From the NCBI GenBank assembly GCA_020721205.1, contig DYNF01000003.1, forward strand, positions 15,038-79,037: a DNA stretch of 64,000 nucleotides, in the 5' to 3' direction. The translations under genes and the position numbers were made by a program. Within the stretch, counting starts at the first letter, position 1; every line of letters starts with the position of its first letter. The notes beneath the pieces are model-generated. The model had not been told where the DNA came from and did no database searches. It saw nothing but the letters and a program-made list of their open reading frames with translations. Of the stretch, positions 1 to 64,000 are shown piece after piece. This DNA is from Prochloron sp. SulCav_FS08_3_32_3330. Its GTDB lineage: Bacteria; Cyanobacteriota; Cyanobacteriia; Cyanobacteriales; DYNF01.

Positions 1-544
1 ATTCTTGATCAAGTTCAGCAAAAAGAGGCTGATCTTTATAAAAGGGAATAAAATTAACTTCTGTGTGAATAACTAAGGTATTTTTAAGTTTATTTACTCC
101 ATTTTTAATAATAGCTAATTCGCTCCCTTGGACATCAAGTTTTAAATAATCTATTGCTTCAATTTCTTCTATTTCATCAAGTTTTTTAGTGGAAATTGCT
201 TGTTGATCAATAATTTTTGCCCATTCTGCAAAGCCATGAAAATGCTCTAAAATTGTTAAATCAGGTTCTAAAAGAGATGTCATTCCGGGGGCTAAACAAA
301 TATTAAGAATTGCCTCATTTCCATCTCCTAGCGCCTGAGGAAGAAATTTTAATTTCGGATTAGTTTGTTGTAATAAAATTTGATATTGTTCAGGACTAGG
401 TTCAAAACCAATAACATTAGCTTTCTCTATATCTATCAGTTTTTGATAAGGAGGAGTTCCATCAATGGGACTGGCACCAATATCAACAATATTAATATCC
501 GGTAGATCAATATAATCAAAAATATTATATAGGGAATTTTGCAT
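1..544 (-). CDS. FkbM-family SAM-dependent methyltransferase (C-terminus runs off window start)
   Basis: Own translation of the minus strand from ATG at 544-542: MQNSLYNIFDYIDLPDINIVDIGASPIDGTPPYQ...IDYLKLDVQGSELAIIKNG. The frame stays open to position 1. The DIGAS and LKLDVQGSE motifs fit FkbM/Methyltransf_21. Confidence 0.65.
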   Translation of the reverse strand, partial: MQNSLYNIFDYIDLPDINIVDIGASPIDGTPPYQKLIDIEKANVIGFEPSPEQYQILLQQTNPKLKFLPQALGDGNEAILNICLAPGMTSLLEPDLTILEHFHGFAEWAKIIDQQAISTKKLDEIEEIEAIDYLKLDVQGSELAIIKNGVNKLKNTLVIHTEVNFIPFYKDQPLFAELDQE

Positions 545-692
545 GATTTTAATAATCTTAAAAAGTGATCTTTAATAACAATTGTAGATGGGCAATTAGT
601 ATAATTATTTTTTTGGGAAAAATTTATTTTTTTCTGCAAATTTTCCCCTCTACAATTTAACTGATTACTGTTAACTGATTACTGTTAACTGA

Positions 693-1340
693 TTAAACGA
701 GGAGCCAATTTTTGGCTTCTTCCCAACCCATTCCTTCTCGCAATATTGTTGGCTCATCTGTGGTTAAATCAATAATTGTAGATACTTGAATACCCGGATC
801 TTCCCCTGTTTCAATAATAATATCTACTAATTTATTCATTTCATCAAATAATTTTGCTCTTTCTAAGCCCATAGTGGGAAATTCTCCCTCTAAATCCGCT
901 AAATGGGAAGATGTGGAAATAATCGGATTTCCTAATGCTTCTAAAATAGCTTGACAAAAGGGATGATCCGGGACCCGAATCCCTGTGGTTTTTCTTTTTG
1001 GACTCATTACTACTTTTGGTACTAATTTTGTTCCGGGTAATACAAATGTATAGGTACCCGGAATTAAATGTTTCATTAAACGATAAGCTGGATCCGAGAC
1101 GACTGCATATTCGGAAATGTTAGATAATGAGGAACAAAGAAAGGTTAAGGGTTTGTCATTAGACATTCGTTTAATCTGTCTAACTCTTTTGACTGCGTTT
1201 TGATTGTTTAAGTCGCAACCAATAGCGTAAACTGTATCCGTTGGGTATAACATGACTGCACCTTTTTGGAGCGCGGTTTTAATTTTTTCAATTTGAAATT
1301 GTTGGGGAATCTGGGGATGAATTGCGTAATGAGTAGCCAT
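693..1340 (-). CDS. tsaC: L-threonylcarbamoyladenylate synthase (YrdC/Sua5 domain, short TsaC type)
   Basis: 215 aa. YPTDTVYAIGCD and GIRVPDHP motifs are typical of the YrdC domain. Confidence 0.85.
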   Translation of the reverse strand: MATHYAIHPQIPQQFQIEKIKTALQKGAVMLYPTDTVYAIGCDLNNQNAVKRVRQIKRMSNDKPLTFLCSSLSNISEYAVVSDPAYRLMKHLIPGTYTFVLPGTKLVPKVVMSPKRKTTGIRVPDHPFCQAILEALGNPIISTSSHLADLEGEFPTMGLERAKLFDEMNKLVDIIIETGEDPGIQVSTIIDLTTDEPTILREGMGWEEAKNWLLV

Positions 1341-1357
1341 TTTTTTTATCTCTGATT

Positions 1358-2638
1358 ATGAATAAATTTGTTTATTTAATGTGTCCGACGGGAATTTCGG
1401 GTGATATGTTTTTAGGGGCTTTAGTGGATATTGGTGTGCCTTTAACATATTTACGTCAACAGTTATCTTTATTAGGTTTAGATGATGAATTTAAACTTAA
1501 TGGTGAAAAGATTATCCGTAATGGGCAATCCTGTACTAAGGTTAATGTTGATTTAATTATGTCTAAACATGATCATGGCAAAAATTCCCATTCCCATGAT
1601 AAACATCATCATGAACAAATAAGACATTTACCTGAAATTGAGGAGATTATTCTTCAGAGTGATCTTTCTGATCTGGTAAAAAAATCTAGTGTGAATATTT
1701 TTCGTAATTTGGCGATCGCTGAGGGGGCTGTTCATGGTATAAGTCCTGAAAAGGTACATTTTCATGAGGTGGGCGCTACCGATGCGATCGTGGATATTGT
1801 GGGAACTTGTATTGGTTTAAATTATTTAGGAGTTGAAAAATTATATTGTTCTGCTTTACCGATCGGGGGAGGTACGGTAAAAGTGGCTCATGGTGAGCTT
1901 TCTGTCCCTGTCCCGGCGGTGTTAAAATTATGGGAATCTCGTCAAGTTCCGGTTTATAGTAATAAGATTGAAAAAGAATTAGTTACTCCTACAGGTGCGG
2001 CAATTACTGTTACATTGGTGGAAAATTTTGGTAATCCTCCGGCGATGAAAATTGAAAAAATTGGTTTGGGGGCGGGTAATCATAATTTAATTATTCCTAA
2101 TATTTTACAATTGTGGTTAGGGACGGGTTTAAATATTAATCAAACTGAGGAAATAAGTAACTTTAATCATCAAAATTTAGAAACAATTACGGTTTTAGAA
2201 ACTCAAATTGATGATCTATCTCCTCAAGCGATCGCTTATACAATGGATAGTTTATTTAATGGGGGGGCGTTAGAGGTTTTTACTCAACCGATTATGATGA
2301 AAAAAAATCGTTTAGGGATATTATTAACGGTAATTTGTCAGCCTGAAAATGTGGCAAAATGTGAAGAAATTATCTTTAAAGAAACTACTACTTTAGGGAT
2401 TAGAAGATTAACTCAAGAAAGACATATTTTACATCGAGAATTTACAGAAGTGGAAACAATTTACGGAGTTGTTAAAATTAAAATTGGTTATCAGATGTTA
2501 GGAGGAGAAAAGCAAATTATGAATGTACAACCGGAGTATGAAGATTGTGTAATTTTAGCAAAAAAACACAATCAATCTTGGCGAGAAATTCATCAACTTG
2601 CTTTAGAAACATGGCGAAATTTGAACGGAAAAATATAG
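1358..2638 (+). CDS. larC: Nickel-pincer cofactor biosynthesis / nickel insertion protein LarC (DUF111)
   Basis: N-terminus CPTGISGDMFLGALVDIGVP, His-rich stretch KHDHGKNSHSHDKHHHEQ, HFHEVGATDAIVDIVG. Confidence 0.85.
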   Translation: MNKFVYLMCPTGISGDMFLGALVDIGVPLTYLRQQLSLLGLDDEFKLNGEKIIRNGQSCTKVNVDLIMSKHDHGKNSHSHDKHHHEQIRHLPEIEEIILQSDLSDLVKKSSVNIFRNLAIAEGAVHGISPEKVHFHEVGATDAIVDIVGTCIGLNYLGVEKLYCSALPIGGGTVKVAHGELSVPVPAVLKLWESRQVPVYSNKIEKELVTPTGAAITVTLVENFGNPPAMKIEKIGLGAGNHNLIIPNILQLWLGTGLNINQTEEISNFNHQNLETITVLETQIDDLSPQAIAYTMDSLFNGGALEVFTQPIMMKKNRLGILLTVICQPENVAKCEEIIFKETTTLGIRRLTQERHILHREFTEVETIYGVVKIKIGYQMLGGEKQIMNVQPEYEDCVILAKKHNQSWREIHQLALETWRNLNGKI

Positions 2639-2660
2639 CAAATCATTCTTAAAAAACAAT

Positions 2661-2690
2661 TGTAGAGACGTAAAATTTTACGTCTCTACA
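2661..2690. repeat. Perfect 30-bp palindromic hairpin TGTAGAGACGTAAAATTTTACGTCTCTACA (family H1)
   Basis: Read directly. Further copies at 5666-5695 and 5768-5808. Confidence 0.9.
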
Positions 2691-2750
2691 AAAGTTTGTT
2701 GTTGTGCTTTAGCACTACGAATAAGGGCTAAAGCCCAACAACAAACCTTT
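2691..2750. repeat. Stem-loop repeat family H2 (AAAGTTTGTTGTTG.GCTTTAGC ... GCTAAAGCCCAACAACAAACCTTT); likely larC/nitroreductase bidirectional terminator
   Basis: Inverted arms read directly. Related copies at 8645-8706, 23734-23760 (half), 30128-30190 and 36689-36756. Confidence 0.8.
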
Positions 2751-3351
2751 AAAATTGATCGAATATTACGACTTCATTAAAATCTAATTGTCCTCCACGA
2801 GGTAAAGCAGGTTTTAAGGCTTTACCTACGGAAATCATTAAACAAATAATATGATCTTCAGGTAGATTAATTATTTCTGCTACTTTTACCGGATCAAAAC
2901 CGATCATCGGGCAACTATCATACCCCATTGCTTTAGCCGTTAACATTAAAGTTTGTGCGGCAATCCCACAGGATCTAATTGCTTCATCTCTTTGGATTTG
3001 TTCTTTTCCCTCATAAAAATTACCAATCATTGGTACAATCATTTTTTGTATTTCAGTGGGAGCATTTTGCCAATATCTAGCTGGATTTTTTTGCCATGCT
3101 TTAAGATCGGCACAAATAACGACTAAAATTGAGGCATCGGTAATTTGAGCTTGATCCCATGCGGCATTTCTGATTTTTTGACGAATTTCGGGATTTTTTA
3201 CTGCTAAAAAACGCCAATTTTGAATGTTAAAGGATGTGGGAGAAAGCAGAGTAAGCTCAAAAAGTTGTTTAATTTCTGCCTCAGATATTTTATGAGTTGA
3301 ATCGTAGTGTTTAACGGAGCGTCGTTGTTGAATAGCATCAAAAGTATTCAT
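2749..3351 (-). CDS. NAD(P)H nitroreductase family protein
   Basis: 200 aa. The N-terminus MNTFDAIQQRRSVKHYD is typical of the nitroreductase fold. Confidence 0.8.
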   Translation of the reverse strand: MNTFDAIQQRRSVKHYDSTHKISEAEIKQLFELTLLSPTSFNIQNWRFLAVKNPEIRQKIRNAAWDQAQITDASILVVICADLKAWQKNPARYWQNAPTEIQKMIVPMIGNFYEGKEQIQRDEAIRSCGIAAQTLMLTAKAMGYDSCPMIGFDPVKVAEIINLPEDHIICLMISVGKALKPALPRGGQLDFNEVVIFDQF

Positions 3352-3507
3352 AAAAAATTTTGTAATGATGTTTTTTTGTTAAAGAATATTATAGAATGGT
3401 TAAGCTATAGTTGAAAGAAAATCAGGTAAAACCCTGAGCGAAAATAATTTTGATACCATAGCGAAAGTAATATTTTTTTAGATAAAAGTCTAATAGGAGG
3501 AATTTTT

Positions 3508-3744
3508 ATGTCACGCAGATGTCAACTTACGGGTAAAAAAGCAAATAACGGTTGTGCGGTTTCCCACTCTCACCGTCGCACGAAAAAGTTACAACAAGTT
3601 AATTTACAGTGGAAAAGAGTTTGGTGGTCTGAGGGCAATCGTTGGGTAAAACTTCGTTTATCTACTAAGGCGATTAAAACTTTACAAACTAAAGGTTTAC
3701 AAGCAATGGCAATAGAAGCAGGAATTAATCTTAATAAGTGTTAA
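3508..3744 (+). CDS. rpmB: 50S ribosomal protein L28
   Basis: [42 protein letters not shown] 8 nt upstream. Confidence 0.95.
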
Positions 3745-3780
3745 TTTTTAAGATTAATTAAATTAAATCCCCGACTTTTT

Positions 3781-3813
3781 AAATCCCCGACTTTTTGGAA
3801 AAGTCGGGGATTT
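3781..3813. terminator. Bidirectional hairpin terminator AAATCCCCGACTTTTT-GGAA-AAGTCGGGGATTT, with an extra direct copy of the left arm at 3765-3780
   Basis: Perfect stem between convergent rpmB and the GT39 gene. Confidence 0.75.
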
Positions 3814-3816
3814 GAT

Positions 3817-5601
3817 CTATAATCTTATTAATTGATAAACTCCTTGTTTTTCAATTATTTGATAGGAATTTTTAGCTAAGTTTAATTCTTTAATTCTATT
3901 AGGTTGGGCAATAATTAAAAAGGATTGATTTTTGTTAATATTTTTTTCATTTATATAGGTTATTGCTTCGGAATTACTGTTAAAAAATTTTACGGGATGT
4001 TGACTATAATATACTAAACTTGGACGAATAAATCCGATTAATAAGATTTCTTCTTTTGGTTGTTGAATTTGTTTAATCGTTGTGGCTAAATTTCTTAATG
4101 GTAGTTGGGCATTAAGATCATATATTTTTGCATTGGGAATCAGAAATGTGGGAATAAATAAGAAAAATCCTACAGCATTTGTTAACCATAAATAGCTTTT
4201 TTTTGATTGATTTAATAATAAAATTATACTTAATATTGCCATAATTGACCATACAATACAAGCTATTTCTGGGGTATGAGATAAAATTATTGCTTCTTTA
4301 ATATTAGGGATTAAGGGATCGTTGCCTAAAAAGTTAGGTAAGTTTAAACTAGCAATAGCAAGAATTATTAAAATAATTATATTTAAAATGGCGGTTAAAT
4401 AGTAACTCCATAAGGGAAAATCTGGTTTTTTCTTAATAATTATTTCTCGTAATGTTAAGGTTATTAAAATGGCTTCGGCGGGTATTACGGGTAAAATATA
4501 ACTAGGTAATTTTGTGACAGAAATTGAGAAAAATGTAAAAATTACGACTAACCAAATTAAAGCAAATAATCCTAGTTGTTTAGTTCTATTTTGTTCAATA
4601 TAATGGTTACGTTGCCAAAATTTTAATCTAATTATTGCTAAGGGTAAATAACATGACCAAGGTATTAATCCCACTAATAAAACTGGAAAGAAATAATACC
4701 ATGATCCGGGATGATTACTAACTACACTGGTATATCTAGCAAAGTTATGATAACCGAAAAATATATCAAGATATTCTGAGCCGTGTATAATACTAATAGC
4801 AATAAACCAAGGTACTGTTACTATTAAAAATAAGGGGATACCTAAAGGTAATTTTAACTCTTTTAAAACTGGTTTCCATTGTTTAACATAAATTAAAAAG
4901 CTACTAATAATAATTACGGGTAATAATAGACCAGCAGGACCTTTTGTTAATACGGCTAAACCGCAGAAAAAATAAAAGGCTAAATACCAAAAAAGTTTAA
5001 GTTTTTGTTCTGTTTTAGGATAAATATAACCGAGAAAAAATGATAATAAAGCCAGACTAATATTACTCGATAATAACATATCAGAAACCCCTACTCTTGA
5101 CCATGCAATCCACGCAGGATTTAAAATAGTAATTATTGCTCCAATGGTGGCTATTAATAAACTTTGAATATGCTTAAAATCCACCTTTGCGTCTTTGCGT
5201 CTTTGCGTGATATTTTCATCAATTTCTTGGGGTTTATTTAATAATTGATTAACTAAATAAATTAAATAAAAAACTAAGATTACTGTTAAAAAAGCGAAAA
5301 TTGCGGAAGGTAATCTAGCTGAAGTTTCATTAATACCAAAAAGTTTAAAACAAATAGCCATTAACCAATAAATTAAAGGCGGTTTATCAAAGCGGGTGGC
5401 ATCATTCCAATAAGGAGTAATCCAGTCTCCTGTGATTACCATTTGACGGGCGGCTTCCACAAACATGGGTTCAGTTTTATCTATTAAACCCATATTTCCT
5501 AACTGATAAAAAAAGGCTATTCCTGAGATCAAAGTTACAATTAAAATAGCAATAATTGTTGTTTGTTGATTAGTTAAATTAAGATTTTTTTTGATGATCA
5601 T
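3817..5601 (-). CDS. ArnT/PMT-like membrane glycosyltransferase (GT39/GT83 type)
   Basis: 594 aa, many TM segments. N-terminal motif DKTEPMFVEAARQMVITGDWITPYWNDATRFDKPPLIYW. Confidence 0.8.
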   Translation of the reverse strand: MIIKKNLNLTNQQTTIIAILIVTLISGIAFFYQLGNMGLIDKTEPMFVEAARQMVITGDWITPYWNDATRFDKPPLIYWLMAICFKLFGINETSARLPSAIFAFLTVILVFYLIYLVNQLLNKPQEIDENITQRRKDAKVDFKHIQSLLIATIGAIITILNPAWIAWSRVGVSDMLLSSNISLALLSFFLGYIYPKTEQKLKLFWYLAFYFFCGLAVLTKGPAGLLLPVIIISSFLIYVKQWKPVLKELKLPLGIPLFLIVTVPWFIAISIIHGSEYLDIFFGYHNFARYTSVVSNHPGSWYYFFPVLLVGLIPWSCYLPLAIIRLKFWQRNHYIEQNRTKQLGLFALIWLVVIFTFFSISVTKLPSYILPVIPAEAILITLTLREIIIKKKPDFPLWSYYLTAILNIIILIILAIASLNLPNFLGNDPLIPNIKEAIILSHTPEIACIVWSIMAILSIILLLNQSKKSYLWLTNAVGFFLFIPTFLIPNAKIYDLNAQLPLRNLATTIKQIQQPKEEILLIGFIRPSLVYYSQHPVKFFNSNSEAITYINEKNINKNQSFLIIAQPNRIKELNLAKNSYQIIEKQGVYQLIRL

Positions 5602-5665
5602 TGATTAATATATTTAAGAAATAACAAAATATCATAACATCTCAATGGTAAAATAAGCGAATTAA

Positions 5666-5695
5666 TGTAGAGATGTTTCATGAAACGTCTCTACA
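5666..5695. repeat. H1 palindromic hairpin copy (TGTAGAGATGTTTCATGAAACGTCTCTACA)
   Basis: Read directly. Confidence 0.85.
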
Positions 5696-5767
5696 AATTA
5701 AAGTATAAATAAATTGTTACACTTTTCGTAACAATTCCCACCACTTTTTAAAGATTAGGTTAAGCTA

Positions 5768-5808
5768 ATTAATGTAGAGACGTAAAATTTTACGTCTCTA
5801 CATTAATT
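5768..5808. repeat. H1 palindromic hairpin copy with extended arms (AATTAATGTAGAGACGTAAAATTTTACGTCTCTACATTAATT)
   Basis: Read directly. Core identical to 2661-2690. Confidence 0.9.
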
Positions 5809-5826
5809 ATTTTCCTCAATATAAAT

Positions 5827-6801
5827 ATGGTTAATCTCATCGAAGATCAAAAAATGGATCGTTTTGCGATCGCTACTTATGGACTAACAAAACAATTTGA
5901 GCGCCAAATTGCGGTTAATGATTTAGAATTACAAGTAGACCGAGGGGAAGTTTACGGACTGATCGGACCTAACGGGGCGGGTAAAACGACCTTAATAAGG
6001 ATGTTAGCCGCCGCCGAGGAGCCGACTACAGGCGAAATCTATATTAATGGGGAAAGATTACTCAGAGATGACAGTAATCCCCGTTTAAAGCAGAGTTTGG
6101 GCTATCTACCCGATGATTTTCCCCTCTATGATGATTTAACCGTGTGGGATTATTTAGATTATTTTGCCAGACTTTATTATTTAAAACAACCGAAGCGTCG
6201 ACGACGTTTAAATGAAGTTTTAGAATTAGTGGATCTTACCAGTAAAAGAGATAGTTTGATCGCCACTTTATCTAGGGGCATGAAACAGCGTTTAAGTCTT
6301 GCTAGAACTATTATACATGAGCCTGTATTATTATTATTAGATGAGCCTGTTTCCGGTTTAGATCCTAGGGCAAGAATGCACTTTCGAGAAATTATTAAAG
6401 TCTTACAAGAAGCAGGAATGACTATTTTAATTTCTTCTCATGTTTTATCAGATTTGGCAGAATTATGTACTTCTGTGGGTATTATGGAATTAGGGTTTTT
6501 AGTAGAAAGTTGTACTCTTAAAGACTTATATAAGCGTTTATCTCGTCAACAAATTATTATTTCTACCCTTGGCAAAATGGACGATTTAGAAAGTGAATTA
6601 AAAAATAATTCTTTGGTGGAAGGATGGGAAAATTTAAACAAAGATAATACTTTAAAAGTCAATTTTTCTGGTAATCCTGAAGATAGTTCTCTATTATTAA
6701 AACAGTTAATTTTACAAGAAATTCCGATTACAGAATTTCATTGTAAAAATGAAGATTTAGAAACTATTTTCTTAAAAATGGGTCATCAACAAGTCTGTTA
6801 A
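5827..6801 (+). CDS. ABC transporter ATP-binding protein (ABC-2 exporter type)
   Basis: Walker A GPNGAGKTT, signature LSRGMKQRLSLA, Walker B LLLLDEP. The start may be the internal ATG at 5854. Confidence 0.9.
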   Translation: MVNLIEDQKMDRFAIATYGLTKQFERQIAVNDLELQVDRGEVYGLIGPNGAGKTTLIRMLAAAEEPTTGEIYINGERLLRDDSNPRLKQSLGYLPDDFPLYDDLTVWDYLDYFARLYYLKQPKRRRRLNEVLELVDLTSKRDSLIATLSRGMKQRLSLARTIIHEPVLLLLDEPVSGLDPRARMHFREIIKVLQEAGMTILISSHVLSDLAELCTSVGIMELGFLVESCTLKDLYKRLSRQQIIISTLGKMDDLESELKNNSLVEGWENLNKDNTLKVNFSGNPEDSSLLLKQLILQEIPITEFHCKNEDLETIFLKMGHQQVC

Positions 6802-6958
6802 AAGTGGGAAGTGGGAAGTGGGAAGTGGGGTAAAATAAGGAAAATGCAGGGTGTTAATAAGTCGGGTTTAAATTTTAATTTATAGTTCAATTTATTGAAC
6901 TTAGTTTCCGTTAAATATTAACTGTCAACTATCAACTGTCAACTATCAACTATTAATT

Positions 6959-8524
6959 ATGTTAACAAAAACTTTAGATCAAATTGGGGATTTTAATCCT
7001 CAATTATTTCGAGAATTAAAAGGAAATTTAAAACCTCGTAATCTCATTTTAACTGTGATGATTACCTTAATTTTACAGATAATTATTACTACAACTTTTA
7101 CAGATAATTACTGTGAAAATTATGATCAAATAGCCCAAATTTGTCGTCAAACCACAGTAGAAATAAAATGGGAATATCTCTTTAGAACTTTAAATTATTT
7201 AATTCCTTTAACAGCTTATATTGGAGGAGTTTATCAACTGGTTTCTGATTTATCAAAAGAACAAAGTCGAGGGACATTAAATTTTATTCGTTTAACACCT
7301 CAATCTAGTTATAGAATTTTATCAGGAAAAATATTAGGTGTACCTTCCCTTGTTTATTTAGGAATTTTAGCTTGTATTCCTTTACATTTGATCGCTGGAA
7401 TAAGCTCTAATATTTCTATTTTTTGGTTATTAGGAATTTACACTTTATGGATAGCAGGAGGTTTATTTTTTTCCGTAATCTCAACATTTTATACTTTATT
7501 ATTTGGGGGTCAAAGTAACTCTAATACTATGGCAACTTCCCTTAATGGCTTAGGATGTGTGATTACCTTTATGCTAGGAATACCTTATATTCAAATGATT
7601 GATGTTAGTCATCAATTATATCAAGAATATAGCTATGGTTTTACTGATTGGACATGGTTTTTATTCCCTTTAGGACAAATTCCCTTAATGGCTTATTTAT
7701 GGTTAATAATTAGTGTTTTAACTGTTACTTATTGGTTGTGGGAAGCTATTAATCGTCGCTTTAATAATCCGAATAAAACTCCTTTAAGTAAAATCCAAGG
7801 TTATGGTTTAATGACTTGTTTTCAACTGTGGTTATTAGGCTTTGTTATTCCTAGTAATCAAGGGGGTATAACTTCTGAACATTTTGGCGTAGGATTAGGA
7901 TTTATTTTCTTTTTAATTCCTCTATGTTATCTCATTTTAATGATAGCTATTACCCCCCATCGTCAAACTTTATTAGATTGGGTAAGATATCGTCATAAAA
8001 TGAATAATCATCAGGATATTTTGCCTGATTTATTAATAGGAGAAAAAAGCCCAGCTATTTTAGCGATCGCTGTTAATACTTTAATAACTTTAATTATTTG
8101 GCTTAGTTGGGCTTTATTAGTACCAAAAGAAACAGGATTTTCTCTTAGTGAGTTTACTATTCCTGAAATGATTATAGCTTTAATTTTAACCCTAAGTATA
8201 GCCTTAATTTATGCTGTAATTATGCAACTTTCCCTAATGATGAAAACTAATAAAAGATGGGAAATAGGAGTAGTAATTTTAGCAGTAGTGATGATTTTTC
8301 CCCTCGCTTTAGGAGGAATTTTTGCTTCAAAATCCATTGATATTTCTTTAATTTGGGCATTTTCTCCCGTACCTTTTTTCGTCTTTATGAATGGAGGAAT
8401 ATTCACAGCATTGGCTGGTTTTTTCGGTCAAATAGGCATATTAACTTGGTTAACTTTAACCTTACAAAAACAACTGAAAAAAGCCGGACAATCGGAAACA
8501 AAATCAATTTTATCTAGTCATTAG
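6959..8524 (+). CDS. Large polytopic membrane protein, putative ABC-2-type permease partner (paralog A)
   Basis: 521 aa. Shares with the 8776 ORF the blocks QIG.FNPQLFRE.KG, DLSKE..GTLNFIRL.PQS, HRQ.L.DW.RY and GEKSP..LAIA. Confidence 0.7.
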   Translation: MLTKTLDQIGDFNPQLFRELKGNLKPRNLILTVMITLILQIIITTTFTDNYCENYDQIAQICRQTTVEIKWEYLFRTLNYLIPLTAYIGGVYQLVSDLSKEQSRGTLNFIRLTPQSSYRILSGKILGVPSLVYLGILACIPLHLIAGISSNISIFWLLGIYTLWIAGGLFFSVISTFYTLLFGGQSNSNTMATSLNGLGCVITFMLGIPYIQMIDVSHQLYQEYSYGFTDWTWFLFPLGQIPLMAYLWLIISVLTVTYWLWEAINRRFNNPNKTPLSKIQGYGLMTCFQLWLLGFVIPSNQGGITSEHFGVGLGFIFFLIPLCYLILMIAITPHRQTLLDWVRYRHKMNNHQDILPDLLIGEKSPAILAIAVNTLITLIIWLSWALLVPKETGFSLSEFTIPEMIIALILTLSIALIYAVIMQLSLMMKTNKRWEIGVVILAVVMIFPLALGGIFASKSIDISLIWAFSPVPFFVFMNGGIFTALAGFFGQIGILTWLTLTLQKQLKKAGQSETKSILSSH

Positions 8525-8601
8525 TTATTGGTCATTTGTCACTGGTTATTAGTTATTAGTTATTAGTTTAATTAAGTCGCTTTAGCCGACTTTAGCTATT
8601 A

Positions 8602-8739
8602 GCTTTGAAATTTATGATCCTGTTGGCGAATTAAAAAAATTAGGCTCGTAGTTGGGCTTTAGCCCTATCTACCTAGTGCTAAATAGGGCTAAAGCCCAAC
8701 TACAAACATTTCGCCAACAGGATCATTTATTTCAAAGCG
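8602..8739. mobile_element. Nested MITE-like element: outer 29-bp inverted arms around an inner H2-family hairpin (8645-8706)
   Basis: Outer arms are GCTTTGAAATTTATGATCCTGTTGGCGAA and TTCGCCAACAGGATCATTTATTTCAAAGC. Read directly; the element has no ORF. Confidence 0.7.
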
Positions 8740-8775
8740 ATCTTAATCCTTAAATTTTGAATTTTGTGAATTATT

Positions 8776-10476
8776 ATGAAAGAAAAAATCCTTAATCAAA
8801 TCGGCAATTTCAATCCTCAATTATTTCGAGAAATAAAAGGCAGACTTAAATCAAGAAATATTATTATTGCCTCAATTATTTCCCTAATTGGTCAATTTTT
8901 AGTATTTACTTTTTTACAAGGACAACTTTATCAAAAATATGATACTTTTCATCGTTATTGTGTTGGCACTCCCCCCGCCGATATGTATAATGACTATTAC
9001 TCTGGCTACCCACTAAATAATAATTATTGTGTCAGAGATAGCTTAGGAAATATTACTCATATTTTCTATCAATTATGGTGGTTAGACTTATTTATTGCCC
9101 TAAGTATTGTAGGAATATTTGCCCTTTTAGTAGGGGGTACATATATGTTAATTTCTGACTTATCAAAAGAGGAAAATAAAGGCACATTAAACTTTATTCG
9201 TCTTAGTCCTCAGTCAGCAAAAACCATTTTTATTGGTAAAATTTTAGGCGTACCAATCCTTATTTATTATGCCTGTTTATTAGCAATTCCTTTTCATATT
9301 ACAGCCGGAATTTTGGCTCATGTTTCTTTACCTTTAATCTTTCTTTTTTACTTAGTAACTATCTTTAGTTGTGCTTTCTTTTATCAAGCTTCCCTTGTCT
9401 ATGGTTTAGTTAGTTCAAGTTTAATGGGTTTTCAATCTTTTTTAGGTAGTGGTATCGTCTTATTATTCCTTTTTTGTGCTACGATTATTACAATGGAAGG
9501 TAACATGATTACCCATAATTCTATAGATTGGTTAACACTTTTTTATCCGGGAATAATGTTACCTTATCTTGTTAATTCTACTTTCATTCAACCCGATACT
9601 GTCTATTTTTTAAAATTAAGTAATTTACAAGAATTACAATTTTATGGACAAAGTTTCTGGAATAATTTATTTTCCGGTACAGGTTTTATGATCTTAAATT
9701 ATTCTCTTTGGACTTATTGGTTAAGTCAAGGATTAAAACGCCGTTTTCATAATCCTTTAACTACTTTAATTAGTAAAACACAAAGTTATGGGATTACTGC
9801 TTGTTTTATGGTGATAAATCTAGGTTTTATTTTACAAAGAAATGAAACCTATTATGTTCAAGAAAACTTTGCCATCGGATTAGGTTTTAACTTAAGTTTA
9901 TTTTTGATTTTAACTGCTTCTTTAAGTCCTCATCGTCAAGAGTTACAAGATTGGGCAAGATATTCTCGTCAAACTTCAAAACATCGTAATTTATTCAGAG
10001 ATTTAATCTTAGGAGAAAAAAGTCCTTCTACTCTGGCGATCGCCCTAAATATTGCCATGACAATAGTATATTTTATTCCCTCAATTTTCTTATTTTCGAT
10101 TAATCAAGAAGATAAAATTGGGATGATCTGGGGCATTTTACTCGGTGGAATGATCGCTTTATTATATGCCACAATCACTCAATTTATGTTATACTTGAAA
10201 ACTCCAAAACGGTCATTATGGGCAGGAATAACTCTGAGTGCAATGATAATTTTACCCTATATTATTTTAGGAATTTTACATCTAAGTCCGGGAGAACATT
10301 GGTTATGGTTATTTACCATGCTTCCGATCGTAGCCACAAAAGAATATTTAACCGGAATAATCTTATTTAATTTCCTGACTCAATTTCTAGCGATCGCTTT
10401 ATTTACCACTCAAATAACAAAACAATTACTGAAAGAGGGAGAATCTGAAACTAAAGCAATTTTAGCAACAGGTTGA
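8776..10476 (+). CDS. Large polytopic membrane protein, putative ABC-2-type permease partner (paralog B)
   Basis: 566 aa, colinear similarity to the 6959-8524 product. Confidence 0.7.
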   Translation: MKEKILNQIGNFNPQLFREIKGRLKSRNIIIASIISLIGQFLVFTFLQGQLYQKYDTFHRYCVGTPPADMYNDYYSGYPLNNNYCVRDSLGNITHIFYQLWWLDLFIALSIVGIFALLVGGTYMLISDLSKEENKGTLNFIRLSPQSAKTIFIGKILGVPILIYYACLLAIPFHITAGILAHVSLPLIFLFYLVTIFSCAFFYQASLVYGLVSSSLMGFQSFLGSGIVLLFLFCATIITMEGNMITHNSIDWLTLFYPGIMLPYLVNSTFIQPDTVYFLKLSNLQELQFYGQSFWNNLFSGTGFMILNYSLWTYWLSQGLKRRFHNPLTTLISKTQSYGITACFMVINLGFILQRNETYYVQENFAIGLGFNLSLFLILTASLSPHRQELQDWARYSRQTSKHRNLFRDLILGEKSPSTLAIALNIAMTIVYFIPSIFLFSINQEDKIGMIWGILLGGMIALLYATITQFMLYLKTPKRSLWAGITLSAMIILPYIILGILHLSPGEHWLWLFTMLPIVATKEYLTGIILFNFLTQFLAIALFTTQITKQLLKEGESETKAILATG

Positions 10477-10502
10477 ATTTTTTAAATATTAGTTAAGAGA
10501 TT

Positions 10503-10558
10503 AAAGTGATCTATTTTTGATTTTATCAAGAAAAGATCACTTTTATTTTCTTTTTTTT
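10503..10558 (+). repeat. 56-bp hairpin repeat AAAGTGATCTATTTTTGATTTTATCAAGAAAAGATCACTTTTATTTTCTTTTTTTT
   Basis: A near-identical reverse-complement copy lies at 35357-35413. Confidence 0.85.
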
Positions 10559-10562
10559 CCCC

Positions 10563-10640
10563 ACCTAATTTTTCAATAAAAAGAGATTTAAAATCAAAGC
10601 GATCGAGAAATTTAGTAATATTTTGGCGATTAATTTTCAT
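10563..10640 (-). pseudogene. 5' remnant (26 codons) of a paralog of the 58407-62237 methyltransferase
   Basis: Own translation gives MKINRQNITKFLDRFDFKSLFIEKLGG, versus MKINRKNITKHLDRLEFESLFIEELGW in the intact gene. My by-eye alignment puts nucleotide identity at roughly 85 percent. Homology stops exactly at the 56-bp repeat. Confidence 0.7.
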
Positions 10641-10665
10641 GGTGTTTATTAATCCAAATTTACAT

Positions 10666-11991
10666 CTAATGAGGGATAATTTTTTGAATTATTTTTTGAA
10701 CATTATTAATTATTTTAGGAAGAAAAGACTTTTCATTCGGTTGAACTTCTCTTATTTCTTCCCCAATCTCCTGAGTTTGATCTTCTTTTTTCTTAATTGA
10801 GATTGGATTTAAGGTATTTTTACGAGGTAAATCCTCTTGCTTATCCTCATTTAGATCTGAATGATATCCTTTATTTTTTCCTTGTGCCAATTTATTATAA
10901 ATAGAATAAGAGGTTAATAAATCCGAACTATATTCATGATTGTCCATATATCTATGAACTTTAGACTCATTTTTTCGATTTAACTGAGGTATTTGATCAA
11001 GTTTTTCTGGTTGATAATTTTGTTTAGATTGAATAGTCATCCATTGATTAAAATCATCCTCAGAAAGCATTTTAACCAAAGGATTAGTCATAATTGAAAT
11101 ATTTTCTAAATCTGCCAAAACTTCAGAGGCACTAGCATAGCGTTTATCTAAATCATAATCAACCATTTTATCTAAAATGTTAGCAAATTCAGGAGAAACA
11201 TCAGCTTTATCTCTCCATTGAATCATCTTTTTATTAATTTTATCTTGTAAATCTAAGGGTTTATGACCAGTAATTAAAAATAAACAAGTGATACCTAAAG
11301 AATAGATATCACTAGCATAAACAGACCTCAACGAAAATTGTTCCGGTGGCGAAAACCCTAAAGTGCCGATAAAATGTTGCGTTAAAGAGCAAGAGCTAGT
11401 TTCATCATTTAAGTGAAATTCCTCTTTCACCGAGCCAAAATCAATTAAGACTAAACGTCCATCATCCGCCGCTAAAATAATATTTTGAGGTTTAATATCT
11501 CGATGGATCACCCCCCTCGCATGAATATAACTTAACACAGGTAACAAACTTTTCAGAGTCCTCTTAACAAATTCTTCCGGTTGTACTCCATAACGCTTAA
11601 CCACTTTTGAGAGGGTATAACCTTTAATAAACTCCTGTACTAAATAAAATTCTTCATCCATCACAAAATAATCTAACAACAGAGGAATCTGAGAATGATG
11701 CCCTAATAAAGACAGAATTTTTGCCTCCTTTCTAAACCGAGTTTTTGCCCTTTCCAAAGCATCAGCCGGACTCCCTTCAGGAAGACATAACTGCTTAATC
11801 ACACAAAGAGGCGCTCCCGGAATCACCACATTACGCCCTAAAAACGTCACGCCAAAGCCTCCTCGCCCCAATACTTGAAGTATTTGATAGCGATCCTGAA
11901 ATAATTGTTTTTTGCCACAGAGTCGACCCAAACGAGTATGCTCAAGAATCTCTTGATAAGACAAAAAAGACTTAGGAGATGGGGATGTCAT
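10666..11991 (-). CDS. Ser/Thr protein kinase (Hanks type) with low-complexity C-terminus
   Basis: GRGGFGVTF, HRDIKPQNIIL, DFGSVK, GTLGFSPPE. Confidence 0.9.
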   Translation of the reverse strand: MTSPSPKSFLSYQEILEHTRLGRLCGKKQLFQDRYQILQVLGRGGFGVTFLGRNVVIPGAPLCVIKQLCLPEGSPADALERAKTRFRKEAKILSLLGHHSQIPLLLDYFVMDEEFYLVQEFIKGYTLSKVVKRYGVQPEEFVKRTLKSLLPVLSYIHARGVIHRDIKPQNIILAADDGRLVLIDFGSVKEEFHLNDETSSCSLTQHFIGTLGFSPPEQFSLRSVYASDIYSLGITCLFLITGHKPLDLQDKINKKMIQWRDKADVSPEFANILDKMVDYDLDKRYASASEVLADLENISIMTNPLVKMLSEDDFNQWMTIQSKQNYQPEKLDQIPQLNRKNESKVHRYMDNHEYSSDLLTSYSIYNKLAQGKNKGYHSDLNEDKQEDLPRKNTLNPISIKKKEDQTQEIGEEIREVQPNEKSFLPKIINNVQKIIQKIIPH

Positions 11992-12198
11992 AGTAATCAG
12001 TAATCATTGACCTTTTTAAGCTTAGTTTAACGGAAAGTTTGTATTTGAGGATCAAGAATAACCTGTAATCTATTGTCATTCAATGATAATAGTCAATTTC
12101 TTTAGTTAATCTTAAATTTAAAAATTAACATTCTTAATTTAGAAAGATGTGGTATCTTAAACTAAAGTGTAAAGATAAGTAAAGAAATTTTAAGAATT

Positions 12199-12921
12199 GT
12201 GTTTAATTTACCCATTTTCCCCGAATCCCCTGCCATAAAGGAGAATCAAAGCCCAAACACTGGTTCATTTTTCCGTTGGTTAACAATTGAGCAAAGAGGT
12301 TTAATTTTTTGTGCCTCCTCTTTTTTAGTTTCTGTACCCGTATTTATTCAAGCGCCTTTAGTACGTTTAAACCCTTGGTTTACCCTCATTTTAACACTGG
12401 GTTGGGTGGCTTGGGGGTGGCAGTTAAGTCAAAATCAGAAAACTAGGCTTTGGGGCGATCTTTTATTCGGATTTAGTTGGAGTTGGTTTGCCGGAGCTAT
12501 TTATTGGGGGTGGCTTAGGTGGGAGCCTTTATATCATTTACCCATCGAAGCGATCGGTCTTCCTTTTGTCTTATTTTGTCTCAAAAAACGCTGGTTAATG
12601 ATTGGTAATTTATTTTATTTAGGCTCATTATTAGGCACATTTATTACAGATATTTATTTTTATTTAACTGATTTAATTCCCGCTTGGCGACAGTTAATGC
12701 AAAGTGATCCCAATCTAGTTAAACCAATTTTTCAACAAGCGTTAAACCAGATGCAGACTGTGTGGGGAATCAGTTGGGCAGTCGTATTAGTTAATATTTT
12801 ATTAGCCTGTGGTTTTTTAGCTTTACAAGGTCAAAGAAATTATTGGTATGCCTTTGCTGGGGCAGTTTTAAGCACTTTATTTGTAGATAGTTTATTTTGG
12901 ATCGTCGCCTGTCTTGCTTAA
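12199..12921 (+). CDS. Conserved multi-pass membrane protein, function unknown (GTG start)
   Basis: 240 aa, about 6 hydrophobic segments, Trp-rich. Family not assignable by eye. Confidence 0.6.
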   Translation: MFNLPIFPESPAIKENQSPNTGSFFRWLTIEQRGLIFCASSFLVSVPVFIQAPLVRLNPWFTLILTLGWVAWGWQLSQNQKTRLWGDLLFGFSWSWFAGAIYWGWLRWEPLYHLPIEAIGLPFVLFCLKKRWLMIGNLFYLGSLLGTFITDIYFYLTDLIPAWRQLMQSDPNLVKPIFQQALNQMQTVWGISWAVVLVNILLACGFLALQGQRNYWYAFAGAVLSTLFVDSLFWIVACLA

Positions 12922-12935
12922 CCGGAATAATTCAG

Positions 12936-13006
12936 ATTAAAAATATTTCTTTGCGTCTTTGCACCTTAGCGAGATTTTATCATACCTTAATTATGCAACG
13001 CCTAGA
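12936..13006 (+). repeat. About 67-bp dispersed repeat (ATATTTCTTTGCGTCTTTGCACCTTAGCGAGATTTTATCATACCTTAATTATGCAACGCCTAG)
   Basis: A reverse-complement copy at 25061-25127 is about 88 percent identical by eye. Confidence 0.8.
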
Positions 13007-13009
13007 ATT

Positions 13010-13070
13010 AAAAGTAGGGGATTTACTTAACTTCTGAGAAAAGAAATTAAATAAATCCCCTACTTTTTTT
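13010..13070. terminator. Bidirectional hairpin terminator AAAAGTAGGGGATTT ... AAATCCCCTACTTTTTTT
   Basis: 15-bp stem plus a T-run, between convergent genes. Confidence 0.7.
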
Positions 13071-13107
13071 GTTTTAATTAAACTTAATTAAACTTAATTA
13101 AACTTAA

Positions 13108-14172
13108 TTAACGTACAGTATCTCTTAAAGATTCTGCATCAACTCCGGGAATTAAATATAAAAGAATTATATTCCAGAGAATTGACATTTGATAAGGTAA
13201 TTTTTGCAGAGATTTAATAAAGCCGGGCGCTTTACTTTCATTAATTTTAGAAATTGCCTCATTACAACCAGCACAATGTTCTAAACGAGGGAAAAAGGCA
13301 GGATGCTCAGTATTTAAAATTTCAGGGAAACAACGAGCGGCTGTTTCATTCGTTTTACGAGTAACTTCCCGATCATATTCATCCGCATCTAAGCCCACTG
13401 CTTTATAAAAATCGGCTCTTTCATGCACAGTTAAAGTATGGGTAGCAAACACTGATAAAAGGAAAAATCTTGCCCATAAACGCCCAGTAAAGCCATCCCA
13501 CATCGAAGATTGAGAGCGTAAAAGAGCGTTGAAAATATCACCGTGACGGTTTTCATCTTGACACCAGTTTTCAAACTTTTTAAAGAGAGGATAAAACTGA
13601 TATTGAGGGTGTTTTTCAAGGTGACGGAACATGATAATATAACGCCAATAACCGATTTTTTCCGATAAATATACAGCGTAAATTACCCATTCAGGTTTAA
13701 AGAAAGTATAACTACGATGTTGGGTTAAATAACCTAAATCTAAGGAAATATTAAAATCACTCATTGCCTTATTCAGAAAACCCGCATGACGAGCTTCATC
13801 TCTTGCCATGTAGCTAAATATTTCAGAAAGGAAAGGATTTTCAGCTTTAATGCGACGAGAAATTTCTTTAAAGAGGATAAATCCAGAAAATTCAGAGGTA
13901 CAAGAACGCTCTAAAAACTCTACAAATGCCCGACGGGTGGTTTCATCAATATGATCCCAAGATTGCTCAAAATCATCATCACGCATAAAGTGACGACGGT
14001 TATAATCCGCTTTCATTTCTTCTAACATCGCTTCTAGTTGCTCTCTTTGAGCAGAAACATCCATTTTAGCGATCGCTTTGAAGTCGGTGGTATAAAACCG
14101 AGGAGTGAGCAGATTTTCTTTAACTTCTTTAATACTGACTTTTTCTTGGGGTCTAATTGCGGTACTAACCAT
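13108..14172 (-). CDS. acsF: Mg-protoporphyrin IX monomethyl ester (oxidative) cyclase
   Basis: Di-iron motifs EFSGF...DEARHAGF and ENRHGD. Start placed at MVSTAIRPQ (ATG 14172), giving 354 aa. The 30-codon upstream extension in the ORF track looks spurious. Confidence 0.9.
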   Translation of the reverse strand: MVSTAIRPQEKVSIKEVKENLLTPRFYTTDFKAIAKMDVSAQREQLEAMLEEMKADYNRRHFMRDDDFEQSWDHIDETTRRAFVEFLERSCTSEFSGFILFKEISRRIKAENPFLSEIFSYMARDEARHAGFLNKAMSDFNISLDLGYLTQHRSYTFFKPEWVIYAVYLSEKIGYWRYIIMFRHLEKHPQYQFYPLFKKFENWCQDENRHGDIFNALLRSQSSMWDGFTGRLWARFFLLSVFATHTLTVHERADFYKAVGLDADEYDREVTRKTNETAARCFPEILNTEHPAFFPRLEHCAGCNEAISKINESKAPGFIKSLQKLPYQMSILWNIILLYLIPGVDAESLRDTVR

Positions 14173-14498
14173 AATTTTGTATAATTCCTTAAATTTTTGT
14201 TTGTATAACCTAATAGTTATACAATTTATCGCTCTTTTTTCATTTTGGATCAATTTTGCCAAAAATTGTTACATTTCTTAATTTTGTGATTAGTTACAAT
14301 CTATTTAAGCAGACTCTCAAGAGGCGAAAAGTCTTATTTGATAAGGTATTTAAACAAAAGTTTGATATTATTGTTTATAAAAAAAGTTAAAGAATTTAGC
14401 TCTTTTTTCTCATCAATTTTATATTCATTGCTTACCTTACAAAACTATAAACTTTAAATTATAATGGAAAAATAATCAGTTTTAAACGGTAAAATATT

Positions 14499-15857
14499 AT
14501 GATTCCCCACCATAAAATTAAATATTTATTATTAAGTTTAATTTCTTTATCTTTAGTAAGTTGTGTAGGAGAAAAAACTCCTGATCAAATTTATGAGGAT
14601 GTTTCTCCTAGTATTGTTTTAATTAATTATCGAGATCAACCCGGTCATGGCACTGGTTTTTTTGTGGAAGGAAATAAGAGTTTTTGTACTGTTTTAACCG
14701 CTTATCATGTTTTACAACCTACAACAGAAGTTAATATTTCTCTTAATAATAAAGTTATCGTTTCTAGTAGTAATATTTATCATTTAGGTAATACTGATTT
14801 AGGAATTGTTACTTTTTCTTATAATCAAAAATCTTGTCCCTATCCTAGCGTTAAATTAGGTAATTCTGATGAGGTAAAAAGAGGTGAAACAATCCACATT
14901 TTTGGTTATCCTAATCGAGTGGGAGAAAGTCAATTAATTTTACAATTTCCATCGGGTAAAATTACAAATATTGAGTCAATTCCTTTAGCTCAAGGTTATG
15001 CTATTTCCTATGATGCTACGGCGGTGCGTGGTATGAGTGGCGGTGCTGTTGTTAATAGTAAGGGTGAAGTAATTGCTATTCATGGGAAAACTGATTTAGA
15101 CCTGATTACCTTAGCAAGTAATCAAGGTAATACTTTATCACCTGAACAACAAGAAAAGGTAACAGAAATTAATAATCGTGTAGATTCTGTATCACAAATT
15201 AATCATTTTAAATGGGGTATTCCGATTAATAGTTTTAAAGATAATTTTAAGGATATAAATTTAGTGAATCATAGTCCATCTTCCCCTGCTCCAAATGTTA
15301 CTTCAACTCCTGAAATTCCCCCAACTCCTGAAGTTAAACCTCCTATTGAAAATGAGTTTACTTTAGTAACTGATCGGGCAGATTTTACTCGTTTAAATGA
15401 TTTATTAAAAGCCGGAGAATGGAAAGAAGCAGATCAAGAAACTTGGGAATTGATGAAACAAGTTACTAATAGTAAAGAAAGAGTTTATTTAGAAGAAGAA
15501 GATTATCAAAATTTTCCTATCAAAGAATTAAGAATTATGGATCAATTATGGGTAAAATATAGTAAGGGAAAATTTGGTTTTTCGGTACAAAAAGAAATCT
15601 GGATTAAAAATGGTGGTAAATTAGATGGCGAATCCGATTATGATACTTATGAAAAACAGGCTGAAGCATTAGGCTGGAAACAAGGAGATGACTGGCTCAA
15701 TTCTCGTCAACTCACTTTTAATACAAATGCACCAATCGGTCATTTACCTAGTGTAGTGGGGTGGGCTGTTAATTATGGTAAGGGTGAGGAAAAAGTGATT
15801 GACAAGGGGGGAGCATCAGTGCGATCGTGGTATTTTTCTCTATTATCTAAACTTTAG
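14499..15857 (+). CDS. Lipoprotein-signal trypsin-like serine protease fused to a C-terminal GUN4 porphyrin-binding domain
   Basis: Lipobox LSLVSC. Catalytic triad context TAYHVL / TDLGIV / GMSGGAVVN. C-terminus FPIKELRIMDQLWVKYSKGKFGFSVQKEIW...APIGHLPS matches the GUN4 core. Confidence 0.8.
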   Translation: MIPHHKIKYLLLSLISLSLVSCVGEKTPDQIYEDVSPSIVLINYRDQPGHGTGFFVEGNKSFCTVLTAYHVLQPTTEVNISLNNKVIVSSSNIYHLGNTDLGIVTFSYNQKSCPYPSVKLGNSDEVKRGETIHIFGYPNRVGESQLILQFPSGKITNIESIPLAQGYAISYDATAVRGMSGGAVVNSKGEVIAIHGKTDLDLITLASNQGNTLSPEQQEKVTEINNRVDSVSQINHFKWGIPINSFKDNFKDINLVNHSPSSPAPNVTSTPEIPPTPEVKPPIENEFTLVTDRADFTRLNDLLKAGEWKEADQETWELMKQVTNSKERVYLEEEDYQNFPIKELRIMDQLWVKYSKGKFGFSVQKEIWIKNGGKLDGESDYDTYEKQAEALGWKQGDDWLNSRQLTFNTNAPIGHLPSVVGWAVNYGKGEEKVIDKGGASVRSWYFSLLSKL

Positions 15858-15870
15858 CATATAATTAACC

Positions 15871-16413
15871 TGTAGGGGCATGACACCGCTTAATTATGTC
15901 ACTAATAATTAACTTATATATTGTCATGCCCAAACCCACCAATCAATTTTAAAATTAATAATAATTTGATAAATTTTAACCATTAAATTAATAATTGATT
16001 AAATTGTAGGGGCATGGCATCGTTAACTTATTATATAATCATTAACTTAAATTTTGCCATGCCCAACCCCAGCGATCGATTTTAAAAATAATTAAATTGT
16101 AGGGGCATGACATCATTAAATTTTGTTACCAATTTTTCAATCATATATTGTCATGCCCAAACCCACCATTAAATTTTAAAAATTAATCACAATTTGATAA
16201 TATTTAATTAATATTATTATATTTATGATATTTTTTAACCGTTAATTTAATGATGGGGTTGGGCATGGCAACATTTAAGTTAATTGTTATATAATAAGTT
16301 AACGATGCCATGCCCCTACAGGTTTTTTTAACCGTTAATTTAATGATGGGGTTGGGCATGGCAACATTTAAGTTAATTGTTATATAATAAGTTAACGATG
16401 CCATGCCCCTACA
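15871..16413. repeat. REP cluster upstream of RAYT
   Basis: Each unit is TGTAGGGGCATGRCA-(about 40 nt AT-rich)-TGYCATGCCCAAMCCCA, i.e. an internal GGGCATGGCA/TGCCATGCCC hairpin. Three plus-oriented copies lie at 15871-15940, 16005-16072 and 16098-16167. Two identical minus-oriented copies of about 90 bp lie in tandem at 16231-16320 and 16324-16413. Confidence 0.9.
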
Positions 16414-16440
16414 GGTTTTTTTATCACAATTAAAATTAAA

Positions 16441-17019
16441 ATGAGTAATTATAATCCACAATATCATCATCGTCGTTCAATTCGTTTACCAGACTACGAT
16501 TATCGGCAAAGTGGCTATTATTTTGTCACAATTTGTACCTATAAAAAACAATGTTGGTTTGGCGAAATAATTAATCAAGAAATGAAATCAAATCAATTAG
16601 GAAAAATTGCTGATCAATTATGGCAAGGATTAGCTAAAAGATTTGATTATATTAATTTAGATTATTATATTATAATGCCAAATCATGTTCATGGTATTAT
16701 TGAAATTAAACAAAATTTAGTCAAAGAAAGTGATTTTCAAAAACGTGAATTTGGTAAACCAGTAGCTCGTTCACTTTCTACGATTATTGGTTCGTATAAA
16801 TCAGCAGTAACAACCAGAATTAATTATTTAAGAAAGTCTAAAGAGCCTCCCCTTTGGCAAAGAAATTATTATGAAAAAATTGCCAGAATTATTAAGGATG
16901 AAGATGACTTAAATAATGTTAGACAATATATTATTAATAATCCCCGTAAATGGGAATTAGACGAAAATTATATTAATATAAATCCAAAATATCAATTAAA
17001 CTTAGATTTATATTTTTAA
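16441..17019 (+). CDS. REP-associated tyrosine transposase (RAYT; IS200/IS605 Y1 HUH family)
   Basis: 192 aa. YYFVTICT, HUH motif MPNHVHGII, C-terminal WQRNYYEKI...YIINNP with the catalytic Tyr region. Flanked by inverted REP copies. Confidence 0.8.
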   Translation: MSNYNPQYHHRRSIRLPDYDYRQSGYYFVTICTYKKQCWFGEIINQEMKSNQLGKIADQLWQGLAKRFDYINLDYYIIMPNHVHGIIEIKQNLVKESDFQKREFGKPVARSLSTIIGSYKSAVTTRINYLRKSKEPPLWQRNYYEKIARIIKDEDDLNNVRQYIINNPRKWELDENYININPKYQLNLDLYF

Positions 17020-17026
17020 AATTCGT

Positions 17027-17612
17027 TGTAGGGGCATGGCATCCTTAACTTATGATATAATAATTAAATCATATATTGCCATGCCCAACCCCACCAATCA
17101 ATTTTAAAAATTAATAATAATTTGATAATATTTAACCATTAAATTAATAATTGATTAAATTGTAATAACACCATTAAATTATGTTACCAATCATTAAATC
17201 ATATATTGTCATGCCCAACCCCAACATTAAATTTTAAAAATTAATCACAATTTGATAATATTTAACCATTAAATTAATAATTGATTAAATTGTAATAACA
17301 CCATTAAATTATGTTACCAATCATTAAATCATATATTGCCATGCCCAAACCCACCATTAAATTTTAAAAATTAATAATAATTTGATAATATTTAACCCCA
17401 AAATTAAATTATATTTCCAATCATTAAATTATATATTGCCATGTCCAACCCCAACATTAAATTTTCAAAATTAATCACAATATGTAATTTTTAATTGTTA
17501 ATTAATTGTTATGTTTACGATATTTTTTAATCGTTAAATTAATGATGGGGTTGGGCATGGCAACATTTAAGTTAATTGTTATATAATAAGTTAACGATGC
17601 CATGCCCCTACA
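17027..17612. repeat. REP cluster downstream of RAYT
   Basis: Intact plus copy at 17027-17094. Degenerate copies in an array of about 130-bp period at 17161-17225, 17291-17355 and about 17400-17455. Minus copy at 17546-17612. Confidence 0.85.
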
Positions 17613-18082
17613 TTGATATTTATGATATATGGCTTATTAAACCTAATAACACTTTTGATAAAGAAACTCAAAGAGCCGTCAAAGCTTGGCAAACCAAAAA
17701 TAGACTATCTCCTACTGGTTACCTAACCCAAAGTGATTATGACAAATTATTAGCTGAATATGCTAAAAAAGAAAAAGATTTATTTAAAATATTTGATGAT
17801 AGTAGATTTAAAGAAGGCGGAAATGATGGGTTAAACAAAAAATTAAATTATTGGCTTGATAATACTATAGGAGATAATAAATATACTGAAAAATTAAAAA
17901 GCCAAGCACCTGATGGTACCGAATTAGGAAATTATACTTCAAAATTCACTTCTGATACTAGCTATTTAATTAATAAATTCCAAGAAAAATATAGGTTAGA
18001 TCCTTATTATCTTAAAAAAACTGATAAATCTATTGATGTTATAACAAGATTAGTATTAAAGAAAGAATTCGAAAAACAATAA
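17597..18082 (+). pseudogene. Probable 5'-truncated gene with peptidoglycan-binding-like repeat remnants
   Basis: Both candidate start codons (TTG 17576, ATG 17597) lie inside REP copy 17546-17612. FDKETQRAVKAWQTKNRLSPTGYLT resembles the second half of a PG_binding_1 repeat. Confidence 0.4.
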
Positions 18083-18092
18083 TCATTACATC

Positions 18093-19925
18093 TTAATCTA
18101 TGATATCGTCAAATCCAAACTCAGAATCTCTAGTATGTTTAGGTTTACCTTTATCTTCATTGGTACTTCCTGGATTTATTTCTTCTCTATGTCTTCTTCT
18201 AGCTTCTTCTAGCTTCTTTTCTTGTTGATTAATTGCATCAACTCTGGGTTGGTTTTTTTTCTGTTGTTCTATAACAGCTTTTGCCATTATACTGTCTTTG
18301 ATGGCTTGTTTTGTTGGTGGTGTTTCTAAATATAATTTTACGGCTTGGCTTGTAAGGTTAGCATCATCAGTTGAGTAATTTTCTTCTTTTAGTTTTTGTT
18401 TAATTGCTTTTAATTGCTTTTGAACATCAGCTGTTGGCTTACCAGCGGTGGTTTCATCCACATCCCCACTATTTAAAAGTTGAGTTAGAAAAGCAGACAA
18501 TTTTGCATCATCAAAGAACAATACTGGATTGCCATCTACTTTTTGTATTTCTATAATATAAGAAGAAAAATTTGAGTTTTCTTGCAACATTTTTAAATAA
18601 GTTTGATCTTGAAACTTTTTGGGTAAGGTATCCCAGTTCCATGTATTTTCTGTTTGATTAACTAATTTTTGTAGTTCGTCCCCAGCTTGTTTTTGTAATT
18701 CCTGTACTTCATTAGTAACATTTGTTTTCAAAGTGTTTTCATCTTCTGCTAGTGATGAAGCATAAACTAAACTAGGTAGATTATCATTATTAATGGCAGA
18801 GCCAAAAATATTAGATAAAACATTCTTTGAATTATCCATAATTTTCTTAATTTGTTCTAACTTATTTTTTATTTTTTTGAGTTCTAAATCCCTTGTTTCT
18901 TTATCCAAACTTTTATTTTCTGAAATAGTTTTTTCTTGTAACTTTAAATCTATATATTTTGTTTCTATATCATAGACTAAATTGACAAACTGATCTAATG
19001 TAGTAGGTATTGTAACCGTTTTATCTATATATTTATAATATTGAGCTAAAAACTCAATCATATTATTATTGATAGCAGAAACAGCTTGATCAACAGTCAA
19101 AGAAGATAAAACATATTTATTTTTCAAATATTCTGCCGTTTCTGGAGATGGTTTTTCTAAATCATTATTACTATAAACATAATACAGATCAGCAACAGGT
19201 AATTGAGTATCTTCAGGAAAATTAGTATTATAAGTACCTTTATTAGTTACAAAAGTTGCTAAATTTGTATTTAATTTTACGATTTGATCCCCTAAAGATT
19301 TTAGAGTTTTCCCCTCTATATTTTCAAAAATTGTCGCAGGATCTTTATCAATTCCATAAATTATTTTATCTACTTTGCTATTGATAACTACAATTTTAGT
19401 GATTCCATTATTGGTAAATAAATCTTGAGCTTGAATATCATTGCTAGTATCAGAATCATTTAAAGTTTCGATAATTTTTAAAGCTTCAGCATTAGTAGTA
19501 TAGGTTTTATAATTATCAAAATTAGATGGAACTAATACTAATTGATATTTATTTTGATTGAATAACTCCTTATTCTTTAACAATAACAATTTATTTTTTA
19601 TGATTAGATCTTTTTGTTGTTTATAGATTAAAGTATCACCAGTACCCATGGAATTATAAGCCATTATAATATTAGAACCACTTAAATTTTTAGCCTCTTG
19701 CTGTAAAGGAGATAAAAAGCCACTATTATTAGGATCAGCTTCTTCTAATTCTAAAGGATTAAGGGAAGTATTTGTAATTTCTAAAGAACTTATAGAAGTC
19801 TCTTTTATATCAGGAGTGCCACAACTAACAAGAAATAATAAAACTCCAGCTATACTAACTTTTGCTAGAATTTGTTGATAAGATTCTTGTTTTTTCTGAT
19901 TTTTTAAGTTTGAATGATTAAGCAT
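18093..19925 (-). CDS. Large lipoprotein of unknown function
   Basis: Start set at MLNHSN (ATG 19925), because the longer ORF reads through REP 19955-20022. Lipobox LFLVSCG. K/E/N-rich with coiled-coil-like stretches and an acidic tail DSEFGFDDIID. Confidence 0.65.
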   Translation of the reverse strand: MLNHSNLKNQKKQESYQQILAKVSIAGVLLFLVSCGTPDIKETSISSLEITNTSLNPLELEEADPNNSGFLSPLQQEAKNLSGSNIIMAYNSMGTGDTLIYKQQKDLIIKNKLLLLKNKELFNQNKYQLVLVPSNFDNYKTYTTNAEALKIIETLNDSDTSNDIQAQDLFTNNGITKIVVINSKVDKIIYGIDKDPATIFENIEGKTLKSLGDQIVKLNTNLATFVTNKGTYNTNFPEDTQLPVADLYYVYSNNDLEKPSPETAEYLKNKYVLSSLTVDQAVSAINNNMIEFLAQYYKYIDKTVTIPTTLDQFVNLVYDIETKYIDLKLQEKTISENKSLDKETRDLELKKIKNKLEQIKKIMDNSKNVLSNIFGSAINNDNLPSLVYASSLAEDENTLKTNVTNEVQELQKQAGDELQKLVNQTENTWNWDTLPKKFQDQTYLKMLQENSNFSSYIIEIQKVDGNPVLFFDDAKLSAFLTQLLNSGDVDETTAGKPTADVQKQLKAIKQKLKEENYSTDDANLTSQAVKLYLETPPTKQAIKDSIMAKAVIEQQKKNQPRVDAINQQEKKLEEARRRHREEINPGSTNEDKGKPKHTRDSEFGFDDIID

Positions 19926-19954
19926 ATTTTTTGAGGTAAATTCATTAATTAAAT

Positions 19955-20271
19955 TGTAGGGGCATGACACCCTTAAATTATGATACCAATTTTTCAATTA
20001 TATATTGTCATGCCCAACCCCAGCGATCAATTAAAAAAAATTAAATTGTAGGGGCATGGCATCCTTAACTTATTATATAATCATTAAATCATATATTGCC
20101 ATGCCCAACCCCACCGATCAATTTCAAAATTAATCACAATTTGATAATTTTAATTATTAATTAATGTTGTGTTTATGATATTTTTCAACCGTTAATTTAA
20201 TGATGGGATCGGGCATGGCAAAATTTAAGTTAATGGTTTATATAATGATTTAAGGATGCCATGCCCCTACA
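19955..20271. repeat. Second REP cluster
   Basis: Plus copies at 19955-20022 and 20047-20114, minus copy at 20214-20271. The last two form an inverted REPIN-like pair. Same unit as around the RAYT, read directly. Confidence 0.9.
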
Positions 20272-20289
20272 GGTTTTTTGGATTAAAAT

Positions 20290-20919
20290 TTATAATTGAT
20301 CTTCCACAGAAATAAAAGCAGGATCTTCTGGAGTTAATTTACCACTACTTTGATAACTAGCGGGATTACCATTAATTAAAGCAGAAGTAACCTCCTTAAT
20401 TTCCATTTCTGGATCATCATCAGGATGTAAAGTTAAAACTAAAGGACAACCATTATTATCTTTTAATTTAGCACATAAAACATACTGACTAGGAGTATTA
20501 AGATCACGACGATAATTAAACCCAATTAAACCTTGATCTTTAAAAATTTGTAACCTCTTAGCAATTTCTTCACAACGGGCTTTAGTATTCCAACTTCCCC
20601 CCATACTTCTTACCATTTTTAACCAAGGTTTTGAGCCTTTTTCCTTAGAATACATCACAGTATAAACTTCACCACCAACTTTAGTATCTGGTTTAATTTC
20701 ACAATAAAAATTATGATCAGATTTAACCTCAATTTCTACTTCTTTTTCTGGCTTAGTTTCTTCTGAAATTGTTGGTTGAGAAGTGGGATTATTAATAACA
20801 GTTTCATCTAAATTCTCGTTTTTAGTAACATTTGAAAAAAGAAAGCCCGACAAAAAGTAAACGATACTTCCTGAAATAATTAAGGCTACAATTAAAATTA
20901 ATGTTTCTTTATTTTTCAT
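20290..20919 (-). CDS. COP23-like (circadian oscillating protein) domain protein with N-terminal TM/signal
   Basis: Cys spacing and context FYCE...PWLKMVRSMGGSWNTKARCEEIAKRL...YVLCA...NGCPLVLTL resemble COP23. Confidence 0.5.
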   Translation of the reverse strand: MKNKETLILIVALIISGSIVYFLSGFLFSNVTKNENLDETVINNPTSQPTISEETKPEKEVEIEVKSDHNFYCEIKPDTKVGGEVYTVMYSKEKGSKPWLKMVRSMGGSWNTKARCEEIAKRLQIFKDQGLIGFNYRRDLNTPSQYVLCAKLKDNNGCPLVLTLHPDDDPEMEIKEVTSALINGNPASYQSSGKLTPEDPAFISVEDQL

Positions 20920-21096
20920 CTATCTTTCTCGCAAAAATAATTAAAGTATACTGATTTTCTTTTTTGTGATGATTCTCATAATATCATACATTGTAATGAT
21001 AAATTAGAGCCATTAAAAAGGAAAAATTTTAGTGTAGATATAGTCATTAAAAGTTGATTATATCTGAATTTTTCCTCCAATTTTTATGAGTTTAGA

Positions 21097-22746
21097 TTAC
21101 TGATAACTGTTTACGGTAAAGCTATTTAACCAATTTTTTAAACTCTCAGGTATTTCTGTCGTAAATCTTAATTTAATTTTATCATTAGATAAATTTTGGA
21201 TATAATCAGCAGATAAAAAGGGTTTATAAATATTTTCTTCTTCATTCAATTCTGACACTAAAGCTAAACTTAAACCTTTCATTACTTCTTTTAAATTATC
21301 TGTTTCTGAATCTATTACTTCATTAGTAATATTACTTTCTCTCATTGCATCCTCTGAATAACGATGATCTGTCACACTCAAATGTGTCGCTCCAAGGGCA
21401 ACAATTAGGTATTTTTCCCCGTTTAAATGGTCAAATGGTCTCAATTGATGCTGAATACTCGGAGTGATAGAATCATCTCCAGAGGCTAAGATTAAAGTGG
21501 GAATAGTTACATTTTCTAAGCCTGTTTCCCCAAATATTTTCCCGACAATCGGATTTAAAGCGATCGCACTTTTAATCCGTTCATCTTTAAAATTAAGGTT
21601 ATTTTCAGGTAAATCTTTTGCCGCACATTGTAACCAATCTGCTGGACTTTTTCCGAAAAATCTTAAATTATCACAATATTCTCTTAATTGAGATATATCT
21701 AATTTTCCTCCTGCTACAGCTAAAGCAGTATAACCTCCAAAAGAATGACCAATAATAGCTACTTTTTCTGTATTTAATTTTCCTTTTAAAGTTTCATGAT
21801 TTTGATTAAGTTCCGTTAATTGATCTAAAACAAAAGTAATATCTTGAGGGCGATCGAGAAATTCTGAGGCGGGTAATAATTGACTCAGATCAAAACCGGA
21901 ATGAGGATCCCGAAAAACATTAATATTACTGCCGGGATGCTCTACACTAGCCACCGTAAAACCATGAGAGGCTAAATGAACCGCTACATAACGTAAAAAT
22001 TGGCGATCGGCGGAAAACCCATGAGACATAATAACCAGAGGTTTTTGAGTCTGATCGGCAGAATAAATATCTACAACTATCTGACGATTACGAGTATCAT
22101 CTTTTAGATTCAGAGTGCGCTGAAAAATCTGCATCTGCTCAGACAAAGCAGGATTAAGAGCAGGTAAATTATGAGGATTGATTTCTTTTTTGAGAGTGCG
22201 ATCTAAAATGGGGTTAATCATTTGACTTTGTAAATGAGAACCATTAACCTGTAAGGCAATACCGACAATTTTGGTTAAATCAAGAGTAATATTTTCTTCT
22301 GGATAAGCCTTCAAAATATTAACCACACTCAACTCATTTCCTTCTCTCACTGCTAAGGAAATCGCCGCTTGTAATACTTCCACACTACTTCCGGGAATAG
22401 CGGTAATAATTTTTTCTAATAAAGATTTTCCCAGAGAAGTTCGGCTTAATTCCTCTATAAAAACATCGCCAATATCGGGATCAATTTTTAATTTAGCTTT
22501 TAATAATTGTTGGATTTGAGGAGTAAGTAAGGGAGTATAAGGGGCTAAAGTCTCAGAAATTTCTCCATTTTCCGCAAATTCCGTTAAATCAGCCACCGGA
22601 AGCGATCGCTGTAAAGGACCGATTTTCAAAATTAAATTTTCAGCACTCAAAACGGGGGTGATCAGAAGATTAGAAACAGTGATCACCGTAAGACTAAAAA
22701 CTTGCCAGAAATGTTTATTTTTCAAATTAAATTTAATCATTCTCAA
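21097..22746 (-). CDS. Secreted alpha/beta hydrolase with N-terminal DUF1400-like domain
   Basis: Signal peptide. Nucleophile elbow GHSFGG. N-terminal LPVADLTEFAENGEIS region typical of cyanobacterial DUF1400 hydrolases. Confidence 0.7.
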   Translation of the reverse strand: MRMIKFNLKNKHFWQVFSLTVITVSNLLITPVLSAENLILKIGPLQRSLPVADLTEFAENGEISETLAPYTPLLTPQIQQLLKAKLKIDPDIGDVFIEELSRTSLGKSLLEKIITAIPGSSVEVLQAAISLAVREGNELSVVNILKAYPEENITLDLTKIVGIALQVNGSHLQSQMINPILDRTLKKEINPHNLPALNPALSEQMQIFQRTLNLKDDTRNRQIVVDIYSADQTQKPLVIMSHGFSADRQFLRYVAVHLASHGFTVASVEHPGSNINVFRDPHSGFDLSQLLPASEFLDRPQDITFVLDQLTELNQNHETLKGKLNTEKVAIIGHSFGGYTALAVAGGKLDISQLREYCDNLRFFGKSPADWLQCAAKDLPENNLNFKDERIKSAIALNPIVGKIFGETGLENVTIPTLILASGDDSITPSIQHQLRPFDHLNGEKYLIVALGATHLSVTDHRYSEDAMRESNITNEVIDSETDNLKEVMKGLSLALVSELNEEENIYKPFLSADYIQNLSNDKIKLRFTTEIPESLKNWLNSFTVNSYQ

Positions 22747-22838
22747 TTTTCTCTCATTTCTTATTAATATTATTAATTAATTGACTATTTTTCTGGTATC
22801 TAAGTTTCCTGATCTAATAAAATAAAAGGAAAAATAGT

Positions 22839-23687
22839 TTAAGAATTACGCCAAATTTGATCCGCTACCCTACAAACATCATACATTTCAGGCAGATCAT
22901 GGACTCTTAAAATATCAGCACCTCCGGCGATCGCCCCACAACAAGCACTAGCAGTCCCCCAAATACGTTCTTTTGGATTATTTTTATTTAAAAAATGACC
23001 AATAAAACTTTTCCGAGATGCCCCCACTAAAATGGGAACATTTAATGTTTGAAAAATTGATAATTTTTGTAAAACTTCAATATTTTGTGGATAAGTTTTA
23101 GCAAAACCAATGCCGGGATCAATGATAATATTAGTTTTATCAATTCCTGCGATTTTAGCTAATTCTATTCTTTCCTCAAAAAATTGATATATTTCGCCAA
23201 TTAAATCCTTATATTCTGTTAAATTTTGCATAGTTTCCGGTGTCCCTTTAATGTGCATTAAAATATAAGGGACATTAAATTTAGCGACAGTAGAAAGCAT
23301 ATTTTGATCAAAGATTCCGGCGGAAATATCATTAACAATATTTGCCCCTGCTTGGATCGCTTTTTCGGCAACAATCGCCCTTGTAGTATCAATAGAAATG
23401 GGAATCGTTAGGTCTTTTCTTAAGGCTTTAATAATCGGAATTACTCGATTTAATTCTTCTTCAAGGGAAATTGAAATACTACCCGGACGAGTAGATTGTC
23501 CACCGATATCAAGGATATCCGCTCCATTTTTTACCATCATTTTTCCTTGAGTTAAAGCTCGATCTAATGTATTAAATTCTCCCCCATCGCTAAAGCTATC
23601 AGGGGTAATATTTAAGATACCCATTAAATAGGTTTTTTTTCCCCAATTAAAGTTATTATTATTAATAATAAAAGGTTTTTTTGTCAT
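22839..23687 (-). CDS. folP: Dihydropteroate synthase
   Basis: GILNITPDSFSDGG, DIGGQSTRPG, DPGIGFAK, SRKSFIG. Confidence 0.92.
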   Translation of the reverse strand: MTKKPFIINNNNFNWGKKTYLMGILNITPDSFSDGGEFNTLDRALTQGKMMVKNGADILDIGGQSTRPGSISISLEEELNRVIPIIKALRKDLTIPISIDTTRAIVAEKAIQAGANIVNDISAGIFDQNMLSTVAKFNVPYILMHIKGTPETMQNLTEYKDLIGEIYQFFEERIELAKIAGIDKTNIIIDPGIGFAKTYPQNIEVLQKLSIFQTLNVPILVGASRKSFIGHFLNKNNPKERIWGTASACCGAIAGGADILRVHDLPEMYDVCRVADQIWRNS

Positions 23688-23772
23688 TAGTTATTAGTTA
23701 TTTAACAAATTTTACATAAGTAGATACGGAAGAAGGGCTAAAGCCCAACAACGAACCTTTTTTTTCGGTTAT

Positions 23773-24420
23773 TTAATTGATCCAGCGAAACTGATAACTT
23801 TCATTTTCTGCCCCCCAAACTTGATTTCCTTGTTCATCAAAACCCCGATCATAAGTATCCATCCCTTGAGAATGTAAAATAACGGTATTCGTTATTCTTA
23901 CCGCCCCTCGTATATTGGTGGGACAACCTTCCGGGGGTGTTTCCCCAATATAAATAGTCATTAACGGTCTGAGGGAAACTCGACACACCGCTTCTCCTAA
24001 ATCATCTAAATTAACATTGCGTTGATTTTGTGGGCGATCGCAAAAATTAATCCATCTTTGAGGCTGAATCGCTCTAAAAGCAGTGGATTCAACGGTATTT
24101 TCATTTTCCCCAGAATTAATCTCTAAAAAACGCTGACGATAAGGCTCTTTTAATTTATCATTTAATGCCTGTTCTTGATAAAGATAAACGGAATTAATCT
24201 CATTTTGCACTCCCGAAAGTTCGATTATACAAGTAGTCATTCGCACATTTGGCGCGGGGGGATTCGCCTCACTTTGGGCGGATGTGTCCATCATACCTAC
24301 TAAATGATTGACTACCTCATTAACTTGGGTTTCCACCGTTTCAGCTTTGACAATCAGAGAATGAAAAGAGAAAGAGAAAAGTGCCACAGATAAGCCGAAA
24401 ATTTTTGAGAAAAATGTCAT
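23773..24420 (-). CDS. CpcT/CpeT-family (bilin lyase-like, DUF1001) protein with a predicted signal peptide
   Basis: Colinear with CpcT blocks: MMDTSAQSEANPP, YQEQALNDKLKEPYRQRFLEI, YDRGFDEQGNQVWGA..YQFRW. N-terminus MTFFSKIFGLSVALFSFSFHSLIVKA. Confidence 0.6.
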   Translation of the reverse strand: MTFFSKIFGLSVALFSFSFHSLIVKAETVETQVNEVVNHLVGMMDTSAQSEANPPAPNVRMTTCIIELSGVQNEINSVYLYQEQALNDKLKEPYRQRFLEINSGENENTVESTAFRAIQPQRWINFCDRPQNQRNVNLDDLGEAVCRVSLRPLMTIYIGETPPEGCPTNIRGAVRITNTVILHSQGMDTYDRGFDEQGNQVWGAENESYQFRWIN

Positions 24421-24450
24421 CGAAAAAAAATAATTAAATTTTAATTTTAT

Positions 24451-24480
24451 TTGTCAATCATGTCATATCTGTGCTACACT
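24451..24480 (+). promoter_or_regulatory. Candidate sigma70-type promoter of the rbp gene (TTGACA-like TTGTCA, 18-bp spacer, TACACT)
   Basis: Hexamers read directly. Implies a 5' UTR of about 225 nt. Confidence 0.35.
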
Positions 24481-24713
24481 GAAAAGGTGAGAATAAGTAT
24501 TCGGTGACATCGTTTGTTTTTAGCGTTAATGAATTTTTTTCTTAGCGTTCGCTTCTAGGTACGTTTGATTGAGGTACGTTTAATTTAGGTGCATTTTTTA
24601 TCACCTTCCTTCGTCCATTCCCCATTGTACGTTTGCCCATTAGTTAGAAACAGGCTTCTATCTCTCCAATGCCTTAACTCTATATCCAATTACGATTTTC
24701 GAGACAATTAATT

Positions 24714-25004
24714 ATGTCAATTTATGTTGGTAATCTCTCTTACGAGATTAATGAAAAAGACCTGAGCGAAGTTTTTGCTGAATATGGTACAGTAAAACGA
24801 GTTTATCTTCCCACCGATCGGGAATCAGGTCGCCCTCGTGGTTTTGCTTTTGTTGAAATGGAAACCGATCCTCAAGAAGAATCTGCGATCGCAACTTTAA
24901 ACGGTGCAGAATGGGGTGGACGTGAAATCCGTGTCAATAAAGCAAAAGAACGGGAAAACAATGACAACAATAATAATAGTCGTAGAAGTAACAGACGTTT
25001 CTAA
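24714..25004 (+). CDS. RRM-type RNA-binding protein (cyanobacterial Rbp family)
   Basis: RNP2 IYVGNL and RNP1 RGFAFVEM. 96 aa. Confidence 0.92.
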   Translation: MSIYVGNLSYEINEKDLSEVFAEYGTVKRVYLPTDRESGRPRGFAFVEMETDPQEESAIATLNGAEWGGREIRVNKAKERENNDNNNNSRRSNRRF

Positions 25005-25026
25005 AGATATTATTAAAATTTTGTGG

Positions 25027-25049
25027 GGTGGGCTTTGCCCACCTTTTTT
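25027..25049 (+). terminator. Intrinsic terminator of rbp (GGTGGGC-TTT-GCCCACC followed by T6)
   Basis: Perfect 7-bp GC stem plus a T-tract, 22 nt after the stop codon. Confidence 0.85.
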
Positions 25050-25060
25050 AATGAACATTA

Positions 25061-25127
25061 TTAGGCGTTACATCATTAAGGTATGATAAAATCTCGCTCA
25101 TGCGCAAAGAACGCAAAGAAATATTTT
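25061..25127 (-). repeat. Second copy of the about 67-bp dispersed repeat (see 12936-13006)
   Basis: Read directly. Confidence 0.8.
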
Positions 25128-25162
25128 AAAATCATAAGCTGTTCAGCAATACCAATTATTAA

Positions 25163-26623
25163 TTATTGATTTAAACTTTTTAAAATATAATGTTTTGTGT
25201 TTTTATCTTCATAAATTTTTTGATAATTGGTTTCAAGATAGGGTTTAATTTGATCTAAAATGATGGGGAATCTTTCGATTAAAATTTGTTCAGGTTGATA
25301 TTTATTTAATACTTCTAATAAATCTGTTTGATTAAGATTACCAGAAATTAATCTTTTTGCGGGTAAAACTGCTATTTCAGGGGGTACATTAATTTTACTA
25401 TAAAAACTATACATGGCAAGATCTGTAAATAACCAATGAGTTTGATTTTGATAAGTTAAAATTCTGTCTACATTGGTGAATTTTATTTGAGATTCTTGGA
25501 TAAAAATATTATTTTGCCTGTAGATAATACCTAGTTTAACAGGTATTACTAATAAGCTAAAAATTAAAGTAAAAATAATAAATTTATGTTTCCATAATTC
25601 GGAAATTTTAAAATTATTAGATAAAAGTAAAATCTCTTTAATCCCATAACTAGCTAACCAGATTAAAGGCACAGAAATTAATACTAAATAATGATACCAT
25701 ACGGGTTTATGATTGATCAATAATAAGGTTATGGTAATTAACCAAAATAAAGGCAATAAATAAAGATAATTTTCTTTAAGTTTTATGGATTTTATGCCGA
25801 CTATTGTTAATAGTAAAAAATCAAAATTTTGGGCATAAATTAAGATTACATCTTTTAAACTATTATGATTTTGATAATCTTCTTTTAAACTGGAAGAAAG
25901 ATGAAATAAAAATATTTTTTCTAAATCTAAAGAGGAAGTTAATAAACCAATGATCAGAAAAATTATAGTTAAAGAGATTAAAAAAGTAAAAATAGATATT
26001 AATTTTTGTTTAATGTTAGGAATAATTAGGAATAAATAAAGCATAATTACGGGAATTAAAAAAATAGTAATCATTTTCAGTTGGAGAGAAATTCCTAAAC
26101 TTATTCCCGCTAAACTTAACAAATATAATTTAAAATTTTGACTGTATAAAACAATAAAATAAATAGCTAATATTGCCAAAGCTAAACAAGGTATTCCTTG
26201 CATTACTGACACACTTAATCTTAAAAAATTAATAGATAGAATTAATAATAAAGTGCTAATAATAGCTGGAATATTGCCTACAGATCTGCTTAAAATTTGA
26301 GTAAAACACCAAATAATTAAAGTAGCAAAAAATAAAGTAAAGATTCTTGCTGTAATAATAGAAAAGCCAAAAATATTAAGATATTTTCCTAAAAGAATAT
26401 TAAATAAAAGAGGTTGAGGATCCCAATATTCGTGATTAAAAAGTAAATTTTGACTAAATAAACTAGCTTTTGTTAATTCAATTCCTTCATCAGTATCAAA
26501 ATAAAATACTTGATCAATGGGCATTAATATTAAAGCAAAGATAATAAAAAAAACTGGGATAATTAGATTAAAAAGATAAAAATTTGTATTTTTATGGTTA
26601 AAAATTAGTTTAATAAATTGCAT
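25163..26623 (-). CDS. Polytopic membrane protein, ArnT/PMT-like glycosyltransferase candidate
   Basis: 486 aa, more than 10 TM segments, soluble C-terminal domain. Topology resembles GT39/GT83 but motifs are weak. Confidence 0.5.
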   Translation of the reverse strand: MQFIKLIFNHKNTNFYLFNLIIPVFFIIFALILMPIDQVFYFDTDEGIELTKASLFSQNLLFNHEYWDPQPLLFNILLGKYLNIFGFSIITARIFTLFFATLIIWCFTQILSRSVGNIPAIISTLLLILSINFLRLSVSVMQGIPCLALAILAIYFIVLYSQNFKLYLLSLAGISLGISLQLKMITIFLIPVIMLYLFLIIPNIKQKLISIFTFLISLTIIFLIIGLLTSSLDLEKIFLFHLSSSLKEDYQNHNSLKDVILIYAQNFDFLLLTIVGIKSIKLKENYLYLLPLFWLITITLLLINHKPVWYHYLVLISVPLIWLASYGIKEILLLSNNFKISELWKHKFIIFTLIFSLLVIPVKLGIIYRQNNIFIQESQIKFTNVDRILTYQNQTHWLFTDLAMYSFYSKINVPPEIAVLPAKRLISGNLNQTDLLEVLNKYQPEQILIERFPIILDQIKPYLETNYQKIYEDKNTKHYILKSLNQ

Positions 26624-26650
26624 TTTAAAAAGTTATCAATATCTTGAGTT

Positions 26651-26700
26651 TTAAACTTCCGGGATTTTTAAAATTATTTATTAAAATCTCGGAAGTTTAA
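26651..26700. terminator. Long hairpin TTAAACTTCCGGGATTTT ... AAAATCTCGGAAGTTTAA between two minus-strand genes
   Basis: 17 of 18 bp in the stem pair; read directly. Confidence 0.55.
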
Positions 26701-26703
26701 TTT

Positions 26704-27075
26704 TTAAAACGTATCTAAATCAATACCTTTAGATCCGCCTTCTTTAAGTTGTATTAATAATTTACCTAACTGTTGCCAAACTAAAGCCCCTGTAAAAATT
26801 GTGAGGGGTAAAGATAAGCCATAAGATAACCAACGGTTTAAAACAAAAACTTCTAAACCACTTGCTAGAAATACACAAATTCCTAATAACATTACTAGAA
26901 AAGGAAGACGTATTTCTAAGGTTTCTAGTTTAGCGGGTAGTTGATCCGTAGGTGTTTTAAAATAGGTTTTAACTTGTTGTTTTAATGTTTCTTGAAATGC
27001 TAAACCACTGGTGACACCAATAAATAAGCCAAAGAAAATCAGAAATAAGGGAGGTTCAGGGATATAATAGTACAT
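26704..27075 (-). CDS. Small membrane protein, unknown function
   Basis: 123 aa, 3-4 hydrophobic segments. Confidence 0.55.
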   Translation of the reverse strand: MYYYIPEPPLFLIFFGLFIGVTSGLAFQETLKQQVKTYFKTPTDQLPAKLETLEIRLPFLVMLLGICVFLASGLEVFVLNRWLSYGLSLPLTIFTGALVWQQLGKLLIQLKEGGSKGIDLDTF

Positions 27076-27232
27076 TGTGTGAGCAAAATTGCAAGTTTAA
27101 TTTTTGTTAACTTTTAGATTTTAACTTAATTAGAGATTTTAAGCAACTTTTTTATAGGTTATGATAGTTTATTGATATTCACCTACTTAATAATAATCAT
27201 TCTTTTTTCATGCTTTTTTATTAATAATTAAG

Positions 27233-28225
27233 TTAAATTATTAAGGCATTAAAAAGATAGCCAATCCCAAAAATTCCGAGGGTGACAATAGTAATAAAAA
27301 CCGTTAAAAGTTTAGGAGAAAGTACCTTTTTTAAGATTACCATTTCGGGAAGGGATAGGGCAGTCACAGCCATGGTAAAAGCTAAAACTGTGCCGATGGG
27401 CATTCCTTTATTGACTAAAGCCTCTGTAATCGGCATAACTCCGGCTATATTAGCATACAGAGGCACACCAATCATCACAACGATCGGCACAGCAAAAGGG
27501 TTATTTGCCCCCGCCCACTTGACGACTAGGTTTGTGGGTACATAACCATGAATACCAGCCCCGATCGCAATACCAATAACCACATACAGCCACACTGATT
27601 TAATAATTTCACTTGACTGATACCAACCTTGTTGAAATCTATCTTTCCATGTTAGAGAAATTTCTTCAAATTCATTATTTTCTGATAGTTTTTGATGATT
27701 TTTTTGTAATTGCCAAACAAAAGGTTCAACCCATTTTTCTAATTTTAATAAACCAATAATATAACCTGCTATAATTGCTAAAATTACCCCAAAACTGATA
27801 TACATTATCATTACTTTAAAACCAAATAATCCTAGTAATAAAATAATCGCAACTTCGTTAACCATTGGGGCTGAAATTAAATAAGAAAAGGTCACTCCTA
27901 AAGGGATTCCTGCTTCTAAAAAACCAATAAATAAAGGGACAGCAGAACAAGAACAAAAAGGAGTTATAATTCCTAGCATAGCGGCTAAAATATTGCCGAA
28001 AATAGTGCGTTTTCCTCTTAGTAAATAGCGGACTTTTTCCGGTTGAATAAAAGTTTGTAATGTACCGACAATAAAACTAATAACGAGAACTAAAGTTAAA
28101 ATTTTCGGTACATCATAGAGAAAAAAGTGCAAACTTGATCCTAGATGAGATTTGAGAGATAATCCTAATATATTAGTAACAATTTGAGTTGCTAACCAAT
28201 CAAAAGGATAGAAGGGATCAAACAT
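27233..28225 (-). CDS. Permease of the UPF0718/ArsP_1 (YraQ-like) family
   Basis: ITPFCSCSAVPLF motif. About 8-10 TM segments with a central hydrophilic loop. Confidence 0.75.
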   Translation of the reverse strand: MFDPFYPFDWLATQIVTNILGLSLKSHLGSSLHFFLYDVPKILTLVLVISFIVGTLQTFIQPEKVRYLLRGKRTIFGNILAAMLGIITPFCSCSAVPLFIGFLEAGIPLGVTFSYLISAPMVNEVAIILLLGLFGFKVMIMYISFGVILAIIAGYIIGLLKLEKWVEPFVWQLQKNHQKLSENNEFEEISLTWKDRFQQGWYQSSEIIKSVWLYVVIGIAIGAGIHGYVPTNLVVKWAGANNPFAVPIVVMIGVPLYANIAGVMPITEALVNKGMPIGTVLAFTMAVTALSLPEMVILKKVLSPKLLTVFITIVTLGIFGIGYLFNALII

Positions 28226-28334
28226 AATATTTTTTTTGTCCTAAAATTTTAATTTTTGATAATTCTTAAAAATCGGGGATTTTGGGTTAAATCTTATTTT
28301 TTTAGATCTAAAAAAACCCCCGAAATTTTACTTT

Positions 28335-28571
28335 TTATCCTTGTAAAAGGGCTTGGATTTTCTCTGAGGTAATAACTTGTCCTTTACTCACTATTTTACC
28401 ATTAATGATCAAAGCAGGAGTTGACATAACACCACGTTGGGCAATTTCCATCGGATCAGTAATATGTAACACTTGTGCCTCTAAATTTAAAGAAGCAACG
28501 GCTTCTTTCGCATTGGCTTCTAACTGTTGACATTTTTTACAGCCAGTGCCTAAAACTTCTAATTTAATCAT
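28335..28571 (-). CDS. Thioredoxin-fold 'redox-active disulfide protein 2' family protein
   Basis: MIKLEVLGTGCKKCQQL CxxC context. Start preferred at 28571 (family members begin MKIEVLG...). The ORF track's start at 28589 is possible. Confidence 0.8.
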   Translation of the reverse strand: MIKLEVLGTGCKKCQQLEANAKEAVASLNLEAQVLHITDPMEIAQRGVMSTPALIINGKIVSKGQVITSEKIQALLQG

Positions 28572-28605
28572 CTTTATAGCAAACTCCATTTAATGTAATA
28601 CTGTT

Positions 28606-28637
28606 AGCATAAACCCTATACCTAAGTATAATGTCAA
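28606..28637 (-). promoter_or_regulatory. Candidate MerR-type promoter: TTGACA, 20-bp spacer with dyad AAACCCT..TATAC/GTATAGGGTTT, then TATGCT
   Basis: Minus-strand reading cccTTGACAttatacttaggtatagggttTATGCTaac, between merR and the Trx-like gene. An over-long spacer is the MerR hallmark. Confidence 0.4.
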
Positions 28638-28663
28638 GGGTTTCAAGAAAAAAGATTAAAAAT

Positions 28664-29059
28664 TTAATTTTGATCCAAAATAATACATTGACTATCAGGA
28701 TCAGAATTTTCTAAATTAATTTGACATTTTTCTAATAAGATTAATAAATCTTTTTCTAATAGTTGTAATTGTTGAATTTGCTCTTGAATTGTTTTAATTT
28801 TTTGTTCAAGTTTTACATAAACAGATTGACAAGTTAAAGATTTTCCATCTTTTAAAGTCAGAATTTCTTTAATTTCTTTTAAAGTTAATCCTAAAGACTT
28901 AGCCCTTGTAATAAAAGTTAATCTTTCTAAATCTTGATCACTAAAAATACGATATCCGGCTTCTGTGCGTTGAGGTTTAATTAAACCTATTTTTTCATAA
29001 AAATACAAGGTTTGAGGATTAATTTTAAAATGACGAGCCACTTCTTTAATTTGTAACAT
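28664..29059 (-). CDS. MerR-family transcriptional regulator
   Basis: HTH IKEVARHFKINPQTLYFYEKIGLI, a coiled-coil dimerisation helix, and two Cys (LTCQSV, DSQCI). Confidence 0.88.
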   Translation of the reverse strand: MLQIKEVARHFKINPQTLYFYEKIGLIKPQRTEAGYRIFSDQDLERLTFITRAKSLGLTLKEIKEILTLKDGKSLTCQSVYVKLEQKIKTIQEQIQQLQLLEKDLLILLEKCQINLENSDPDSQCIILDQN

Positions 29060-29081
29060 TTTTTATATTTTTGAAAAAAAA

Positions 29082-29603
29082 TTAATATAAATTTCCCCCA
29101 AAAAGGGCTAAAATTATTAATAATAAAATAATCAAAGCAAAGCCTAAAAAATTATTTTCTTTTGAGGTATTTTCTAAATTAATTTTATGCTCATTTAAAG
29201 AATTAATAGAAGATTTTGAGTTAGTTTTTTTAGGCATTGTTACAGCAGAAAATTTATTTTTTTCCTCAGCAACTTTACTTAAATCTGGTATTTCACTCAT
29301 CCATTCTTTCGGGCGTTGTAAACGAGGTGCTTGTAAAATAAATAATAAATCTTTTGCCTGTTTTTTAATCGTAAAATTAGGATGCGTAGTTAACTTTTGA
29401 CACAGGGCGATCGCTTCTTGATCCTTACCTAAAGCTTGATAAGCAGTAATCAGCCAAATTTGTAAATCTCCCCCTTGATGAGTATTTTCAGGAATAAACT
29501 CTTGTGCTTGGGTAAAATAGTCTAAACTTTGACGATAAAAACCTTTATCTAAAGCTTCTTTTCCTAATAAATAAAATTGATTAAATTTTTCTTGATTATT
29601 CAT
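29082..29603 (-). CDS. TPR-like protein with C-terminal membrane anchor
   Basis: 173 aa. TPR-like helices followed by the C-terminal anchor FALIILLLIILALFGG. Confidence 0.55.
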   Translation of the reverse strand: MNNQEKFNQFYLLGKEALDKGFYRQSLDYFTQAQEFIPENTHQGGDLQIWLITAYQALGKDQEAIALCQKLTTHPNFTIKKQAKDLLFILQAPRLQRPKEWMSEIPDLSKVAEEKNKFSAVTMPKKTNSKSSINSLNEHKINLENTSKENNFLGFALIILLLIILALFGGNLY

Positions 29604-29728
29604 GGTTATTTGTTAATAGTTATTTGTTATTAGTAGTTGATTAAGGAACTTTTTTAATCAAATAATCGTCATTATACAACTAAGTAAAAAACTTTTAAAA
29701 TTTTAGTTCTTAATTAGATCCTAAAACT

Positions 29729-30115
29729 ATGTTTAACCTCAAACAAATTGTAACTCCTTTGGGCATAGGATTAACATTATGGGGAATATTCTCCCTTCCC
29801 GTTAAAGCACAACGAATAATTATTATAAATGAACCATCTTCGGGTTATCCTTATTCCTATTATCCTCGTTATCCTTATCCCTATCAAACTCAAACTCCTA
29901 GCGCAAATTTTATTTATGGTAGCCCTATTCCTACCCCGATTCCTGTTAATCCCTATACGGGACAAAGTACCATAAATAATAATCAAAATCGAGTAATTTA
30001 TCCTTATGGGAATAGAAATAATCGAGTAATTTATTATAATAATTATTATCCAAATAATGGCTCATCTTTCTATTATAATACTACAGGAGAAATGTATTTT
30101 AATATTGGCTATTAA
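29729..30115 (+). CDS. Small secreted Tyr/Pro/Asn-rich protein
   Basis: Signal peptide ending VKAQ. Low complexity YPYSYYPRYPYPYQ with repeated NRVIYPYGNRNNRVIYYNNYY. Confidence 0.5.
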   Translation: MFNLKQIVTPLGIGLTLWGIFSLPVKAQRIIIINEPSSGYPYSYYPRYPYPYQTQTPSANFIYGSPIPTPIPVNPYTGQSTINNNQNRVIYPYGNRNNRVIYYNNYYPNNGSSFYYNTTGEMYFNIGY

Positions 30116-30127
30116 ACCTTTACACAA

Positions 30128-30190
30128 AAGTTCGTAGTTGGGCTTTAGTTTCCCAATGATTTAGGGAAACCAAAGCCCAACTACGAACTT
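30128..30190. repeat. H2-family stem-loop (AAGTTCGTAGTTGGGCTTT ... AAAGCCCAACTACGAACTT), likely bidirectional terminator
   Basis: Read directly, between convergent genes. Confidence 0.8.
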
Positions 30191-30228
30191 ATTTTAATTT
30201 ACCATATTTTTTTAGTCAAAAATTAACT

Positions 30229-32394
30229 TTAAAAAGGAATATCATCTTCATTTTCATAGATACTAATATCAGGACGATTAATGATTGAAATATTAGGAGT
30301 TGACTCCTTTTTAGGAGGTTCATTTTCTAACTTTTGGGGAATATTAGGCTCATTTTTAGGTTCATTTTTGGGTTCATTTTTAGATTGATTATTCTCTACC
30401 ATATTTTCCACCACCTCATCTATTTCCACCTCATTTATTGATAAATAATCCTCAATTTCTACCACTGTTCCCTTAAATATTTCCGCTAATCTTGCTGAAA
30501 TTTTCTCAAGTTCTATTTCTGAGATATTTTCAGCATCAACTTGAGGAAATTGATCAAATTGTACTACATTATCCTTAACAAAAGGAGGAGGAATAGGTGC
30601 TTTTTCTTTAATATTTTCTTCTGGTTTTTTTTGATTTGTTGGCGGAGAAAAGTTATCTTGATTGTCAATATTTCTTGGTTTAGAAAGAGGAAATTGTACG
30701 ATATTATTTTTAACTTCTTGTCTATTTATTTGGGATACAAATTGACTATTATTGTTAGAATTAATATTATTACTTAAGTTTTTTTTTTCAGATTGAGAGT
30801 TTTCAATTTGAATTTTAACTTGAACTTTTCTTTGTAAAACTTTCTCAAAAGCCGCTTCAGCATTAGCAATTTTACCTTGAGCCATTTTTAATAAAGCTTC
30901 ATTTTTTATGCCTAAATAAACGATATTTCCATTAATACTAATTAAATGACAATGTTGCTTTAATAAAGCTTGAGTAGCAGGAGGATGTAAATGATGTAAA
31001 AATTGTTGCCAAATTTCTTCATTAGATAAATTTTCTACATTATTAATATTCTCAATATTCTCAATATTCTCAATATTATTATTAGTTACATTAGCTTGAT
31101 TATTGTGAATATTAGATAAATTTTGAGGAGGATTTGTTCCAGATTGAGAAGTAGTTTGAATAGGGGTTTTTTCGGGGGAATTATAACTAGAAACTGGAGT
31201 ATTTTGACGAGGATTAGCTTGAATATTGGAATTAGTTTGAGGATTAGTTTGAGGATTAGTTTGGACAGTTTGACTCGTATTTTCTACTACCACTGTCTTA
31301 ACTTGTGCTGAAGGTAATAAACTTAATAAAGTTACTTCTAACCATAAACGAGGTTGAGTGGTATTTTTAATTTGAAATTCACTTTCTTTAAGTAATTTTT
31401 GACCTTGTAAAATATTGAATATTTCCCATTCTTTACCTTCTTGACATAATTGTTCCCAAGTAGGCGCAGTAACGGCAACTAAATCGGCTCTTTGAGGAGC
31501 AGTTTTGGCGATTAATAAACTTAAATAAAAGTTGGCTAAATTTTGTAAAACGATTAAAGGTTCTCGCCCTCTATTCATTAAATGACGACACTGATTAATG
31601 ACTCCTTCACTGTTATTATTTTTAATTTCTCTGATTAATTGTAATAGGTCTTTTTCCGGTACAGCGCCCACTAAATCCCATACTTTATCTACGGTAATTG
31701 TACCCGATAATAAGCTTAATTGATCTAATAAACTTTGAGCATCTCTTAAGCCTCCATTGGCAATTTGTGAGACTAAAGTAATAGCGTCTTTTTCAATATC
31801 AATATTTTCATTTTTAGCAATATTAATTAAATGAGAAACCATTGAATCTAAAGGAATCCGACGATAATCAAATTTTTGACATCGGGATATAATGGTAGAT
31901 AAAACTCGTTGAGGATCCGTTGTAGCTAAGATAAAAACTACTCTTTCCGGCGGTTCTTCTAAGGTTTTTAATAAAGCATTAAACGCCGCTTGAGATAACA
32001 TATGACATTCATCTATTACATACACTTTATAACGACATTGAACGGGGGCAAATTGAGATTTTTCGATCAATTCTCTAATGTTATCAACTCCCGTATTACT
32101 AGCGGCATCTATTTCAATTACATCTAATGCTGATCCTAAAGCAATCATACGACAAGCTTCACATTCTCCACAGGGATCCGCTGTGGGAACATCACTTTTT
32201 AAACAGTTTAAAGATTTAGCTAAAATACGAGCGCTAGAGGTTTTTCCTGTGCCTCTAGGTCCTGTAAATAGATAAGCAGGAGCAATTTTTCGGTTAACAA
32301 TCGCATTAGTTAACGTGGTAGAAATTGCTTCTTGTCCTACTAATTGGGCAAAGGTTTGTGGACGGTATTTATGATGTAAAGGAACATAAAACAT
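30229..32394 (-). CDS. dnaX: DNA polymerase III subunit gamma/tau
   Basis: GPRGTGKTS Walker A, CGECEAC zinc module, VYVIDECHML, SRCQ sensor. Long low-complexity linker and C-terminal tau region. Confidence 0.95.
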   Translation of the reverse strand: MFYVPLHHKYRPQTFAQLVGQEAISTTLTNAIVNRKIAPAYLFTGPRGTGKTSSARILAKSLNCLKSDVPTADPCGECEACRMIALGSALDVIEIDAASNTGVDNIRELIEKSQFAPVQCRYKVYVIDECHMLSQAAFNALLKTLEEPPERVVFILATTDPQRVLSTIISRCQKFDYRRIPLDSMVSHLINIAKNENIDIEKDAITLVSQIANGGLRDAQSLLDQLSLLSGTITVDKVWDLVGAVPEKDLLQLIREIKNNNSEGVINQCRHLMNRGREPLIVLQNLANFYLSLLIAKTAPQRADLVAVTAPTWEQLCQEGKEWEIFNILQGQKLLKESEFQIKNTTQPRLWLEVTLLSLLPSAQVKTVVVENTSQTVQTNPQTNPQTNSNIQANPRQNTPVSSYNSPEKTPIQTTSQSGTNPPQNLSNIHNNQANVTNNNIENIENIENINNVENLSNEEIWQQFLHHLHPPATQALLKQHCHLISINGNIVYLGIKNEALLKMAQGKIANAEAAFEKVLQRKVQVKIQIENSQSEKKNLSNNINSNNNSQFVSQINRQEVKNNIVQFPLSKPRNIDNQDNFSPPTNQKKPEENIKEKAPIPPPFVKDNVVQFDQFPQVDAENISEIELEKISARLAEIFKGTVVEIEDYLSINEVEIDEVVENMVENNQSKNEPKNEPKNEPNIPQKLENEPPKKESTPNISIINRPDISIYENEDDIPF

Positions 32395-32672
32395 AGACTT
32401 ATTTTTTGTTAAATTTTAGCTTTAATTAATCAAGAAAAACTTGATTTTTTTAGATCACTTTTCTCCTATTATAACATATTAGGGTAATTTGTAAAAGTTT
32501 TTTAATTTATTAATTAATCTCTTTTTTAATTTATGGCTTATTTTATGTTATTTTAAGAATAAATAATTTAAGTTTGTAGTTAATACGCTAAAGTCCTAAA
32601 AGAGCGTTATGATTAATTATTTGATTGATCATAACGTAAAATAAAATTAATTTTAGATAGAGGTGAAAAAGT

Positions 32673-34115
32673 TTGGGGATGTTTAAACAAATCTGGCAAA
32701 ATCTCAAAAATCCCGCAATTAAAGGAAAAAAATCTCTTTTTTCTCAGGGGAATAAATCAGTATCCACAGAAGCTTTACCTTCTTTAAATGATTCAGACTA
32801 TGAATTTTTATGGTTACAACTCTTAGAAGGAATGGCACACGGATGGCATTCTCAAAAACTGGTACATTTTTTTAAAGTGTTGGGTGAAAGGGGAAAAGAG
32901 GAATTATGGCTTTCTTGGTTAAATCGTTTTGAGGAAAAATTATTAACTTCTCCTTCTCCTAATCAGCAACTTGGCGCAAAAATGGTACAATTTGGGCAGA
33001 AAACTCAGGATTATCCTTCGATTCGGAAAATTGGGGAAAAATCTTCTCAAATTGGTCGTCAATTGCTGAATCGTCAACCCGGAAGTACGATTTGGGAATA
33101 TGATGGACCGGATCTAATTGTTGTTTCTTCTGAGGTTCAAACGGATATTCAAATGAATATTCAAACGAATATTCAAACAGATATTCAAACAGATATTCAA
33201 ACGGAAACTCCTAAAACTCAAGAAGTTCCTCTTTCTGATCTCTTACCTAAGCCTGAATTATCCTACGAAAATGCTCATCCTTCTCCTTCTGAGCCTCAAG
33301 ATTCAGTTATTTTACCTTTAAAAGAAGAAAATAAGGAAATTGAGGATCAAGTTGAACCTCAAATTTTAAGTTCTGAGGATGAGCAACTTTCGTCAGATTC
33401 CTCTGTACCTGATCCTTGGCAAGATACTCCGGCTAATATCCCGCCCCAAGCCCCTGAGCCTCAAGTGGAAACTTTAACTTTTAATGAGTTAATCGCCAGA
33501 CTCAAAACTGATCAAAATTTGCGGGTTCAAGTGGCGAATCAATTAGGAGTAGATTCAGAGGATTTTCAGGGTTTAATTGCGACTTTACAAGAAAAAATGC
33601 AAATTCCCGTTGAGCCTGTTTCTCCTCCCCCTCCTGTCACGGCTGTTAATACAGATGAACCACCTGAATATGAAAAATTATTTTATCAGGGTTTAGAAAA
33701 GGCGGATCAAGGTCAAATGTTAGAGGCGATCGCTTGTTGGGATCAGGCTTTGGAGTTAAATCCGAATATTAGTGCGATTTGGCACAATCGGGGTAGTGCG
33801 TTAGGACATTTAGGGCGTTTAGAAGATGCGATCGCCTCGTTTGATCGAGCAATTTTGATTAATCCGAAGGATTATCAGGCATGGAATGATCGAGGAAATG
33901 CTTTTTATAATCTTCAACAATGGGATAATGCTCTTAATAGTTGGGATAATGCCCTTCAAATTAAATCGGATTTTACCCAAGCTTGGTATAGTCGGGGTTG
34001 TGTGTTAGAACATTTGAACCGTTTAGAGGAAGCGTTAAGAAGTTACGACAAAGCGATCGAGTTAAAACCTGATTTTGAGATAGCAATCAATCGTCGTAAC
34101 AAACTTCAACAATAA
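32673..34115 (+). CDS. TPR-repeat protein with acidic/Pro-rich linker
   Basis: C-terminal TPRs (AIACWDQALELNPN, AIASFDRAILINPKD, ALRSYDKAIELKPD). The ATG at 32679 is the more likely start. Confidence 0.75.
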   Translation: MGMFKQIWQNLKNPAIKGKKSLFSQGNKSVSTEALPSLNDSDYEFLWLQLLEGMAHGWHSQKLVHFFKVLGERGKEELWLSWLNRFEEKLLTSPSPNQQLGAKMVQFGQKTQDYPSIRKIGEKSSQIGRQLLNRQPGSTIWEYDGPDLIVVSSEVQTDIQMNIQTNIQTDIQTDIQTETPKTQEVPLSDLLPKPELSYENAHPSPSEPQDSVILPLKEENKEIEDQVEPQILSSEDEQLSSDSSVPDPWQDTPANIPPQAPEPQVETLTFNELIARLKTDQNLRVQVANQLGVDSEDFQGLIATLQEKMQIPVEPVSPPPPVTAVNTDEPPEYEKLFYQGLEKADQGQMLEAIACWDQALELNPNISAIWHNRGSALGHLGRLEDAIASFDRAILINPKDYQAWNDRGNAFYNLQQWDNALNSWDNALQIKSDFTQAWYSRGCVLEHLNRLEEALRSYDKAIELKPDFEIAINRRNKLQQ

Positions 34116-34230
34116 ATTCAAAATTCAAAATTCAAAATTCAAAATTAGGAAAATTAAAGTAAAAAAGTAAAACAATTTATTAATTAAAAAAAACTTGTTG
34201 TTTTGCTTTGGCACGACATTTTTTTGCATT
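34113..34230 (+). repeat. Copy 1 of an about 118-bp direct repeat beginning with the stop codon and (TTCAAAA)4
   Basis: Read directly. Copy 2 at 34266-34384. Confidence 0.85.
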
Positions 34231-34265
34231 TGATCAGAATGAACTATTTTTAATTAACAACTTAA

Positions 34266-34384
34266 ATAAATTCAAAATTCAAAATTCAAAATTCAAAATT
34301 AGGAAAATTAAAGTAAAGAAGTAAAACAATTTATTAATTAAAAAAAACTTGTTGTTTTGCTTTGGCACGACATTTTTTTGCATT
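34266..34384 (+). repeat. Copy 2 of the about 118-bp direct repeat
   Basis: Near-identical to 34113-34230. Confidence 0.85.
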
Positions 34385-34403
34385 CTAATAACTAATAACT
34401 AAA

Positions 34404-35285
34404 ATGTTAAATCAACCAATAATTAAAGAGATTTATACCGACGGTGCTTGTATTAATAATCCGGGCGATGGGGGCTGGGGAGTAGTGGTTTATCTTGAGG
34501 ATGACTCGGTAATGGAATTTGGCAATTTTCAAGCTGATACCACTAATAATCGTATGGAAATGATGGCGGCTTTAATGGCTTTACAAATTTTTAAAGCCTC
34601 TGGACAAACTACACCCATTTTACTTTATACTGATAGTCAATATCTCAAAAATGGCATTAATGAATGGATTAAAAATTGGAAACGAAATAACTGGAAAACC
34701 TCTCAAGGTAAACCTGTTTTAAATCAAGATCTGTGGCAATTATTAGACGAATTTAATACTAATTTGATCCGATGGCAATATGTGCGCGCTCATCATGGCA
34801 ATAGGGGCAATGAACGTGCTGATGCGATCGCATCGGATTTTGCAAAAGATTTGTCTCCTAATTTAAAACAGGATTTTTCCCAATTTGATCGAGAATTTTC
34901 CCAAAAGATCAGCAATATGTCGGTAGCTATTTTTGAGGAGATCAGTATAAGATCAAATGATAATTATTCAAAAGAACAACTTAATCTTTTTTCCTTGTCT
35001 TCTACTATGAGTGAACAATCTACGTTTGAAACAGATGAAATTCAATCCTTCTCTGAGGATAGAATTACCAATTTAAGTGATTTAATTGAAACTTTGCGTA
35101 TTGCTGATGAAATTGCAGTCAAAGGCTATTTAATTAGTAGTTCAGAATTGGCGGATTTGATGGATATTAATGCTAGCGCTGTTACCAGTCGTGGTGATAA
35201 CTGGTCTTGGCGTAACTGGGTGGTTTCCCGGGTACGTCGGGAAGGAAATCAAATTCTCTGGCAATTAGAAAAAGCAGAATCTTAA
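34404..35285 (+). CDS. rnhA: Ribonuclease HI with an about 140-aa C-terminal extension
   Basis: IYTDGAC, NNRMEMMA, LYTDSQY, HHGNRGNERADAIA (DEDD set) within the first 150 aa or so. The remainder has no recognisable domain. Confidence 0.85.
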   Translation: MLNQPIIKEIYTDGACINNPGDGGWGVVVYLEDDSVMEFGNFQADTTNNRMEMMAALMALQIFKASGQTTPILLYTDSQYLKNGINEWIKNWKRNNWKTSQGKPVLNQDLWQLLDEFNTNLIRWQYVRAHHGNRGNERADAIASDFAKDLSPNLKQDFSQFDREFSQKISNMSVAIFEEISIRSNDNYSKEQLNLFSLSSTMSEQSTFETDEIQSFSEDRITNLSDLIETLRIADEIAVKGYLISSSELADLMDINASAVTSRGDNWSWRNWVVSRVRREGNQILWQLEKAES

Positions 35286-35356
35286 TGATTTTAATTATAA
35301 ATCCCTGAATTTTTCAAAAAGCCTTCTTTTTTTCCTAGGGTGTTTTCATTCTCTGA

Positions 35357-35413
35357 GAAAAAAAAGAAAATAAAAGTGATCTTTTCTTGATAAAATCAAA
35401 AATAGATCACTAT
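35357..35413 (-). repeat. Second copy of the 56-bp hairpin repeat (see 10503-10558)
   Basis: Read directly; one mismatch. Confidence 0.85.
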
Positions 35414-35580
35414 TTTTTTTAGAAAAAAAATATGTTAAACAGCATAATTAAACAATTCAAGATAAGGGCTATATTTTGCTGTTAATAAATATCAAAATTG
35501 TTGATTTTTAATAGTTAAAAAAGATTAACTACAAACTAAAGAATGGGACGCTAAAGTGCAATAACTAACAATTTAATTAA

Positions 35581-36363
<783 letters not shown>

Positions 36364-36526
36364 TTACATTTTTAAGAATGAGTACATTTTTGATTATAAT
36401 TGAATTAAGACTTAATTAAAGAGTTAAATTTTGATCATTTTGAACTAAAGGGAAAAAACTTGAGAAAAAAGATCACAATTTCTTTATTTAAGTTGATCAA
36501 TTTCATCGCAATCAGAGGCTAAAATT

Positions 36527-36646
36527 ATGTTTAGTGAATATACAGAGGTTTTAATGCTAATTAGTATTATTACTGTTTTTTCGGTAATAATGTCTTTTAC
36601 TTTAATGTGGCTTTTATTCTATAAACCAGAGGTTAATATTTATTAA
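36527..36646 (+). CDS. Candidate 39-aa single-TM micro-protein (not in ORF track)
   Basis: Own translation MFSEYTEVLMLISIITVFSVIMSFTLMWLLFYKPEVNIY. AGAGG lies 9 nt upstream. Confidence 0.3.
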   Translation: MFSEYTEVLMLISIITVFSVIMSFTLMWLLFYKPEVNIY

Positions 36647-36688
36647 TTAATCAGATTAATCTAGGTTAATATTATGAATAAGACAATT

Positions 36689-36756
36689 GTTCATTGTTGA
36701 GCTTTAGCACTAAGAATTAATGGAAGTGGTGCTAAAGCTCAACAACAAACTTTTTT
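36689..36756. repeat. H2-family stem-loop (GTTCATTGTTGAGCTTTAGCAC ... GTGCTAAAGCTCAACAACAAAC) plus T-run
   Basis: Read directly. Confidence 0.8.
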
Positions 36757-36776
36757 AAGAAAAAAAAATATCACGA

Positions 36777-38156
36777 ATGAATAATCTTGAACAATATTAT
36801 CAAATTTTAAACCTAAAAAAGACAGCATCATTAACAGATATTAAACAAGCTTATCGTCAACAAGCGAGAAAATATCATCCCGATCGCTTTGTCAATGAGC
36901 CGGAAAAACAAGAAGAAGCACAGGAAAAGTTTAAACAAATTAATCAAGCTTACGAAATATTAAAAGCTTATTTTTCTCATGATCAAAAAGCTGTTAGTCA
37001 AGATATTATTGCGAAAAAAACTACTCCTGAATTTTATTATAATTTAGGTATTCAAACAGCAGAAAAAGAAAATTATGAAGAATCTTTAGATTATTTTGCT
37101 AGGGCAATTAAATTAAATCCCGAATATTTGGAAGCTTTATTATATCGGAAAAAAGTATTAGAAAAATTAGGTTTTGAAAATAGAGCAAAAGCCGATGCTA
37201 GAAGAATTTTAGAAATAGAATTAAGTTTAAGAAATATCTCCAAAAATTCACCGATTAATAGTCCTTGGCAATCTAAAATTGTGTTAAAAGGACATTTTGG
37301 GGCTGTTAATGCTATTCTTAATTATCAAGATCAATATTTTGTTAGTGCTGGAAATGATAAAACTATTAAAATTTGGAATTGTAAAAATTTTAGTTTAATT
37401 AATACTTTAAAAGGTCATTCAGGCAAAATAAATAGTATTGATATTAGTAAAAATGGTAAAATTTTAGCCAGTGGAAGTAAGGATCAAACGATTAAAATTT
37501 GGGAGGTCATAAAGGGAAATTTATTAATAACATTAGGGGGTTTATTTTCGGGACATTCTGCTCAAGTTTTAGCGGTAAAATTTACCCATAATCATAGATA
37601 TATATTAAGTACAAGTCTTGACAAAACTATTAAATTATGGGATATTGAAACGAGAAAAGAAATTTATACCATTAAAGATTTATTACACCCTATTTTCGCT
37701 TTAATTTTAAGTCCAGATGGTCAAACATTTGTAAGTGTAGGAGCAGAAAAATATCTAATTATTAGAAATGTTAAAAATGGAAAAATCATTAAATCTATTA
37801 AAGTTTATTCTAAAATTTTAGCGATTGCTTATCATCCAAAACAGGCAATCCTAGCGGTAGGTTGTCAAGATGGTACAATTCAACTATTTAATTTAGAAAC
37901 TAAACAAAAAATATTAGATTTAAAAGCTAATTTTATGGGGATTTCTAGTATTTTATTTACTGTAGATGGAAACTATTTGATTAGTGTAGATTTAGATAAT
38001 ATAGTGATCAAATGGGAGGTAAAAACGGGTAAAAAAATTGATTATTTTCAACCGAAAATTAAACAGATTTTATCTTTAGCTATTAGTTTAAATAGTAAAA
38101 CATTAATAATCGGAACAAATAATGGTCAAATTTCAATTTGGAATCATAATATTTAA
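36777..38156 (+). CDS. J-domain / TPR / WD40-repeat protein
   Basis: J domain YYQILNL...[18 protein letters not shown]40 blades with GH...D.TIKIW repeats. Confidence 0.85.
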
Positions 38157-38192
38157 TCTAAAATTTGGTTTAGATATCTCCATTTTTTACAA

Positions 38193-40085
38193 TTAATGAA
38201 AATAATTATAAATGGTTTGTGCTAAATTTAAACCAATCCCAGAAACTTCCATTAATTGGGAAATATTTGCTTCTCTAATATAATCAAGAGAATGAAAATG
38301 AGCGAGTAATTTTTTCTGTCTTTCAAAACCTAAGCCGGGGATTTCTTCTAAATAGGAAATAATGCTTTTTTTCTGTCTTTGTTGACGATGAAAAGTTACA
38401 GCAAAACGGTGTGCCTCATCTCTGAGTCTTCTTAATAATTTAACTCCGGCTTGATCTGGATCAGTTTTCAAAGGAAAAGATTGATTAGGAATAAATATTT
38501 CTTCCCTTTTTTTTGCTAAACTAACTACAGTTAAATAGGGTAAAATATCCATTTCTGTTAATACTTTAACTATGGCGGAAAGTTGACCTTTGCCTCCATC
38601 TATCATTAATAAATGAGGAAAATTCTCATCTTGAGTTAAGTCTTTTTTCTTAACATTAAGAAAAGGCTTAAAACGTCTTTCTATTACTTCAGCAAGGGCG
38701 ACAAAATCATCGGAATGACCAATAGTAATATCAGGATTTTTAATCTGATAATGACGGTAATATTGTTTAGCAGGAATCCCGTCTATAAATACAACTTGAG
38801 ATCCCACAGCATTTGAGCCTTGTAAATGAGAAATATCATAACCTTCTATCCGTTTAGGGGCTTGAGATAGGTTTAAAATTTTTGCTAAATCTATCATTGC
38901 TAAATTATTTTGATCTAGGAATTTTTGAGTTCTTTTTAATTCATATTCGGCGTTTTTATGTACCATTTCTACTAATTCTGCTTTCTTCTGTCTTTGAGGT
39001 GTTAAAATATCTACTTTTATGCCCTTTTTTTCTGTTAAAAATTTACCTAATATTTCGGGATAAGGAAGGGCATATTGTACTAAAATTTGACTAGGTATTT
39101 CTAAAGAATCAACATAACTATAATGTTCTTCTAATACTTTTTGTAAAATGAGACCTAAATTATCTTTAATCGCAGGGAAAAAATTAGTAATATCTACAAA
39201 AAAGCCTAATCTCCCCACTAAATGACTAGCCCTAATTTGAAATAGTTGAATACAACTATGATGATGATCAAAAGCTAAAGCAATAACATCTTTTGAGCTT
39301 GTATCAGCACCTAAAGAGACTTTTTGATCTACATTTAAAAAGGTTAAAGCTTGAATTTGATCCCGAATTTTACTAGCCAATTCAAATTTTAAATTTTCAG
39401 AAGCGATGGTCATTTGTTCTGTTAAAATATTTCTTAATTCTGTTGTTCTACCTTGAAAAATCATGGCAACTTTTTCCACATTTGTTTGATAATCTTCGGG
39501 GGTAATTAATGATTGACAAACCCCCGGACATTTCCCTAAATCATAATTTAAACAGGGACGATTTTTAAATAAAGGTTTACTCCTTTGACGGAGGGGAAAA
39601 TTTTGCTGGATAATCTCTAAAGTTTTGCGTAATAAACTGGTATCTACATAAGGTCCATAATAACGATCTTTTTTATTACTCATTTTTCGTTTACGAGTAA
39701 TAAAAATACGGGGATATTTTTCAGACCAAGTAATACAAATATAAGGATATTTCTTATCATCTTTGAGTAAAATATTGAAGTAAGGATTATATTTTTTAAT
39801 TAAATTTGCTTCTAAAACTAAAGCCTCCGCTTCCGTATCAGTAACGATAAACTCGATATCTGTTATCTGTTTAATCATCATAGTAATACGAGGAGAGTGA
39901 GATACAGATTCTCTAAAATACGACTGGACACGACTTCTAAGCTTTTTTGACTTACCAATATATAAGATGATATCCCTTTCATCTCGCATTAAATAGATGC
40001 CCGGAAATAACGGTATTTCTTGAAGTCTAGCTTGTAATATTTCCGGGGTGTCAATTAAGGGTAAAATTGTTTTATTTTCACTCAT
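38193..40085 (-). CDS. uvrC: Excinuclease ABC subunit C
   Basis: GIY-YIG (GIYLMRD...LYIGKS), UVR domain, RNase H-like endonuclease domain, C-terminal (HhH)2. Confidence 0.95.
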
Positions 40086-40552
40086 TTATTGATTAGAATA
40101 AAAATATGATAAAATGTTAGATAATATTAGTTTAATAGATAAATATTATCTATTAATCTTTCAAAAAGTGCAAGTTCTGAATTGATCTTACTTTTTTTAC
40201 TTTTATTTACAGTTTTCTCAGAATTAACTCTGAATATAAATAATTTTTAAGCAAAATTTTAAATTTAACAAAAAATTAATAATTGGCTTAAAGTCTTGTC
40301 AATCCTTAGATTAGATCATATTAGCTTTCGATTTCGGTTAAATTTAAAGACAGTTTAATCATATTTGAAACAAATTGTAATGAAATAAATAGCCATAAGT
40401 AAGTATAATAAGAATGTTTACTTATGAGTATTAATAAATAGGCAAAAAATGTGATTACTAAAAATTCTAACATAAAGATAAAAAAATTAATAATTAATAA
40501 TCAAGAAAACCTAAATATAAAAAATTAACTACCCGAAAAGGAATGATCAATT

Positions 40553-43500
40553 ATGATGTCTGAATCCCATGTTTCTCAAAATTCTTCTGACTTATTTTGT
40601 CTCGAAAATGATGCTTGTTGGCAATCTTTAATGAGTCAAAATATTTTAGGGATTGCCCAAGTTAGTTTAACAAGAGAATGGCTAAAAGGGAATCAAAGAA
40701 TTAGCGAAATCTTAGGTTATTCTTGGGAAGAATTGCCTCAAATCAAAGTAGAATATATTACTTATCCTGATGATTTTGCCTTAGAAATTGAACAAATAAT
40801 TAAGTTAAATAATAATCAAAATTATAATTTTTGTATTGAGAAAAGATATATTCGTAAAGATCGCAGTGTAATCTGGGTAAAACAAACCTTTTCTCCCCTT
40901 AAAGATCCAGCAGGAAATATTAAATCTTACTTATTAATTCTGGAGGATATTAGAGACAAAAAGATCAGTGAAATTAACCTAGCAAAAAGTAATAAAAAAC
41001 TGGATAAAGTCTTAGATTCAATGAATGTCTTAGTTGCTAAACATCAACAGGCAAAAAATGAATTGATTGAGAGGTCTCACTATGCTAAATTAGGAGGAGA
41101 TATTGGTTTTGCCCTAACTCAAAGTAAAACATTAGATGAACTTTTAAAATGTTGTACGGAGGCGATTGTACAACATTTGAATATTAATATTGCTTATATT
41201 TGGACTGTTAATCAACAGGAAAATTTACCTCAATTAGTTTTACAAAGTTTTAGTCATAAAACGGAAGAAATTGCCACAAGATTTCAAGACATTTTAACCT
41301 ATTTTAATATTAATTCTATTCTGGAAACTGGTCGTCCTTGTTTAGTAGATAATCTTTTATATTTACCTCAATCTGAGACTTTTTCTAAAAAAGATAATCT
41401 CATTTCTTTTATTGGTTATCCTTTAAAAATTGAAGAAAAAATAATCGGTGTTATTGGTTTTTTAGCTAGTCATTCTTTTAGTCAAAATACCCTCGATGCT
41501 ATTAGTGGCATAACGGATCAAATAGCCCTCGGTATTCAACACAAACAAAATGAAGCTATTTTACATCAAGAAAGACAACATTTACAACAGATTGTTACTT
41601 ATGCCCCGGTGGCGATCGCTATGTTTGATAATCAGATGAATTATCTTGCTTACTCTCAACAATGGTTGATAGATTATGACTTAGAAAATCAAGATTTAAG
41701 GGAAAAAAACTATTATCAAACTATACCAGATTTGCCTTTACAATGGAAAGAAATTCATCAAAAAGTATTAGCAGGAAATATACAATCTCACCCTGAAGAC
41801 CTTTTTATTCGAGCAAATGGAAAGCATCTTTATTTAAGATGGGCAATGCACCCTTGGTATAATATTGATAATAGTATTGGGGGCTTTATTATGGCGACTC
41901 AAGTGATTAATGAATTAGTAGAAGCAAGGGAAAAAGCTTTAGAAATGATTAAACTTAAATCGCACTTTTTTACGGCAATGAGTCATGATATTCGCACTCC
42001 CATGAATGGGGTATTAGGCATGACAGATTTACTCTTAAAAACCCCTTTAAATCGGGAACAAAAAGATTTTGTAGAAACCTTAAAAACCAGTGGACAAAAT
42101 CTCCTTTCAATTATTAATGATTTACTCGATTTTTCTAAATTAGAAGCGGGAGAAATGTCCTTAAATATTCAAGTTTTTGATATTCAAGAATGTTTAGAAA
42201 ATGTGATTGATTTATTAGGAAATCAGGCGACTAATAAAGGGATTGAATTATTATTATTAATCGCTAAAAATGTACCTCCTTTTATCTTGGGCGATCGCAA
42301 CCGAGTGCAACAAGTTTTAATGAATTTAAGCAGTAATGCGATTAAATTTACAGAAAAAGGCTCAGTAAAAATTAATGTTACTGTGGAAAGCGAAACCGAA
42401 TTACAAATTAAACTTAAATTTGAGATTGAAGATACGGGTATTGGTATCGCTTTAGAAGATCAAGATAAACTTTTCCGATCCTTTTCTCAAGTCGGGGAGG
42501 CACAAAGGGGCAAATATGGTGGCACAGGGCTAGGATTATCTATTTGTAAGCAATTGACCGATTTGATGCTAGGAGAAATTGGGGTTAATAGTGAAATTAA
42601 GTCCGGCTCAACATTTTGGTTTAGTTTATCCTTTGGCAAACAACTTCACCCGGAAGTTTTATCCCTATCGGAAATATCACCCCTTGAAGGCTTAAAACTC
42701 CTATTAATTGATCATTCTTTAAGTTACCAAATGATTTACAGTTATGCCGAAAACTGGCAAATGGAATGGTATCAAGCTCCTACCTTAGCCACTGCTATTC
42801 ATAGCCTTCATCAAGAAGCCAATACGTCTCATCCCTATAATATCGCTTTAGTAGACCTTCAAAGTACCCAAATTGACCCGATTCAATTAAATAAAATTAT
42901 TCAAACCGATCCCCTTTTGCAAAAAACCCGTTGGCTTTTTCTGATCACAAATAACCAATATCATCAAGTGCAACCCCTTTTAAATCAAGAGATAGACGGA
43001 TATATACTCAAACCTCTGCGCGTATCTCATTTATTCGATACCTTTATGAATGTGGTGACCAAAAGTGATATTATAATTCACAATCCCGCTAACAGTCCCA
43101 TAAATAAGGCATTACGCCAGAATTTCCGTATTTTATTAGTGGAAGATACCCCCACTAATCAAAAAGTGATCACCTATCAATTACAATTGTTAGGATATCA
43201 GATTAACTGTGTGAATAATGGACAAGAAGCTCTAAATGAATTACATAGACAGCCTTATGACTTGGTGTTAATGGACTGTTTAATGCCCGTATTAGATGGT
43301 TATGAAGCCACGCGCCGAGTGAGACAAGAGGAAGGGCAATCTCGCCATACGATTATTATTGCCATGACTGCTCATGCCTTTGATCAAGATCGGCAAAAAT
43401 GCCTTGATGTGGGGATGGACGACTATATTAGTAAACCTGTTACGATTGAAACTTTAGATGCGGTTTTAAGCCGTTGGCTACCCGAAAAAACTGATATTAC

Positions 43501-43882
43501 TTTTGATCTCACACCGGATATTCCTCAAATTTTCCTTTCTCATGGGGCTGATATCATTGATTTTAAACGTCTTGACGAATTAACGAGAGGTGATACTAAA
43601 TTTCAAAGGGAAGTAATATCAACTTTTGTGGAAGACGCATTTGAATATGTGAAAAAAATTCAGACCAGTATTGATACAGATCAACCGGAAGAAGTTTCCC
43701 ATTATGCCCATCAGTTAAAGGGATCATCTTCCATGACGGGTATTTATCATATTCCTCAAATGGCTAAAAATTTAGAAATTACAGCTAAAGAAAATCCTGA
43801 AGATTTACCTCAATATTTATGTTTAATTCCGCAAATTCAATCTATTTTAGAAAAAGTCCAATCTTTTTTAAATGAATCATAA
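40553..43882 (+). CDS. Hybrid sensor histidine kinase (PAS-GAF-PAS-HisKA-HATPase-pseudoreceiver-receiver-Hpt)
   Basis: H-box [17 protein letters not shown] boxes [10 protein letters not shown] and DTGIGI...GGTGLGLSI. Receiver [13 protein letters not shown]. Hpt HQLKGSS. Confidence 0.9.
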
Positions 43883-43885
43883 TAA

Positions 43886-43913
43886 TTCAAAATTCAAAAT
43901 TCAAAATTCAAAA
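43886..43913. repeat. (TTCAAAA)4 heptamer tandem repeat directly after the kinase stop codon
   Basis: Read directly. Same heptamer array as at 34118 and 34270. Confidence 0.9.
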
Positions 43914-43961
43914 TTAATTTTCAAAATTAACTTATTTTAATCAACTTAGAAAGTAGCAAAA

Positions 43962-44627
43962 ATGAAAGTTCTATGTGTCCATCATAAAGGTGGAGTGGGA
44001 AAAACAACAACGGCAATTCATTTAACAGGAGTATTTCTTGCTCATGATTTTCAAGTTCTTTTAATTGATTGTGATTCTCAAGCTGATAGTTATAAATTCT
44101 TTACAGAAGGAATTGCTCCAAAACTTGATGGAAAACCGATTTCTACTCAAGAAGGAAAACTGACCTTGATCAGTGCAAAAAATAAAAATAATGTTAATAA
44201 TTTAGCAAAAGATATTAATAAATTAGCAAGAGATGAAAAATTTAATCATGTGGTGATTGATATTTCCACCGATTTACCTAATATTTCCACTATCCTAGTT
44301 GAAATTCAACCTGATTTAGTTATTTTGAGTGTGAAAAGAGATGATATTGGCTCTTTTAAGCATCTCAATGATATGTTAATGACTCTTGAACAAGCCCGTC
44401 CCATTCTTGGTTCTTCACTAACAGTTAAAATTCTACCAATTGGGGTTAATTATTCTGAATTTAAAGAATATATTGATACAAGTTTTAAAGATTATGACAT
44501 ACTTGATCCTGTTGATTGGCAACCGATTAAAGTGGGTAAAGCCGTTTTTATTAACTATGATTATATCTGGAATCAAACAGAATGTGAAGATTTTTGGAAT
44601 TACTATAAAAAAATTGTTATGGAGTAA
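43962..44627 (+). CDS. Small ParA/MinD-family ATPase
   Basis: Deviant Walker A HHKGGVGKTT including the signature Lys. LIDCDSQ. 221 aa. Confidence 0.85.
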   Translation: MKVLCVHHKGGVGKTTTAIHLTGVFLAHDFQVLLIDCDSQADSYKFFTEGIAPKLDGKPISTQEGKLTLISAKNKNNVNNLAKDINKLARDEKFNHVVIDISTDLPNISTILVEIQPDLVILSVKRDDIGSFKHLNDMLMTLEQARPILGSSLTVKILPIGVNYSEFKEYIDTSFKDYDILDPVDWQPIKVGKAVFINYDYIWNQTECEDFWNYYKKIVME

Positions 44628-44632
44628 AAAAA

Positions 44633-45112
44633 ATGACCAATTCTCAAAATCAATTTTCAATTTTACCACCTAAAAAATATCGAGATCCTTCCTTTGCTGG
44701 ACAAACTAAAGAACAATTAAAACAGACACACAAAGAATATATAGAAGAAACACTAAAAGCTTCAGTTCGTGAATCTTTAAAACAAGGAAAAATAGTACCT
44801 AAATTAATCGCTATTAGTGAAAATGGACAAAAACAACTTGATCAACTTCAAGCAATATTATGTATTTCAAAAAAAGAGTTACTTAATATGGCATTAGCTT
44901 ATGGTTATCACGAAACTAAACGAGAAAATATATCAATTGAACAACTCCGATCACAGATTGAAACTTTATCATTTAATCAAAATTTAGTAACATTTGAAAT
45001 AAATGAACAAGTATTAGATATTCTCTTTCAATCTGGAGTTACAGATGCACAATTTATTTATCTAAATATCGGTATTAATTTACTTTATGATCGTTTATTA
45101 AATTTTACATAA
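44633..45112 (+). CDS. Hypothetical protein, possible DNA-binding partner of the ParA-like ATPase
   Basis: 159 aa, starts 5 nt after the ParA stop. Charged disordered N-terminus. ISKKELLNMALAYGY is RHH-like. Confidence 0.5.
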   Translation: MTNSQNQFSILPPKKYRDPSFAGQTKEQLKQTHKEYIEETLKASVRESLKQGKIVPKLIAISENGQKQLDQLQAILCISKKELLNMALAYGYHETKRENISIEQLRSQIETLSFNQNLVTFEINEQVLDILFQSGVTDAQFIYLNIGINLLYDRLLNFT

Positions 45113-45123
45113 ATTAGATAATT

Positions 45124-45582
45124 ATGGAGCAATATATTGCTTATAATCTTGCCCTTGGTATAGTACAAACAAGCACAAAACGTAAACAAGAAATTGGTCA
45201 AACTTTGGCTAAACTTTTAGAATTTCAACCCGGACCATTAGGGGCTGATGGTGGCATAGATGGAGTTATTTTTAATCAAGATGGGGAGTTAATTCATTTT
45301 CAAAGCAAACTGAGTCAATCTAAACTCAATGTTGATCATGCCAAGCTTTTATATGCGGATATTATGTATCATCATGCCGTTATTAGTGTAGTATTAGCGG
45401 GTATAGGATACAAAAAAACTTTTAAAGAAAGATTGTTTGCCCATCCCTATCTTGAAAAAGTTAAAATACATCTTTTAACATTAGTTGATGTTTTAGCAAA
45501 AACAGATAATTATTATTCTGCTTTAGAAGATCTGCCTAAACTAAGATTATTTCAAGAAATTGACTGGAAACAATTTAGATAA
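45124..45582 (+). CDS. Mrr-cat-like PD-(D/E)xK restriction endonuclease-fold protein
   Basis: GADGGIDGVIF...IHFQSK matches the Mrr_cat D...(E/Q)xK core. Starts 11 nt after the preceding stop. Confidence 0.6.
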   Translation: MEQYIAYNLALGIVQTSTKRKQEIGQTLAKLLEFQPGPLGADGGIDGVIFNQDGELIHFQSKLSQSKLNVDHAKLLYADIMYHHAVISVVLAGIGYKKTFKERLFAHPYLEKVKIHLLTLVDVLAKTDNYYSALEDLPKLRLFQEIDWKQFR

Positions 45583-45729
45583 ATCTAAATAAGGGATAAT
45601 TACTTATTGTTTTATAAGTCCTGATTCATCACAATCAAGTTAAAATGTTTAAGATAATTTAGTTTAGAAATTAATTTTTTCTAATCAAAAATATGACAAA
45701 TTTATTCATCATTTAAAAGCTAATTAATC

Positions 45730-46296
45730 ATGATTCAAACTCCTGTAAAATCTCTTACTTTAAATGAATTTCTGGCACTTCCAGAAACAAAACCTGCTAG
45801 GGAATTTATTGATCATCAAATTATTCAAAAACCGATGCCCCAAGGAAAACATAGCCGAATCCAAGGAAAACTGATTGTGACGATGGAAGCTTTAGCTACT
45901 AATAATCCTCCGAAAGCCCTTGCTTTTCCTGAGTTAAGATGTACATTTGGCATCAGATCTATTGTGCCGGATGTGGTAGTTTTAAAGTATGAAAATATCC
46001 CCAGAGATGAGAATGGAGATATCGCAAATATTGTTAATCAAGCTCCTGATTTTACCATAGAAATATTATCCTCTGATCAAAATGTGATCAAGGTGATAAA
46101 TAATATTTTATACTGTTTAAATCATGGTTGTGCTTTAGGTTGGTTGATTGATCCTGCTTCAAAATCAGTGTTAGTTTATTTTCCCCAAAAACAACCTATT
46201 TATTTAGAAAATCCTCAAGAAATAATCCCAGCCCCTGAATTTTTAGCGGATTTAAAATTAACAATTGGTGATTTATTCTCATGGTTAAAATTTTAA
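45730..46296 (+). CDS. Uma2-family (DUF820) endonuclease
   Basis: LTLNEFLALPE...EFIDHQIIQKPMPQGKHSRIQGKL...PDVVV...PDFTIEILS. Confidence 0.85.
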   Translation: MIQTPVKSLTLNEFLALPETKPAREFIDHQIIQKPMPQGKHSRIQGKLIVTMEALATNNPPKALAFPELRCTFGIRSIVPDVVVLKYENIPRDENGDIANIVNQAPDFTIEILSSDQNVIKVINNILYCLNHGCALGWLIDPASKSVLVYFPQKQPIYLENPQEIIPAPEFLADLKLTIGDLFSWLKF

Positions 46297-46513
46297 ATTA
46301 TGTCTAACAAAATCCTCCACATTTTCTTACTCATCAAATCTCCAAATTTTTCAAAAATTCGAGGATTTATTTAAAAAAGTCTTAGGTTATTATATAATCT
46401 TAAAACAATGATAATAGACAATTTGTTAATTTTAAATAACTTGTGATTGTGAAAAAATAAAGCTAATTGTTTATTATCTATTATCCATTATTCAATAAGC
46501 TTGTCGGTATTAA

Positions 46514-48418
46514 ATGCAAACTTGGCAATTTATACAAAATTTATTTATTCCTAAAACTTGGAAACATTGGCTAGGTTTATTTATCTTTGCTTTATTAATC
46601 ACTGTGGCGATCGCCGCTCAAGATTTTTATACTTCTTTAATTAATCTCAGTGGGCAAGGTAAATTCACAATTATTCTGATTATTATTACTTTTTTACTTA
46701 ATGCTACCACTCGCCTATCCTCAGAAATTATTTTTTTAGGAGCTTTAGGAATCCTCTTTTTAAGTGGAATTTTAGATGAAAAAACTGCCCTCAAAGGCTT
46801 TAGTAATGGGGGTTTAATCACCGTAGCGGTATTATATATCGTGGTGGCTGGTTTACAACAAACAGGCACTTTAAGCTGGATCTCTCAACAGGTGTTAGGA
46901 TTACCGAAAACCCAAACAGGAGCGTTATTTCGCCTCCTTTTACCCATAATGGGTTTAAGTGCGTTTCTCAATAATACTCCGGTGGTAGCCATGTTTATCC
47001 CTGTTGTGAGGGAATGGTGTCGGAAATTACGCATTAGCCCGTCAAAATTGATGATTCCGGTTAGTTATGGGGCAATTTTCGGCGGAATGTGTACATTAAT
47101 CGGCACTAGCACCAATTTAGTGGTAAATGGCTTATTAATCGCTCAAACTGACTCCCCGGGCATGGGTTTATTTGATATTACTAAAATTGGTTTACCCTGT
47201 GCGATCATCGGTGCAACGGTGCTTTTATTGGGGCATAAGTGGCTTTTACCCGATCGCAAACCAGTGATTGATACCAGTGAAGATCAGCGTCAATATACGG
47301 TGGAATTTATTGTGACAGAAGGGAGTCCTTTAGCCGGAAAAACTGTCGAAAAAGCAGGATTAAGACATCTTCCCGGCTTATTTTTAGCTGAAATTCAAAG
47401 AGGAGAGCATATATTACCCGCCGTAAGCTCACAAGAAATCTTGGAAGAAAAAGATCAATTAATTTTTATCGGGATAGTAGACTCAATTATTGATTTACAC
47501 CGTTTAAGAGGCATTCAACCTGCGACGGATCAGGTATTTAAACTGGATACCCCTCGACAGGAGCGCTGTTTAGTGGAAGCAGTGGTATCTCATACCTGCC
47601 CCCTCGTGGAAAAAACGATTAGAGAGGGAAAATTTCGCTCTCAATATAACGCCGTTGTTTTAGCTGTGGCGCGTAATGGGGAAAGATTACAGGGGAAAAT
47701 CGGGGATATGATTTTGCGATCGGGGGATACCCTCTTATTAGAGGCACATTCTACCTTTTTAGATCAGCAAAGAATGTCCCAAGATTTTTATTTAGTTAGT
47801 GGTATCCCTAACACAGAGCCGATCCGCCATGAAAAAGCTCCTTTAGCCACTATCATTTTAATTATTATGGTAATTCTTGCTTCTTTTAGCGATTTTGGGA
47901 TGTTAAAAGCCGCCGTTTTAGCCTCAATTATCATGTTAATTACTAAATGTTGCTCTCCTCAACAGGCGATGGGTAACATTGAATGGTCAGTATTAGTGGT
48001 GATCGGGGCGGCTTTAGGCTTAGGAGAGGCTTTAGAAAGCACAGGAGGAGCAGAAGCGATCGCTACTACTTTTATGAGTTTTACGGGGAATAATCCTCTG
48101 ATGGCTTTAATTGTCGTTTATGGGATTACCACTTTCTTAACAGAAATTATTACAAATAATGCGGCGGCGGCGATTATGTTTTCGATTTCTTTATCTTTAG
48201 CTAATAGTTTAGAAGTTGATTATATGCCCTTTATTATTGCAATTATGATCGGTGCATCTGCCAGTTTTGCTACCCCAATCGGTTATCAAACTAATATGAT
48301 GGTTTATGGACCGGGGAGTTATAAATTTACAGATTTTTTCCGAGCGGGTATTCCTTTAAACTTGCTTTTTTGGGGAATTACTGTTATTTTAACCCCGATT
48401 TTTTATCCTTTTAATTAG
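46514..48418 (+). CDS. SLC13/DASS-family anion permease with two central TrkA-C (RCK_C) domains
   Basis: 634 aa. TM-rich halves flank EFIVTEGSPLAGKTV and EAVVSHTCPLVEKTI RCK_C-like modules. Confidence 0.8.
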   Translation: MQTWQFIQNLFIPKTWKHWLGLFIFALLITVAIAAQDFYTSLINLSGQGKFTIILIIITFLLNATTRLSSEIIFLGALGILFLSGILDEKTALKGFSNGGLITVAVLYIVVAGLQQTGTLSWISQQVLGLPKTQTGALFRLLLPIMGLSAFLNNTPVVAMFIPVVREWCRKLRISPSKLMIPVSYGAIFGGMCTLIGTSTNLVVNGLLIAQTDSPGMGLFDITKIGLPCAIIGATVLLLGHKWLLPDRKPVIDTSEDQRQYTVEFIVTEGSPLAGKTVEKAGLRHLPGLFLAEIQRGEHILPAVSSQEILEEKDQLIFIGIVDSIIDLHRLRGIQPATDQVFKLDTPRQERCLVEAVVSHTCPLVEKTIREGKFRSQYNAVVLAVARNGERLQGKIGDMILRSGDTLLLEAHSTFLDQQRMSQDFYLVSGIPNTEPIRHEKAPLATIILIIMVILASFSDFGMLKAAVLASIIMLITKCCSPQQAMGNIEWSVLVVIGAALGLGEALESTGGAEAIATTFMSFTGNNPLMALIVVYGITTFLTEIITNNAAAAIMFSISLSLANSLEVDYMPFIIAIMIGASASFATPIGYQTNMMVYGPGSYKFTDFFRAGIPLNLLFWGITVILTPIFYPFN

Positions 48419-48454
48419 TTATTAGTTATTTGTGTTAATATATAAATCTTTTTT

Positions 48455-48521
48455 CAAAAGTTGGGGATTTTTTTTTAGATCAGCATTTGTTTGTAAGATA
48501 TTCATAAAATCCCCAACTTTG
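48455..48521. terminator. Long hairpin CAAAAGTTGGGGATTT ... AAATCCCCAACTTTG (terminator-family motif)
   Basis: 15-bp stem read directly, downstream of the SLC13 gene. Confidence 0.55.
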
Positions 48522-48554
48522 TATTATTCTAACTTTAATCTGTCCTAAAAAATT

Positions 48555-49139
48555 ATGACTAATTCTCTCTCAATTTTACAACAATCTGTTACTAAAAATA
48601 AACCTAATCCTGAGCAGATTAATCAGGCTTTATTAGAAATAGAAAAAAACTCAAAAAAAAGCAAAGAATCTTATTTATTTCAACAATTATTAGGGACTTG
48701 GCAACTTTACTTTATTACGGGGACAAAAAAAGCGAAAAAAAGAGCAGGAATTGTTTTAGGAAAAGGCTTTTATTTACCTTCTTTTTTTAAAGCGACTCTT
48801 AACTATTCTTTAAATGAAAATCAAGGTAATACAGAAGAATTTATAGCAGGAATTATGAAAAATTCGGTCCAATTTGGTTTAATGAGTTTAACTTTTTCTG
48901 GTTGTGCTAAATTTTTACCTCAAAAAAATATTTTAGCTTTTGATTTTACCCGTATTAATATTGATTTTTTAGGTAAAACTATTTATCAAGGGGAAATAAG
49001 AGGAGGTAAAAATCAAGAGGCTAAATTTTATCAAGAAAAGATTAAAAAACAGGCTTTTTTTCATTATTTTTATCTGGGAGAAAATTTGATTTCAGCAAGG
49101 GGTAAAGGAGGCGGTTTAGCTATCTGGAAAAAAGTCTAA
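48555..49139 (+). CDS. Conserved hypothetical protein
   Basis: 194 aa. LLGTWQLYFITG is reminiscent of fibrillin/lipocalin-like folds, but the family is not assignable. Confidence 0.5.
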   Translation: MTNSLSILQQSVTKNKPNPEQINQALLEIEKNSKKSKESYLFQQLLGTWQLYFITGTKKAKKRAGIVLGKGFYLPSFFKATLNYSLNENQGNTEEFIAGIMKNSVQFGLMSLTFSGCAKFLPQKNILAFDFTRINIDFLGKTIYQGEIRGGKNQEAKFYQEKIKKQAFFHYFYLGENLISARGKGGGLAIWKKV

Positions 49140-49160
49140 TATTCTCAAATAAAATTAGAC

Positions 49161-49331
49161 AATAGGTTTTAGCAATAGGTTTTAGCAATAGGTTTTAGCA
49201 ATAGGTTAAAACCTATTGCTACTTAAACAAAACCCGTCTGCACGGGTTTTTAGCAATAGGTTTTAGCAATAGGTTTTAGCAATAGGTTAAAACCTATTGC
49301 TACTTAAACAAAACCCGTCTGCACGGGTTTT
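49161..49331 (+). repeat. Tandem duplication of a composite unit
   Basis: Each unit is (AATAGGTTTTAGC)3, then hairpin GCAATAGGTT/AAAACCTATTGC, then terminator hairpin AAAACCCGTCTGCACGGGTTTTT. Terminator hairpins at 49229-49251 and 49309-49331. Read directly. Confidence 0.85.
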
Positions 49332-49388
49332 TAGGATAGATTAAACCCATTACTTTACTGTTATTAATTTTCAATTATTTAATTTTTT

Positions 49389-50045
49389 ATGAAACAATTA
49401 GAATCTAATCAATATGGACTTTCTCTCCATACTAATACTCCCCAACTAGGATTAACTATTAATAATTTTGCTGGAGATTATCGCTCTCAAATTTTAGATT
49501 TAGGGCGTGATATCTCTAGTCTTTTACATCAATATTTAATAGATTTTATTTCCCCTCAAACATGGTCAAATATTGCTTTTTTAGCCGTGGCAAAAGGTCC
49601 CGGAGGTTTTACTGGCACAAGAATCGGAATTGTTACAGCGAGGACTATTTCTCAACAGTTAAATATTCCTGTTTATCCTATTTCAAATTTAGCGGCGATC
49701 GCTCATTTTTACCTTAATCAATCCTTAATAAATAAAGATAATTCTCCTACTTTATTAGCGGTGGAAATGAAAGCAGTGAGAGGACAAATTTTTGGCGGAA
49801 TTTATCAAGCAGATTCGCAAAAATTCGGCATAAAAACTTATCTTCAAGATAAGGCTTATACTCCTGAAGAATGGACAGAAATTTTAAATAAATTACCCCA
49901 AAATTATCAAAGAATTTTATCTCCCGAAAATCTTGCCCATACTGGCAATAATATGTTAGAATTGGCTTATTTACAATGGCAACAGGGTAATTTTTATAAT
50001 TGGTCAGAATGTATCCCTTTTTATGGTCAACATCCTGTACAATAA
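49389..50045 (+). CDS. tsaB: tRNA t6A37 threonylcarbamoyltransferase complex dimerisation subunit TsaB
   Basis: AVAKGPGGFTGTRIGIVTARTISQQLNIPVYPISNLAAIA. Confidence 0.85.
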   Translation: MKQLESNQYGLSLHTNTPQLGLTINNFAGDYRSQILDLGRDISSLLHQYLIDFISPQTWSNIAFLAVAKGPGGFTGTRIGIVTARTISQQLNIPVYPISNLAAIAHFYLNQSLINKDNSPTLLAVEMKAVRGQIFGGIYQADSQKFGIKTYLQDKAYTPEEWTEILNKLPQNYQRILSPENLAHTGNNMLELAYLQWQQGNFYNWSECIPFYGQHPVQ

Positions 50046-50100
50046 TCAGTGAAAAGTAATCAGTTAATTAATAATTATCAGTAACTAATAACTAATAAAA

Positions 50101-50781
50101 ATGAGTGAACAAAATCGTCAAGAATTACGTCAAAAAGTGCAACAATTAGCACATCAAGCTATTAATGAAAATAATCCTACCGCTTGGTTTGAAACAGTTT
50201 ATCAAACTTCAAATGGCGATCCAAATCAAATTCCTTGGGCAAAATTAAGCCCTCATTTTGCTTTGGAAATGTGGCTAAAGGAAAAACAAATTTCAGGTAA
50301 AAATAAAAAAGCTTTAGTCATTGGTTGTGGTTTGGGAGATGACGCTGAAATCCTCTCAAAAGTAGGTTTTCAAGTGATCGCTTTTGATGTTTCTCCCTCG
50401 GCGATCGCTTGGTGTCAAACTCGTTTTCCTCACTCTTATGTGGATTATGAGGTAGGCGATCTCTTTGCTGAAAATGAGTCTTGGCGTAAAGAGTTTGATT
50501 TTGTCTTTGAATGCCACACTATTCAAGCTTTACCTTTAAAGGTGCGATCGGAAATCATTGAAAAAACCTCTCAATTTGTGGCTAATAATGGACAATTATT
50601 GATTATTACTAGAATAAGAGACTCAGAAACTCCGCCTCAAGGACCACCTTGGGCATTATCAATGAATGAATTAAATGAATTTGAAAAACAGGGATTAATA
50701 TTAATAGAAAAACAACAATTTAAAACAAAAGAAATGCCAGAAATTACGACTTTAAGATTAGAATATCAAAGAAAAGATTAG
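50101..50781 (+). CDS. Class I SAM-dependent methyltransferase (TPMT-like)
   Basis: Motif I ALVIGCGLGDDAE. VIAFDVSPSAI. Confidence 0.8.
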   Translation: MSEQNRQELRQKVQQLAHQAINENNPTAWFETVYQTSNGDPNQIPWAKLSPHFALEMWLKEKQISGKNKKALVIGCGLGDDAEILSKVGFQVIAFDVSPSAIAWCQTRFPHSYVDYEVGDLFAENESWRKEFDFVFECHTIQALPLKVRSEIIEKTSQFVANNGQLLIITRIRDSETPPQGPPWALSMNELNEFEKQGLILIEKQQFKTKEMPEITTLRLEYQRKD

Positions 50782-51089
50782 CTTTAAATGGATTTAAAAA
50801 ACCCATACCTTATGTTACAAAGCTTAAGACTTGGTTGTCACCGTATCTTTCCTCCCGTAACACTTTCGCGCACGATCGGCACTGCGGGATGCCGATCATT
50901 ATTTAATCGCAGATCAATCAAGTAAACTTAAATTATATTTAAGGAAAACTTTACATTTCTTAGTTTAGTTTAAAAGTGCCAAAAAATTAAGTAATCAATC
51001 TAAAAAGATAAATACTAGAAAGATAAAATTAAGATGAACAAAAAAATTTCCTTGGTATTAAATTTCAACAGAGAAACTTTTAACCCTAA

Positions 51090-52721
51090 TTAAGACTTAA
51101 ATCTTTGTAATAAATCACTAAAAAAGATGCGATTATTTTTAAATAAAAAGTAAAAATAAGTTGCCAGAATAATGATAAAACAAGAATTACCTAAAAAATT
51201 ATAAGTATTAATAATTTGTTGATCATTCCAACCAAATTCTACTAATTGATTCATATCTCCTCCTGCATCATTTTCTCCTCCCCATAAAGTCCCCCAAGGA
51301 ATTGAAACTTCACCTTGATCAATTTGCCACCAAAACCAAAGACTATTCCAAAAAGTAAAAGCCGCACCAAAAACAACCGGAAAACGGTAAAATTCCCAAT
51401 TAAAATATTTAGGAAAAGAAAAGAAAAAACTAACCATTAAAAGAGTACATATATAAAATTCTCCTGCAATTCCGCCAAAATATAATAAGGTGTAAAATGT
51501 TGTTTCAGAAATTAACCAAGTCATTACAAATTGAATAATAACTAGACATACTGCTAATATCATTACCCAAGGTTTTTGCTCTTGTTTACCTTTCCAAAAT
51601 AATAAACCCAAAAGACATAATACTCCAAAGTAAACAAAGAGAGATTTTTCTTCACTAATATTTGTCCAGCCAAAAGGTAAAGGAATAGCTTTATGTCCAC
51701 CTAACCAAGCAACTATAGCATGACCAAATTCATGAAACCAAATATTAATTCCTCTTAACAAAAATTGGATAATTGGTATTACATTCATGAGAATTGCTAA
51801 GATTGATAAAATGGGAAAAATTGCACTATTTTCAATAACTTTAATTACCCCGTCCATTTTTTCTTTTTCAGTAAGTTTTTGTCTGTCTAAAGTTTTTCGC
51901 CAACTAATTTTTTCTTGGGAATTAATACCAAAAATTAAAATGGTTTCTACCATTGTTAAGTGAAAATAATTCAACTGTTTTTTAGTAAGTAAAGTATCAA
52001 TTTTTTGGCTAATGGGCTGAGATTTTGGATAGGATTCTAAATCTAAATAAATTTGGAGTTTTTCTTTGATTAAATTAATTTTTCCCTTAACATCATTGTC
52101 TTGTAAATATTGAGTTAAATTAGTTATGGGATCTATTGTTTTTTGACTTTCTATTTGAGATTCAATAATTGCTTTTTCTTGGAGATGATTTTTAATAGTT
52201 TGGTAAGCTTCTTTGAGAGTAATTAGTTGTTGAGAATTACTGATAGTATTAGTTTGAGATTTTATTTGGGCTTTTATTTGAAAATAGCTTGTTTGTAATT
52301 CTTCAAAAGTGGCATCCAATTCTAAATTTAATTGTTGATAATAGGGTAATAATAAATGATCTTGAGGTGTTATTTTCTCAGTTTGATTCCCTTCAATTTC
52401 TTCTAAAGTAACTGTTTCTTGATTAGCCATAGAAGAATTAAGATTGATCTTTATTTGCCAAATAAAATTATCTATTCCTTCTACTTGATTTTGAATCAAA
52501 ATATCATTAATATTTTCAGGTTGTAATTGAGAAAAAAAATCTTCGATAAATTTTACAGTAGAGTCTTGAGGTAATTTATCTAAAGATTTAAGAAGTAAAA
52601 TTAAAGAATTATCTTTAGAAGTAGCTTGAATCTGAATTGGTTGTTGAGGACAGACTTTCTGTAATAGAGTAGCGATCGCATCAGGATCACCTTTTTTTCC
52701 TATCTGTTTGAGGGAAGTCAT
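51090..52721 (-). CDS. Membrane protein with soluble N-terminal half and C-terminal M50-like HExxH domain
   Basis: HEFGHAIVAWLGGH sits in a TM-rich C-terminal half. The N-terminal half has a degenerate J-like segment YYQQLNLELDATFEELQTSY without HPD. Confidence 0.55.
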   Translation of the reverse strand: MTSLKQIGKKGDPDAIATLLQKVCPQQPIQIQATSKDNSLILLLKSLDKLPQDSTVKFIEDFFSQLQPENINDILIQNQVEGIDNFIWQIKINLNSSMANQETVTLEEIEGNQTEKITPQDHLLLPYYQQLNLELDATFEELQTSYFQIKAQIKSQTNTISNSQQLITLKEAYQTIKNHLQEKAIIESQIESQKTIDPITNLTQYLQDNDVKGKINLIKEKLQIYLDLESYPKSQPISQKIDTLLTKKQLNYFHLTMVETILIFGINSQEKISWRKTLDRQKLTEKEKMDGVIKVIENSAIFPILSILAILMNVIPIIQFLLRGINIWFHEFGHAIVAWLGGHKAIPLPFGWTNISEEKSLFVYFGVLCLLGLLFWKGKQEQKPWVMILAVCLVIIQFVMTWLISETTFYTLLYFGGIAGEFYICTLLMVSFFFSFPKYFNWEFYRFPVVFGAAFTFWNSLWFWWQIDQGEVSIPWGTLWGGENDAGGDMNQLVEFGWNDQQIINTYNFLGNSCFIIILATYFYFLFKNNRIFFSDLLQRFKS

Positions 52722-52789
52722 AATAAAAAATAATATTATACTATAAAAAAGTAAGAAGTAAAAAGTAAAAAAACTGATTAAATAAGATT

Positions 52790-52816
52790 TTAGCTTCTAC
52801 TCGCCGTAGAAGCTAA
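52790..52816 (-). terminator. Hairpin TTAGCTTCTAC-TCGCC-GTAGAAGCTAA downstream of the M15 peptidase gene
   Basis: 11-bp perfect stem, read directly. Confidence 0.5.
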
Positions 52817-52888
52817 AGCTATTTGACTCATTTTGATCGAAAAAAAATACCCCTTAATTTTATCTTTTTTCGATCAAAAGTAAACTGA

Positions 52889-53326
52889 TTATGGTACAAG
52901 TCCGTTTTGAGTTCCCCGACGATCAATCGTTAACACTTGTTTTCTGTTCCCAGAAGCCGAATAGGACACATGAACCCATCCATTAGGTTGAAATTCTAAA
53001 ATTAATTGGTCAAAAGTTAGATTATTGCGAATCCATTTACAAACCTCAATATTAGCTATTCCCGACACATGAAAATCCGCCGCCTGACCTTTAGTATGTT
53101 GAGAATTAGTGGAACTACCAATCGCTTGACATAAAGCCGGACTACGATAGCCAGAAGTTATGGTCATCGGACGACCATAATGGTCACGAATGGGCTGTAA
53201 TACCTTTTCACACAACAGTTTAAGATTAGCAATCTGTTGGGAATTGGCGGTATTATTAATATTTCTTCTTTGTGCCGTTTCAGAAACTAAAAACTCTTTG
53301 AGAGTAAAATTTGGAGATAAATTCAT
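52889..53326 (-). CDS. Peptidase M15A-family zinc D,D-carboxypeptidase/endolysin-like protein
   Basis: FTLKEF...ITSGYRSP...NSQHTKGQAADF...WVHVS (H-x6-D ... H zinc ligand pattern). Confidence 0.8.
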   Translation of the reverse strand: MNLSPNFTLKEFLVSETAQRRNINNTANSQQIANLKLLCEKVLQPIRDHYGRPMTITSGYRSPALCQAIGSSTNSQHTKGQAADFHVSGIANIEVCKWIRNNLTFDQLILEFQPNGWVHVSYSASGNRKQVLTIDRRGTQNGLVP

Positions 53327-53575
53327 GGTTTTACAGGAAAATTAACTTTAATTTTTGATGATTTAATTTTATTTTATTTTAAACACAACATCAAAAAAAG
53401 ATACAAATTTTTAACAATTGACAATTATCTTTACAACCCACATTCCGCACTTCAAACTTTAGAATTATTTACTCAATTAATTCGCAATTTAACTGCTCAA
53501 ATATTCAACTAACAAACGATTAACCTGTTTTGTCAAGTTACTGATATAATTTAAGTTGATTTATTTGTAAATTTT

Positions 53576-56500
53576 ATGCCGAGAATATTTGATAACATTG
53601 ACCAAAAATTAGTAGAAGGATTAGCATATAGTCTTGATTCGGCTTATAGTGCTGACTTTTGTGTTGGTTATGTAAATTTACGAGGATGGCGTTTAATTGC
53701 TGATAAAATCGAGCATTTTTCAGGGGGCAATAATCAACAATGTCGAGTTTTAATTGGGATGCAAAAATTACCTTCAACTCAACTCTATGAGGAGTTGAAA
53801 ATCCTGAAAACTACAGAAACTGCTATTTCTCAGAAACAAATACCTAATCTAAAAAACTTGATTGTGCGAGAATTTAGAGAACAATTAATGGTAGGTGTTC
53901 CCAGCATTGCTGATGAAAAGGGTTTACAACAATTAAGGCAACAACTTTTAAGCCAAAAAGTAACAGTTAAGCTTCATTTACGTTATCCTCTCCATGCTAA
54001 ACTTTATTTACTCCATAAAAAAGACCAAGATCAACCAATGATCGGTTATTTAGGTAGTAGTAATTTAACTTTTTCTGGCTTAAAAAATCAGGGCGAATTA
54101 AATATTGATGTTTTAGATCATGATGCTACAAATAAGTTACAGGAATGGTTTAACGATCGCTGGAATGATCGCTTTTGTGTTGATATAAGTCAAGAATTAG
54201 CAAATATTATTGACGAAAGTTGGGCTACAGAAAAATTAATTCCTCCCTACTATATTTATCTCAAAATGGCTTATCATCTTTCTCAAGAAGCAAGGGATGG
54301 TTTAAGTCAATACGCTATTCCCTCAGAATTTAAACTATTTGATTTTCAGGAAGCCTCTGTTAAAATTGCCTGTCATCATGTCAACCGCCGAGGGGGTGTC
54401 ATTATTGGGGATGTGGTAGGTTTAGGTAAGACGATGATAGGCACAGCGATCGCCCGTATCTTAGAGGAAGATTTAGGTTATAGTACATTAATAATTTGTC
54501 CAAAAAATCTAGTGGCGATGTGGGAAAGTTATCGAGATAATTATGGTTTAAGGGCAAAAATTTTGTCTATTAGTATGGTGGAAAAAGAGTTAGAAAATAT
54601 ACCCGCTCGATTTAGATTAGTTTTAATTGATGAGAGTCATAATTTACGCAATCGTGACGGAAAAAGATACGCTTATATTAAAGATTATATTGAACAAAGT
54701 GGTAGTCGTTGTATTTTGTTAACGGCGACTCCCTATAATAAAACTTACCTTGATTTATCGGCACAATTAAGATTATTTATTAGAGAAGATCAAGACTTAG
54801 GAATTAGACCAGAAGAACTATTAAGAAATAGTAAATTTTCGGTGCAATATCCTGAGATTAGTCCTCGCACTTTAAAAGCTTTTGAAAAAAGCGAATATTC
54901 CGAAGATTGGCAACAATTAATGAGTAAATATATGGTGCGTCGTACTCGTAGTTTTATTCGGGCTAATTATGCTCAATTAGACATAGAAAAAAACAAGAAA
55001 TATTTAGAATTTGCTGATGGTACTCGTTCTTATTTTCCAGATCGTCTTCCGAAAACTGCTACTTTTAAACTAGGAGAAAAGGATCCCTATTCTCAACTTT
55101 ATTCTCCTCAAGTAGTAGATATTATTAGTAATTTGAATTTACCTCGTTATGCTTTAGGGAGTTATCAATTAACTACTATTTCTGAGAAATTATTAACAAC
55201 AAAAGAGAAAGATTTATTAGATAGTTTATCCCGTGCCGGAAGAAATTTAATCGGCTTTTGTCGCACTAATTTATTTAAAAGATTAGAAAGCAGTGGTTAT
55301 GCTTTTCTTGAGTCTATTGAAAGACATATTTTAAGAAATTATATCTATTTATATGCCATAGAATCAAACGTAGATATTCCTATTGGTACTCAAGATGTGG
55401 ACTTATTTTCTACCAGTTTAAATGACCAAGATCCGGATTCTACTTTAAGTAATAACCTAGATATTGATGATGAAAATAATGATGAAGATGAAGATGATTT
55501 AGAAGGTTTTGAAACCTTAGAAAAACAAGAATTAATCTATCAAGAAAAAGCCCAACAAGTTTATCAAGTTTATCAAGATAAATATCAAAAAAGATTTAAG
55601 TGGATTAGACCTAATTTATTTAATCAAGATTTAATCAAACATTTACGAGAAGATGCTCATAATCTCTTAACAATATTAAATAATGCTCCCCAATGGACAA
55701 CAGAAAATGACCAAAAACTCTTAGCTTTATATGACTTAATTACTAAAACTCATCCCGATGAAAAAATATTAATCTTCTCTCAATTTGCTGATACGGTTAA
55801 TTACTTAGGAGAAAAATTAACTAATTTAGACTTAAAAAACTTTGCTCGATGCTCGGGTAAATCAGAAAATCCTACTATTCTCGCTCAAAGATTTAGCCCT
55901 AAAAGTAATAATAAATATTTCCCCCCCTCCCAAGAATTAAGAGTTTTAATTGCAACAGATGTACTATCAGAAGGGCAAAATTTACAAGATTGTCGCATTA
56001 TCGTTAATTATGACTTACCTTGGGCGATTATCCGTTTAATTCAAAGGGCTGGAAGGGTAGATCGCATCGGGCAAAAAGCCTCCGAAATACTCTGTTATTC
56101 CTTTTTGCCGGAGGAAGGGGTGGAAAAATTGATTAATCTGAGAGGAAGACTCGGCGATCGCCTGAAAGAAAATGCGGAAGTTGTTGGCACTGATGAAATC
56201 TTTTTTGAAGGTGGCAATGATCAAGTAATCTTAGATTTATACCATGAAAAAGCAGGTATTTATGATGAGGCAGAAGACTCAGAAGTTGATTTAGTTTCTG
56301 AGGCTTTGAGTATTTGGGAGTCTGCAAAAGAAAAATATCCTGATATTGCTCAAAAAATTGAACAATTACCTAATGTTATTTATTCTACTCGTCACCATCC
56401 CCCCGAAGAAATTAATCCTCAAGGAGTTTTAATGTATATGCGTACTAGCGATGGGGTGGATGCTTTAGCTTATGTAGATGAAAATGGGAAAAGTGTTACT

Positions 56501-56962
56501 CAATCTCAAAGTCGCATTTTAAGACTCGCCCGTTGTGAATTGGAAACTGAGGCGATTAAGAGGAATCCGGCACATTTTGATTTAGTGAATAAAGGAGCAG
56601 AAATTATTGCTCAACAACAGAAAAAAATGGCAGGAGGAGGGAAGTTGGGAAGCCCTAACAGTGCAAGGGCAAAAACCTATAATCGTCTGAGTAATTATCT
56701 CCAAGAGATTAAAACCCATACTCCTATTTTAGCTAAAGGGCAACAATGGGATAATTTAACTAAAGCGGTGGAAAATATCTATAATTATCCTCTCAGTGAA
56801 AGGGCAATTACTCGTTTAAATCGTCAATTAAGAAGTGGGATTAGGGATCAACAATTAGCGGATTTAGTATTATCTTTGTGGGAAGATCAAGCTTTATTTG
56901 TCACATACGAAGATCAACAAATTAGAGACAGTCAAATTATTTGTTCATTAGGATTATTTTAA
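53576..56962 (+). CDS. HKD (PLD-family) nuclease domain fused to SNF2-family helicase
   Basis: N-terminal HAKLYLL...GSSNLT HKD motif. Helicase motifs GLGKT, LIDESHNLRN, LLTATP, SEGQNLQD, QRAGRVDRIGQ. Architecture matches the CDD class PLDc_N_Snf2_like. Confidence 0.88.
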   Translation: MPRIFDNIDQKLVEGLAYSLDSAYSADFCVGYVNLRGWRLIADKIEHFSGGNNQQCRVLIGMQKLPSTQLYEELKILKTTETAISQKQIPNLKNLIVREFREQLMVGVPSIADEKGLQQLRQQLLSQKVTVKLHLRYPLHAKLYLLHKKDQDQPMIGYLGSSNLTFSGLKNQGELNIDVLDHDATNKLQEWFNDRWNDRFCVDISQELANIIDESWATEKLIPPYYIYLKMAYHLSQEARDGLSQYAIPSEFKLFDFQEASVKIACHHVNRRGGVIIGDVVGLGKTMIGTAIARILEEDLGYSTLIICPKNLVAMWESYRDNYGLRAKILSISMVEKELENIPARFRLVLIDESHNLRNRDGKRYAYIKDYIEQSGSRCILLTATPYNKTYLDLSAQLRLFIREDQDLGIRPEELLRNSKFSVQYPEISPRTLKAFEKSEYSEDWQQLMSKYMVRRTRSFIRANYAQLDIEKNKKYLEFADGTRSYFPDRLPKTATFKLGEKDPYSQLYSPQVVDIISNLNLPRYALGSYQLTTISEKLLTTKEKDLLDSLSRAGRNLIGFCRTNLFKRLESSGYAFLESIERHILRNYIYLYAIESNVDIPIGTQDVDLFSTSLNDQDPDSTLSNNLDIDDENNDEDEDDLEGFETLEKQELIYQEKAQQVYQVYQDKYQKRFKWIRPNLFNQDLIKHLREDAHNLLTILNNAPQWTTENDQKLLALYDLITKTHPDEKILIFSQFADTVNYLGEKLTNLDLKNFARCSGKSENPTILAQRFSPKSNNKYFPPSQELRVLIATDVLSEGQNLQDCRIIVNYDLPWAIIRLIQRAGRVDRIGQKASEILCYSFLPEEGVEKLINLRGRLGDRLKENAEVVGTDEIFFEGGNDQVILDLYHEKAGIYDEAEDSEVDLVSEALSIWESAKEKYPDIAQKIEQLPNVIYSTRHHPPEEINPQGVLMYMRTSDGVDALAYVDENGKSVTQSQSRILRLARCELETEAIKRNPAHFDLVNKGAEIIAQQQKKMAGGGKLGSPNSARAKTYNRLSNYLQEIKTHTPILAKGQQWDNLTKAVENIYNYPLSERAITRLNRQLRSGIRDQQLADLVLSLWEDQALFVTYEDQQIRDSQIICSLGLF

Positions 56963-57204
56963 AGTTTGGAGTTTATAATGCGATTTTTAAAGTCTTCTTC
57001 AAACATTAAATTAGCTCTTTCTCTTAGTTCAGTTTGCTTTTTTCCTTGAGGTAAAATAGCAATACCATAAAGGATCTCTGCTTGAGTTATTGTAGTTGTA
57101 AATAAATTATTTATATTTTGTTGTGCTGTCCAATTATAGACATTTTCTGAACATTTATTACCTTTCATTAGTTCGGAAATAATGTTAGTATCTAAAATTA
57201 TCAT
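56959..57204 (-). pseudogene. Truncated VapC/FitB-like PIN toxin (81 aa, lacks the C-terminal acidic residues)
   Basis: MIILDTNIISELM...TQAEILYG covers only the first two of the four PIN catalytic acid positions. The 3' end overlaps the helicase stop codon. Confidence 0.6.
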
Positions 57205-57440
57205 TAGTTAAAGTTAGGGGGTTGACGCATTTTATCTCTAGTAATTAGGGGCATTTCTACTTCTTCTAAATCCCTAAATCTTTGGGTAATTCTTTGGGCT
57301 AGGTTTAAAGAATTTTGGTTTTCTTGGGTTAAACAATTACGCAAGATTTCGGTTATTTCTTGTTCTAATGTATGCCCTTTTTTCTGAGCTTGTTGTTGGA
57401 GTTTGTCGGTTAATTCATCATCAAGGTTGATTGTTAGCAT
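57204..57440 (-). CDS. RHH-type antitoxin (VapB/FitA-like)
   Basis: MLTINLDDELTDKLQQQAQKKGHTLEQEITEILRN. 1-nt overlap with the PIN gene. Confidence 0.7.
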   Translation of the reverse strand: MLTINLDDELTDKLQQQAQKKGHTLEQEITEILRNCLTQENQNSLNLAQRITQRFRDLEEVEMPLITRDKMRQPPNFN

Positions 57441-57530
57441 AATTAATTACTCCTTTAAAACTTGATCTTGATGATATAATATAGCTGTAAATAATAATCT
57501 TGTCAATTTACTTAAAACAAAAAACAAAAT

Positions 57531-57740
57531 ATGTCTAATCTACAAACCTTAGAAAATAGCTCATTAATTGAGCAAAGATTAAGCAATTTAGAACAGGAAT
57601 TATCAACAAGTCAAAAAATCTTAAGCTCTAATTTTCAAGAATCTTACTGGTGGTTAAAAATTGCCGGAACTTTTGCAAATGATCCTACTTTTGATGAAGT
57701 TGAAAACCTCTGTCAAGAGTGGCGTAAATCGGCTTATTAA
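57531..57740 (+). CDS. Small conserved hypothetical (antitoxin-like, orphan)
   Basis: 69 aa. The AGTFANDPTFDEV...WRKS motif recurs in small cyanobacterial proteins usually paired with toxins (from memory, unverified). Confidence 0.45.
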   Translation: MSNLQTLENSSLIEQRLSNLEQELSTSQKILSSNFQESYWWLKIAGTFANDPTFDEVENLCQEWRKSAY

Positions 57741-57768
57741 AAACTAATTAAAACTAGAAGAATAAACC

Positions 57769-58077
57769 ATGAAAACAACTCACTATTTAACAACAAAAAT
57801 ACAAAAAGGAAATCGCTTAGATTTATACCTTCCTGAATTGGCTGAAGGGCAAAATGTAGAAGTCATTATTATTGTATCAGAAAATCAAACTATTAATAAT
57901 AGTGAAAATAATTTAGCACAATCAAAAAATTCAGAGCCAAATATGATCTCAAAATCATTAGCAGAGCGCCGTCAATTGATGGCACAACAGGCAGAAGCTA
58001 TGCAAAAATATTATGAAGAAGATCAATCATGGCGAGAGTGGGTTAATTTAGATTTAGGAGAGATATATGAGTATTAA
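57769..58077 (+). CDS. Putative antitoxin partner of MazF
   Basis: 102 aa. 11-nt overlap with the mazF-like gene. Confidence 0.55.
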   Translation: MKTTHYLTTKIQKGNRLDLYLPELAEGQNVEVIIIVSENQTINNSENNLAQSKNSEPNMISKSLAERRQLMAQQAEAMQKYYEEDQSWREWVNLDLGEIYEY

Positions 58078-58429
58078 ACCTCAAAGGGGGGAAATTTGGT
58101 TAGTTAACTTAGATCCTACCATTGGAGCAGAAATCAAAAAAACTCGACCTGTGGTTATTGTTAGCTCTAATACTTTGGGAAAATTACCATTAAAATTAGT
58201 TGTGCCAATAACTGATTGGAAAGACTCTTTTATTAATAATTTATGGCACGTTAAAATTAATCCTAACTCCCATAATGGATTAACGAAAAAATCCGTTGCC
58301 GATGCTTTACAAACTAGAAGTATTGATCTAACAAGATTTATTCAAAAGTTAGGAAATTTATCCTCCGAAAAGTTACAACAAATAAATACTGCTATTGTTA
58401 ATCTAATTGAATATGAACATGAAAATTAA
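58067..58429 (+). CDS. mazF: MazF/PemK-family endoribonuclease toxin
   Basis: PQRGEIWLVNLDPTIGAEIKKTRPVVIVS. Confidence 0.88.
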   Translation: MSIKPQRGEIWLVNLDPTIGAEIKKTRPVVIVSSNTLGKLPLKLVVPITDWKDSFINNLWHVKINPNSHNGLTKKSVADALQTRSIDLTRFIQKLGNLSSEKLQQINTAIVNLIEYEHEN

Positions 58430-61400
58430 TCGCAAAAACATTACTAAACATCTCGATCGCCTTGAGTTTGAATCCCTTTTTATTGAAGAATTAGGTTGGG
58501 ATTATCCCGAAGATAATACCGATAAATCTATTAATATTGATGAACAAATATTCACTTTAACTCCCATTGCTGAAAAACGGGGTTTTAATGTGTTTCTTTG
58601 CCTATTAGAAAATCAATCAATTCCCCTTTCTCCTACTCTCAAAAAAATAGATCAAGAAGTTAGTAAATATTCTTATGAACATTTTATTATTTATGTTTCA
58701 GAAATTGATAAAACTCAAAAATGGCAATGGATCAAAAAAGAAGTCAATAAACCTTTAGCTAATCGCACTGTGGAATATTCTACCCAGAAGAAAGAGGCTT
58801 TATTACAGGTATTAGATACCATTGCTGTTGACTTAGAGGAAGAAGAAAATCTTAATTTACTTGAAGTAAAATCAAAAGCAAAAAAAGCCTTTGATGTGGA
58901 TAAAGTTACTAAGAAATTCTATGATAAATTTAAGAAAGAACATAGTCAATTTTTAAGTTTTATTGAAGGCATAAATATAGATTTTGATCAAGAATGGTAT
59001 GCTTCTTTAATACTTAATCGTCTCATGTTTGTTTATTTTATCCAGAAAAAAGGCTTTTTAGATGGTAATATTAATTATCTACGAGATAAACTAAAAGCCC
59101 TCACCCCCCCAACCCCCCTCTCCCAAAGGGCGAGGGGGGAGTCAGACTCCTCTCAATTCTCCCCTCTCCCCGTGGGAGAGGGGCTGGGGGTGAGGGTTAA
59201 ATTTTACTCTTTCTATCGTTACTTTTTATTAAGATTATTTCATGATGGTTTAGGTAGTCAAAATCGCACCCCTGAATTAGATAATTTATTAGGAAAAGTA
59301 CCCTATTTAAACGGCGGTTTATTTGAAGTTCATCCTTTAGAAATTAAGTATCCTAATATTAATATTAAAGATTCTGCTTTTGAGCAAATTTTTACCTTTT
59401 TTGATCAATATAATTGGCATTTAGATGAGCGCCCTTTAAAACAAGATAATGAAATTAATCCTGATGTTTTAGGTTACATTTTTGAGAAATATATTAACCA
59501 AAAACAAATGGGGGCATATTATACTAAAGAAGATATTACTGAATATATTAGTAAAAACTGCATTATTCCCTATTTATTTGATACGGTTAAACAAGATTTA
59601 TTAGGCTATTTATCACCAGAGGAAGTTAATCATAATTTAGGTTTTTATTTACTCCAAGAAAATCCCGATCGCTATATTTATTCAGCAGTTAAAAAAGGTG
59701 TAGATTTACCTTTACCTGATGATATTACTAAAGGAATAAATGATGTTTCTCAACGTAATAATTGGAATATTCCTGCGGATGAAAATTATGGTTTACCTAC
59801 TGAATTATGGCGAGAATTTATTGCAAGGAGAAATCGCTGTTTAGAAATAAGAGAAAAATTAACTAAGGGTGAAATTACGAATATTAATGATTTAATTACC
59901 TATAATCTTAATATTCGTCAATTTGCTCAAGATGCTATTTCTAATCTTAATTCTCCCTTAATTCTCAATATTTTCTATCAGAAATTAGCCTCAATGTCTA
60001 TCTTAGATCCTACCTGTGGCAGTGGTGCTTTTTTATTTTCCGCCTTAAATATTCTTGAGCCTCTTTATGATGCTTGTTTAGAAAAAATGCAGGAATTTAC
60101 CCTCACCCCCCCAACCCCCCTCTCCCAAAGGGCGAAGGGGGAGTTAAGTCACTCACCCGGAGAGCGGGTGGAAAAGTGGGAAATTTCACCTGAGTTGGCA
60201 CAAAAAATGAAGGAAATTGCCCGTAAATTAAGGAAAGAAACCACTCCTAGCGAAAAAATCCTTTGGGAAGCATTAAAAAATCGCCAATTATGTCAGCAAA
60301 AATTTAGAAGACAACATCCAATCGGTGTTTTTGTTGTTGATTTTTATTGTCATGAAAAAAAATTAATTATTGAAATTGATGGCAGTATTCACAATTTACC
60401 TGAGCAAAAAATATTAGATCGTCAACGTCAAGAATTATTAGAATCTTTAGGGTTACGTTTCTTAAGAATTAGTAGTAAACAAGTAGAAACCGACTTACGA
60501 GAAACCTTAAAAATCATCGAAAAAAACCTTTTTTTATCCCCAGAATCAAACTCCCCCCTCGCCTCTTGGGAGAGGGGGGCTGGGGGGGTGAGGGCTAAAT
60601 TTCAAGGCATTTTAGCCAATATTAGAAGTCATAGTCATAATAGTAATGAAAATTCAGCGCGTAAATATTTTATCCTCAAAAATATCATACTTAATAATCT
60701 TTTTGGGGTGGATATTATGGAGGAAGCGACAGAAATTTGTAAGTTACGTTTATTCCTTAAATTAGCTTCTCAAGTTACCTCTAATCCTAATAATAAAAAT
60801 TATGGAATTGAGCCTTTACCTGATATTGATTTTAATATCCGTTGTGGTAATAGTTTAGTCGGTTTTGCTAATTATCAGGAAGTGGAAAAAGCCGTTAAAG
60901 GTGATAGTCAAACTAAGTTAGATTTATTTGATGATATGAGTATTATCAATGATAAAGCTAAAGCTGTGAGTGAGGTTTATCAAACTTTTAGATCTATGCA
61001 AACTCAATCGGATAATGGGATTAATTTTCGGGAAACTAAACAGAAATTACAGGCAAGTTTAGCTGGTTTAAATGATGAATTAAATCAATATTTAGCAAGG
61101 GAATATGGGATAGATATTAAGAAGAAAAAAGAGTTTGAAAAATGGTTAATTTCTCATCAACCTTTCCACTGGTTTACGGAGTTTTATTCGATTATTAATC
61201 ATGGAGGTTTTGATGTGATTATTGGTAATCCTCCTTATGTTGAATATAAAGATATTAAAACAAATTATCAACCTATTAATTATATTACAAAAACTTGCAG
61301 TAATCTTTTTGTATATATTTTAGAAAAATGTACATTTTTAAGTCATCAAAATTCTTATATTGGTATGATTATTCCTTTAAGTGCATTTAGCACTGATAGA

Positions 61401-62237
61401 ATGACACCATTAATTAATCATATTAAACAAACATCTTTAGAATTATATTTAGCTAATTTTAGTTGGCGACCCGGAAAACTTTTTGATGGTGTTAATTTAC
61501 AATTAACAATTTTACTTCAAAAAATGGGCTACAAAAATAATAACATTTATACAACTAAATATATTTTATGGGAATCTGAAACTCGTCCTCAATTATTTTC
61601 TAAAATTGAATTTACTGCAACTAATGATAATAGATTATCAGGCTCTATTCCAAAATTAGGTAATAAAAAAGGAGCTTTAATATTAGATAAGTTAAGAAAA
61701 GAAAAAAGCGAAATAGGACATTATTTTACAAAAAAATCAAATAATATTGTATTTTATAGAAGGGGAGGATTATATTGGAAGGTTTTTGTAGATTTTCCTA
61801 CAGAATCAAGTGAAGAAAAAATCATTTATCTTTTAGAAAATATTGACAAATATTTAATAGTTGCTGTTTTAAGTAGTAATCTTTGGTTTTGGTATTTTAC
61901 GATAACATCTGATTGTCGTCACTTAGGAAATAGAGATATTAATACTTTTCCACTTGATATTAAAAACTTATCCAATGAAATATACAAAAAACTTGCTTTT
62001 TTAGGAGAAAAATATGTCAATGACTTAAAATTAAACGCCGAAAATACAATAAGAGTTTATAAAGGGAAAAAATCAGTAGAATGTTTATCATTTAAAGTAA
62101 ATCAATCAAAACCAATAATAGATGAAATAGATAAAATATTAGCAGAACATTATGAATTTACAGAAGAAGAATTAGATTTTATAATTAATTATGATATTAA
62201 ATATCGGATGGGTAAAGAGTTGGGAGAAGAAGATTAA
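58407..62237 (+). CDS. Large Eco57I/COG1002-type N6-adenine (amino) DNA methyltransferase with TaqI_C-like specificity domain, carrying two in-frame TIR-element insertions
   Basis: Motif I ILDPTCGSGAFL (about 60000-60040), LFGVDI, motif IV NPPY (61226-61237). C-terminus EEELDFIINYD. Likely true start at ATG 58419 (MKINRK), as in the paralog remnant at 10640. Confidence 0.85.
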   Translation: MNMNMKINRKNITKHLDRLEFESLFIEELGWDYPEDNTDKSINIDEQIFTLTPIAEKRGFNVFLCLLENQSIPLSPTLKKIDQEVSKYSYEHFIIYVSEIDKTQKWQWIKKEVNKPLANRTVEYSTQKKEALLQVLDTIAVDLEEEENLNLLEVKSKAKKAFDVDKVTKKFYDKFKKEHSQFLSFIEGINIDFDQEWYASLILNRLMFVYFIQKKGFLDGNINYLRDKLKALTPPTPLSQRARGESDSSQFSPLPVGEGLGVRVKFYSFYRYFLLRLFHDGLGSQNRTPELDNLLGKVPYLNGGLFEVHPLEIKYPNINIKDSAFEQIFTFFDQYNWHLDERPLKQDNEINPDVLGYIFEKYINQKQMGAYYTKEDITEYISKNCIIPYLFDTVKQDLLGYLSPEEVNHNLGFYLLQENPDRYIYSAVKKGVDLPLPDDITKGINDVSQRNNWNIPADENYGLPTELWREFIARRNRCLEIREKLTKGEITNINDLITYNLNIRQFAQDAISNLNSPLILNIFYQKLASMSILDPTCGSGAFLFSALNILEPLYDACLEKMQEFTLTPPTPLSQRAKGELSHSPGERVEKWEISPELAQKMKEIARKLRKETTPSEKILWEALKNRQLCQQKFRRQHPIGVFVVDFYCHEKKLIIEIDGSIHNLPEQKILDRQRQELLESLGLRFLRISSKQVETDLRETLKIIEKNLFLSPESNSPLASWERGAGGVRAKFQGILANIRSHSHNSNENSARKYFILKNIILNNLFGVDIMEEATEICKLRLFLKLASQVTSNPNNKNYGIEPLPDIDFNIRCGNSLVGFANYQEVEKAVKGDSQTKLDLFDDMSIINDKAKAVSEVYQTFRSMQTQSDNGINFRETKQKLQASLAGLNDELNQYLAREYGIDIKKKKEFEKWLISHQPFHWFTEFYSIINHGGFDVIIGNPPYVEYKDIKTNYQPINYITKTCSNLFVYILEKCTFLSHQNSYIGMIIPLSAFSTDRMTPLINHIKQTSLELYLANFSWRPGKLFDGVNLQLTILLQKMGYKNNNIYTTKYILWESETRPQLFSKIEFTATNDNRLSGSIPKLGNKKGALILDKLRKEKSEIGHYFTKKSNNIVFYRRGGLYWKVFVDFPTESSEEKIIYLLENIDKYLIVAVLSSNLWFWYFTITSDCRHLGNRDINTFPLDIKNLSNEIYKKLAFLGEKYVNDLKLNAENTIRVYKGKKSVECLSFKVNQSKPIIDEIDKILAEHYEFTEEELDFIINYDIKYRMGKELGEED
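59098..59196 (+). mobile_element. 99-bp GC-rich TIR-only element (MITE form) inside the methyltransferase ORF, in frame
   Basis: Arms CCCTCACCCCCCCAACCCCCCTCTCCCAAAGGGCGAGGGGGGAG (59098-59141) and CCCCTCTCCCCGTGGGAGAGGGGCTGGGGGTGAGGG (59161-59196) are imperfect reverse complements. Encodes LTPPTPLSQRARGESDSSQFSPLPVGEGLGVR. Confidence 0.8.
60100..60594 (+). mobile_element. 495-bp TIR element encoding a DUF559 (Vsr-fold) endonuclease, inserted in frame in the methyltransferase
   Basis: Same arms as the 99-bp element (60100-60143, 60551-60594). Internal translation MKEIARKLRKETTPSEKILWEALKNRQLCQQKFRRQHPIGVFVVDFYCHEKKLIIEIDGSIHN...LGLRFLRISSKQV. Confidence 0.8.
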
Positions 62238-62356
62238 AATAAGTTTGAAAAGTCGGGGATTTTGGGAATCTCTGACTTTTGAGATAACAAGTAAAAATAC
62301 TTGTGATATAATGATAATTAAACATTAAAAAATTAAACATTAAAAAGGAAGTAAAA

Positions 62357-62569
62357 ATGACATTAACTCAACTAATACCAACTATTCATAACTTAAATCG
62401 TAGTGATAAAATACAACTATTACAAATAATAGTCAATGATTTAGCCGAAGAAGAAAAAAACTTAGGCTTAAAGCATAACGAAGATTATCCTATTTATTCC
62501 CCATTAAACGCTTTTTCTGCGGCAGATACCTTATTAAAATTATTAGAAGAACATCAAAAAAATGATTAA
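62357..62569 (+). CDS. Small hypothetical protein, partner of the retropepsin-like gene
   Basis: 70 aa. 8-nt overlap with the next ORF. Confidence 0.5.
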   Translation: MTLTQLIPTIHNLNRSDKIQLLQIIVNDLAEEEKNLGLKHNEDYPIYSPLNAFSAADTLLKLLEEHQKND

Positions 62570-62978
62570 ATCTCAAAGATTTTCTTATCAACAAATTAAC
62601 CAAAGAATAGGAGAAGCAGGTTATCTACCTTTTCTTCCTATTACATTAATTAATGATCATAATTCATTAACAGTTTCAGGATTATTAGATAGCGGTGCAA
62701 CAGTTAATGTATTACCCTATAATTTAGGCAGACAATTAGGCTTAGAATGGGAAAAACAAACAATTTCTATGAATCTAACCGGAAATTTAGCTAATTACGA
62801 ATCAAGAGCAGTTTTATTAACAGGAAAAATTAACGATTTAGCACCTTTCAATTTAGCATTTGCTTGGACAAAAGCCGAAAATATCTCTTTAATATTAGGA
62901 CAAGTTAATTTTTTTATAGAATTTGATGTTTGTTTTTATCGTTCTCAATTATTATTTGAAATAACACCTAAACGATGA
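62562..62978 (+). CDS. Retropepsin-like (clan AA) aspartic protease
   Basis: LLDSGATVNVLP active-site motif. 138 aa. Confidence 0.7.
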   Translation: MIKSQRFSYQQINQRIGEAGYLPFLPITLINDHNSLTVSGLLDSGATVNVLPYNLGRQLGLEWEKQTISMNLTGNLANYESRAVLLTGKINDLAPFNLAFAWTKAENISLILGQVNFFIEFDVCFYRSQLLFEITPKR

Positions 62979-62997
62979 AATAGAGTGCTTTACATCT

Positions 62998-63110
62998 AGG
63001 GAGGAAGTTGGGAGAAGAAGATTAAAATAAGTTTGAAAAGTCGGGGTATTTGTTAAATCTAGTTACTTTTGAGTGTTATTAAATGAATAATGATGTTATA
63101 ATCAAAAAAG
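62998..63110 (+). repeat. Second copy of the methyltransferase 3'-end/downstream junction
   Basis: 63007-63046 is identical over 40 nt to 62219-62258 (GTTGGGAGAAGAAGATTAAAATAAGTTTGAAAAGTCGGGG). Similarity continues more weakly for about 60 nt. Confidence 0.85.
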
Positions 63111-63129
63111 ATTTCATAATGAGGTAACA

Positions 63130-63369
63130 ATGAAAACATTAATTAAACTAAAAATAGAAAGATTTACCGAAAAAGATGAAGAATATTTTGTCGCCACCAG
63201 TGACGATTTAAAAGGTTTAGTTGCTGAAGGTAAAACAATCAAAGAAGTAATAGAAATTGCTGAAGATCTTGCCAAAATATTATTAGAATTAGAAAAAGAA
63301 ACATCCAATCTAACTATTAATCAGAATATTCCTAATATTATTGAATATCCCTTATTAATGGAGGTATAA
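63130..63369 (+). CDS. hicB: HicB-family antitoxin
   Basis: EEYFVATSDDLKGLVAEGKTIKEVIEIAEDLAKILLE (UPF0150/HicB N-domain). Confidence 0.8.
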   Translation: MKTLIKLKIERFTEKDEEYFVATSDDLKGLVAEGKTIKEVIEIAEDLAKILLELEKETSNLTINQNIPNIIEYPLLMEV

Positions 63370-63590
63370 TGGGCAGACTATCAGGGTTTTCTTACCAAAA
63401 AGTTACTCAAAAATTAAATAAATTAGGGTTTAAATTTTATCGTAGTGCCAAAGGAGACCATGAAATTTGGTTTAATCCAGAAACTAAAGCTAAAACAACT
63501 ATTCCTCATCATCGAGAAATTAAAGAAGGCACATTAAGAAATATTTTAAAACAAGCACAAATAGAGGTAGATTTATTTCTTAATACTTAA
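63369..63590 (+). CDS. hicA: HicA-family mRNA interferase toxin
   Basis: SYQKVTQKLNKLGFKFYRSAKGDHEIWFNP...TIPHHREIKEGTLRNILKQA. Confidence 0.85.
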   Translation: MGRLSGFSYQKVTQKLNKLGFKFYRSAKGDHEIWFNPETKAKTTIPHHREIKEGTLRNILKQAQIEVDLFLNT

Positions 63591-63591
63591 T

Positions 63592-63704
63592 CTATAGATA
63601 AAATATTAGGGGAACATTACGGATTTACAGATGAAGAATTAGATTTTATCATTAATTATGATATTAAATATCGGATGGGTAAAGAGTTAGGAGAAGAAGA
63701 TTAA
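63592..63704 (+). pseudogene. Third copy of the methyltransferase 3' end (last about 37 codons plus stop), detached remnant
   Basis: Aligns to 62124-62237 at about 92 percent identity by eye. Encodes IDKILGEHYGFTDEELDFIINYDIKYRMGKELGEED, and begins 1 nt after the hicA stop. Confidence 0.85.
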
Positions 63705-63748
63705 CTTGAAAAAATTAAGCTTAATTAAGCTTTCTGTGTTAGCATATT

Positions 63749-63886
63749 ATGTCAAAGGCAATTATTTATCGCATTGATGAAGATGCAATCATCATTATTG
63801 AAGTTTTTAAGAAAACTACCAATAAAACCCCCAAAAAAGTAATCGAAATTTGTCAAAAAAGATTAAAACAATATGATTTAATTTAA
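63749..63886 (+). pseudogene. N-terminally truncated RelE/HigB (Gp49-like) toxin remnant, 45 aa
   Basis: Own translation MSKAIIYRIDEDAIIIIEVFKKTTNKTPKKVIEICQKRLKQYDLI, which is the C-terminal half of Gp49-like toxins. Confidence 0.6.
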
Positions 63887-63898
63887 AGGAAAAGAATT

Positions 63899-64000
63899 AT
63901 GGATTTAGAGAAAAAACAACGCTTAGAAGCCCAAGGTTGGCAAGTAGGGCGTTTTCATTCTCGGGGGAAAATTGTTAGCCCTCACCCCCTCTCCCAAGGG
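63899..64000 (+). pseudogene. HigA/XRE-like antitoxin 5' part, apparently interrupted by another GC-rich TIR element (arm from 63979)
   Basis: MDLEKKQRLEAQGWQVG then unrelated RFHSRGKIVS, followed by CCCTCACCCCCTCTCCCAAGGG at the window end. Confidence 0.5.

Follow-up and report, generated by a model that had tools for sequence, protein, structure and literature searches.

Two same-strand genes in the analyzed window, a stretch of 64,000 nucleotides from Prochloron sp., probably (about 0.68) form one restriction-modification-like defense unit split over two polypeptides, judging from their sequences. One encodes a helicase-nuclease and the other a DNA methylase. An ATP-dependent pair of this kind had been proposed in the initial annotation, and the linkage of the genes across genomes supported it. 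The pair would be a variant of ATP-dependent restriction-modification, without a name in the literature found; as anticipated in that annotation, no paper was found that names the two-gene form or tests it mechanistically.

The helicase-nuclease

53576..56962, +: HKD(PLD)-nuclease / RapA-like Swi2-Snf2 helicase fusion, 1128 aa, a 'Res-like' motor nuclease (Pfam, PADLOC)
53993..54064, +: single HKD nuclease motif, H140-A-K142 ... G160-S-S-N163 (regular expression on the translation)
54419..54640, +: helicase motif I GLGKT (Walker A, aa 282-286) to motif II DESH (aa 352-355) (translation and alignment)
56042..56074, +: helicase motif VI QRAGRVDRIGQ, aa 823-833 (invariant in the alignment)

The Pfam matches were PLDc_2/RE_NgoFVII at aa 90-199, SNF2-rel_dom/ResIII at aa 332-494 and Helicase_C at aa 714-832, and the PADLOC model 'HKD+Snf2' (C3a139) matched aa 4-874 with 165 bits. 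In an alignment of 11 cyanobacterial and non-cyanobacterial homologues (A3), H140, K142, G160-T165, GLGKT, DESH and motif VI were invariant. Domains and motifs agree with the initial description of an N-terminal single HKD motif followed by a complete SNF2 core. The nearest solved relatives in profile searches were RapA and a Sulfolobus SNF2 protein, and SauUSI was not among them. The full-length structure model was poor (pLDDT 56), so the likeness to SauUSI, or to MtsD of the MANTIS system, is one of domain order only. No DNA-modification reader domain was recognized in it.

The methylase and its insertions

58419..62237, +: gamma-class N6-adenine DNA methyltransferase with C-terminal target recognition, a 'Mod-like' subunit (Pfam MmeI_Mtase, Eco57I; PADLOC)
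58419..58856, +: methylase-family-specific N-terminal domain, ~146 aa, proposed to dock or license the helicase-nuclease
60015..60035, +: motif I, CGSGAFL of the LDPTCGSGAFL block, aa 537-543, AdoMet binding (invariant in the family alignment)
61227..61238, +: motif IV NPPY, aa 941-944 (invariant in the family alignment)
59098..59196, +: GC-rich inverted-repeat insertion, 99 nt, in frame (33 codons), not part of the system
60100..60594, +: inverted-repeat element with DUF559 (Vsr-like endonuclease), 495 nt, in frame, not part of the system

The open reading frame begins with TTG at 58407 (58407-62237, +, 1276 aa); following the homologue alignment, the start is probably the ATG at 58419 (MKINR). 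The protein is gamma-class, because motif I (DPTCGSGAF, aa 534-542) is followed by GNPPY (aa 940-944) and then by the C-terminal region. The PADLOC model PDLC03628 ('REase_MTase_IIG') matched it with 1101 bits. Its length and class had been correctly described, but not the TaqI_C-like end: the last 267 aa did not match TaqI_C even at E ≤ 1. The catalytic residues of both proteins are under purifying selection.

The N-terminal domain was modeled with confidence by AlphaFold2 (pLDDT 89), and had neither a Pfam match nor a sequence match in the PDB. Foldseek against the PDB gave weak matches only (TM ≤ 0.43), some of them to proteins with a restriction endonuclease fold. Its invariant residues are L20, G26, W27, K53, H88, W102 and E142, and the family alignment has no D...(D/E)xK nuclease triad. 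With neither a catalytic triad nor a confident structural match, the methylase would have no nuclease of its own. The domain family comprised 1476 clusters at 50% identity, and the domain was N-terminal in 149 of its 150 best matches.

The size for which the methylase had been called 'giant' is real, but it is due only to the two in-frame, GC-rich inverted-repeat insertions. Slr6050 of Synechocystis and other relatives (~1097 aa) have neither. The smaller insertion has 70% GC, versus 30% for the methylase gene. The larger one sits between motifs I and II and adds 165 codons to the catalytic domain; its arms of 46 nt are 91% complementary, and ~30 matches to them were found on ~16 contigs of the genome, with both orientations counted. 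It encodes DUF559 at methylase aa 600-707 (Pfam, with a match to PDB 3hrl), which is also carried by a second family member (P0074).

Toxin-antitoxin genes between the pair

56959..57204, -: truncated PIN (VapC/FitB-like) toxin remnant, 81 aa (Pfam PIN, profile positions 1-59 of 120 only)
57204..57440, -: RHH (FitA-like) antitoxin, 78 aa (Pfam FitA-like_RHH)
57769..58077, +: 102-aa ORF, presumed antitoxin partner of MazF, overlapping the mazF start (no Pfam match)
58067..58429, +: MazF/PemK toxin, 120 aa, its stop overlapping the methylase start (Pfam PemK_toxin, E 4e-26)

The two genes are separated by 1445 nt, in line with the 1.45 kb of toxin-antitoxin modules noted initially. Besides the genes listed, a 69-aa ORF lies on the plus strand of the gap. 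The convergent RHH-PIN pair makes one shared transcript of the two system genes impossible in the window. The best promoter-like site of the region (57506-57478, minus strand, a consensus match only) lies just 5' of the RHH gene. The 102-aa ORF, which may act as the antitoxin, is kept at the same position in a relative (L011, 81% identity), and both L011 and L010 have a related MazF where the window has its own. The cassette in the gap, a toxin-antitoxin or selfish element, differed between all cyanobacteria examined. The modules which seemed to split the system are thus interchangeable passengers and not a feature of it, and the PIN gene is a mere remnant. The two insertions within the methylase gene are passengers as well.

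Linkage and distribution

For a survey of 401 cyanobacterial genomes, the pair was counted if a methylase lay within 6 kb of a helicase-nuclease on the same contig. The full helicase-nuclease was found in 41 genomes, 36 of which had the methylase within this distance; the remaining five were contig ends or unclear. The methylase N-terminal domain was present in 33 genomes, 31 of them also with the helicase-nuclease (Fisher odds ratio 555, p = 3e-35, phylogeny ignored). This co-occurrence test was strongly positive. Among relatives found by protein pattern, the methylase adjoined the helicase-nuclease in all five informative cases, with a gap of 16 nt in one (L016).

Outside cyanobacteria, a full helicase-nuclease was encoded directly upstream of five of seven methylase homologues (gaps of 2, 10, 293, 257 and 2 nt); one homologue had a truncated helicase-nuclease and one had none. 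Gaps are as short as 1-10 nt, with the genes abutting, in Chloroflexi, Omnitrophota, Desulfobacterota and Actinomycetota. A small DprA-like third gene often follows; such a gene is usual outside cyanobacteria, unlike in the minimal two-gene form suggested initially. The pair is plasmid-borne in Pelobacter (stop at 9330, start at 9331, abutting) and Rhodococcus, and 26 plasmid records contained it. Its distribution is patchy (30/156 genera), and defense and toxin-antitoxin genes neighbor it; the window copy adjoins housekeeping genes. Decayed copies occur elsewhere, one with stop codons (G178) and one reduced to a 441-aa remnant (L023), and an N-terminally truncated paralogue was located at C181. 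The two genes probably work together as a pair, which is widespread across bacteria.

The orthologous locus of Synechocystis PCC 6803

Plasmid pSYSX carries a gene-for-gene orthologous locus with the same order and strand: slr6047, ssr6048/slr6049 (VapBC) and slr6050 (M.Ssp6803IV). The helicase-nuclease was 55% identical over its full length to the pSYSX helicase-related protein (slr6047, assigned by gene order), and the methylase was 55% identical to Slr6050 in its N-terminal half and 44% in its C-terminal half. Slr6050 has 1100 aa and lacks both insertions. The pSYSX gap also holds a toxin-antitoxin pair, an intact, co-directional VapBC, whereas the window has a VapBC remnant and MazEF. The Synechocystis locus is on a plasmid, while the window locus shares its contig with housekeeping genes.

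The orphan motif GA(m6A)GGC was tentatively assigned to slr6050 (PMC6105098); such a site is necessarily hemimethylated. The slr6050 knockout remained unsegregated, and the gene was called 'essential' by the authors, who also reported a weak similarity of Slr6050 to the HsdR_N nuclease domain (PMC6105098). Incomplete deletion is expected if the methylase protects against the partner nuclease. No paper was found linking slr6050 to slr6047, the wet-lab work found being restricted to the methylase.

Proposed mechanism and alternatives

In the proposed unit, the methylase C-terminal region would recognize a short, probably asymmetric DNA sequence, and one adenine per site would be N6-methylated to mark the own DNA. 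The helicase-nuclease would be the effector, with a Swi2/Snf2 motor moving along DNA at the expense of ATP. We infer that its single HKD half-site pairs with that of a second copy to build one DNA-cutting PLD active site; cleavage would then require an encounter of two motor-nucleases. Only DNA bearing unmethylated sites would thus be cleaved, by analogy with type III, type ISP and MANTIS systems, and the same site-orientation logic may apply. The methylase N-terminal domain, possibly a restriction endonuclease-like fold devoid of catalytic residues, might recruit or license the motor-nuclease. In MANTIS and type III systems, losing the methylase gene altogether is not toxic, since targeting requires the methylase. 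The non-segregation of slr6050 could therefore be reconciled with the model only by dilution in a polyploid cell, or if the nuclease acts independently of the methylase.

It is unlikely that the pair belongs to a MANTIS-like or Type-2 'BREX-related' system, in which it could by itself neither methylate nor restrict and would depend on a DUF499 AAA+ loader and a co-factor encoded elsewhere, in trans. An N-terminal HKD with a RapA-like Swi2/Snf2 motor does define the Type-2 BR/MANTIS effectors (PMC12839542). The sole DUF499 gene of the genome is an orphan (1074 aa) on another contig (C152:8544-11768). DUF499 was enriched in genomes with the pair (19/41 vs 46/360; odds ratio 5.9, p = 1e-6), so that a helper in trans is conceivable, although this figure ignores phylogeny and defense-rich genomes. 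However, DUF499 was near the pair in none of the 19 genomes and in none of seven annotated non-cyanobacterial loci, and 22 of the 41 genomes lacked it. DUF3780 was not found in the genome by a search whose control was likewise silent. The methylase classes also differ, MtsC being alpha-class with DPPY and the window protein gamma-class with NPPY, Eco57I/PglX-like. Quite improbable is a chance neighborhood of a self-contained Type IIG methylase and a stand-alone, for example SauUSI-like, modification-dependent nuclease. A relative (P0085) matched PDLC03628 end to end with 1142 bits, close to the window protein's score, the HsdR_N similarity of Slr6050 would fit, and SauUSI, which has its domains in this order too, acts without a partner. 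Against this stand a linkage far beyond chance, with (near-)abutting genes across phyla, and the lack of an acidic-lysine triad, a Pfam match or a confident structural match in the methylase N-terminal domain, as well as of a recognizable reader domain in the helicase-nuclease; moreover, PglX proteins too were once placed in Type IIG before being reassigned.

The window copy itself may be decaying or silenced, which we consider doubtful. The 165-codon DUF559 insertion in the catalytic domain could have abolished methylase activity; the motor-nuclease, being targeted by the methylase, would then do no harm. Two mobile insertions in one gene, a truncated PIN gene abutting the helicase gene and the decayed copies described above favor this. 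Yet the two frames run uninterrupted for 3.4 and 3.8 kb at a genomic GC content of 30%, both insertions are stop-free multiples of three, and every catalytic motif is retained. The large insertion may be tolerated, because relatives also vary in length between motifs I and II, and P0074 contains DUF559 too. Very improbable is a role outside defense, as an epigenetic regulator methylase with a RapA-like remodeler for host transcription or repair, despite RapA being the closest solved motor, the essential behavior of slr6050 and the housekeeping genes beside the window copy. The patchy distribution, the frequent plasmid location and the defense and toxin-antitoxin neighbors speak against it, and the conserved HKD motif would have no role.

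Comparison with known systems

The pair is not DISARM, BREX or MANTIS. Consistent with the initial report of no DISARM or BREX partners, DUF1998/MZB and PglZ were absent from the whole genome; with DUF1998/MZB searched genome-wide, no DrmA or DrmB was found. DISARM class 1 (DrmA, DrmB, DrmC, DrmD, DrmMI) has an Snf2 helicase, a large adenine methylase and a PLD nuclease (DrmC) in common with the pair. However, the pair scored far under the cut-offs of the DISARM models (131 bits for the helicase-nuclease with DrmD-like NF038317 of NCBIfam, cut-off 610; weak DrmMI matches), and the PLD nuclease is here fused to the Snf2 protein.

Type IIG enzymes (Eco57I, MmeI family) have a layout like that of the methylase, with an N-terminal domain, helical spacer, gamma-class methylase and C-terminal recognition, in agreement with the Pfam matches and the PADLOC class. 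They differ in having PD-(D/E)xK residues, whereas the N-terminal domain here matches no nuclease family, and the methylase gene nearly always has a distinct nuclease-motor gene as its partner.

Type III (Mod and Res, e.g. EcoP15I) and Type ISP (LlaGI, LlaBIII) systems divide labor in the same way, between a methylase with recognition and an ATP-driven SF2 motor-nuclease. They cleave only when two motors meet, and their sites are asymmetric and hemimethylated; such sites would be expected for the pair as well (compare GAAGGC of the orthologue). Their nuclease is PD-(D/E)xK, that of the pair HKD/PLD, N-terminal and combined with a Swi2/Snf2 (RapA-like) motor. Type III Mod is beta-class, unlike the gamma-class, Eco57I/PglX-like window methylase, and the ISP functions are on one polypeptide instead of two.

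MANTIS (formerly Gao_RL; Type-2 DUF499-centered BREX-related; MtsA-D) shares self-marking by adenine methylation, and MtsD has the domain order of the helicase-nuclease, an N-terminal single-HKD PLD followed by an SF2/Swi2-Snf2 ATPase. It has a DUF499 loader and a DUF3780 protein, neither of which is at the locus of the pair. MtsC has a central recognition domain, the window methylase a C-terminal one and a private N-terminal domain. MtsD is dimeric and has a single PLD site, restriction depends on its Walker A and HKD residues, and inverted unmethylated sites are favored (bioRxiv 10.64898/2026.09.23.753747). MANTIS is the best experimental model of a dimeric PLD motor nuclease that restricts unmethylated DNA.

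Architecture of the two-gene module

The initial annotation described an HKD-Snf2 protein and an NPPY methyltransferase as a restriction-modification-like pair, split by 1.45 kb of toxin-antitoxin (TA) genes. The 1128-aa open reading frame with a single HKD motif and an SNF2 core (P0001, here the helicase-nuclease) was recovered by Pfam and motif searches. It is followed by a 1445-nt gap with five small ORFs, TA genes among them, and then by the methylase gene (P0002).

Features of the module (window coordinates)
53576-56962, plus strand: helicase-nuclease gene
Helicase-nuclease domains (Pfam): PLDc_2/RE_NgoFVII, aa 90-199; SNF2-related/ResIII, aa 332-494; Helicase_C, aa 714-832
Helicase-nuclease motifs: one HxK...GSxN (H140, K142, G160-N163); Walker A GLGKT; DESH
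Gap, minus strand (convergent with the helicase-nuclease gene): RHH antitoxin gene; PIN gene shortened to 81 aa
Gap, plus strand: 69-aa ORF; 102-aa ORF; MazF gene, whose stop overlaps the methylase start
58407-62237, plus strand: methylase gene; the ORF opens with TTG at 58407, likely start ATG at 58419
59098-59196: methylase insertion 1, 99 nt, GC-rich inverted repeat, in frame
60100-60594: methylase insertion 2, 495 nt, GC-rich inverted repeat, in frame, holding a DUF559/Vsr-like (endonuclease) domain at aa 600-707

The top PADLOC model for the helicase-nuclease was 'HKD+Snf2' C3a139 (165 bits, aa 4-874). The models for DrmD, BrxH, HmaA and DpdE matched in the C-terminal helicase lobe only, and every NCBIfam match fell far under its cut-off. 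In profile searches, the nearest solved relatives were RapA and a Sulfolobus Snf2 ATPase. A full-length AlphaFold2 model from an 11-sequence alignment was poor (pLDDT 56, pTM 0.32) and was not used for fold searching, so the likeness to SauUSI and to MtsD, the MANTIS effector, is one of domain order only. The same genome holds a second, distant HKD-Snf2 gene (C38:303-3575, 1090 aa, 25-30% identity, PADLOC 'HKD+Snf2' 126 bits), alone on a 4-kb contig.

The gamma class proposed for the methylase is borne out by the order of its parts: the MmeI_Mtase motif I (LDPTCGSGAF), the Eco57I GNPPY motif and about 270 C-terminal residues. The TaqI_C-like specificity end was not recovered, as the C-terminus gave no TaqI_C signal even at E<=1. 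The protein matched the PADLOC model 'REase_MTase_IIG' PDLC03628 with 1101 bits, split into three pieces because the two insertions break the match; in a relative without insertions it runs end to end. Relatives are about 1097 aa long and have neither insertion, and the DUF559 domain is an insertion particular to the window copy. Both insertions belong to one family of GC-rich inverted-repeat elements, the arms of which have ~30 matches in the genome (both orientations counted) on ~16 contigs. One arm match sits right at the contig end (C143:79022-79046) and probably caused the assembly break. Stand-alone DUF559 ORFs like the inserted element were seen in two other cyanobacteria, 1 kb (G206:C1:4932978-4933439) and 5 kb (G134:C1:47692-48102) from DUF499 genes, which may be chance.

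No hypervariable recognition segment was detected by entropy along 51 close homologues, a set skewed to near relatives, so that this negative carries little weight. Phage records contained no methylase homologue, and only metagenome DNA runs contained sequence from the window. A second copy of the methylase's final 36 codons (92% identity) lies downstream, past small cassettes (window 63594-63701, C143:78631-78738). A comparable 3'-end repeat follows the methylase of a related locus (L010:9126-9233). The arrangement resembles insertion of cassettes at the 3' end of the gene, with that end duplicated.

Linkage and distribution of the pair

The two large genes form one unit. The methylase neighbours the helicase-nuclease in every informative relative, with a smallest gap of 16 nt, which supports the two-gene interpretation. 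A full-length helicase-nuclease was found in 41 of 401 cyanobacterial genomes. In 36 of these 41, the methylase was on the same contig and no more than 6 kb away; the other five were contig ends or ambiguous. In most genomes with the pair, the strict-threshold methylase match covered the first ~230 residues. This N-terminal region occurred in 33 genomes, 31 of them with the helicase-nuclease (odds ratio 555, p 3e-35, phylogeny not accounted for), a positive outcome for co-occurrence of the two families.

Outside the cyanobacteria, a full PLD-Snf2 gene was directly upstream of the methylase homologue in five of seven annotated loci, with gaps of 2, 10, 293, 257 and 2 nt. One of the remaining two had a 441-aa helicase-nuclease remnant, and the other had none. 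The pair was also present on Pelobacter and Rhodococcus plasmids, annotated merely as 'helicase-related protein' and 'DNA methyltransferase'.

A third gene, DprA/Smf-like (PF02481), was found in five of the seven non-cyanobacterial loci (L022, L023, L024, L025, L026). Its products have 150-226 aa and form one family (35-46% identity). In three loci the gene overlaps or directly follows the methylase; in the other two it is 2-7 kb away. By tblastn it was found neither in the window's own genome nor in the cyanobacterial loci, and we therefore regard it as a lineage-variable accessory rather than a universal component.

The gap and the surroundings of the pair

The content of the gap differs among cyanobacteria, and in other phyla the pair's genes abut; the TA genes are therefore placed outside the system. 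The slot between the two genes seems to be favoured by cassettes.

Content of the slot between the helicase-nuclease and methylase genes (L numbers, loci of relatives)
Synechocystis: VapBC
Window and L011: VapBC remnant and MazEF
L010: Phd-MazF
L015: MNT-HEPN
L014: MNT
L031: DUF4258-DUF2283
L029: two Uma2 genes
L038, L037: VapBC, MazE and a DUF2887/DUF4351 protein

A promoter and terminator scan gave counts no higher than in shuffled sequence. Upstream of the pair are housekeeping genes, encoding a CitMHS transporter, a TsaD-family protein, a TPMT-like methyltransferase, an M50-like membrane protein, peptidase M15, UvrC and DnaX. Downstream are small cassettes and then the end of the contig, 38 nt past the window. 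The window spans C143:15038-79037 of a 4.73-Mb assembly, and relatives place its source near Geminocystis and Cyanobacterium. At 62357-62978, among these cassettes, ORFs of 70 aa and 138 aa overlap, the longer one coding for a retropepsin-like aspartic protease. The two match PADLOC candidates: PDC-M52A at E 4e-6 and PDC-M52B at E 7e-51. A 188-aa Uma2-family 'putative restriction endonuclease', of the family that also occupies the L029 gap, is encoded at 45730-46296.

N-terminal domain of the methylase

The N-terminal domain is specific to this methylase family (1476 clusters at 50% identity). Of the 150 best matches listed, 149 have it at the very N-terminus, and the full-length proteins measure ~1040-1190 aa. 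Its predicted fold (pLDDT 89) is helix-helix, three-strand, helix, three-strand, helix. Sequence and profile searches of the domain against PDB and Pfam gave nothing meaningful, and Foldseek gave nothing convincing (best E 1e-3, TM<=0.43). The weak Foldseek matches, some of which are to proteins with a restriction endonuclease (REase) fold, include Cas4, the SPARDA nuclease, Hjc and a tRNA-splicing endonuclease. Because the sequence searches were empty and the structural matches weak, a dead nuclease fold is no more than a suggestion. The invariant residues (L20, G26, W27, K53, H88, W102 and E142) form no nuclease triad.

The genome encodes a second methylase of the family (C181:25689-28697, 1002 aa, 47-62% identity) without the N-terminal 153 residues. 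It keeps the methylase motifs, carries three in-frame insertions of a different repeat type ('PPFKRGEKE...GGLGGS') and has no helicase-nuclease beside it. The truncation and the missing partner fit a modular coupling role of the N-terminal domain.

The Synechocystis orthologue

The window module is orthologous to positions 43696-51129 of plasmid pSYSX of Synechocystis PCC 6803, which encode a helicase-related protein, a VapB-like protein, VapC and a 1100-aa 'DNA methyltransferase'. The helicase-nucleases are 55% identical, and the two methylase halves share 55% and 44%. As in the slr6047/slr6050-type module of pSYSX, the window has an HKD-Snf2 gene adjacent to a methylase of the ~1100-aa type with the N-terminal domain. 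The pSYSX TA pair is ssr6048/slr6049 (PMC4963859), and the methylase gene is slr6050.

Hagemann et al. tentatively assigned GA(m6A)GGC to slr6050 (M.Ssp6803IV) (PMC6105098), a site methylatable on one strand only. The slr6050 knockout never segregates; the authors conclude that the gene is essential and do not mention the adjacent helicase gene (PMC6105098). A methylase protecting against a cognate nuclease would be a natural reading of this result, although not a proven one. In MANTIS, where targeting requires the methylase, its clean deletion is therefore tolerated (bioRxiv 10.64898/2026.09.23.753747). To explain the slr6050 result, one must accordingly assume either dilution in a polyploid cell or nuclease action independent of the methylase.

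Proposed mechanism

Judged by its sequence, this widely distributed module is a variant form of ATP-dependent restriction-modification, with cleavage predicted. In the proposed model, the methylase would recognise an asymmetric site and hemimethylate it; all steps beyond this are inference. Unmethylated sites would recruit or license the HKD-Snf2 protein, possibly via the methylase N-terminal domain, and the protein would then travel on DNA by ATP. Since a single molecule supplies one half of a PLD site, cutting would occur only where two copies meet.

In a further-reaching reading, the pair, joined by the DprA-like gene in loci that have it, may represent a distinct, loader-free class of ATP-dependent restriction-modification. 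A PglX/Eco57I-like methylase would mark self and also directly license a dimeric PLD-Swi2/Snf2 motor nuclease through a dedicated, catalytically dead N-terminal docking domain, and the cyanobacterial gap may be a preferred landing slot for interchangeable TA or selfish cassettes, of which at least seven kinds occur in the genomes examined. We give this joint reading a probability of about 45%, slightly below even.

If the model is right, a module present in about one in ten cyanobacterial genomes, in several other phyla and on their plasmids is mis-filed: PADLOC models place the methylase among single-gene 'Type IIG' enzymes, and public annotation calls its partner merely a 'helicase-related protein'. 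The module would also offer a clean system for studying how a PLD-Snf2 motor is licensed, and would account for the published puzzle of an undeletable plasmid gene in the model cyanobacterium Synechocystis. Such restriction barriers matter for the genetic tractability of cyanobacteria.

Comparison with known systems

A literature search for a named two- or three-gene system of HKD-Snf2 protein and methylase, with or without a DprA-like protein, returned only DUF499-centred systems, MANTIS and Hma. In the DUF499-centred 'BREX-related' Type 2 systems, the effector joins an N-terminal HKD to a Swi2/Snf2 helicase (PMC12839542), and this type is now characterised as MANTIS (bioRxiv 10.64898/2026.09.23.753747). 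The helicase-nuclease shares the MtsD architecture, an N-terminal HKD with a RapA-like Swi2/Snf2 motor, as seen by Pfam, motifs and PADLOC. However, MANTIS requires a DUF499 ATPase (MtsA) and a DUF3780 protein (MtsB), and its methylase (MtsC) belongs to the alpha class, has a DPPY motif and carries its recognition domain in the centre (bioRxiv 10.64898/2026.09.23.753747), whereas in the window methylase motif I precedes NPPY, the recognition region is C-terminal and the families are Eco57I and MmeI_Mtase. DUF499 was absent from the locus and from the seven annotated loci (L021-L027). It was adjacent to the pair in none of the 19 genomes holding both, although DUF499 is enriched in genomes with the pair (19/41 versus 46/360). 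DUF3780 (PF12635) had no match in the genome, but control genomes were equally silent, and it is not listed in the seven annotated loci. With no DUF499 at the locus and a methylase of a different class, membership in MANTIS was rejected. The sole PF04465 match in the genome (C152:8544-11768) is an orphan DUF499 AAA+ gene of 1074 aa among housekeeping genes; a PcrA/UvrD-like helicase gene flanks it on one side and small ORFs on the other, and secA follows at a greater distance downstream (neighbours named from translations by eye). Orphan DUF499 genes of ~1080 aa occur in many cyanobacteria.

The initial annotation had noted the lack of DISARM and BREX partners in the window; DUF1998/MZB and PglZ are missing from the whole genome as well. 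DISARM was rejected because DrmA and DrmB need DUF1998/MZB (PF09369), which was absent here but was recovered from 8 of 14 genomes in the control search. BREX, which is defined by the PglZ phosphatase plus the BrxC ATPase, was rejected because PglZ (PF08665), found in two genomes in the control search, was absent, and PglX models reached at most 49 bits against cut-offs of 400-900. As in Type IIG enzymes, the methylase has a gamma-class N6-adenine methylase part followed by a recognition domain, but its family has no PD-(D/E)xK catalytic residues in the N-terminal domain. Since the invariant residues of that domain make no nuclease triad, the 'Type IIG' label is probably wrong, as it was for PglX, which was formerly filed there. 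The system's predicted nuclease is the partner's HKD domain.

The resemblance to Type III systems is functional only: Res is an SF2 helicase with a C-terminal PD-(D/E)xK nuclease, whereas the nuclease here is an N-terminal HKD, and Mod is beta-class, whereas this methylase is gamma-class. The proposed model shares with type III, type ISP and MANTIS the logic of cutting when two copies meet. If true, the pair would be the simplest known relative of the MANTIS/DISARM-type methylation defences, made up of a methylase plus a motor nuclease and lacking a loader ATPase.

Follow-up and report, generated by a model that had tools for sequence, protein, structure and literature searches.

The locus raises the question of how a 495-bp segment that encodes an endonuclease came to lie in frame within a DNA methyltransferase gene, and in what form it persists there. 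Within the window, by which we mean the whole 64-kb stretch of DNA analysed, the host gene occupies positions 58407-62237 (+ strand) and encodes a 1276-aa, Type IIG-like (Eco57I/MmeI-type) N6-adenine DNA methyltransferase, as assigned from the ORF list, Pfam matches to Eco57I and MmeI_Mtase, and a PADLOC match to REase_MTase_IIG (1101 bits), which falls into three stretches split by two inserts. The true start of the gene is likely ATG 58419, judging from the methionine at this position (M5 of the ORF), which is invariant among orthologues. Translation places motif I (ILDPTCGSGAFL) at 59997-60032 (+), about 22 codons 5' of the longer insert, and the LFGVDI motif (60699-60716) and catalytic motif IV (NPPY; 61227-61238, +) 3' of it; motif IV is intact, and motifs I and IV are both invariant in the alignment of orthologues. 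The partner gene of the system, a 1128-aa fusion of an HKD (PLD) nuclease with a SNF2 helicase (53576-56962, +), was assigned from the ORF list and a PADLOC match to C3a139 'HKD+Snf2' (E=8e-49).

The longer insert (60100-60594, +) consists of an arm, a DUF559 nuclease ORF and a second arm, together 495 bp or 165 codons in the host frame, which passes through it with zero stops; the remaining five frames contain 6-18 stops each. A first-pass annotation of the sequence had proposed such a stop-free in-frame insert between motif I and LFGVDI/NPPY, and its extent and position were borne out by the sequence and a codon alignment. The imperfect terminal inverted repeats, first put at about 44 bp, measure 46 nt at 91% complementarity. 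The left arm (60100-60145, +), C-rich on the coding strand, comprises the terminal CCCTCACCCCCCC and the hairpin CCCCCCTCTCCC-AAA-GGGCGAAGGGGG, and is translated as LTPPTPLSQRAKGE; the right arm (60549-60594, +), G-rich on the coding strand, comprises the hairpin CCCCCCTCGCC-TCTT-GGGAGAGGGGGG, followed by CT and the terminal GGGGGGGTGAGGG, and is translated as SPLASWERGAGGVR. An arm 26-mer occurs three times in the 64-kb window, compared with 0.00 expected from shuffles. The arms are stop-free in two of three frames in either orientation, and their Pro/Gly/Ser-rich peptides are predicted to be disordered in the structure model (pLDDT <50 at insert residues 1-26 and 157-166). The initial description of the segment as GC-rich holds for the arms (70-74% GC), but not for the nuclease core, which at 33.5% is close to the host ORF (27%).

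The DUF559 (YcjD-like, Vsr/EDxHD-fold) endonuclease domain was delimited to 60204-60527 (+; ORF residues 600-707) using Pfam, alignment and Foldseek. In the profile search, which confirmed the endonuclease core recognized earlier by eye, Pfam DUF559 (PF04480) was matched over profile positions 2-107 of 109 with 107.3 bits against a cut-off of 20.6 (E=4.8e-31 to 1e-29). All 30 family-invariant columns of the family alignment are kept, including E92, D94 and H98 (insert numbering). The core, modelled with a pLDDT of ~80-96, matches N. gonorrhoeae NGO0050 (PDB 3hrl) both in sequence (E=4e-13) and, by Foldseek, in structure (TMt 0.84), and the catalytic domain of I-Bth0305I (3r3p_A) with E=3.4e-4, a TMt of 0.77 and 26% identity. 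In the insert, the nuclease has only ~35 residues before it, 26 of them predicted to be disordered, and 22 after it. The in-frame ATG reported at 60207 (60207-60209, +) is present in the host frame and may serve as an internal start: it encodes M37 of the insert, a Met conserved at at least 90% at the start of the nuclease domain and nearly invariant in the family alignment, and gene callers place the starts of four homologues (P0138, P0140, P0141 and P0148) at the equivalent Met. The DUF559 family comprises more than 23,000 representatives at an E of 1e-3 or better, E. coli YcjD among them; in open-access text, no published activity was found for any PF04480 member proper.

Orthologues of the methyltransferase are ~1080-1100 aa long and lack DUF559, including the closest ones, one of which is syntenic at 81% identity; an ancestral methyltransferase domain is thereby ruled out. 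In the syntenic insert-free orthologue L001, which also has the HKD-SNF2 neighbour, both insert sites are empty. Codon alignment with L001 places the edges of the long element exactly at 60100 and 60594, with ~16 linker codons of L001 (~48 bp) absent at this site, and reveals no target-site duplication at either site; there is none in a further orthologue, P0072/L003, either. Between the arms, DUF559 is the sole ORF, and no DDE or HUH transposase was found there. DDE-type transposition was ruled out on account of the missing target-site duplication and the missing transposase. The architecture of a TIR transposon or MITE, as proposed at first, therefore applies to the anatomy, i.e. terminal inverted repeats and multiple copies, but not to the junctions, where host sequence is replaced rather than duplicated.

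The linker that the long element interrupts, between motifs I and IV, is variable and lies at the surface. P0072/L003, which stems from another organism, carries an independent DUF559 cassette in a different loop and arm-only elements at the site of the long element, and orthologues from Cyanobacterium and Geminocystis have unrelated, in-frame repeats in the same set of three or four loops. On this comparison, the loops receiving the inserts can be regarded as permissive. The second insert of the host gene (59098-59196, +; 99 bp or 33 codons, identified as a direct repeat and by codon alignment) is a MITE-like arm pair without a nuclease, which shares the ORF and the codon phase of the long element and has a left arm 98% identical to its counterpart. 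It stands in place of ~9 orthologue linker codons (~26 bp of host sequence in the L001 codon alignment), and its DNA is predicted to fold with -35 kcal/mol and a z of -5.2 (ViennaRNA; hairpins only modelled). The remainder of the 64-kb window contains no other GC-rich blocks and no other DUF559 motifs. The first-pass annotation had overlooked this short copy, as well as the BoxC identity of the arms and the wide spread of the cassette described below.

The mature enzyme might still be free of the long insert if this were removed after transcription or translation, as an intein, as an intron or by looping out of the RNA. The arms are indeed predicted to pair in RNA over ~46 bp (MFE -175.8 kcal/mol, z -8.5), and one related cassette does reside in a real intein: L027 is genuine (GGH/CLAPEE...VVHN/C, with slashes marking the junctions), and its endonuclease is an arm-bearing cassette of the present family. 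The earlier suggestion that the arms pair in the mRNA and loop the insert out is upheld as far as the predicted pairing goes; of loop-out or processing there is no sign, and a long dsRNA stem is more likely a substrate for RNase III than a splice site. An Rfam search of the insert returned no family match, which rules out an intron or ribozyme; the best look-alikes were miRNA hairpins, sub-threshold with 31 bits where the gathering score is 72. An intein is contradicted by the junctions QEF/TLTPP and GGVRA/KFQG, i.e. F/T...A/K, with neither a terminal His-Asn nor a +1 nucleophile, by the absence of Hint blocks and of a Pfam Intein_splicing match, and by the 35 + 22 residues that surround the nuclease. 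Removal in any of these forms is barely credible. The insert resembles inteins with homing endonucleases as an in-frame selfish insertion that carries an endonuclease and most likely preserves host function, but, having no Hint domain and no splice-junction residues, it is expected to remain in the mature protein.

Knowledge of the BoxC/PIT/TM (intrastrand-triplex) repeats goes back to the early 1990s, with descriptions reportedly given by Bergler in 1992 and by Hoyne in 2000; they are known from E. coli and cyanobacteria, are present in hundreds of genomes and are linked to genomic instability. Judged by sequence, the arms are this already known BoxC/PIT/'triplex motif' (TM) repeat: they match the consensus CCCTC(T/G)CCC-loop-GGGAGAGGG-loop-GGGTGAGGG given in Table 1 of PMC4666352, the left arm being the reverse complement of the motif. 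No associated mobility gene was found for the repeat, its occurrences in E. coli were described as always intergenic, and Holder et al. (2015) held the DNA structure as such responsible for local instability (PMC4666352). The repeats analysed here share with those of E. coli the motif and the frequent arrangement as inverted pairs of ~80-125 bp, and the motif is conserved almost to the base between distant phyla; unlike the intergenic E. coli repeats, both copies in the methyltransferase gene are intragenic, and in the cassette the motifs flank a nuclease ORF inside coding sequence and are translated in frame. A link to the nuclease is also apparent in E. coli itself, where ycjD, whose product is 35% identical to the nuclease and has the same domain, carries an arm-like hairpin across its stop codon and TM#9 ~170 bp downstream, i.e. 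arm-like repeats at and beyond its 3' end; YcjD and NGO0050 differ in being encoded by separate genes of unknown function rather than as part of another protein. Conservation of the arms is at the DNA level: one motif is read in different frames among copies (LTPPTPLSQRAKGE here, PSPPQPPSPKGEGG in L141), and the arms are at 70-74% GC within a gene of 27% GC, in which the core has drifted to 33.5%. A G·A mismatch variant of the arm hairpin, frequent in E. coli and found in three of the four arms here, was considered as the substrate of a Vsr-like mismatch nickase and dropped as a general feature, as it occurs in only 24 of 250 hairpins of DUF559 loci.

For a survey of the cassette across bacteria, the best 80 relatives by similarity were taken from reference genomes. 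In 71 of these 80 DUF559 loci the arm zones contain BoxC/TM blocks, which are far sparser elsewhere in the flanks, and the nuclease ORF usually runs on continuously from the left arm. The cassette family is a YcjD/DUF559 endonuclease ORF between inverted BoxC/PIT/TM repeats, two components that had not previously been linked together. In the open-access literature, no description was found of a DUF559-BoxC link or of in-frame cassettes, in agreement with the first-pass statement that such cassettes were undescribed, although the arms themselves were known (PMC4666352).

The two components might nevertheless be separate entities, with BoxC/TM repeats as independent hairpin or triplex elements that gather at DUF559 genes, or with DUF559 as passive cargo, and with some other host factor moving the repeats. 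Arm pairs are far more numerous than nucleases: the exact arm 27-mer was found in 119 metagenome stretches, mostly as pairs of 80-125 bp and mostly from high-GC soil taxa, in which the absence of stops from a frame carries no information, and DUF559 is present in one of the ~50 complete pairs; E. coli has 23 TM motifs, only one of them near ycjD; and the ascription of instability to DNA structure (PMC4666352) is in keeping with such a separation. An excess of non-autonomous over autonomous copies is, however, normal for MITE families, and neither the precise placement of blocks in both flanking zones of 71 of the 80 loci from many phyla nor the usual continuity of the ORF with the left arm would follow if arms and nuclease moved separately. 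We therefore consider this explanation improbable. The sole comparable locus among the exact 27-mer matches, L141, contains a long and a short copy in frame in another Type IIG methyltransferase.

Half of the relatives (40/80) lie in frame within ORFs of at least 387 aa. Among loci with a flank GC of at most 0.55, coding sequence adjoins the copy on both sides in 17 cases, of which 15 share the frame of the host, compared with a chance expectation of 1/6 for an in-frame sense insertion. This bears on the possibility that the long element is an ordinary disruptive insertion, in frame by chance, in a methyltransferase that is dead, and that the arrangement has no significance. One in six random intragenic insertions would indeed be in sense and in frame, but the second element sits in the same frame of the same gene, dozens of unrelated loci have copies embedded in frame, and the 3.8-kb ORF is open in stop-rich sequence of 27% GC with motifs I and IV intact, although enough time has passed for the nuclease core to approach host composition. 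Chance insertion is highly improbable on these grounds, and the methyltransferase most likely retains its activity with both inserts. Together with the empty orthologues, the frame data also support the original view of a selfish, nuclease-carrying insertion that preserves the reading frame.

DNA methyltransferases and other proteins of restriction-modification make up about 30 of the 40 in-frame hosts, in a sample whose query itself resides in a methyltransferase. Hosts include MmeI, Eco57I, DUF1156 and N6_N4 methyltransferases, a SNF2 helicase and a Schlafen protein; others are PurL, MurD, UDP-glucose dehydrogenase, adenylosuccinate lyase and xanthine dehydrogenase. This host pattern recurs in an independent set of 50%-identity representatives. 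Simple tolerance would not predict so strong a bias toward DNA methyltransferases, which could instead point to a function in the host. DUF559 would then be an exapted module, taken over by restriction-modification enzymes to work as a nuclease, a nickase or a repair domain in analogy to Vsr-Dcm and kept for its benefit to the host system, with the arms as relics of its arrival or as linkers. The share of restriction-modification hosts, spread over four methyltransferase families and recurring in the independent set, is in line with such recruitment, as are the catalytic residues, which are invariant among embedded copies, the host-like composition of the nuclease core, which implies long residence, and a common MTase-DUF559 architecture in several N6_N4 methyltransferases of Bacteroidota, Ignavibacteria and Kryptoniota. 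Yet the closest orthologues work without the insert, in a system that already has an HKD-SNF2 nuclease partner; the cassette also has housekeeping enzymes and an intein among its hosts, for which a role in restriction is implausible; insertion positions vary; and nuclease-less arm pairs and unrelated repeats in the same loops speak for tolerance rather than function. Recruitment is, on balance, unlikely.

The reading that we favour, with a probability of roughly 0.6, takes the segment for a member of a widespread family of homing-type cassettes, persisting as a tolerated, translated domain insertion. The cassette would act as a homing endonuclease gene without a splicing vehicle; its nuclease would be produced within the host polypeptide, as an additional domain, and perhaps also by initiation at the conserved internal Met. 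Spread would start from a nuclease-initiated break, whose repair would copy the cassette from an allele that bears it or from paired arms; this would account for both the missing target duplication and the replaced host linker. Purifying selection would spare only copies in one open frame, in permissive loops and in large, dispensable proteins, and short BoxC/TM pairs may represent non-autonomous derivatives of the cassette. Both the mode of mobility and the methyltransferase bias as a property of the cassette are inferred. Recent intragenomic proliferation was rejected, as cassette copies of the same genome are only 57-69% identical in nucleotide sequence; high identities between cassettes reflect orthologous loci of related species. 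Judging from motif positions, insertion sites vary among hosts, which speaks against classical homing to a single site, and recognition of a specific homing site lacks an explanation because the ~110-aa nuclease domain has no obvious sequence-reading module like the NUMOD/HTH region of I-Bth0305I by Pfam.

Among known systems, the EDxHD homing endonucleases (I-Bth0305I; Dassa 2009, PMC2677866; Taylor 2011, PMC3239194) are comparable in their Vsr-like PD-(D/E)xK catalytic fold and in their association with selfish insertions in host genes, the relative in L027 being an intein endonuclease. The present nuclease differs in its sequence family, Pfam DUF559 (YcjD/NGO0050 type), in its inverted-repeat boundaries, and in coming without an intron or intein and without a NUMOD/HTH region; a Pfam search gave no match beyond DUF559-type families. 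A functional analogy exists to the Rickettsia palindromic elements (RPEs; Ogata 2000; reviewed in PMC10969869), palindromic repeats that are read in frame and add a peptide at permissive surface positions of working host proteins, just as the repeat here, also palindromic, is translated within a conserved protein at one of its variable positions. RPEs have no enzyme, are not expected to be related to the cassette in sequence, and are confined to Rickettsia, whereas the cassette has an autonomous-looking nuclease form and spans many phyla.

A wider proposal, which we advance tentatively and at clearly less than even odds, is that DUF559/YcjD nucleases are the long-sought autonomous partners of BoxC/PIT/TM repeats, and that together they form a distinct class of mobile element, a homing-type cassette that lacks a splicing vehicle, propagates and persists as a domain insertion translated in frame, uses the arms both as DNA-level recognition or recombination structures and as disordered peptide linkers, prefers restriction-modification methyltransferases, and can seed intein endonucleases. 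For genome annotation, cassettes of this type are expected to inflate and split the gene models of methyltransferases. The strong bias toward restriction-modification methyltransferases could mean tolerance, the dynamics of horizontal transfer of defence genes, or a genuine functional link of a Vsr-like nuclease with methylation. If the proposal is true, the relative in L027 suggests a route by which inteins gain their endonuclease domains, and BoxC/PIT/TM repeats, reported without a mobility gene, would have a candidate mobilizing or partner gene. The very large DUF559 family, E. coli YcjD included, would likewise obtain a candidate function, and endonuclease genes would have a third lifestyle beside introns and inteins, as translated, linker-flanked extra domains of their host proteins.

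The methyltransferase ORF (58407-62237, + strand, 1276 aa) lies in an AT-rich window (~30% GC) and was assigned by PADLOC to the Type IIG restriction enzyme-methyltransferases (1101 bits in three stretches); Pfam scans place MmeI_Mtase, DUF559 (E=1e-29) and Eco57I domains at residues 520-562, 600-707 and 763-1002, respectively. The DUF559 cassette, or long element, occupies 60100-60594 and, as the first-pass annotation had described, is bounded by inverted repeats: its two arms measure 46 nt each and are 91% complementary. Over its 495 bp the host frame is stop-free, with 6-18 stops in the other five frames, and the element translated alone matches DUF559 with E=4.8e-31 (Pfam). The initial description of a GC-rich segment holds for the arms (70-74% GC) but not for the nuclease core (33.5%; host ORF 27%). 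The in-frame internal ATG at 60207 is real. A short, nuclease-less element, in which the same arms form a 99-bp pair, was located at 59098-59196 in the same ORF and codon phase; the left arms of both elements are 98% identical, and the window contains an arm 26-mer three times (0.00 expected). No further arm-type block or DUF559 motif was found in the 64 kb. A G·A mismatch (CTCGCC opposite GGAGAG), the commonest type in the E. coli motif discussed below ('A mm'; PMC4666352 Table 1), is present in three of four arm hairpins of the window (60553-60579, 60115-60141, 59113-59139) and in only 24 of 250 hairpins of DUF559 loci.

Several small toxin-antitoxin-like ORFs separate the upstream HKD-SNF2 gene from the methyltransferase (56959-57440, - strand; 57531-58429, + strand); one of them is PIN-like (MIILDTNIISEL...) and has a partner upstream. 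The 3' end of another, a PemK/MazF-like toxin ORF (58067-58429), overlaps the methyltransferase start, and the PemK gene is common to the window and the loci L001 and L002.

That the segment is an insertion follows from its orthologues. The 120 best methyltransferase homologues are mostly 1080-1100 aa long and without DUF559, and the insert-free locus L001 is syntenic with the window (HKD-SNF2 gene, small ORFs, PemK toxin, then methyltransferase), its product P0003 being 81% identical to the methyltransferase over the best local alignment; an ancestral methyltransferase domain was rejected on the basis of these orthologues. Codon-threaded alignment against L001 fixed the element edges at exactly 60100 and 60594. 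The target-site duplication for which a check had been proposed was not seen in this alignment; instead, L001 has 16 linker codons (IDEETSLKLDSKEKKY) with no counterpart at the long element and ~9 host codons with none at the 59098 site. A DDE or HUH transposon was rejected, as there is neither a transposase nor a target duplication. At the 59098 site, L002 carries a 38-bp mini-palindrome with the same termini (CCCTCAC...GTGAGGG). The orthologue of another organism (P0072, encoded by L003) bears an independent DUF559 cassette in a third loop. Its linker corresponding to the site of the long element in the window contains two arm-only elements in tandem (~2900-3150 of L003), in frame and with no duplication visible at their flanks. 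In Cyanobacterium and Geminocystis orthologues, the three or four loops used by the arm-bearing elements are occupied by unrelated in-frame repeats (PLNKGG...EKVPLNKG) and are therefore permissive. Among these orthologues in the methyltransferase alignment, P0004, P0009, P0010, P0011 and P0013 show repeats of the form PPLPPLKKGG...NTEKVPLNKGDLGG, sometimes several in tandem, and one orthologue with loop repeats of this type reaches 1320 aa.

The encoded nuclease is intact, with every family-invariant residue kept in the alignment of the DUF559 insert family. In an AlphaFold model built on this alignment the core has a pLDDT of ~80-96 and the arm-encoded residues 1-26 and 157-166 fall below 50. 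The top Foldseek match was the DUF559 structure 3hrl (TMt 0.84), also the sole PDB match by sequence, followed by the catalytic domain of the homing endonuclease I-Bth0305I (3r3p; TMt 0.77, E=3e-4); Vsr scored more weakly than both. I-Bth0305I possesses a NUMOD/HTH DNA-binding region (PMC3239194), which is absent from the window insert.

Homologues of the insert reach 55-65% identity at best and typically start or finish with arm-encoded peptides (PLSQ.GRGAGGEG, PHPPAPSPKLGEGE). A scan of one genome per species yielded 532 relatives, of which the best 80 were kept, originating from Cyanobacteria, Chloroflexota, Gemmatimonadota, Bacteroidota, Ignavibacteria, Gammaproteobacteria and others. When their upstream and downstream flanks were locally aligned with each other, same-type arms emerged in nearly all 80 loci. 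Comparison with Holder et al. 2015 (PMC4666352) identified the arms as the BoxC/PIT/'TM' ('triplex motif') repeat, CCCTC(T/G)CCC-loop-GGGAGAGGG-loop-GGGTGAGGG; TM blocks lie in the two arm zones in 71 of the 80 loci and are far denser there than in the remaining 580 kb of flank. Holder et al. report the TM motif from >260 genomes, with 23 copies in E. coli K-12, described as always intergenic and five as inverted pairs, and 443 G/C-rich motifs in Microcystis; they associate it with local genomic instability and state that transposases, integrases and other mobility functions were never found near it, and the word 'endonuclease' is absent from that paper (PMC4666352). E. coli YcjD shares 35% identity with the insert, and its gene (L084, NC_000913.3 1351204-1351760) has an arm-like hairpin (CCCTCTCCC-TGAAAG-AGCGAGGGGG) across the stop codon, followed on the 3' side by a partial duplicate of its own 3' end and, ~170 bp downstream and beside fabI, by BoxC/TM#9. 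The arms are stop-free in two of three frames in either orientation, and one arm motif is read in different frames in different copies (LTPPTPLSQRAKGE in the window, PSPPQPPSPKGEGG in the metagenomic locus L141), so that arm conservation acts at the level of the nucleic acid, not the peptide. Cassette copies within a genome share 57-69% nucleotide identity, a divergence that points to slow turnover.

In-frame embedding recurs across the family. Half of the 80 loci (40) have, in the nuclease frame, a stop-to-stop ORF of at least 387 aa, often >1000 aa, that includes host sequence on either side of the nuclease. Under stricter conditions, with a minimum of 100 stop-free codons per flank, 23 of 61 evaluable loci are in frame with both flanks; ~26 copies border coding sequence on one side at most, many being apparently intergenic. 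At a flank GC of up to 0.55, 15 of the 17 copies with coding sequence on both flanks are in frame, one is sense-oriented in a different frame (L011) and one lies antisense (L075), against a chance expectation of 1/6. L009 and L011, from two Nostoc genomes, are orthologous Eco57I-type methyltransferases whose DUF559 cores share 97.6% identity; upstream of the core, the L011 host lies in another frame, perhaps because the gene is a frameshifted pseudogene or split, or through an assembly error.

Pfam scans of the 40 in-frame hosts identified Eco57I-type methyltransferases in ten (L006, L008, L009, L011, L015, L028, L030, L036, L046, L077), the MmeI family in seven (L007, L012, L013, L018, L020, L026, L029), DUF1156 methyltransferases in six (L005, L021, L023, L041, L067, L081) and N6_N4 methyltransferases in five (L040, L051, L061, L064, L071). 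The others comprise a SNF2 helicase with NOV_C (L010), Schlafen/AlbA_2 (L014), UDP-glucose dehydrogenase (L027), PurL (L034), a xanthine dehydrogenase subunit (L043), adenylosuccinate lyase (L049), a MurD-like ligase (L072), a weak and partial Methyltransf_11 match left out of the DNA methyltransferase count (L047), and four hosts without another domain (L042, L058, L068, L082). The same pattern emerged from an independent sample, the best 150 out of 1.84 billion 50%-identity representatives: its 30 members of at least 350 aa include Eco57I (8), MmeI_Mtase (7), N6_Mtase (7), DUF1156 (2), N6_N4 (2), HSDR_N (2) and Methylase_S (1), and the housekeeping hosts HisF, UvrC, PurL, xanthine dehydrogenase and Dus. 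A His_biosynth domain was detected in one long representative, and the short DUF559 proteins P0177, P0188, P0203, P0208 and P0233 are named 'cyclase' or 'HisF' by JGI, which suggests in-frame cassettes in hisF whose fragments keep the name of the host gene. P0241, an Eco57I-type methyltransferase of 1214 aa, contains two cassettes (DUF559 at ~537-638 and ~1072-1177); in P0250, a different methyltransferase, the cassette lies ~20 residues past the SAM-binding motif I, a position structurally analogous to that of the window insert. A different Type IIG methyltransferase on the AT-rich metagenome contig Ga0208979_100105 (L141:992-3568, - strand) combines both elements in frame, the long DUF559 cassette with multiple arm repeats and the short one arm-only.

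An intein was rejected for the window element, which has no Hint blocks and the junctions F|T...A|K. A true intein is found in L027 (733-3105; Anaerolineae MAG) at the catalytic GGHC of UDP-glucose dehydrogenase, with canonical junctions (GGH|CLAPEE...VVHN|CIPVD), and there the cassette, arm peptides included, takes the place of the homing endonuclease domain. L027 may be a snapshot of an intein gaining its endonuclease, and agrees with the DUF559-type intein endonuclease of Thermosynechococcus, which has been linked to the EDxHD family (PMC9403480). An intron or known ribozyme was likewise rejected for the long element. Pairing of the arms in the mRNA, which the first-pass annotation thought might loop the insert out, is indeed predicted (-175.8 kcal/mol, z -8.5), but follows trivially from arm complementarity and does not speak for processing.

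We infer that this cassette represents a homing-type nuclease gene lacking any splicing vehicle. Its arms would encode flexible linkers and, being stop-free in two of three frames, would let an insertion in the single open configuration at a permissive loop add a separate domain without destroying the host. A simple arithmetic expectation of our own, assuming ~88% coding density, favours selection as the source of this frame bias: random insertion and subsequent loss of all disruptive copies would leave in-frame and intergenic copies in similar numbers, as observed. Break-and-repair copying, only moderately likely as the mobility step, would fit the absence of a target duplication and the replacement of the host linker better than cut-and-paste. 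A conserved Met at the start of the ~110-aa DUF559 domain may permit independent translation. The dominance of methyltransferases among hosts possibly reflects the tolerance of large, dispensable, loop-rich and often transferred proteins, or else a real functional link.

BoxC/TM repeats, the DUF559 fold, EDxHD homing enzymes and in-frame palindromic elements, such as the Rickettsia RPEs (PMC10969869), are already known; no description of in-frame DUF559 cassettes or of a link between DUF559 and BoxC/TM was found in the open-access literature. The original observation is confirmed, and its interpretation as a nuclease-carrying insertion that preserves the host frame is supported in its core. 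The window feature is best filed as akin to homing endonuclease genes and in-frame palindromic repeats, and there is a credible chance that the cassette represents a distinct class of element, which would explain the origin of the BoxC/TM repeats.

Follow-up and report, generated by a model that had tools for sequence, protein, structure and literature searches.

The window, by which we mean the whole 64,000-nucleotide stretch of Prochloron DNA that was analyzed, carries toward its downstream end a type IIG-like methylase gene, a partner helicase-nuclease gene, and a series of small toxin-antitoxin and candidate defense genes (Table 1). The methylase matched the Pfam families Eco57I (1e-23), MmeI_Mtase, and DUF559 (1.2e-29), as well as the PADLOC model REase_MTase_IIG (1101 bits over three stretches). 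Its reading frame contains two GC-rich insertions, the second of which is bounded by inverted repeats at 60100-60145 and 60549-60594. The closest homologues of the methylase are at most 70% identical, and its C-terminal 384 residues had no sequence relative in the PDB. The helicase-nuclease matched the PADLOC model 'HKD+Snf2' (E = 8e-49), and a vapC/FitA-like toxin-antitoxin pair sits between the helicase and methylase genes. The helicase-methylase pairing also appears in the gene list of locus L003 (L numbers denote loci compared with the window), and in the gene lists of both L003 and L004 the methylase is followed downstream by a DprA-like gene.

The 3' end of the methylase gene occurs three times, as a first-pass annotation of this DNA had proposed, and the repeats lie far above chance: the 16-mer GGGAGAAGAAGATTAA is present at all three tail sites (copy 3 has a single mismatch), whereas 0.12 chance matches are expected in the window. 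The outer repeat pairs 62127-62237 with 63594-63704 (111 nt, 104/111 identical, 94%). The similarity of copies 1 and 3 stops precisely at the stop codon, and the seven mismatches fall on C, T, G, and A positions. The inner repeat has a 47-nt core (62218-62264 and 63006-63052, 96%) and a weaker extension to 62283/63073 (68 nt at 87%). The 40-nt identity reported within it by the annotation (62219-62258 versus 63007-63046) was measured as an exact 41-nt run starting one position earlier (62218-62258 and 63006-63046). Two proposed boundaries were moved: copy 3 begins at 63594, 3 nt past the hicA stop codon (63588-63590), rather than at 63592, and for copy 2 the homology spans 63006-63073 rather than 62998-63110. 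The tail HMM matched copy 1 at 62079-62213 (HMM positions 1-45). The hairpin that had been noted downstream of copy 1 is indeed a strong terminator-like stem (0/200 shuffles fold as well), whereas its copy-2 version has decayed and the hairpin is lost (z = -0.08, RNA fold compared with shuffled sequence). The two copies of the inner repeat diverge strongly in their terminator halves, which adjoin the 41-nt exact run. A promoter-like site, TTTACA-17-TATAAT, also lies within the tail and is probably an effect of AT-richness.

The outer and inner repeats are nested and flank two cassettes, the PDC-M52 pair and hicBA, and a degraded higBA lies beyond them. The cassettes are 0.65-0.8 kb in size, and none contains a recombinase. 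The earlier identification of the first two as a small protein with a retropepsin-like protease, followed by hicBA, holds. The former pair corresponds to PADLOC PDC-M52A/B, a candidate system whose adjacent A (small) and B (aspartyl-protease-like) components are both present and whose defense role is a database candidate. HicA matched PF07927 HicA_toxin (E = 6e-18) and HicB was DUF1902-like (E = 6.8e-5); by these domains and the overlap of the two genes, the hicAB of the window is a predicted type II toxin-antitoxin pair. The reading of the third cassette as a degraded higBA was borne out for higB, of which only the C-terminal third of Gp49 is left, and for the interruption of higA by a GC-rich element with a 14-nt flanking repeat, but a Pfam search with the reconstructed higA gave no match, and its name comes from position and sequence motifs.

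Table 1. Features of the methylase locus and its downstream array (positions in the window).
Feature	Position	Strand	Details
HKD(PLD)-SNF2 helicase-nuclease, methylase partner	53576..56962	+	Pfam PLDc_2, SNF2-rel_dom, Helicase_C
vapC (PIN) and FitA-like antitoxin	56959..57440	-	Pfam PIN, FitA-like_RHH, annotated on the identical contig L001
MazE-like (102 aa) and MazF/PemK toxin (120 aa)	57769..58429	+	PF02452 PemK_toxin, E = 3.9e-26
Eco57I/MmeI-family N6-adenine methylase, type IIG-like	58413..62237	+	1274 aa as called
GC-rich in-frame insertion 1 in methylase	59099-59197		
GC-rich in-frame insertion 2 in methylase	60100-60594		contains DUF559 ORF
Tail copy 1 (gene-attached)	62127..62237	+	last 36 codons and stop, encodes IDKILAEHYEFTEEELDFIINYDIKYRMGKELGEED and stop; repeat family D1
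Inner repeat, left copy	62218..62283	+	last 17 coding nt, stop codon, terminator region
Terminator-like hairpin	62243..62285	+	followed by UUUUGAG; RNA fold -20.8 kcal/mol, z = -6.0
Cassette 1, discrete unit	62294..62979	+	promoter-like site 62284-62312, PDC-M52A and PDC-M52B
PDC-M52A (70 aa)	62357-62569	+	PADLOC E = 3.7e-6
PDC-M52B, retropepsin-like (138 aa)	62562-62978	+	PADLOC E = 7e-51, full length; Pfam Asp_protease_2
Tail copy 2, displaced	63006..63073	+	last 17 coding nt, stop, decayed terminator
Cassette 2: hicB (63130-63369) and hicA (63369-63590)	63130..63590	+	genes overlap at 63369
Tail copy 3, displaced	63594..63704	+	last 36 codons and stop; tail HMM positions 16-45
Cassette 3, degraded higBA	63749..64000	+	runs off window
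higB fragment	63749-63886	+	C-terminal third only; Gp49 (PF05973) positions 59-90 of 90
ORF read as higA	starts 63899	+	interrupted by GC-rich element; ends early; continuation L001 10531-10830

The array has a clear polarity: the intact gene comes first and is followed by partial tails, all with the stop codon. Because the repeats are nested and flank the inserts, they point to insertion rather than tandem duplication; the latter was rejected, the repeated parts being only 111 nt and 66 nt compared to units of 1467 nt and 788 nt. The outer repeat ends at the stop codon, which is where homology would end for two loci that share only the tail. Decay increases along the array, from an intact proximal cassette through the decayed copy-2 terminator to the truncated and interrupted distal higBA. 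The nested repeats and the most degraded state of the most distal cassette fit the initial proposal of serial insertion with the 3' terminus as a cassette docking site.

On balance, we consider it probable that the locus is a displacement array and that homologous recombination built it, acting on the hyper-conserved tail at the 3' end of the type IIG-like methylase gene. The evidence suggests that the conserved methylase end is a recombination anchor where toxin-antitoxin and defense genes accumulate without an integrase. A small circle, or a tail-flanked fragment, whose source is a closely related locus or another part of the existing array, would bring in a partial tail with a cassette. The incoming tail would recombine with the resident one, keeping the methylase reading frame intact, placing the new cassette immediately behind the methylase gene, and shifting the older downstream genes one place outward along with a 5'-truncated tail copy. 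In a first event, the tail, its terminator, and hicBA would have entered before higBA, giving the 111-nt repeat; in a later one, the last 20 nt (17 coding nt and the stop codon), the terminator, and PDC-M52 would have entered before hicBA, giving the 66-nt repeat. The agent would be general (RecA-type) homologous recombination, the intermediate was presumably circular, and the two insertions appear to have occurred in this order. Recombination among homologous methylase loci, which the first-pass annotation had named as an alternative, comes closer to this explanation than its integron analogy does. As counterpoints, the displacement model gives no origin for the first tail-plus-cassette circle, the spacing of cargo to tail (3-27 nt at several loci) is tidier than random illegitimate circularization predicts, and local de novo duplication at insertion would also yield near-identical within-locus copies.

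The same anatomy, an intact gene followed by cargo and a 5'-truncated tail copy keeping the stop codon, recurred in other genomes. Array anatomy was found in 14 of the 120 tail-carrying loci listed from a genome sample (11-13 of the 78 whose downstream sequence reached 1.5 kb or more) and in approximately 10 of the 120 loci listed from an independent metagenome sample (5 of the 66 with this much downstream sequence), these frequencies being rough and the loci mostly lying on MAG/metagenome tiles of up to ~14 kb that are not tail-centered. Control gene ends from the same genome tiles gave 8/254, or 3/254 counting only matches in coding sequence (Fisher p = 1e-4 and 9e-7, respectively, with 13/78). 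Methylase-tail arrays were present in at least nine bacterial phyla, and the source species was absent among the matches listed from the degenerate tail scans. This recurrence above controls adds to the support for a docking site at the gene terminus, as do the related cyanobacterial loci L013 and L116, which have a common tail-hicAB-tail module with different cassettes on either side. The cargo is typical of defense islands (hicAB, vapBC, MNT/HEPN, YhcG, AbiJ-like, and others). Four tail copies lie within 2.3 kb in L013, and an indel signature common to its three displaced tails is absent from the attached tail, indicating that the displaced tails were copied along with cassettes. Five assemblies of the source species showed the identical arrangement with no gain or loss among them, and exact-protein look-ups for HicA, PDC-M52B, and MazF returned only contigs with the identical arrangement.

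The last ~37 methylase residues are hyper-conserved across phyla, while homologues are elsewhere only ~40% identical. Tail DNA identity between phyla averaged 81% over the last 19 codons, and the third positions look saturated. The tail is conserved at the protein level, and a site-specific recombinase would thus find no DNA site shared between phyla. In contrast to this divergence between phyla, the last 15 codons of the tail copies within a locus were 96-100% identical (five loci, window included), matching the need of homologous recombination for high identity. An exact 26-mer from the tail had no match in the metagenome contigs scanned.

These observations bear on the possibility that integron-like or Xer/IMEX-like elements with a replacement terminus integrated site-specifically, their recombinase being encoded elsewhere. 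We regard this as highly improbable, although it would agree with the compact cassettes that are followed by the repeat 3-27 nt past their last stop codon, with direct repeats that restore the target gene like the att sites of integrative elements, and with repeat lengths (43-141 nt) within the attC size range. The tails are unstructured, with an attC-like fold absent from tail copies 1 and 3 (z = +0.34 and +0.40 compared with shuffled sequence), and an Rfam search of 56500-64000 detected no family at a meaningful score, the weak hairpin matches all falling on a GC-rich insertion. Repeat lengths and boundaries vary by locus, the displaced fragments begin at tail-HMM positions 8-31, and the boundaries are unlike even where the cargo is similar (YhcG in L112 and L187; a membrane protein in L017 and L027). 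The interphylum tail identity, at the level of saturated third positions, likewise argues against a shared DNA site. In agreement with the initial observation that no integrase is visible, none was found among the genes called over 12 kb of upstream and 2.1 kb of downstream sequence, where the only mobile-element gene is an IS605-type TnpB fragment; an NCBIfam screen for integrases covered 23 other window ORFs, with 25 of 216 families listed. With unstructured tails, variable boundaries, no shared DNA site, and no nearby integrase, the earlier analogy to integrons and tRNA islands is not supported as a mechanism. A DGR was also considered and rejected: no reverse transcriptase was called nearby, the mismatches are not adenine-specific, and the tail is hyper-conserved rather than variable.

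The partial tails could alternatively be relics of a row of tandem methylase paralogues, each with its own cassette, in which all but the 3' ends were deleted. Loci L085 and L110 do contain full-length tandem paralogues, part of another, distinct MmeI/Eco57I-type methylase is located ~1.1 kb past the window end, and the region is a graveyard of defense genes. However, only 3'-terminal fragments were observed, and N-terminal or internal pieces of the methylase family were never found; the fragments are always on the same strand, retain the stop codon, and come immediately after cargo genes. The copies in the window are 94-96% identical to the attached tail, compared to 78-89% between tandem paralogues. 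The four closely packed tail copies of L013 and the specificity of the enrichment for the methylase gene end also speak against relics, and we judge this origin to be distinctly doubtful.

Another possibility is that the repeats arose de novo at insertion, when a staggered break or replication template switching copied the recipient tail on both sides; selection would then have kept only survivors in which both the methylase and the native upstream context of the downstream gene, whose start overlaps the tail stop, are intact. Such duplication would explain why within-locus copies are often 96-100% identical, and L099, with a RAYT/REP element as cargo and a 96-nt repeat at 99% identity, conforms to it. 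At several loci the gene after the partial tail starts at the stop codon of the tail (TGATGA), preserving its native upstream context, and the GC-rich element in higA with its flanking repeat is a further point in favor. Yet duplication at insertion gives no reason for enrichment at hyper-conserved segments over gene ends of the same island, and leaves unexplained both the derived indels shared by the L013 displaced tails and the tail-hicAB-tail module common to two genomes. The divergent terminator halves beside the 41-nt exact run look like two joined alleles, whereas one copied sequence would decay evenly, unlike the inner repeat. Based on this evidence, we view de novo duplication as rather unlikely.

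Homology-driven displacement has its closest known parallel in the C-terminal displacement arrays of Rhs (and CdiA) with their orphan toxin-immunity modules (Jackson et al., 2009, PMC2935791; Poole et al., 2011, PMC3150448). For Rhs arrays, the same two-step model with circular intermediates and homologous recombination was proposed earlier (PMC2935791). As in Rhs/CDI, an intact gene is followed by same-strand displaced modules, each headed by a fragment of the conserved segment (copies 2 and 3 in the window), in a layout that recurs in 14 genome and ~10 metagenome loci among those listed; the fragments vary in length, are closely similar to the attached copy, and come without a dedicated recombinase. 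In contrast to Rhs, where the conserved segment is the core upstream of the variable tip, the methylase segment is the extreme 3' end including the stop codon, and the host is a restriction-type methylase whose protein is not itself diversified. The cargo also differs from that of Rhs/CDI in consisting of free-standing genes with their own starts, rather than in-frame toxin tips with immunity genes.

Integron arrays, including integrase-less attC clusters, resemble the methylase arrays in their compact, mostly promoter-poor cassettes of one orientation, a recurring 40-140-nt separator, frequent toxin-antitoxin cargo, and newer cassettes nearest the anchor. They differ in that the methylase array has neither IntI nor a folded attC-like site, and its separator is a protein-coding gene fragment of lineage-specific DNA sequence. 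Islands at the 3' ends of tRNA, tmRNA, and protein genes share a direct repeat formed by the 3' end of a target that stays intact, but they carry or borrow an integrase of the tyrosine or serine class and recombine at a fixed core site, whereas the methylase cassettes are recombinase-free with variable junctions. In defense hotspots, which occur within or next to restriction-modification operons and between core genes that are conserved, toxin-antitoxin and defense genes accumulate beside restriction-modification genes, and their exchange is generally attributed to homology of the conserved flanks. The methylase arrays likewise hold diverse toxin-antitoxin and defense genes next to restriction-modification genes; however, a double crossover at a hotspot swaps cargo without duplicating gene ends, while the methylase array gains a partial tail per event. 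Duplicated methylase termini flanking cassettes were not described in the reviews and hotspot papers found.

One of the control matches, L030, revealed an event of this kind where the helicase gene begins, at its 5' head. This head is the second conserved boundary of the system, and the match suggests that homology rather than one specific site is involved. It is conceivable, though we hold this broader reading only tentatively, that the methylase tail and the helicase head are integrase-free, homology-templated capture sites whose tail fragments travel as portable anchors, offering a general route of island growth beside restriction-modification genes in many phyla; in its strongest form, the nuclease-helicase of the system or the DprA-like partner would stimulate capture. 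Toxin-antitoxin and defense genes cluster beside restriction-modification genes, and the growth of these islands in the absence of a mobile-element vehicle is poorly understood. The end of a gene that is conserved for the sake of protein function would present the same homology at related loci and thus allow simple, recombinase-free capture and stacking of cassettes; with a partial tail remaining from every event, the array would record the order of acquisition. Should this be correct, partial methylase tails could serve as markers for new defense cargo, and the displacement logic of the Rhs type would extend from polymorphic toxins to immune loci. Cassette 1 itself is 95.6% identical across 686 nt to a copy in L137, which lies behind a different Eco57I-type methylase and without duplication, indicating that cassettes move in other ways too.

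The window is a chromosomal, AT-rich region (31% GC) with housekeeping genes, among them the phototroph marker AcsF, and the close relatives of its cassette proteins are almost all cyanobacterial (nearest named relative, Geminocystis herdmanii, 71% identity), which points to a cyanobacterium of the Geminocystis/Cyanobacterium type. It encodes a type IIG-like methylase of 1274 aa (Pfam Eco57I and MmeI_Mtase; PADLOC REase_MTase_IIG, 1101 bits) and the partner of this enzyme, an HKD(PLD)-SNF2 helicase-nuclease, with a vapBC pair and a mazEF pair positioned between the two genes. Across loci, the gene that usually follows the methylase encodes a DprA-like protein, similar to PsyrA in PADLOC. The AT-rich methylase gene holds two in-frame GC-rich palindromic elements that are similar to the in-frame palindromic elements of Rickettsia, and the longer one encodes a DUF559/Vsr-like endonuclease domain in the host frame (E = 1.2e-29).

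The first-pass annotation reported that the 3' end of the methylase gene is repeated around toxin-antitoxin-like cassettes, and these repeats proved to be real. The outer direct repeat, formed by the attached tail (copy 1) and displaced copy 3, is identical at 104 of 111 nt, and the similarity ends precisely at the stop codon. Nested with it is an inner repeat formed by copies 1 and 2, in which an exact run of 41 nt (the final 17 nt of coding sequence, the stop codon, and 21 nt beyond it) gives way sharply to a weaker match across the terminator region. RNA folding predicted a strong hairpin 3' of copy 1 (-20.8 kcal/mol, z = -6.0), and this fold is lost in the equivalent region of copy 2 (z = -0.1). 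Tandem duplication was ruled out because short segments alone are repeated, and the repeats flank insertions. Copies 1 and 3 also contain a sigma-70-like site (TTTACA, 17 nt, TATAAT or TATCAT), which could drive the downstream cassette and is probably a by-product of AT-richness. The hicA gene and copy 3 lie in one frame, with TAA and TCT between them, such that readthrough would produce a fusion; the shared frame, with one chance in three, is probably a coincidence.

The proximal cassette, between copies 1 and 2, consists of a 70-aa protein and a 138-aa retropepsin-like protein (PADLOC candidate system PDC-M52 A/B; B, E = 7e-51), the second, between copies 2 and 3, is hicB-hicA, and the third, after copy 3, is a degraded higBA, with higB reduced to its C-terminal third. 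A GC-rich element splits the ORF read as higA, which ends prematurely; the name of this ORF rests on position and sequence motifs, since a Pfam search of the reconstructed sequence gave no match. The splitting element is the third of the same kind and has a 14-nt direct repeat, GGTTGGCAAGTAGG, on both flanks. The PDC-M52 cassette is intact, and a copy of it with 95.6% identity occurs in another genome (L137), behind a different methylase and without any duplication. A paralogous PDC-M52 cassette (protease 87% identical) is present on another contig of the same genome (L132), and these cassettes are therefore not dependent on the tail route. The L132 cassette is flanked by asnB and a SAM-methyltransferase gene, and a direct repeat across the start of the downstream gene is borderline for chance. 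The leader of the window cassette contains a perfect tandem repeat (AATTAAACATTAAAA, two copies) that is imperfect in L137. The region beyond the window end, read on the identical contig L001, is a graveyard of defence genes; it holds a central piece of a second, different MmeI/Eco57I-type methylase and, behind this piece, the N-terminal part of an IS605-type TnpB (HTH_OrfB_IS605, E = 7e-14).

Coordinates of genes, repeats, and associated features in the window and in other loci
Feature	Sequence	Position	Details
Helicase-nuclease gene	window	53576-56962	
Methylase gene	window	58413-62237	+ strand
GC-rich element in methylase gene	window	59099-59197	99 nt
GC-rich element in methylase gene	window	60100-60594	495 nt (165 codons); 46-nt inverted repeats at ends, 91% complementary
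Outer direct repeat	window	62127-62237; 63594-63704	
Inner direct repeat	window	62218-62283; 63006-63073	
Sigma-70-like site	window	62157-62185; 63624-63652	
Tandem repeat, cassette 1 leader	window	62316-62345	15-nt unit
hicA and tail copy 3 in one frame	window	63588-63704	
GC-rich element in higA	window; L001	63935-64000; 10567-10756	continues from the window into L001
Second methylase fragment and N-terminus of TnpB	L001	11100-12362	about 1.1-2.4 kb past the window end
Direct repeat near PDC-M52 cassette	L132	5664-5690; 6483-6509	27 nt, 85%
Helicase-head duplication	L030	about 770-955; 2240-2440	101 nt, 95%
DprA-like/tail fusion	L165	4807-4989	tail oriented + strand
RAYT/tail fusion	L099	3621-4274	tail oriented + strand

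The further claim that the gene terminus acts as a docking site for cassettes was borne out as a pattern. At least 120 tiles of species-representative genomes matching a degenerate pattern for DFIINYDIKYRMG (8 kb each, match not centred) were searched by tblastn, a tail HMM, and self-blastn. In 14 of these loci (L006, L007, L013, L017, L021, L022, L027, L041, L066, L080, L084, L099, L112, and L116), cargo genes are followed by a same-strand partial tail that is truncated on its 5' side and retains the 3' end and stop codon. These loci represent Chloroflexota, Desulfobacterota, Cyanobacteria, Poribacteria, Nitrospirota, Ignavibacteria, Nitrospinota, Binatia, and Armatimonadota. Of the 78 tiles that extend at least 1.5 kb downstream, 13 contain a downstream tail copy at the DNA level (11/78 minus two weak cases), compared to 8/254 when the 3' termini of other long ORFs from these tiles went through the same pipeline (Fisher's test with 13/78, p = 1e-4); the control matches were mostly intergenic repeats, with 3/254 in coding sequence (p = 9e-7). 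In an independent metagenome sample, the pattern was present in 5 of the 66 contigs that extend at least 1.5 kb downstream; overall, the figure was about 10 of at least 120 contigs. Two loci with tandem full-length paralogues, L085 and L110, were set apart. Relics of tandem methylase genes are an unlikely source of the partial tails, which are exclusively 3'-terminal, always lie beside cargo, and resemble the attached tail far more than tandem paralogues resemble one another.

The C-terminal 384 residues of the methylase have more than 2600 homologues; among the matches listed, identity to those outside this strain peaks at 70% and mostly falls at 38-46%. Nearly all share the approximately 37-residue end SKPIIDEIDrvLAqHYGFTdEELDFIINYDIKYRMG. 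Between loci of different phyla, tail DNA is on average 81% identical over the last 19 codons (95th percentile 89.5%), approximately as expected for identical peptides with randomised third positions, which argues that the conservation reflects protein function and not recent transfer. In five loci, that of the window among them, the tail copies of one locus share 96-100% identity over their last 15 codons.

The cargo is of the defence-island kind. It includes hicAB (the related cyanobacterial loci L013 and L116), vapBC (L041), YhcG/DUF1016 nucleases (L112, by Pfam; L187, by sequence inspection), DUF5131 (L007), and a RAYT with REP repeats (L099), as well as two MNT/HEPN pairs (L013) and a DUF4258-like toxin with a zinc-finger antitoxin (L006), both named by sequence inspection. 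The metagenome loci contributed RhuM, DUF4411 with an ImmA-like protein, DUF4238, and an AbiJ-like protein; several cargo genes have no assigned identity. In several loci, the gene behind the partial tail begins at the stop codon of the tail (TGATGA), and thus each displaced gene retains its native junction with a tail. Two in-frame fusions were observed, a DprA-like N-terminus joined to a tail fragment in L165 and a RAYT transposase ORF ending within the tail in L099.

An analogy with integrons or tRNA islands, also proposed in the first-pass annotation, found no support as a mechanism. The 5' ends of partial tails range over HMM positions 8-31 and vary even with similar cargo in related genomes, and no fixed crossover site exists. 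RNA folding of the tails revealed no fold, and no integrase was found among the genes called 12 kb upstream and 2.1 kb downstream. A site-specific recombinase acting in trans is disfavoured as very improbable, since the loci have no common DNA site, no fold, and no such enzyme within the same 12 and 2.1 kb. In the control match in L030, inserted genes are flanked by two copies of the partner PLD-helicase gene's conserved 5' head (MPRIFDNID...) and leader. This is an event of the same kind at the system's other conserved boundary, suggesting that conservation of a segment at the edge of a gene counts, and not any single sequence.

Four tail copies lie within 2.3 kb in L013. All three displaced tails have a derived indel in common (GAACAAGGGCGACCTC replacing GAAC-TCGACTTT), and two of them also share a 12-nt insertion; neither change is present in the attached tail or in L116. 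The displaced tails were therefore copied along with the cassettes. A tail-hicAB-tail module is common to L013 and L116 (tails 85-92% identical, whole module 67%), and only in L013 do two MNT/HEPN cassettes separate the methylase from this module; the distal genes differ as well. The two related loci thus show cassette polymorphism, with the additional cassettes proximal. De novo duplication of the recipient sequence upon cassette insertion could also yield near-identical copies within a locus, but it is rather doubtful, as it leaves unaccounted for both the enrichment at conserved segments and the shared indels of displaced tails.

We found no description of duplicated methylase termini around cassettes in the literature, although coverage was incomplete and this is absence of evidence only. 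The array follows the same logic as Rhs/CDI displacement arrays; what is new is that a restriction-type methylase serves as host gene, that the anchor lies at the extreme 3' end and includes the stop codon, that the cargo consists of free-standing TA and defence genes, and that the pattern is so broad across phyla. Its features fit the two-step model proposed for Rhs genes, here the favoured explanation, in which recombination between conserved fragments releases a circle with fragment and module, and a single crossover then inserts the circle into the conserved segment of a closely related gene, shunting the old module downstream (PMC2935791). By analogy, a tail and cassette on a putative circle would recombine with the resident tail; an existing tail-cassette-tail unit could also enter a naive tail by ordinary double crossover. 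The origin of the first circle is a gap in the model, noted too by Jackson et al. (PMC2935791). Against the model, the arrangement is identical in 5/5 assemblies of the species (one NCBI MAG, two JGI metagenomes, and two Logan assemblies), and cargo ends 3-27 nt from the partial tails, which is neater than random circularisation would yield.

In the window, under the Rhs-type model, hicBA with a 111-nt tail and terminator would have entered in front of higBA, and the PDC-M52 cassette with 66 nt of tail end and terminator would have followed later. This order is in line with the gradient of decay, from an intact proximal cassette through a decayed copy 2 terminator to a broken distal higBA. The abrupt divergence of the inner repeat after its exact 41 nt resembles the joining of two alleles by crossover more than the even decay of one sequence.
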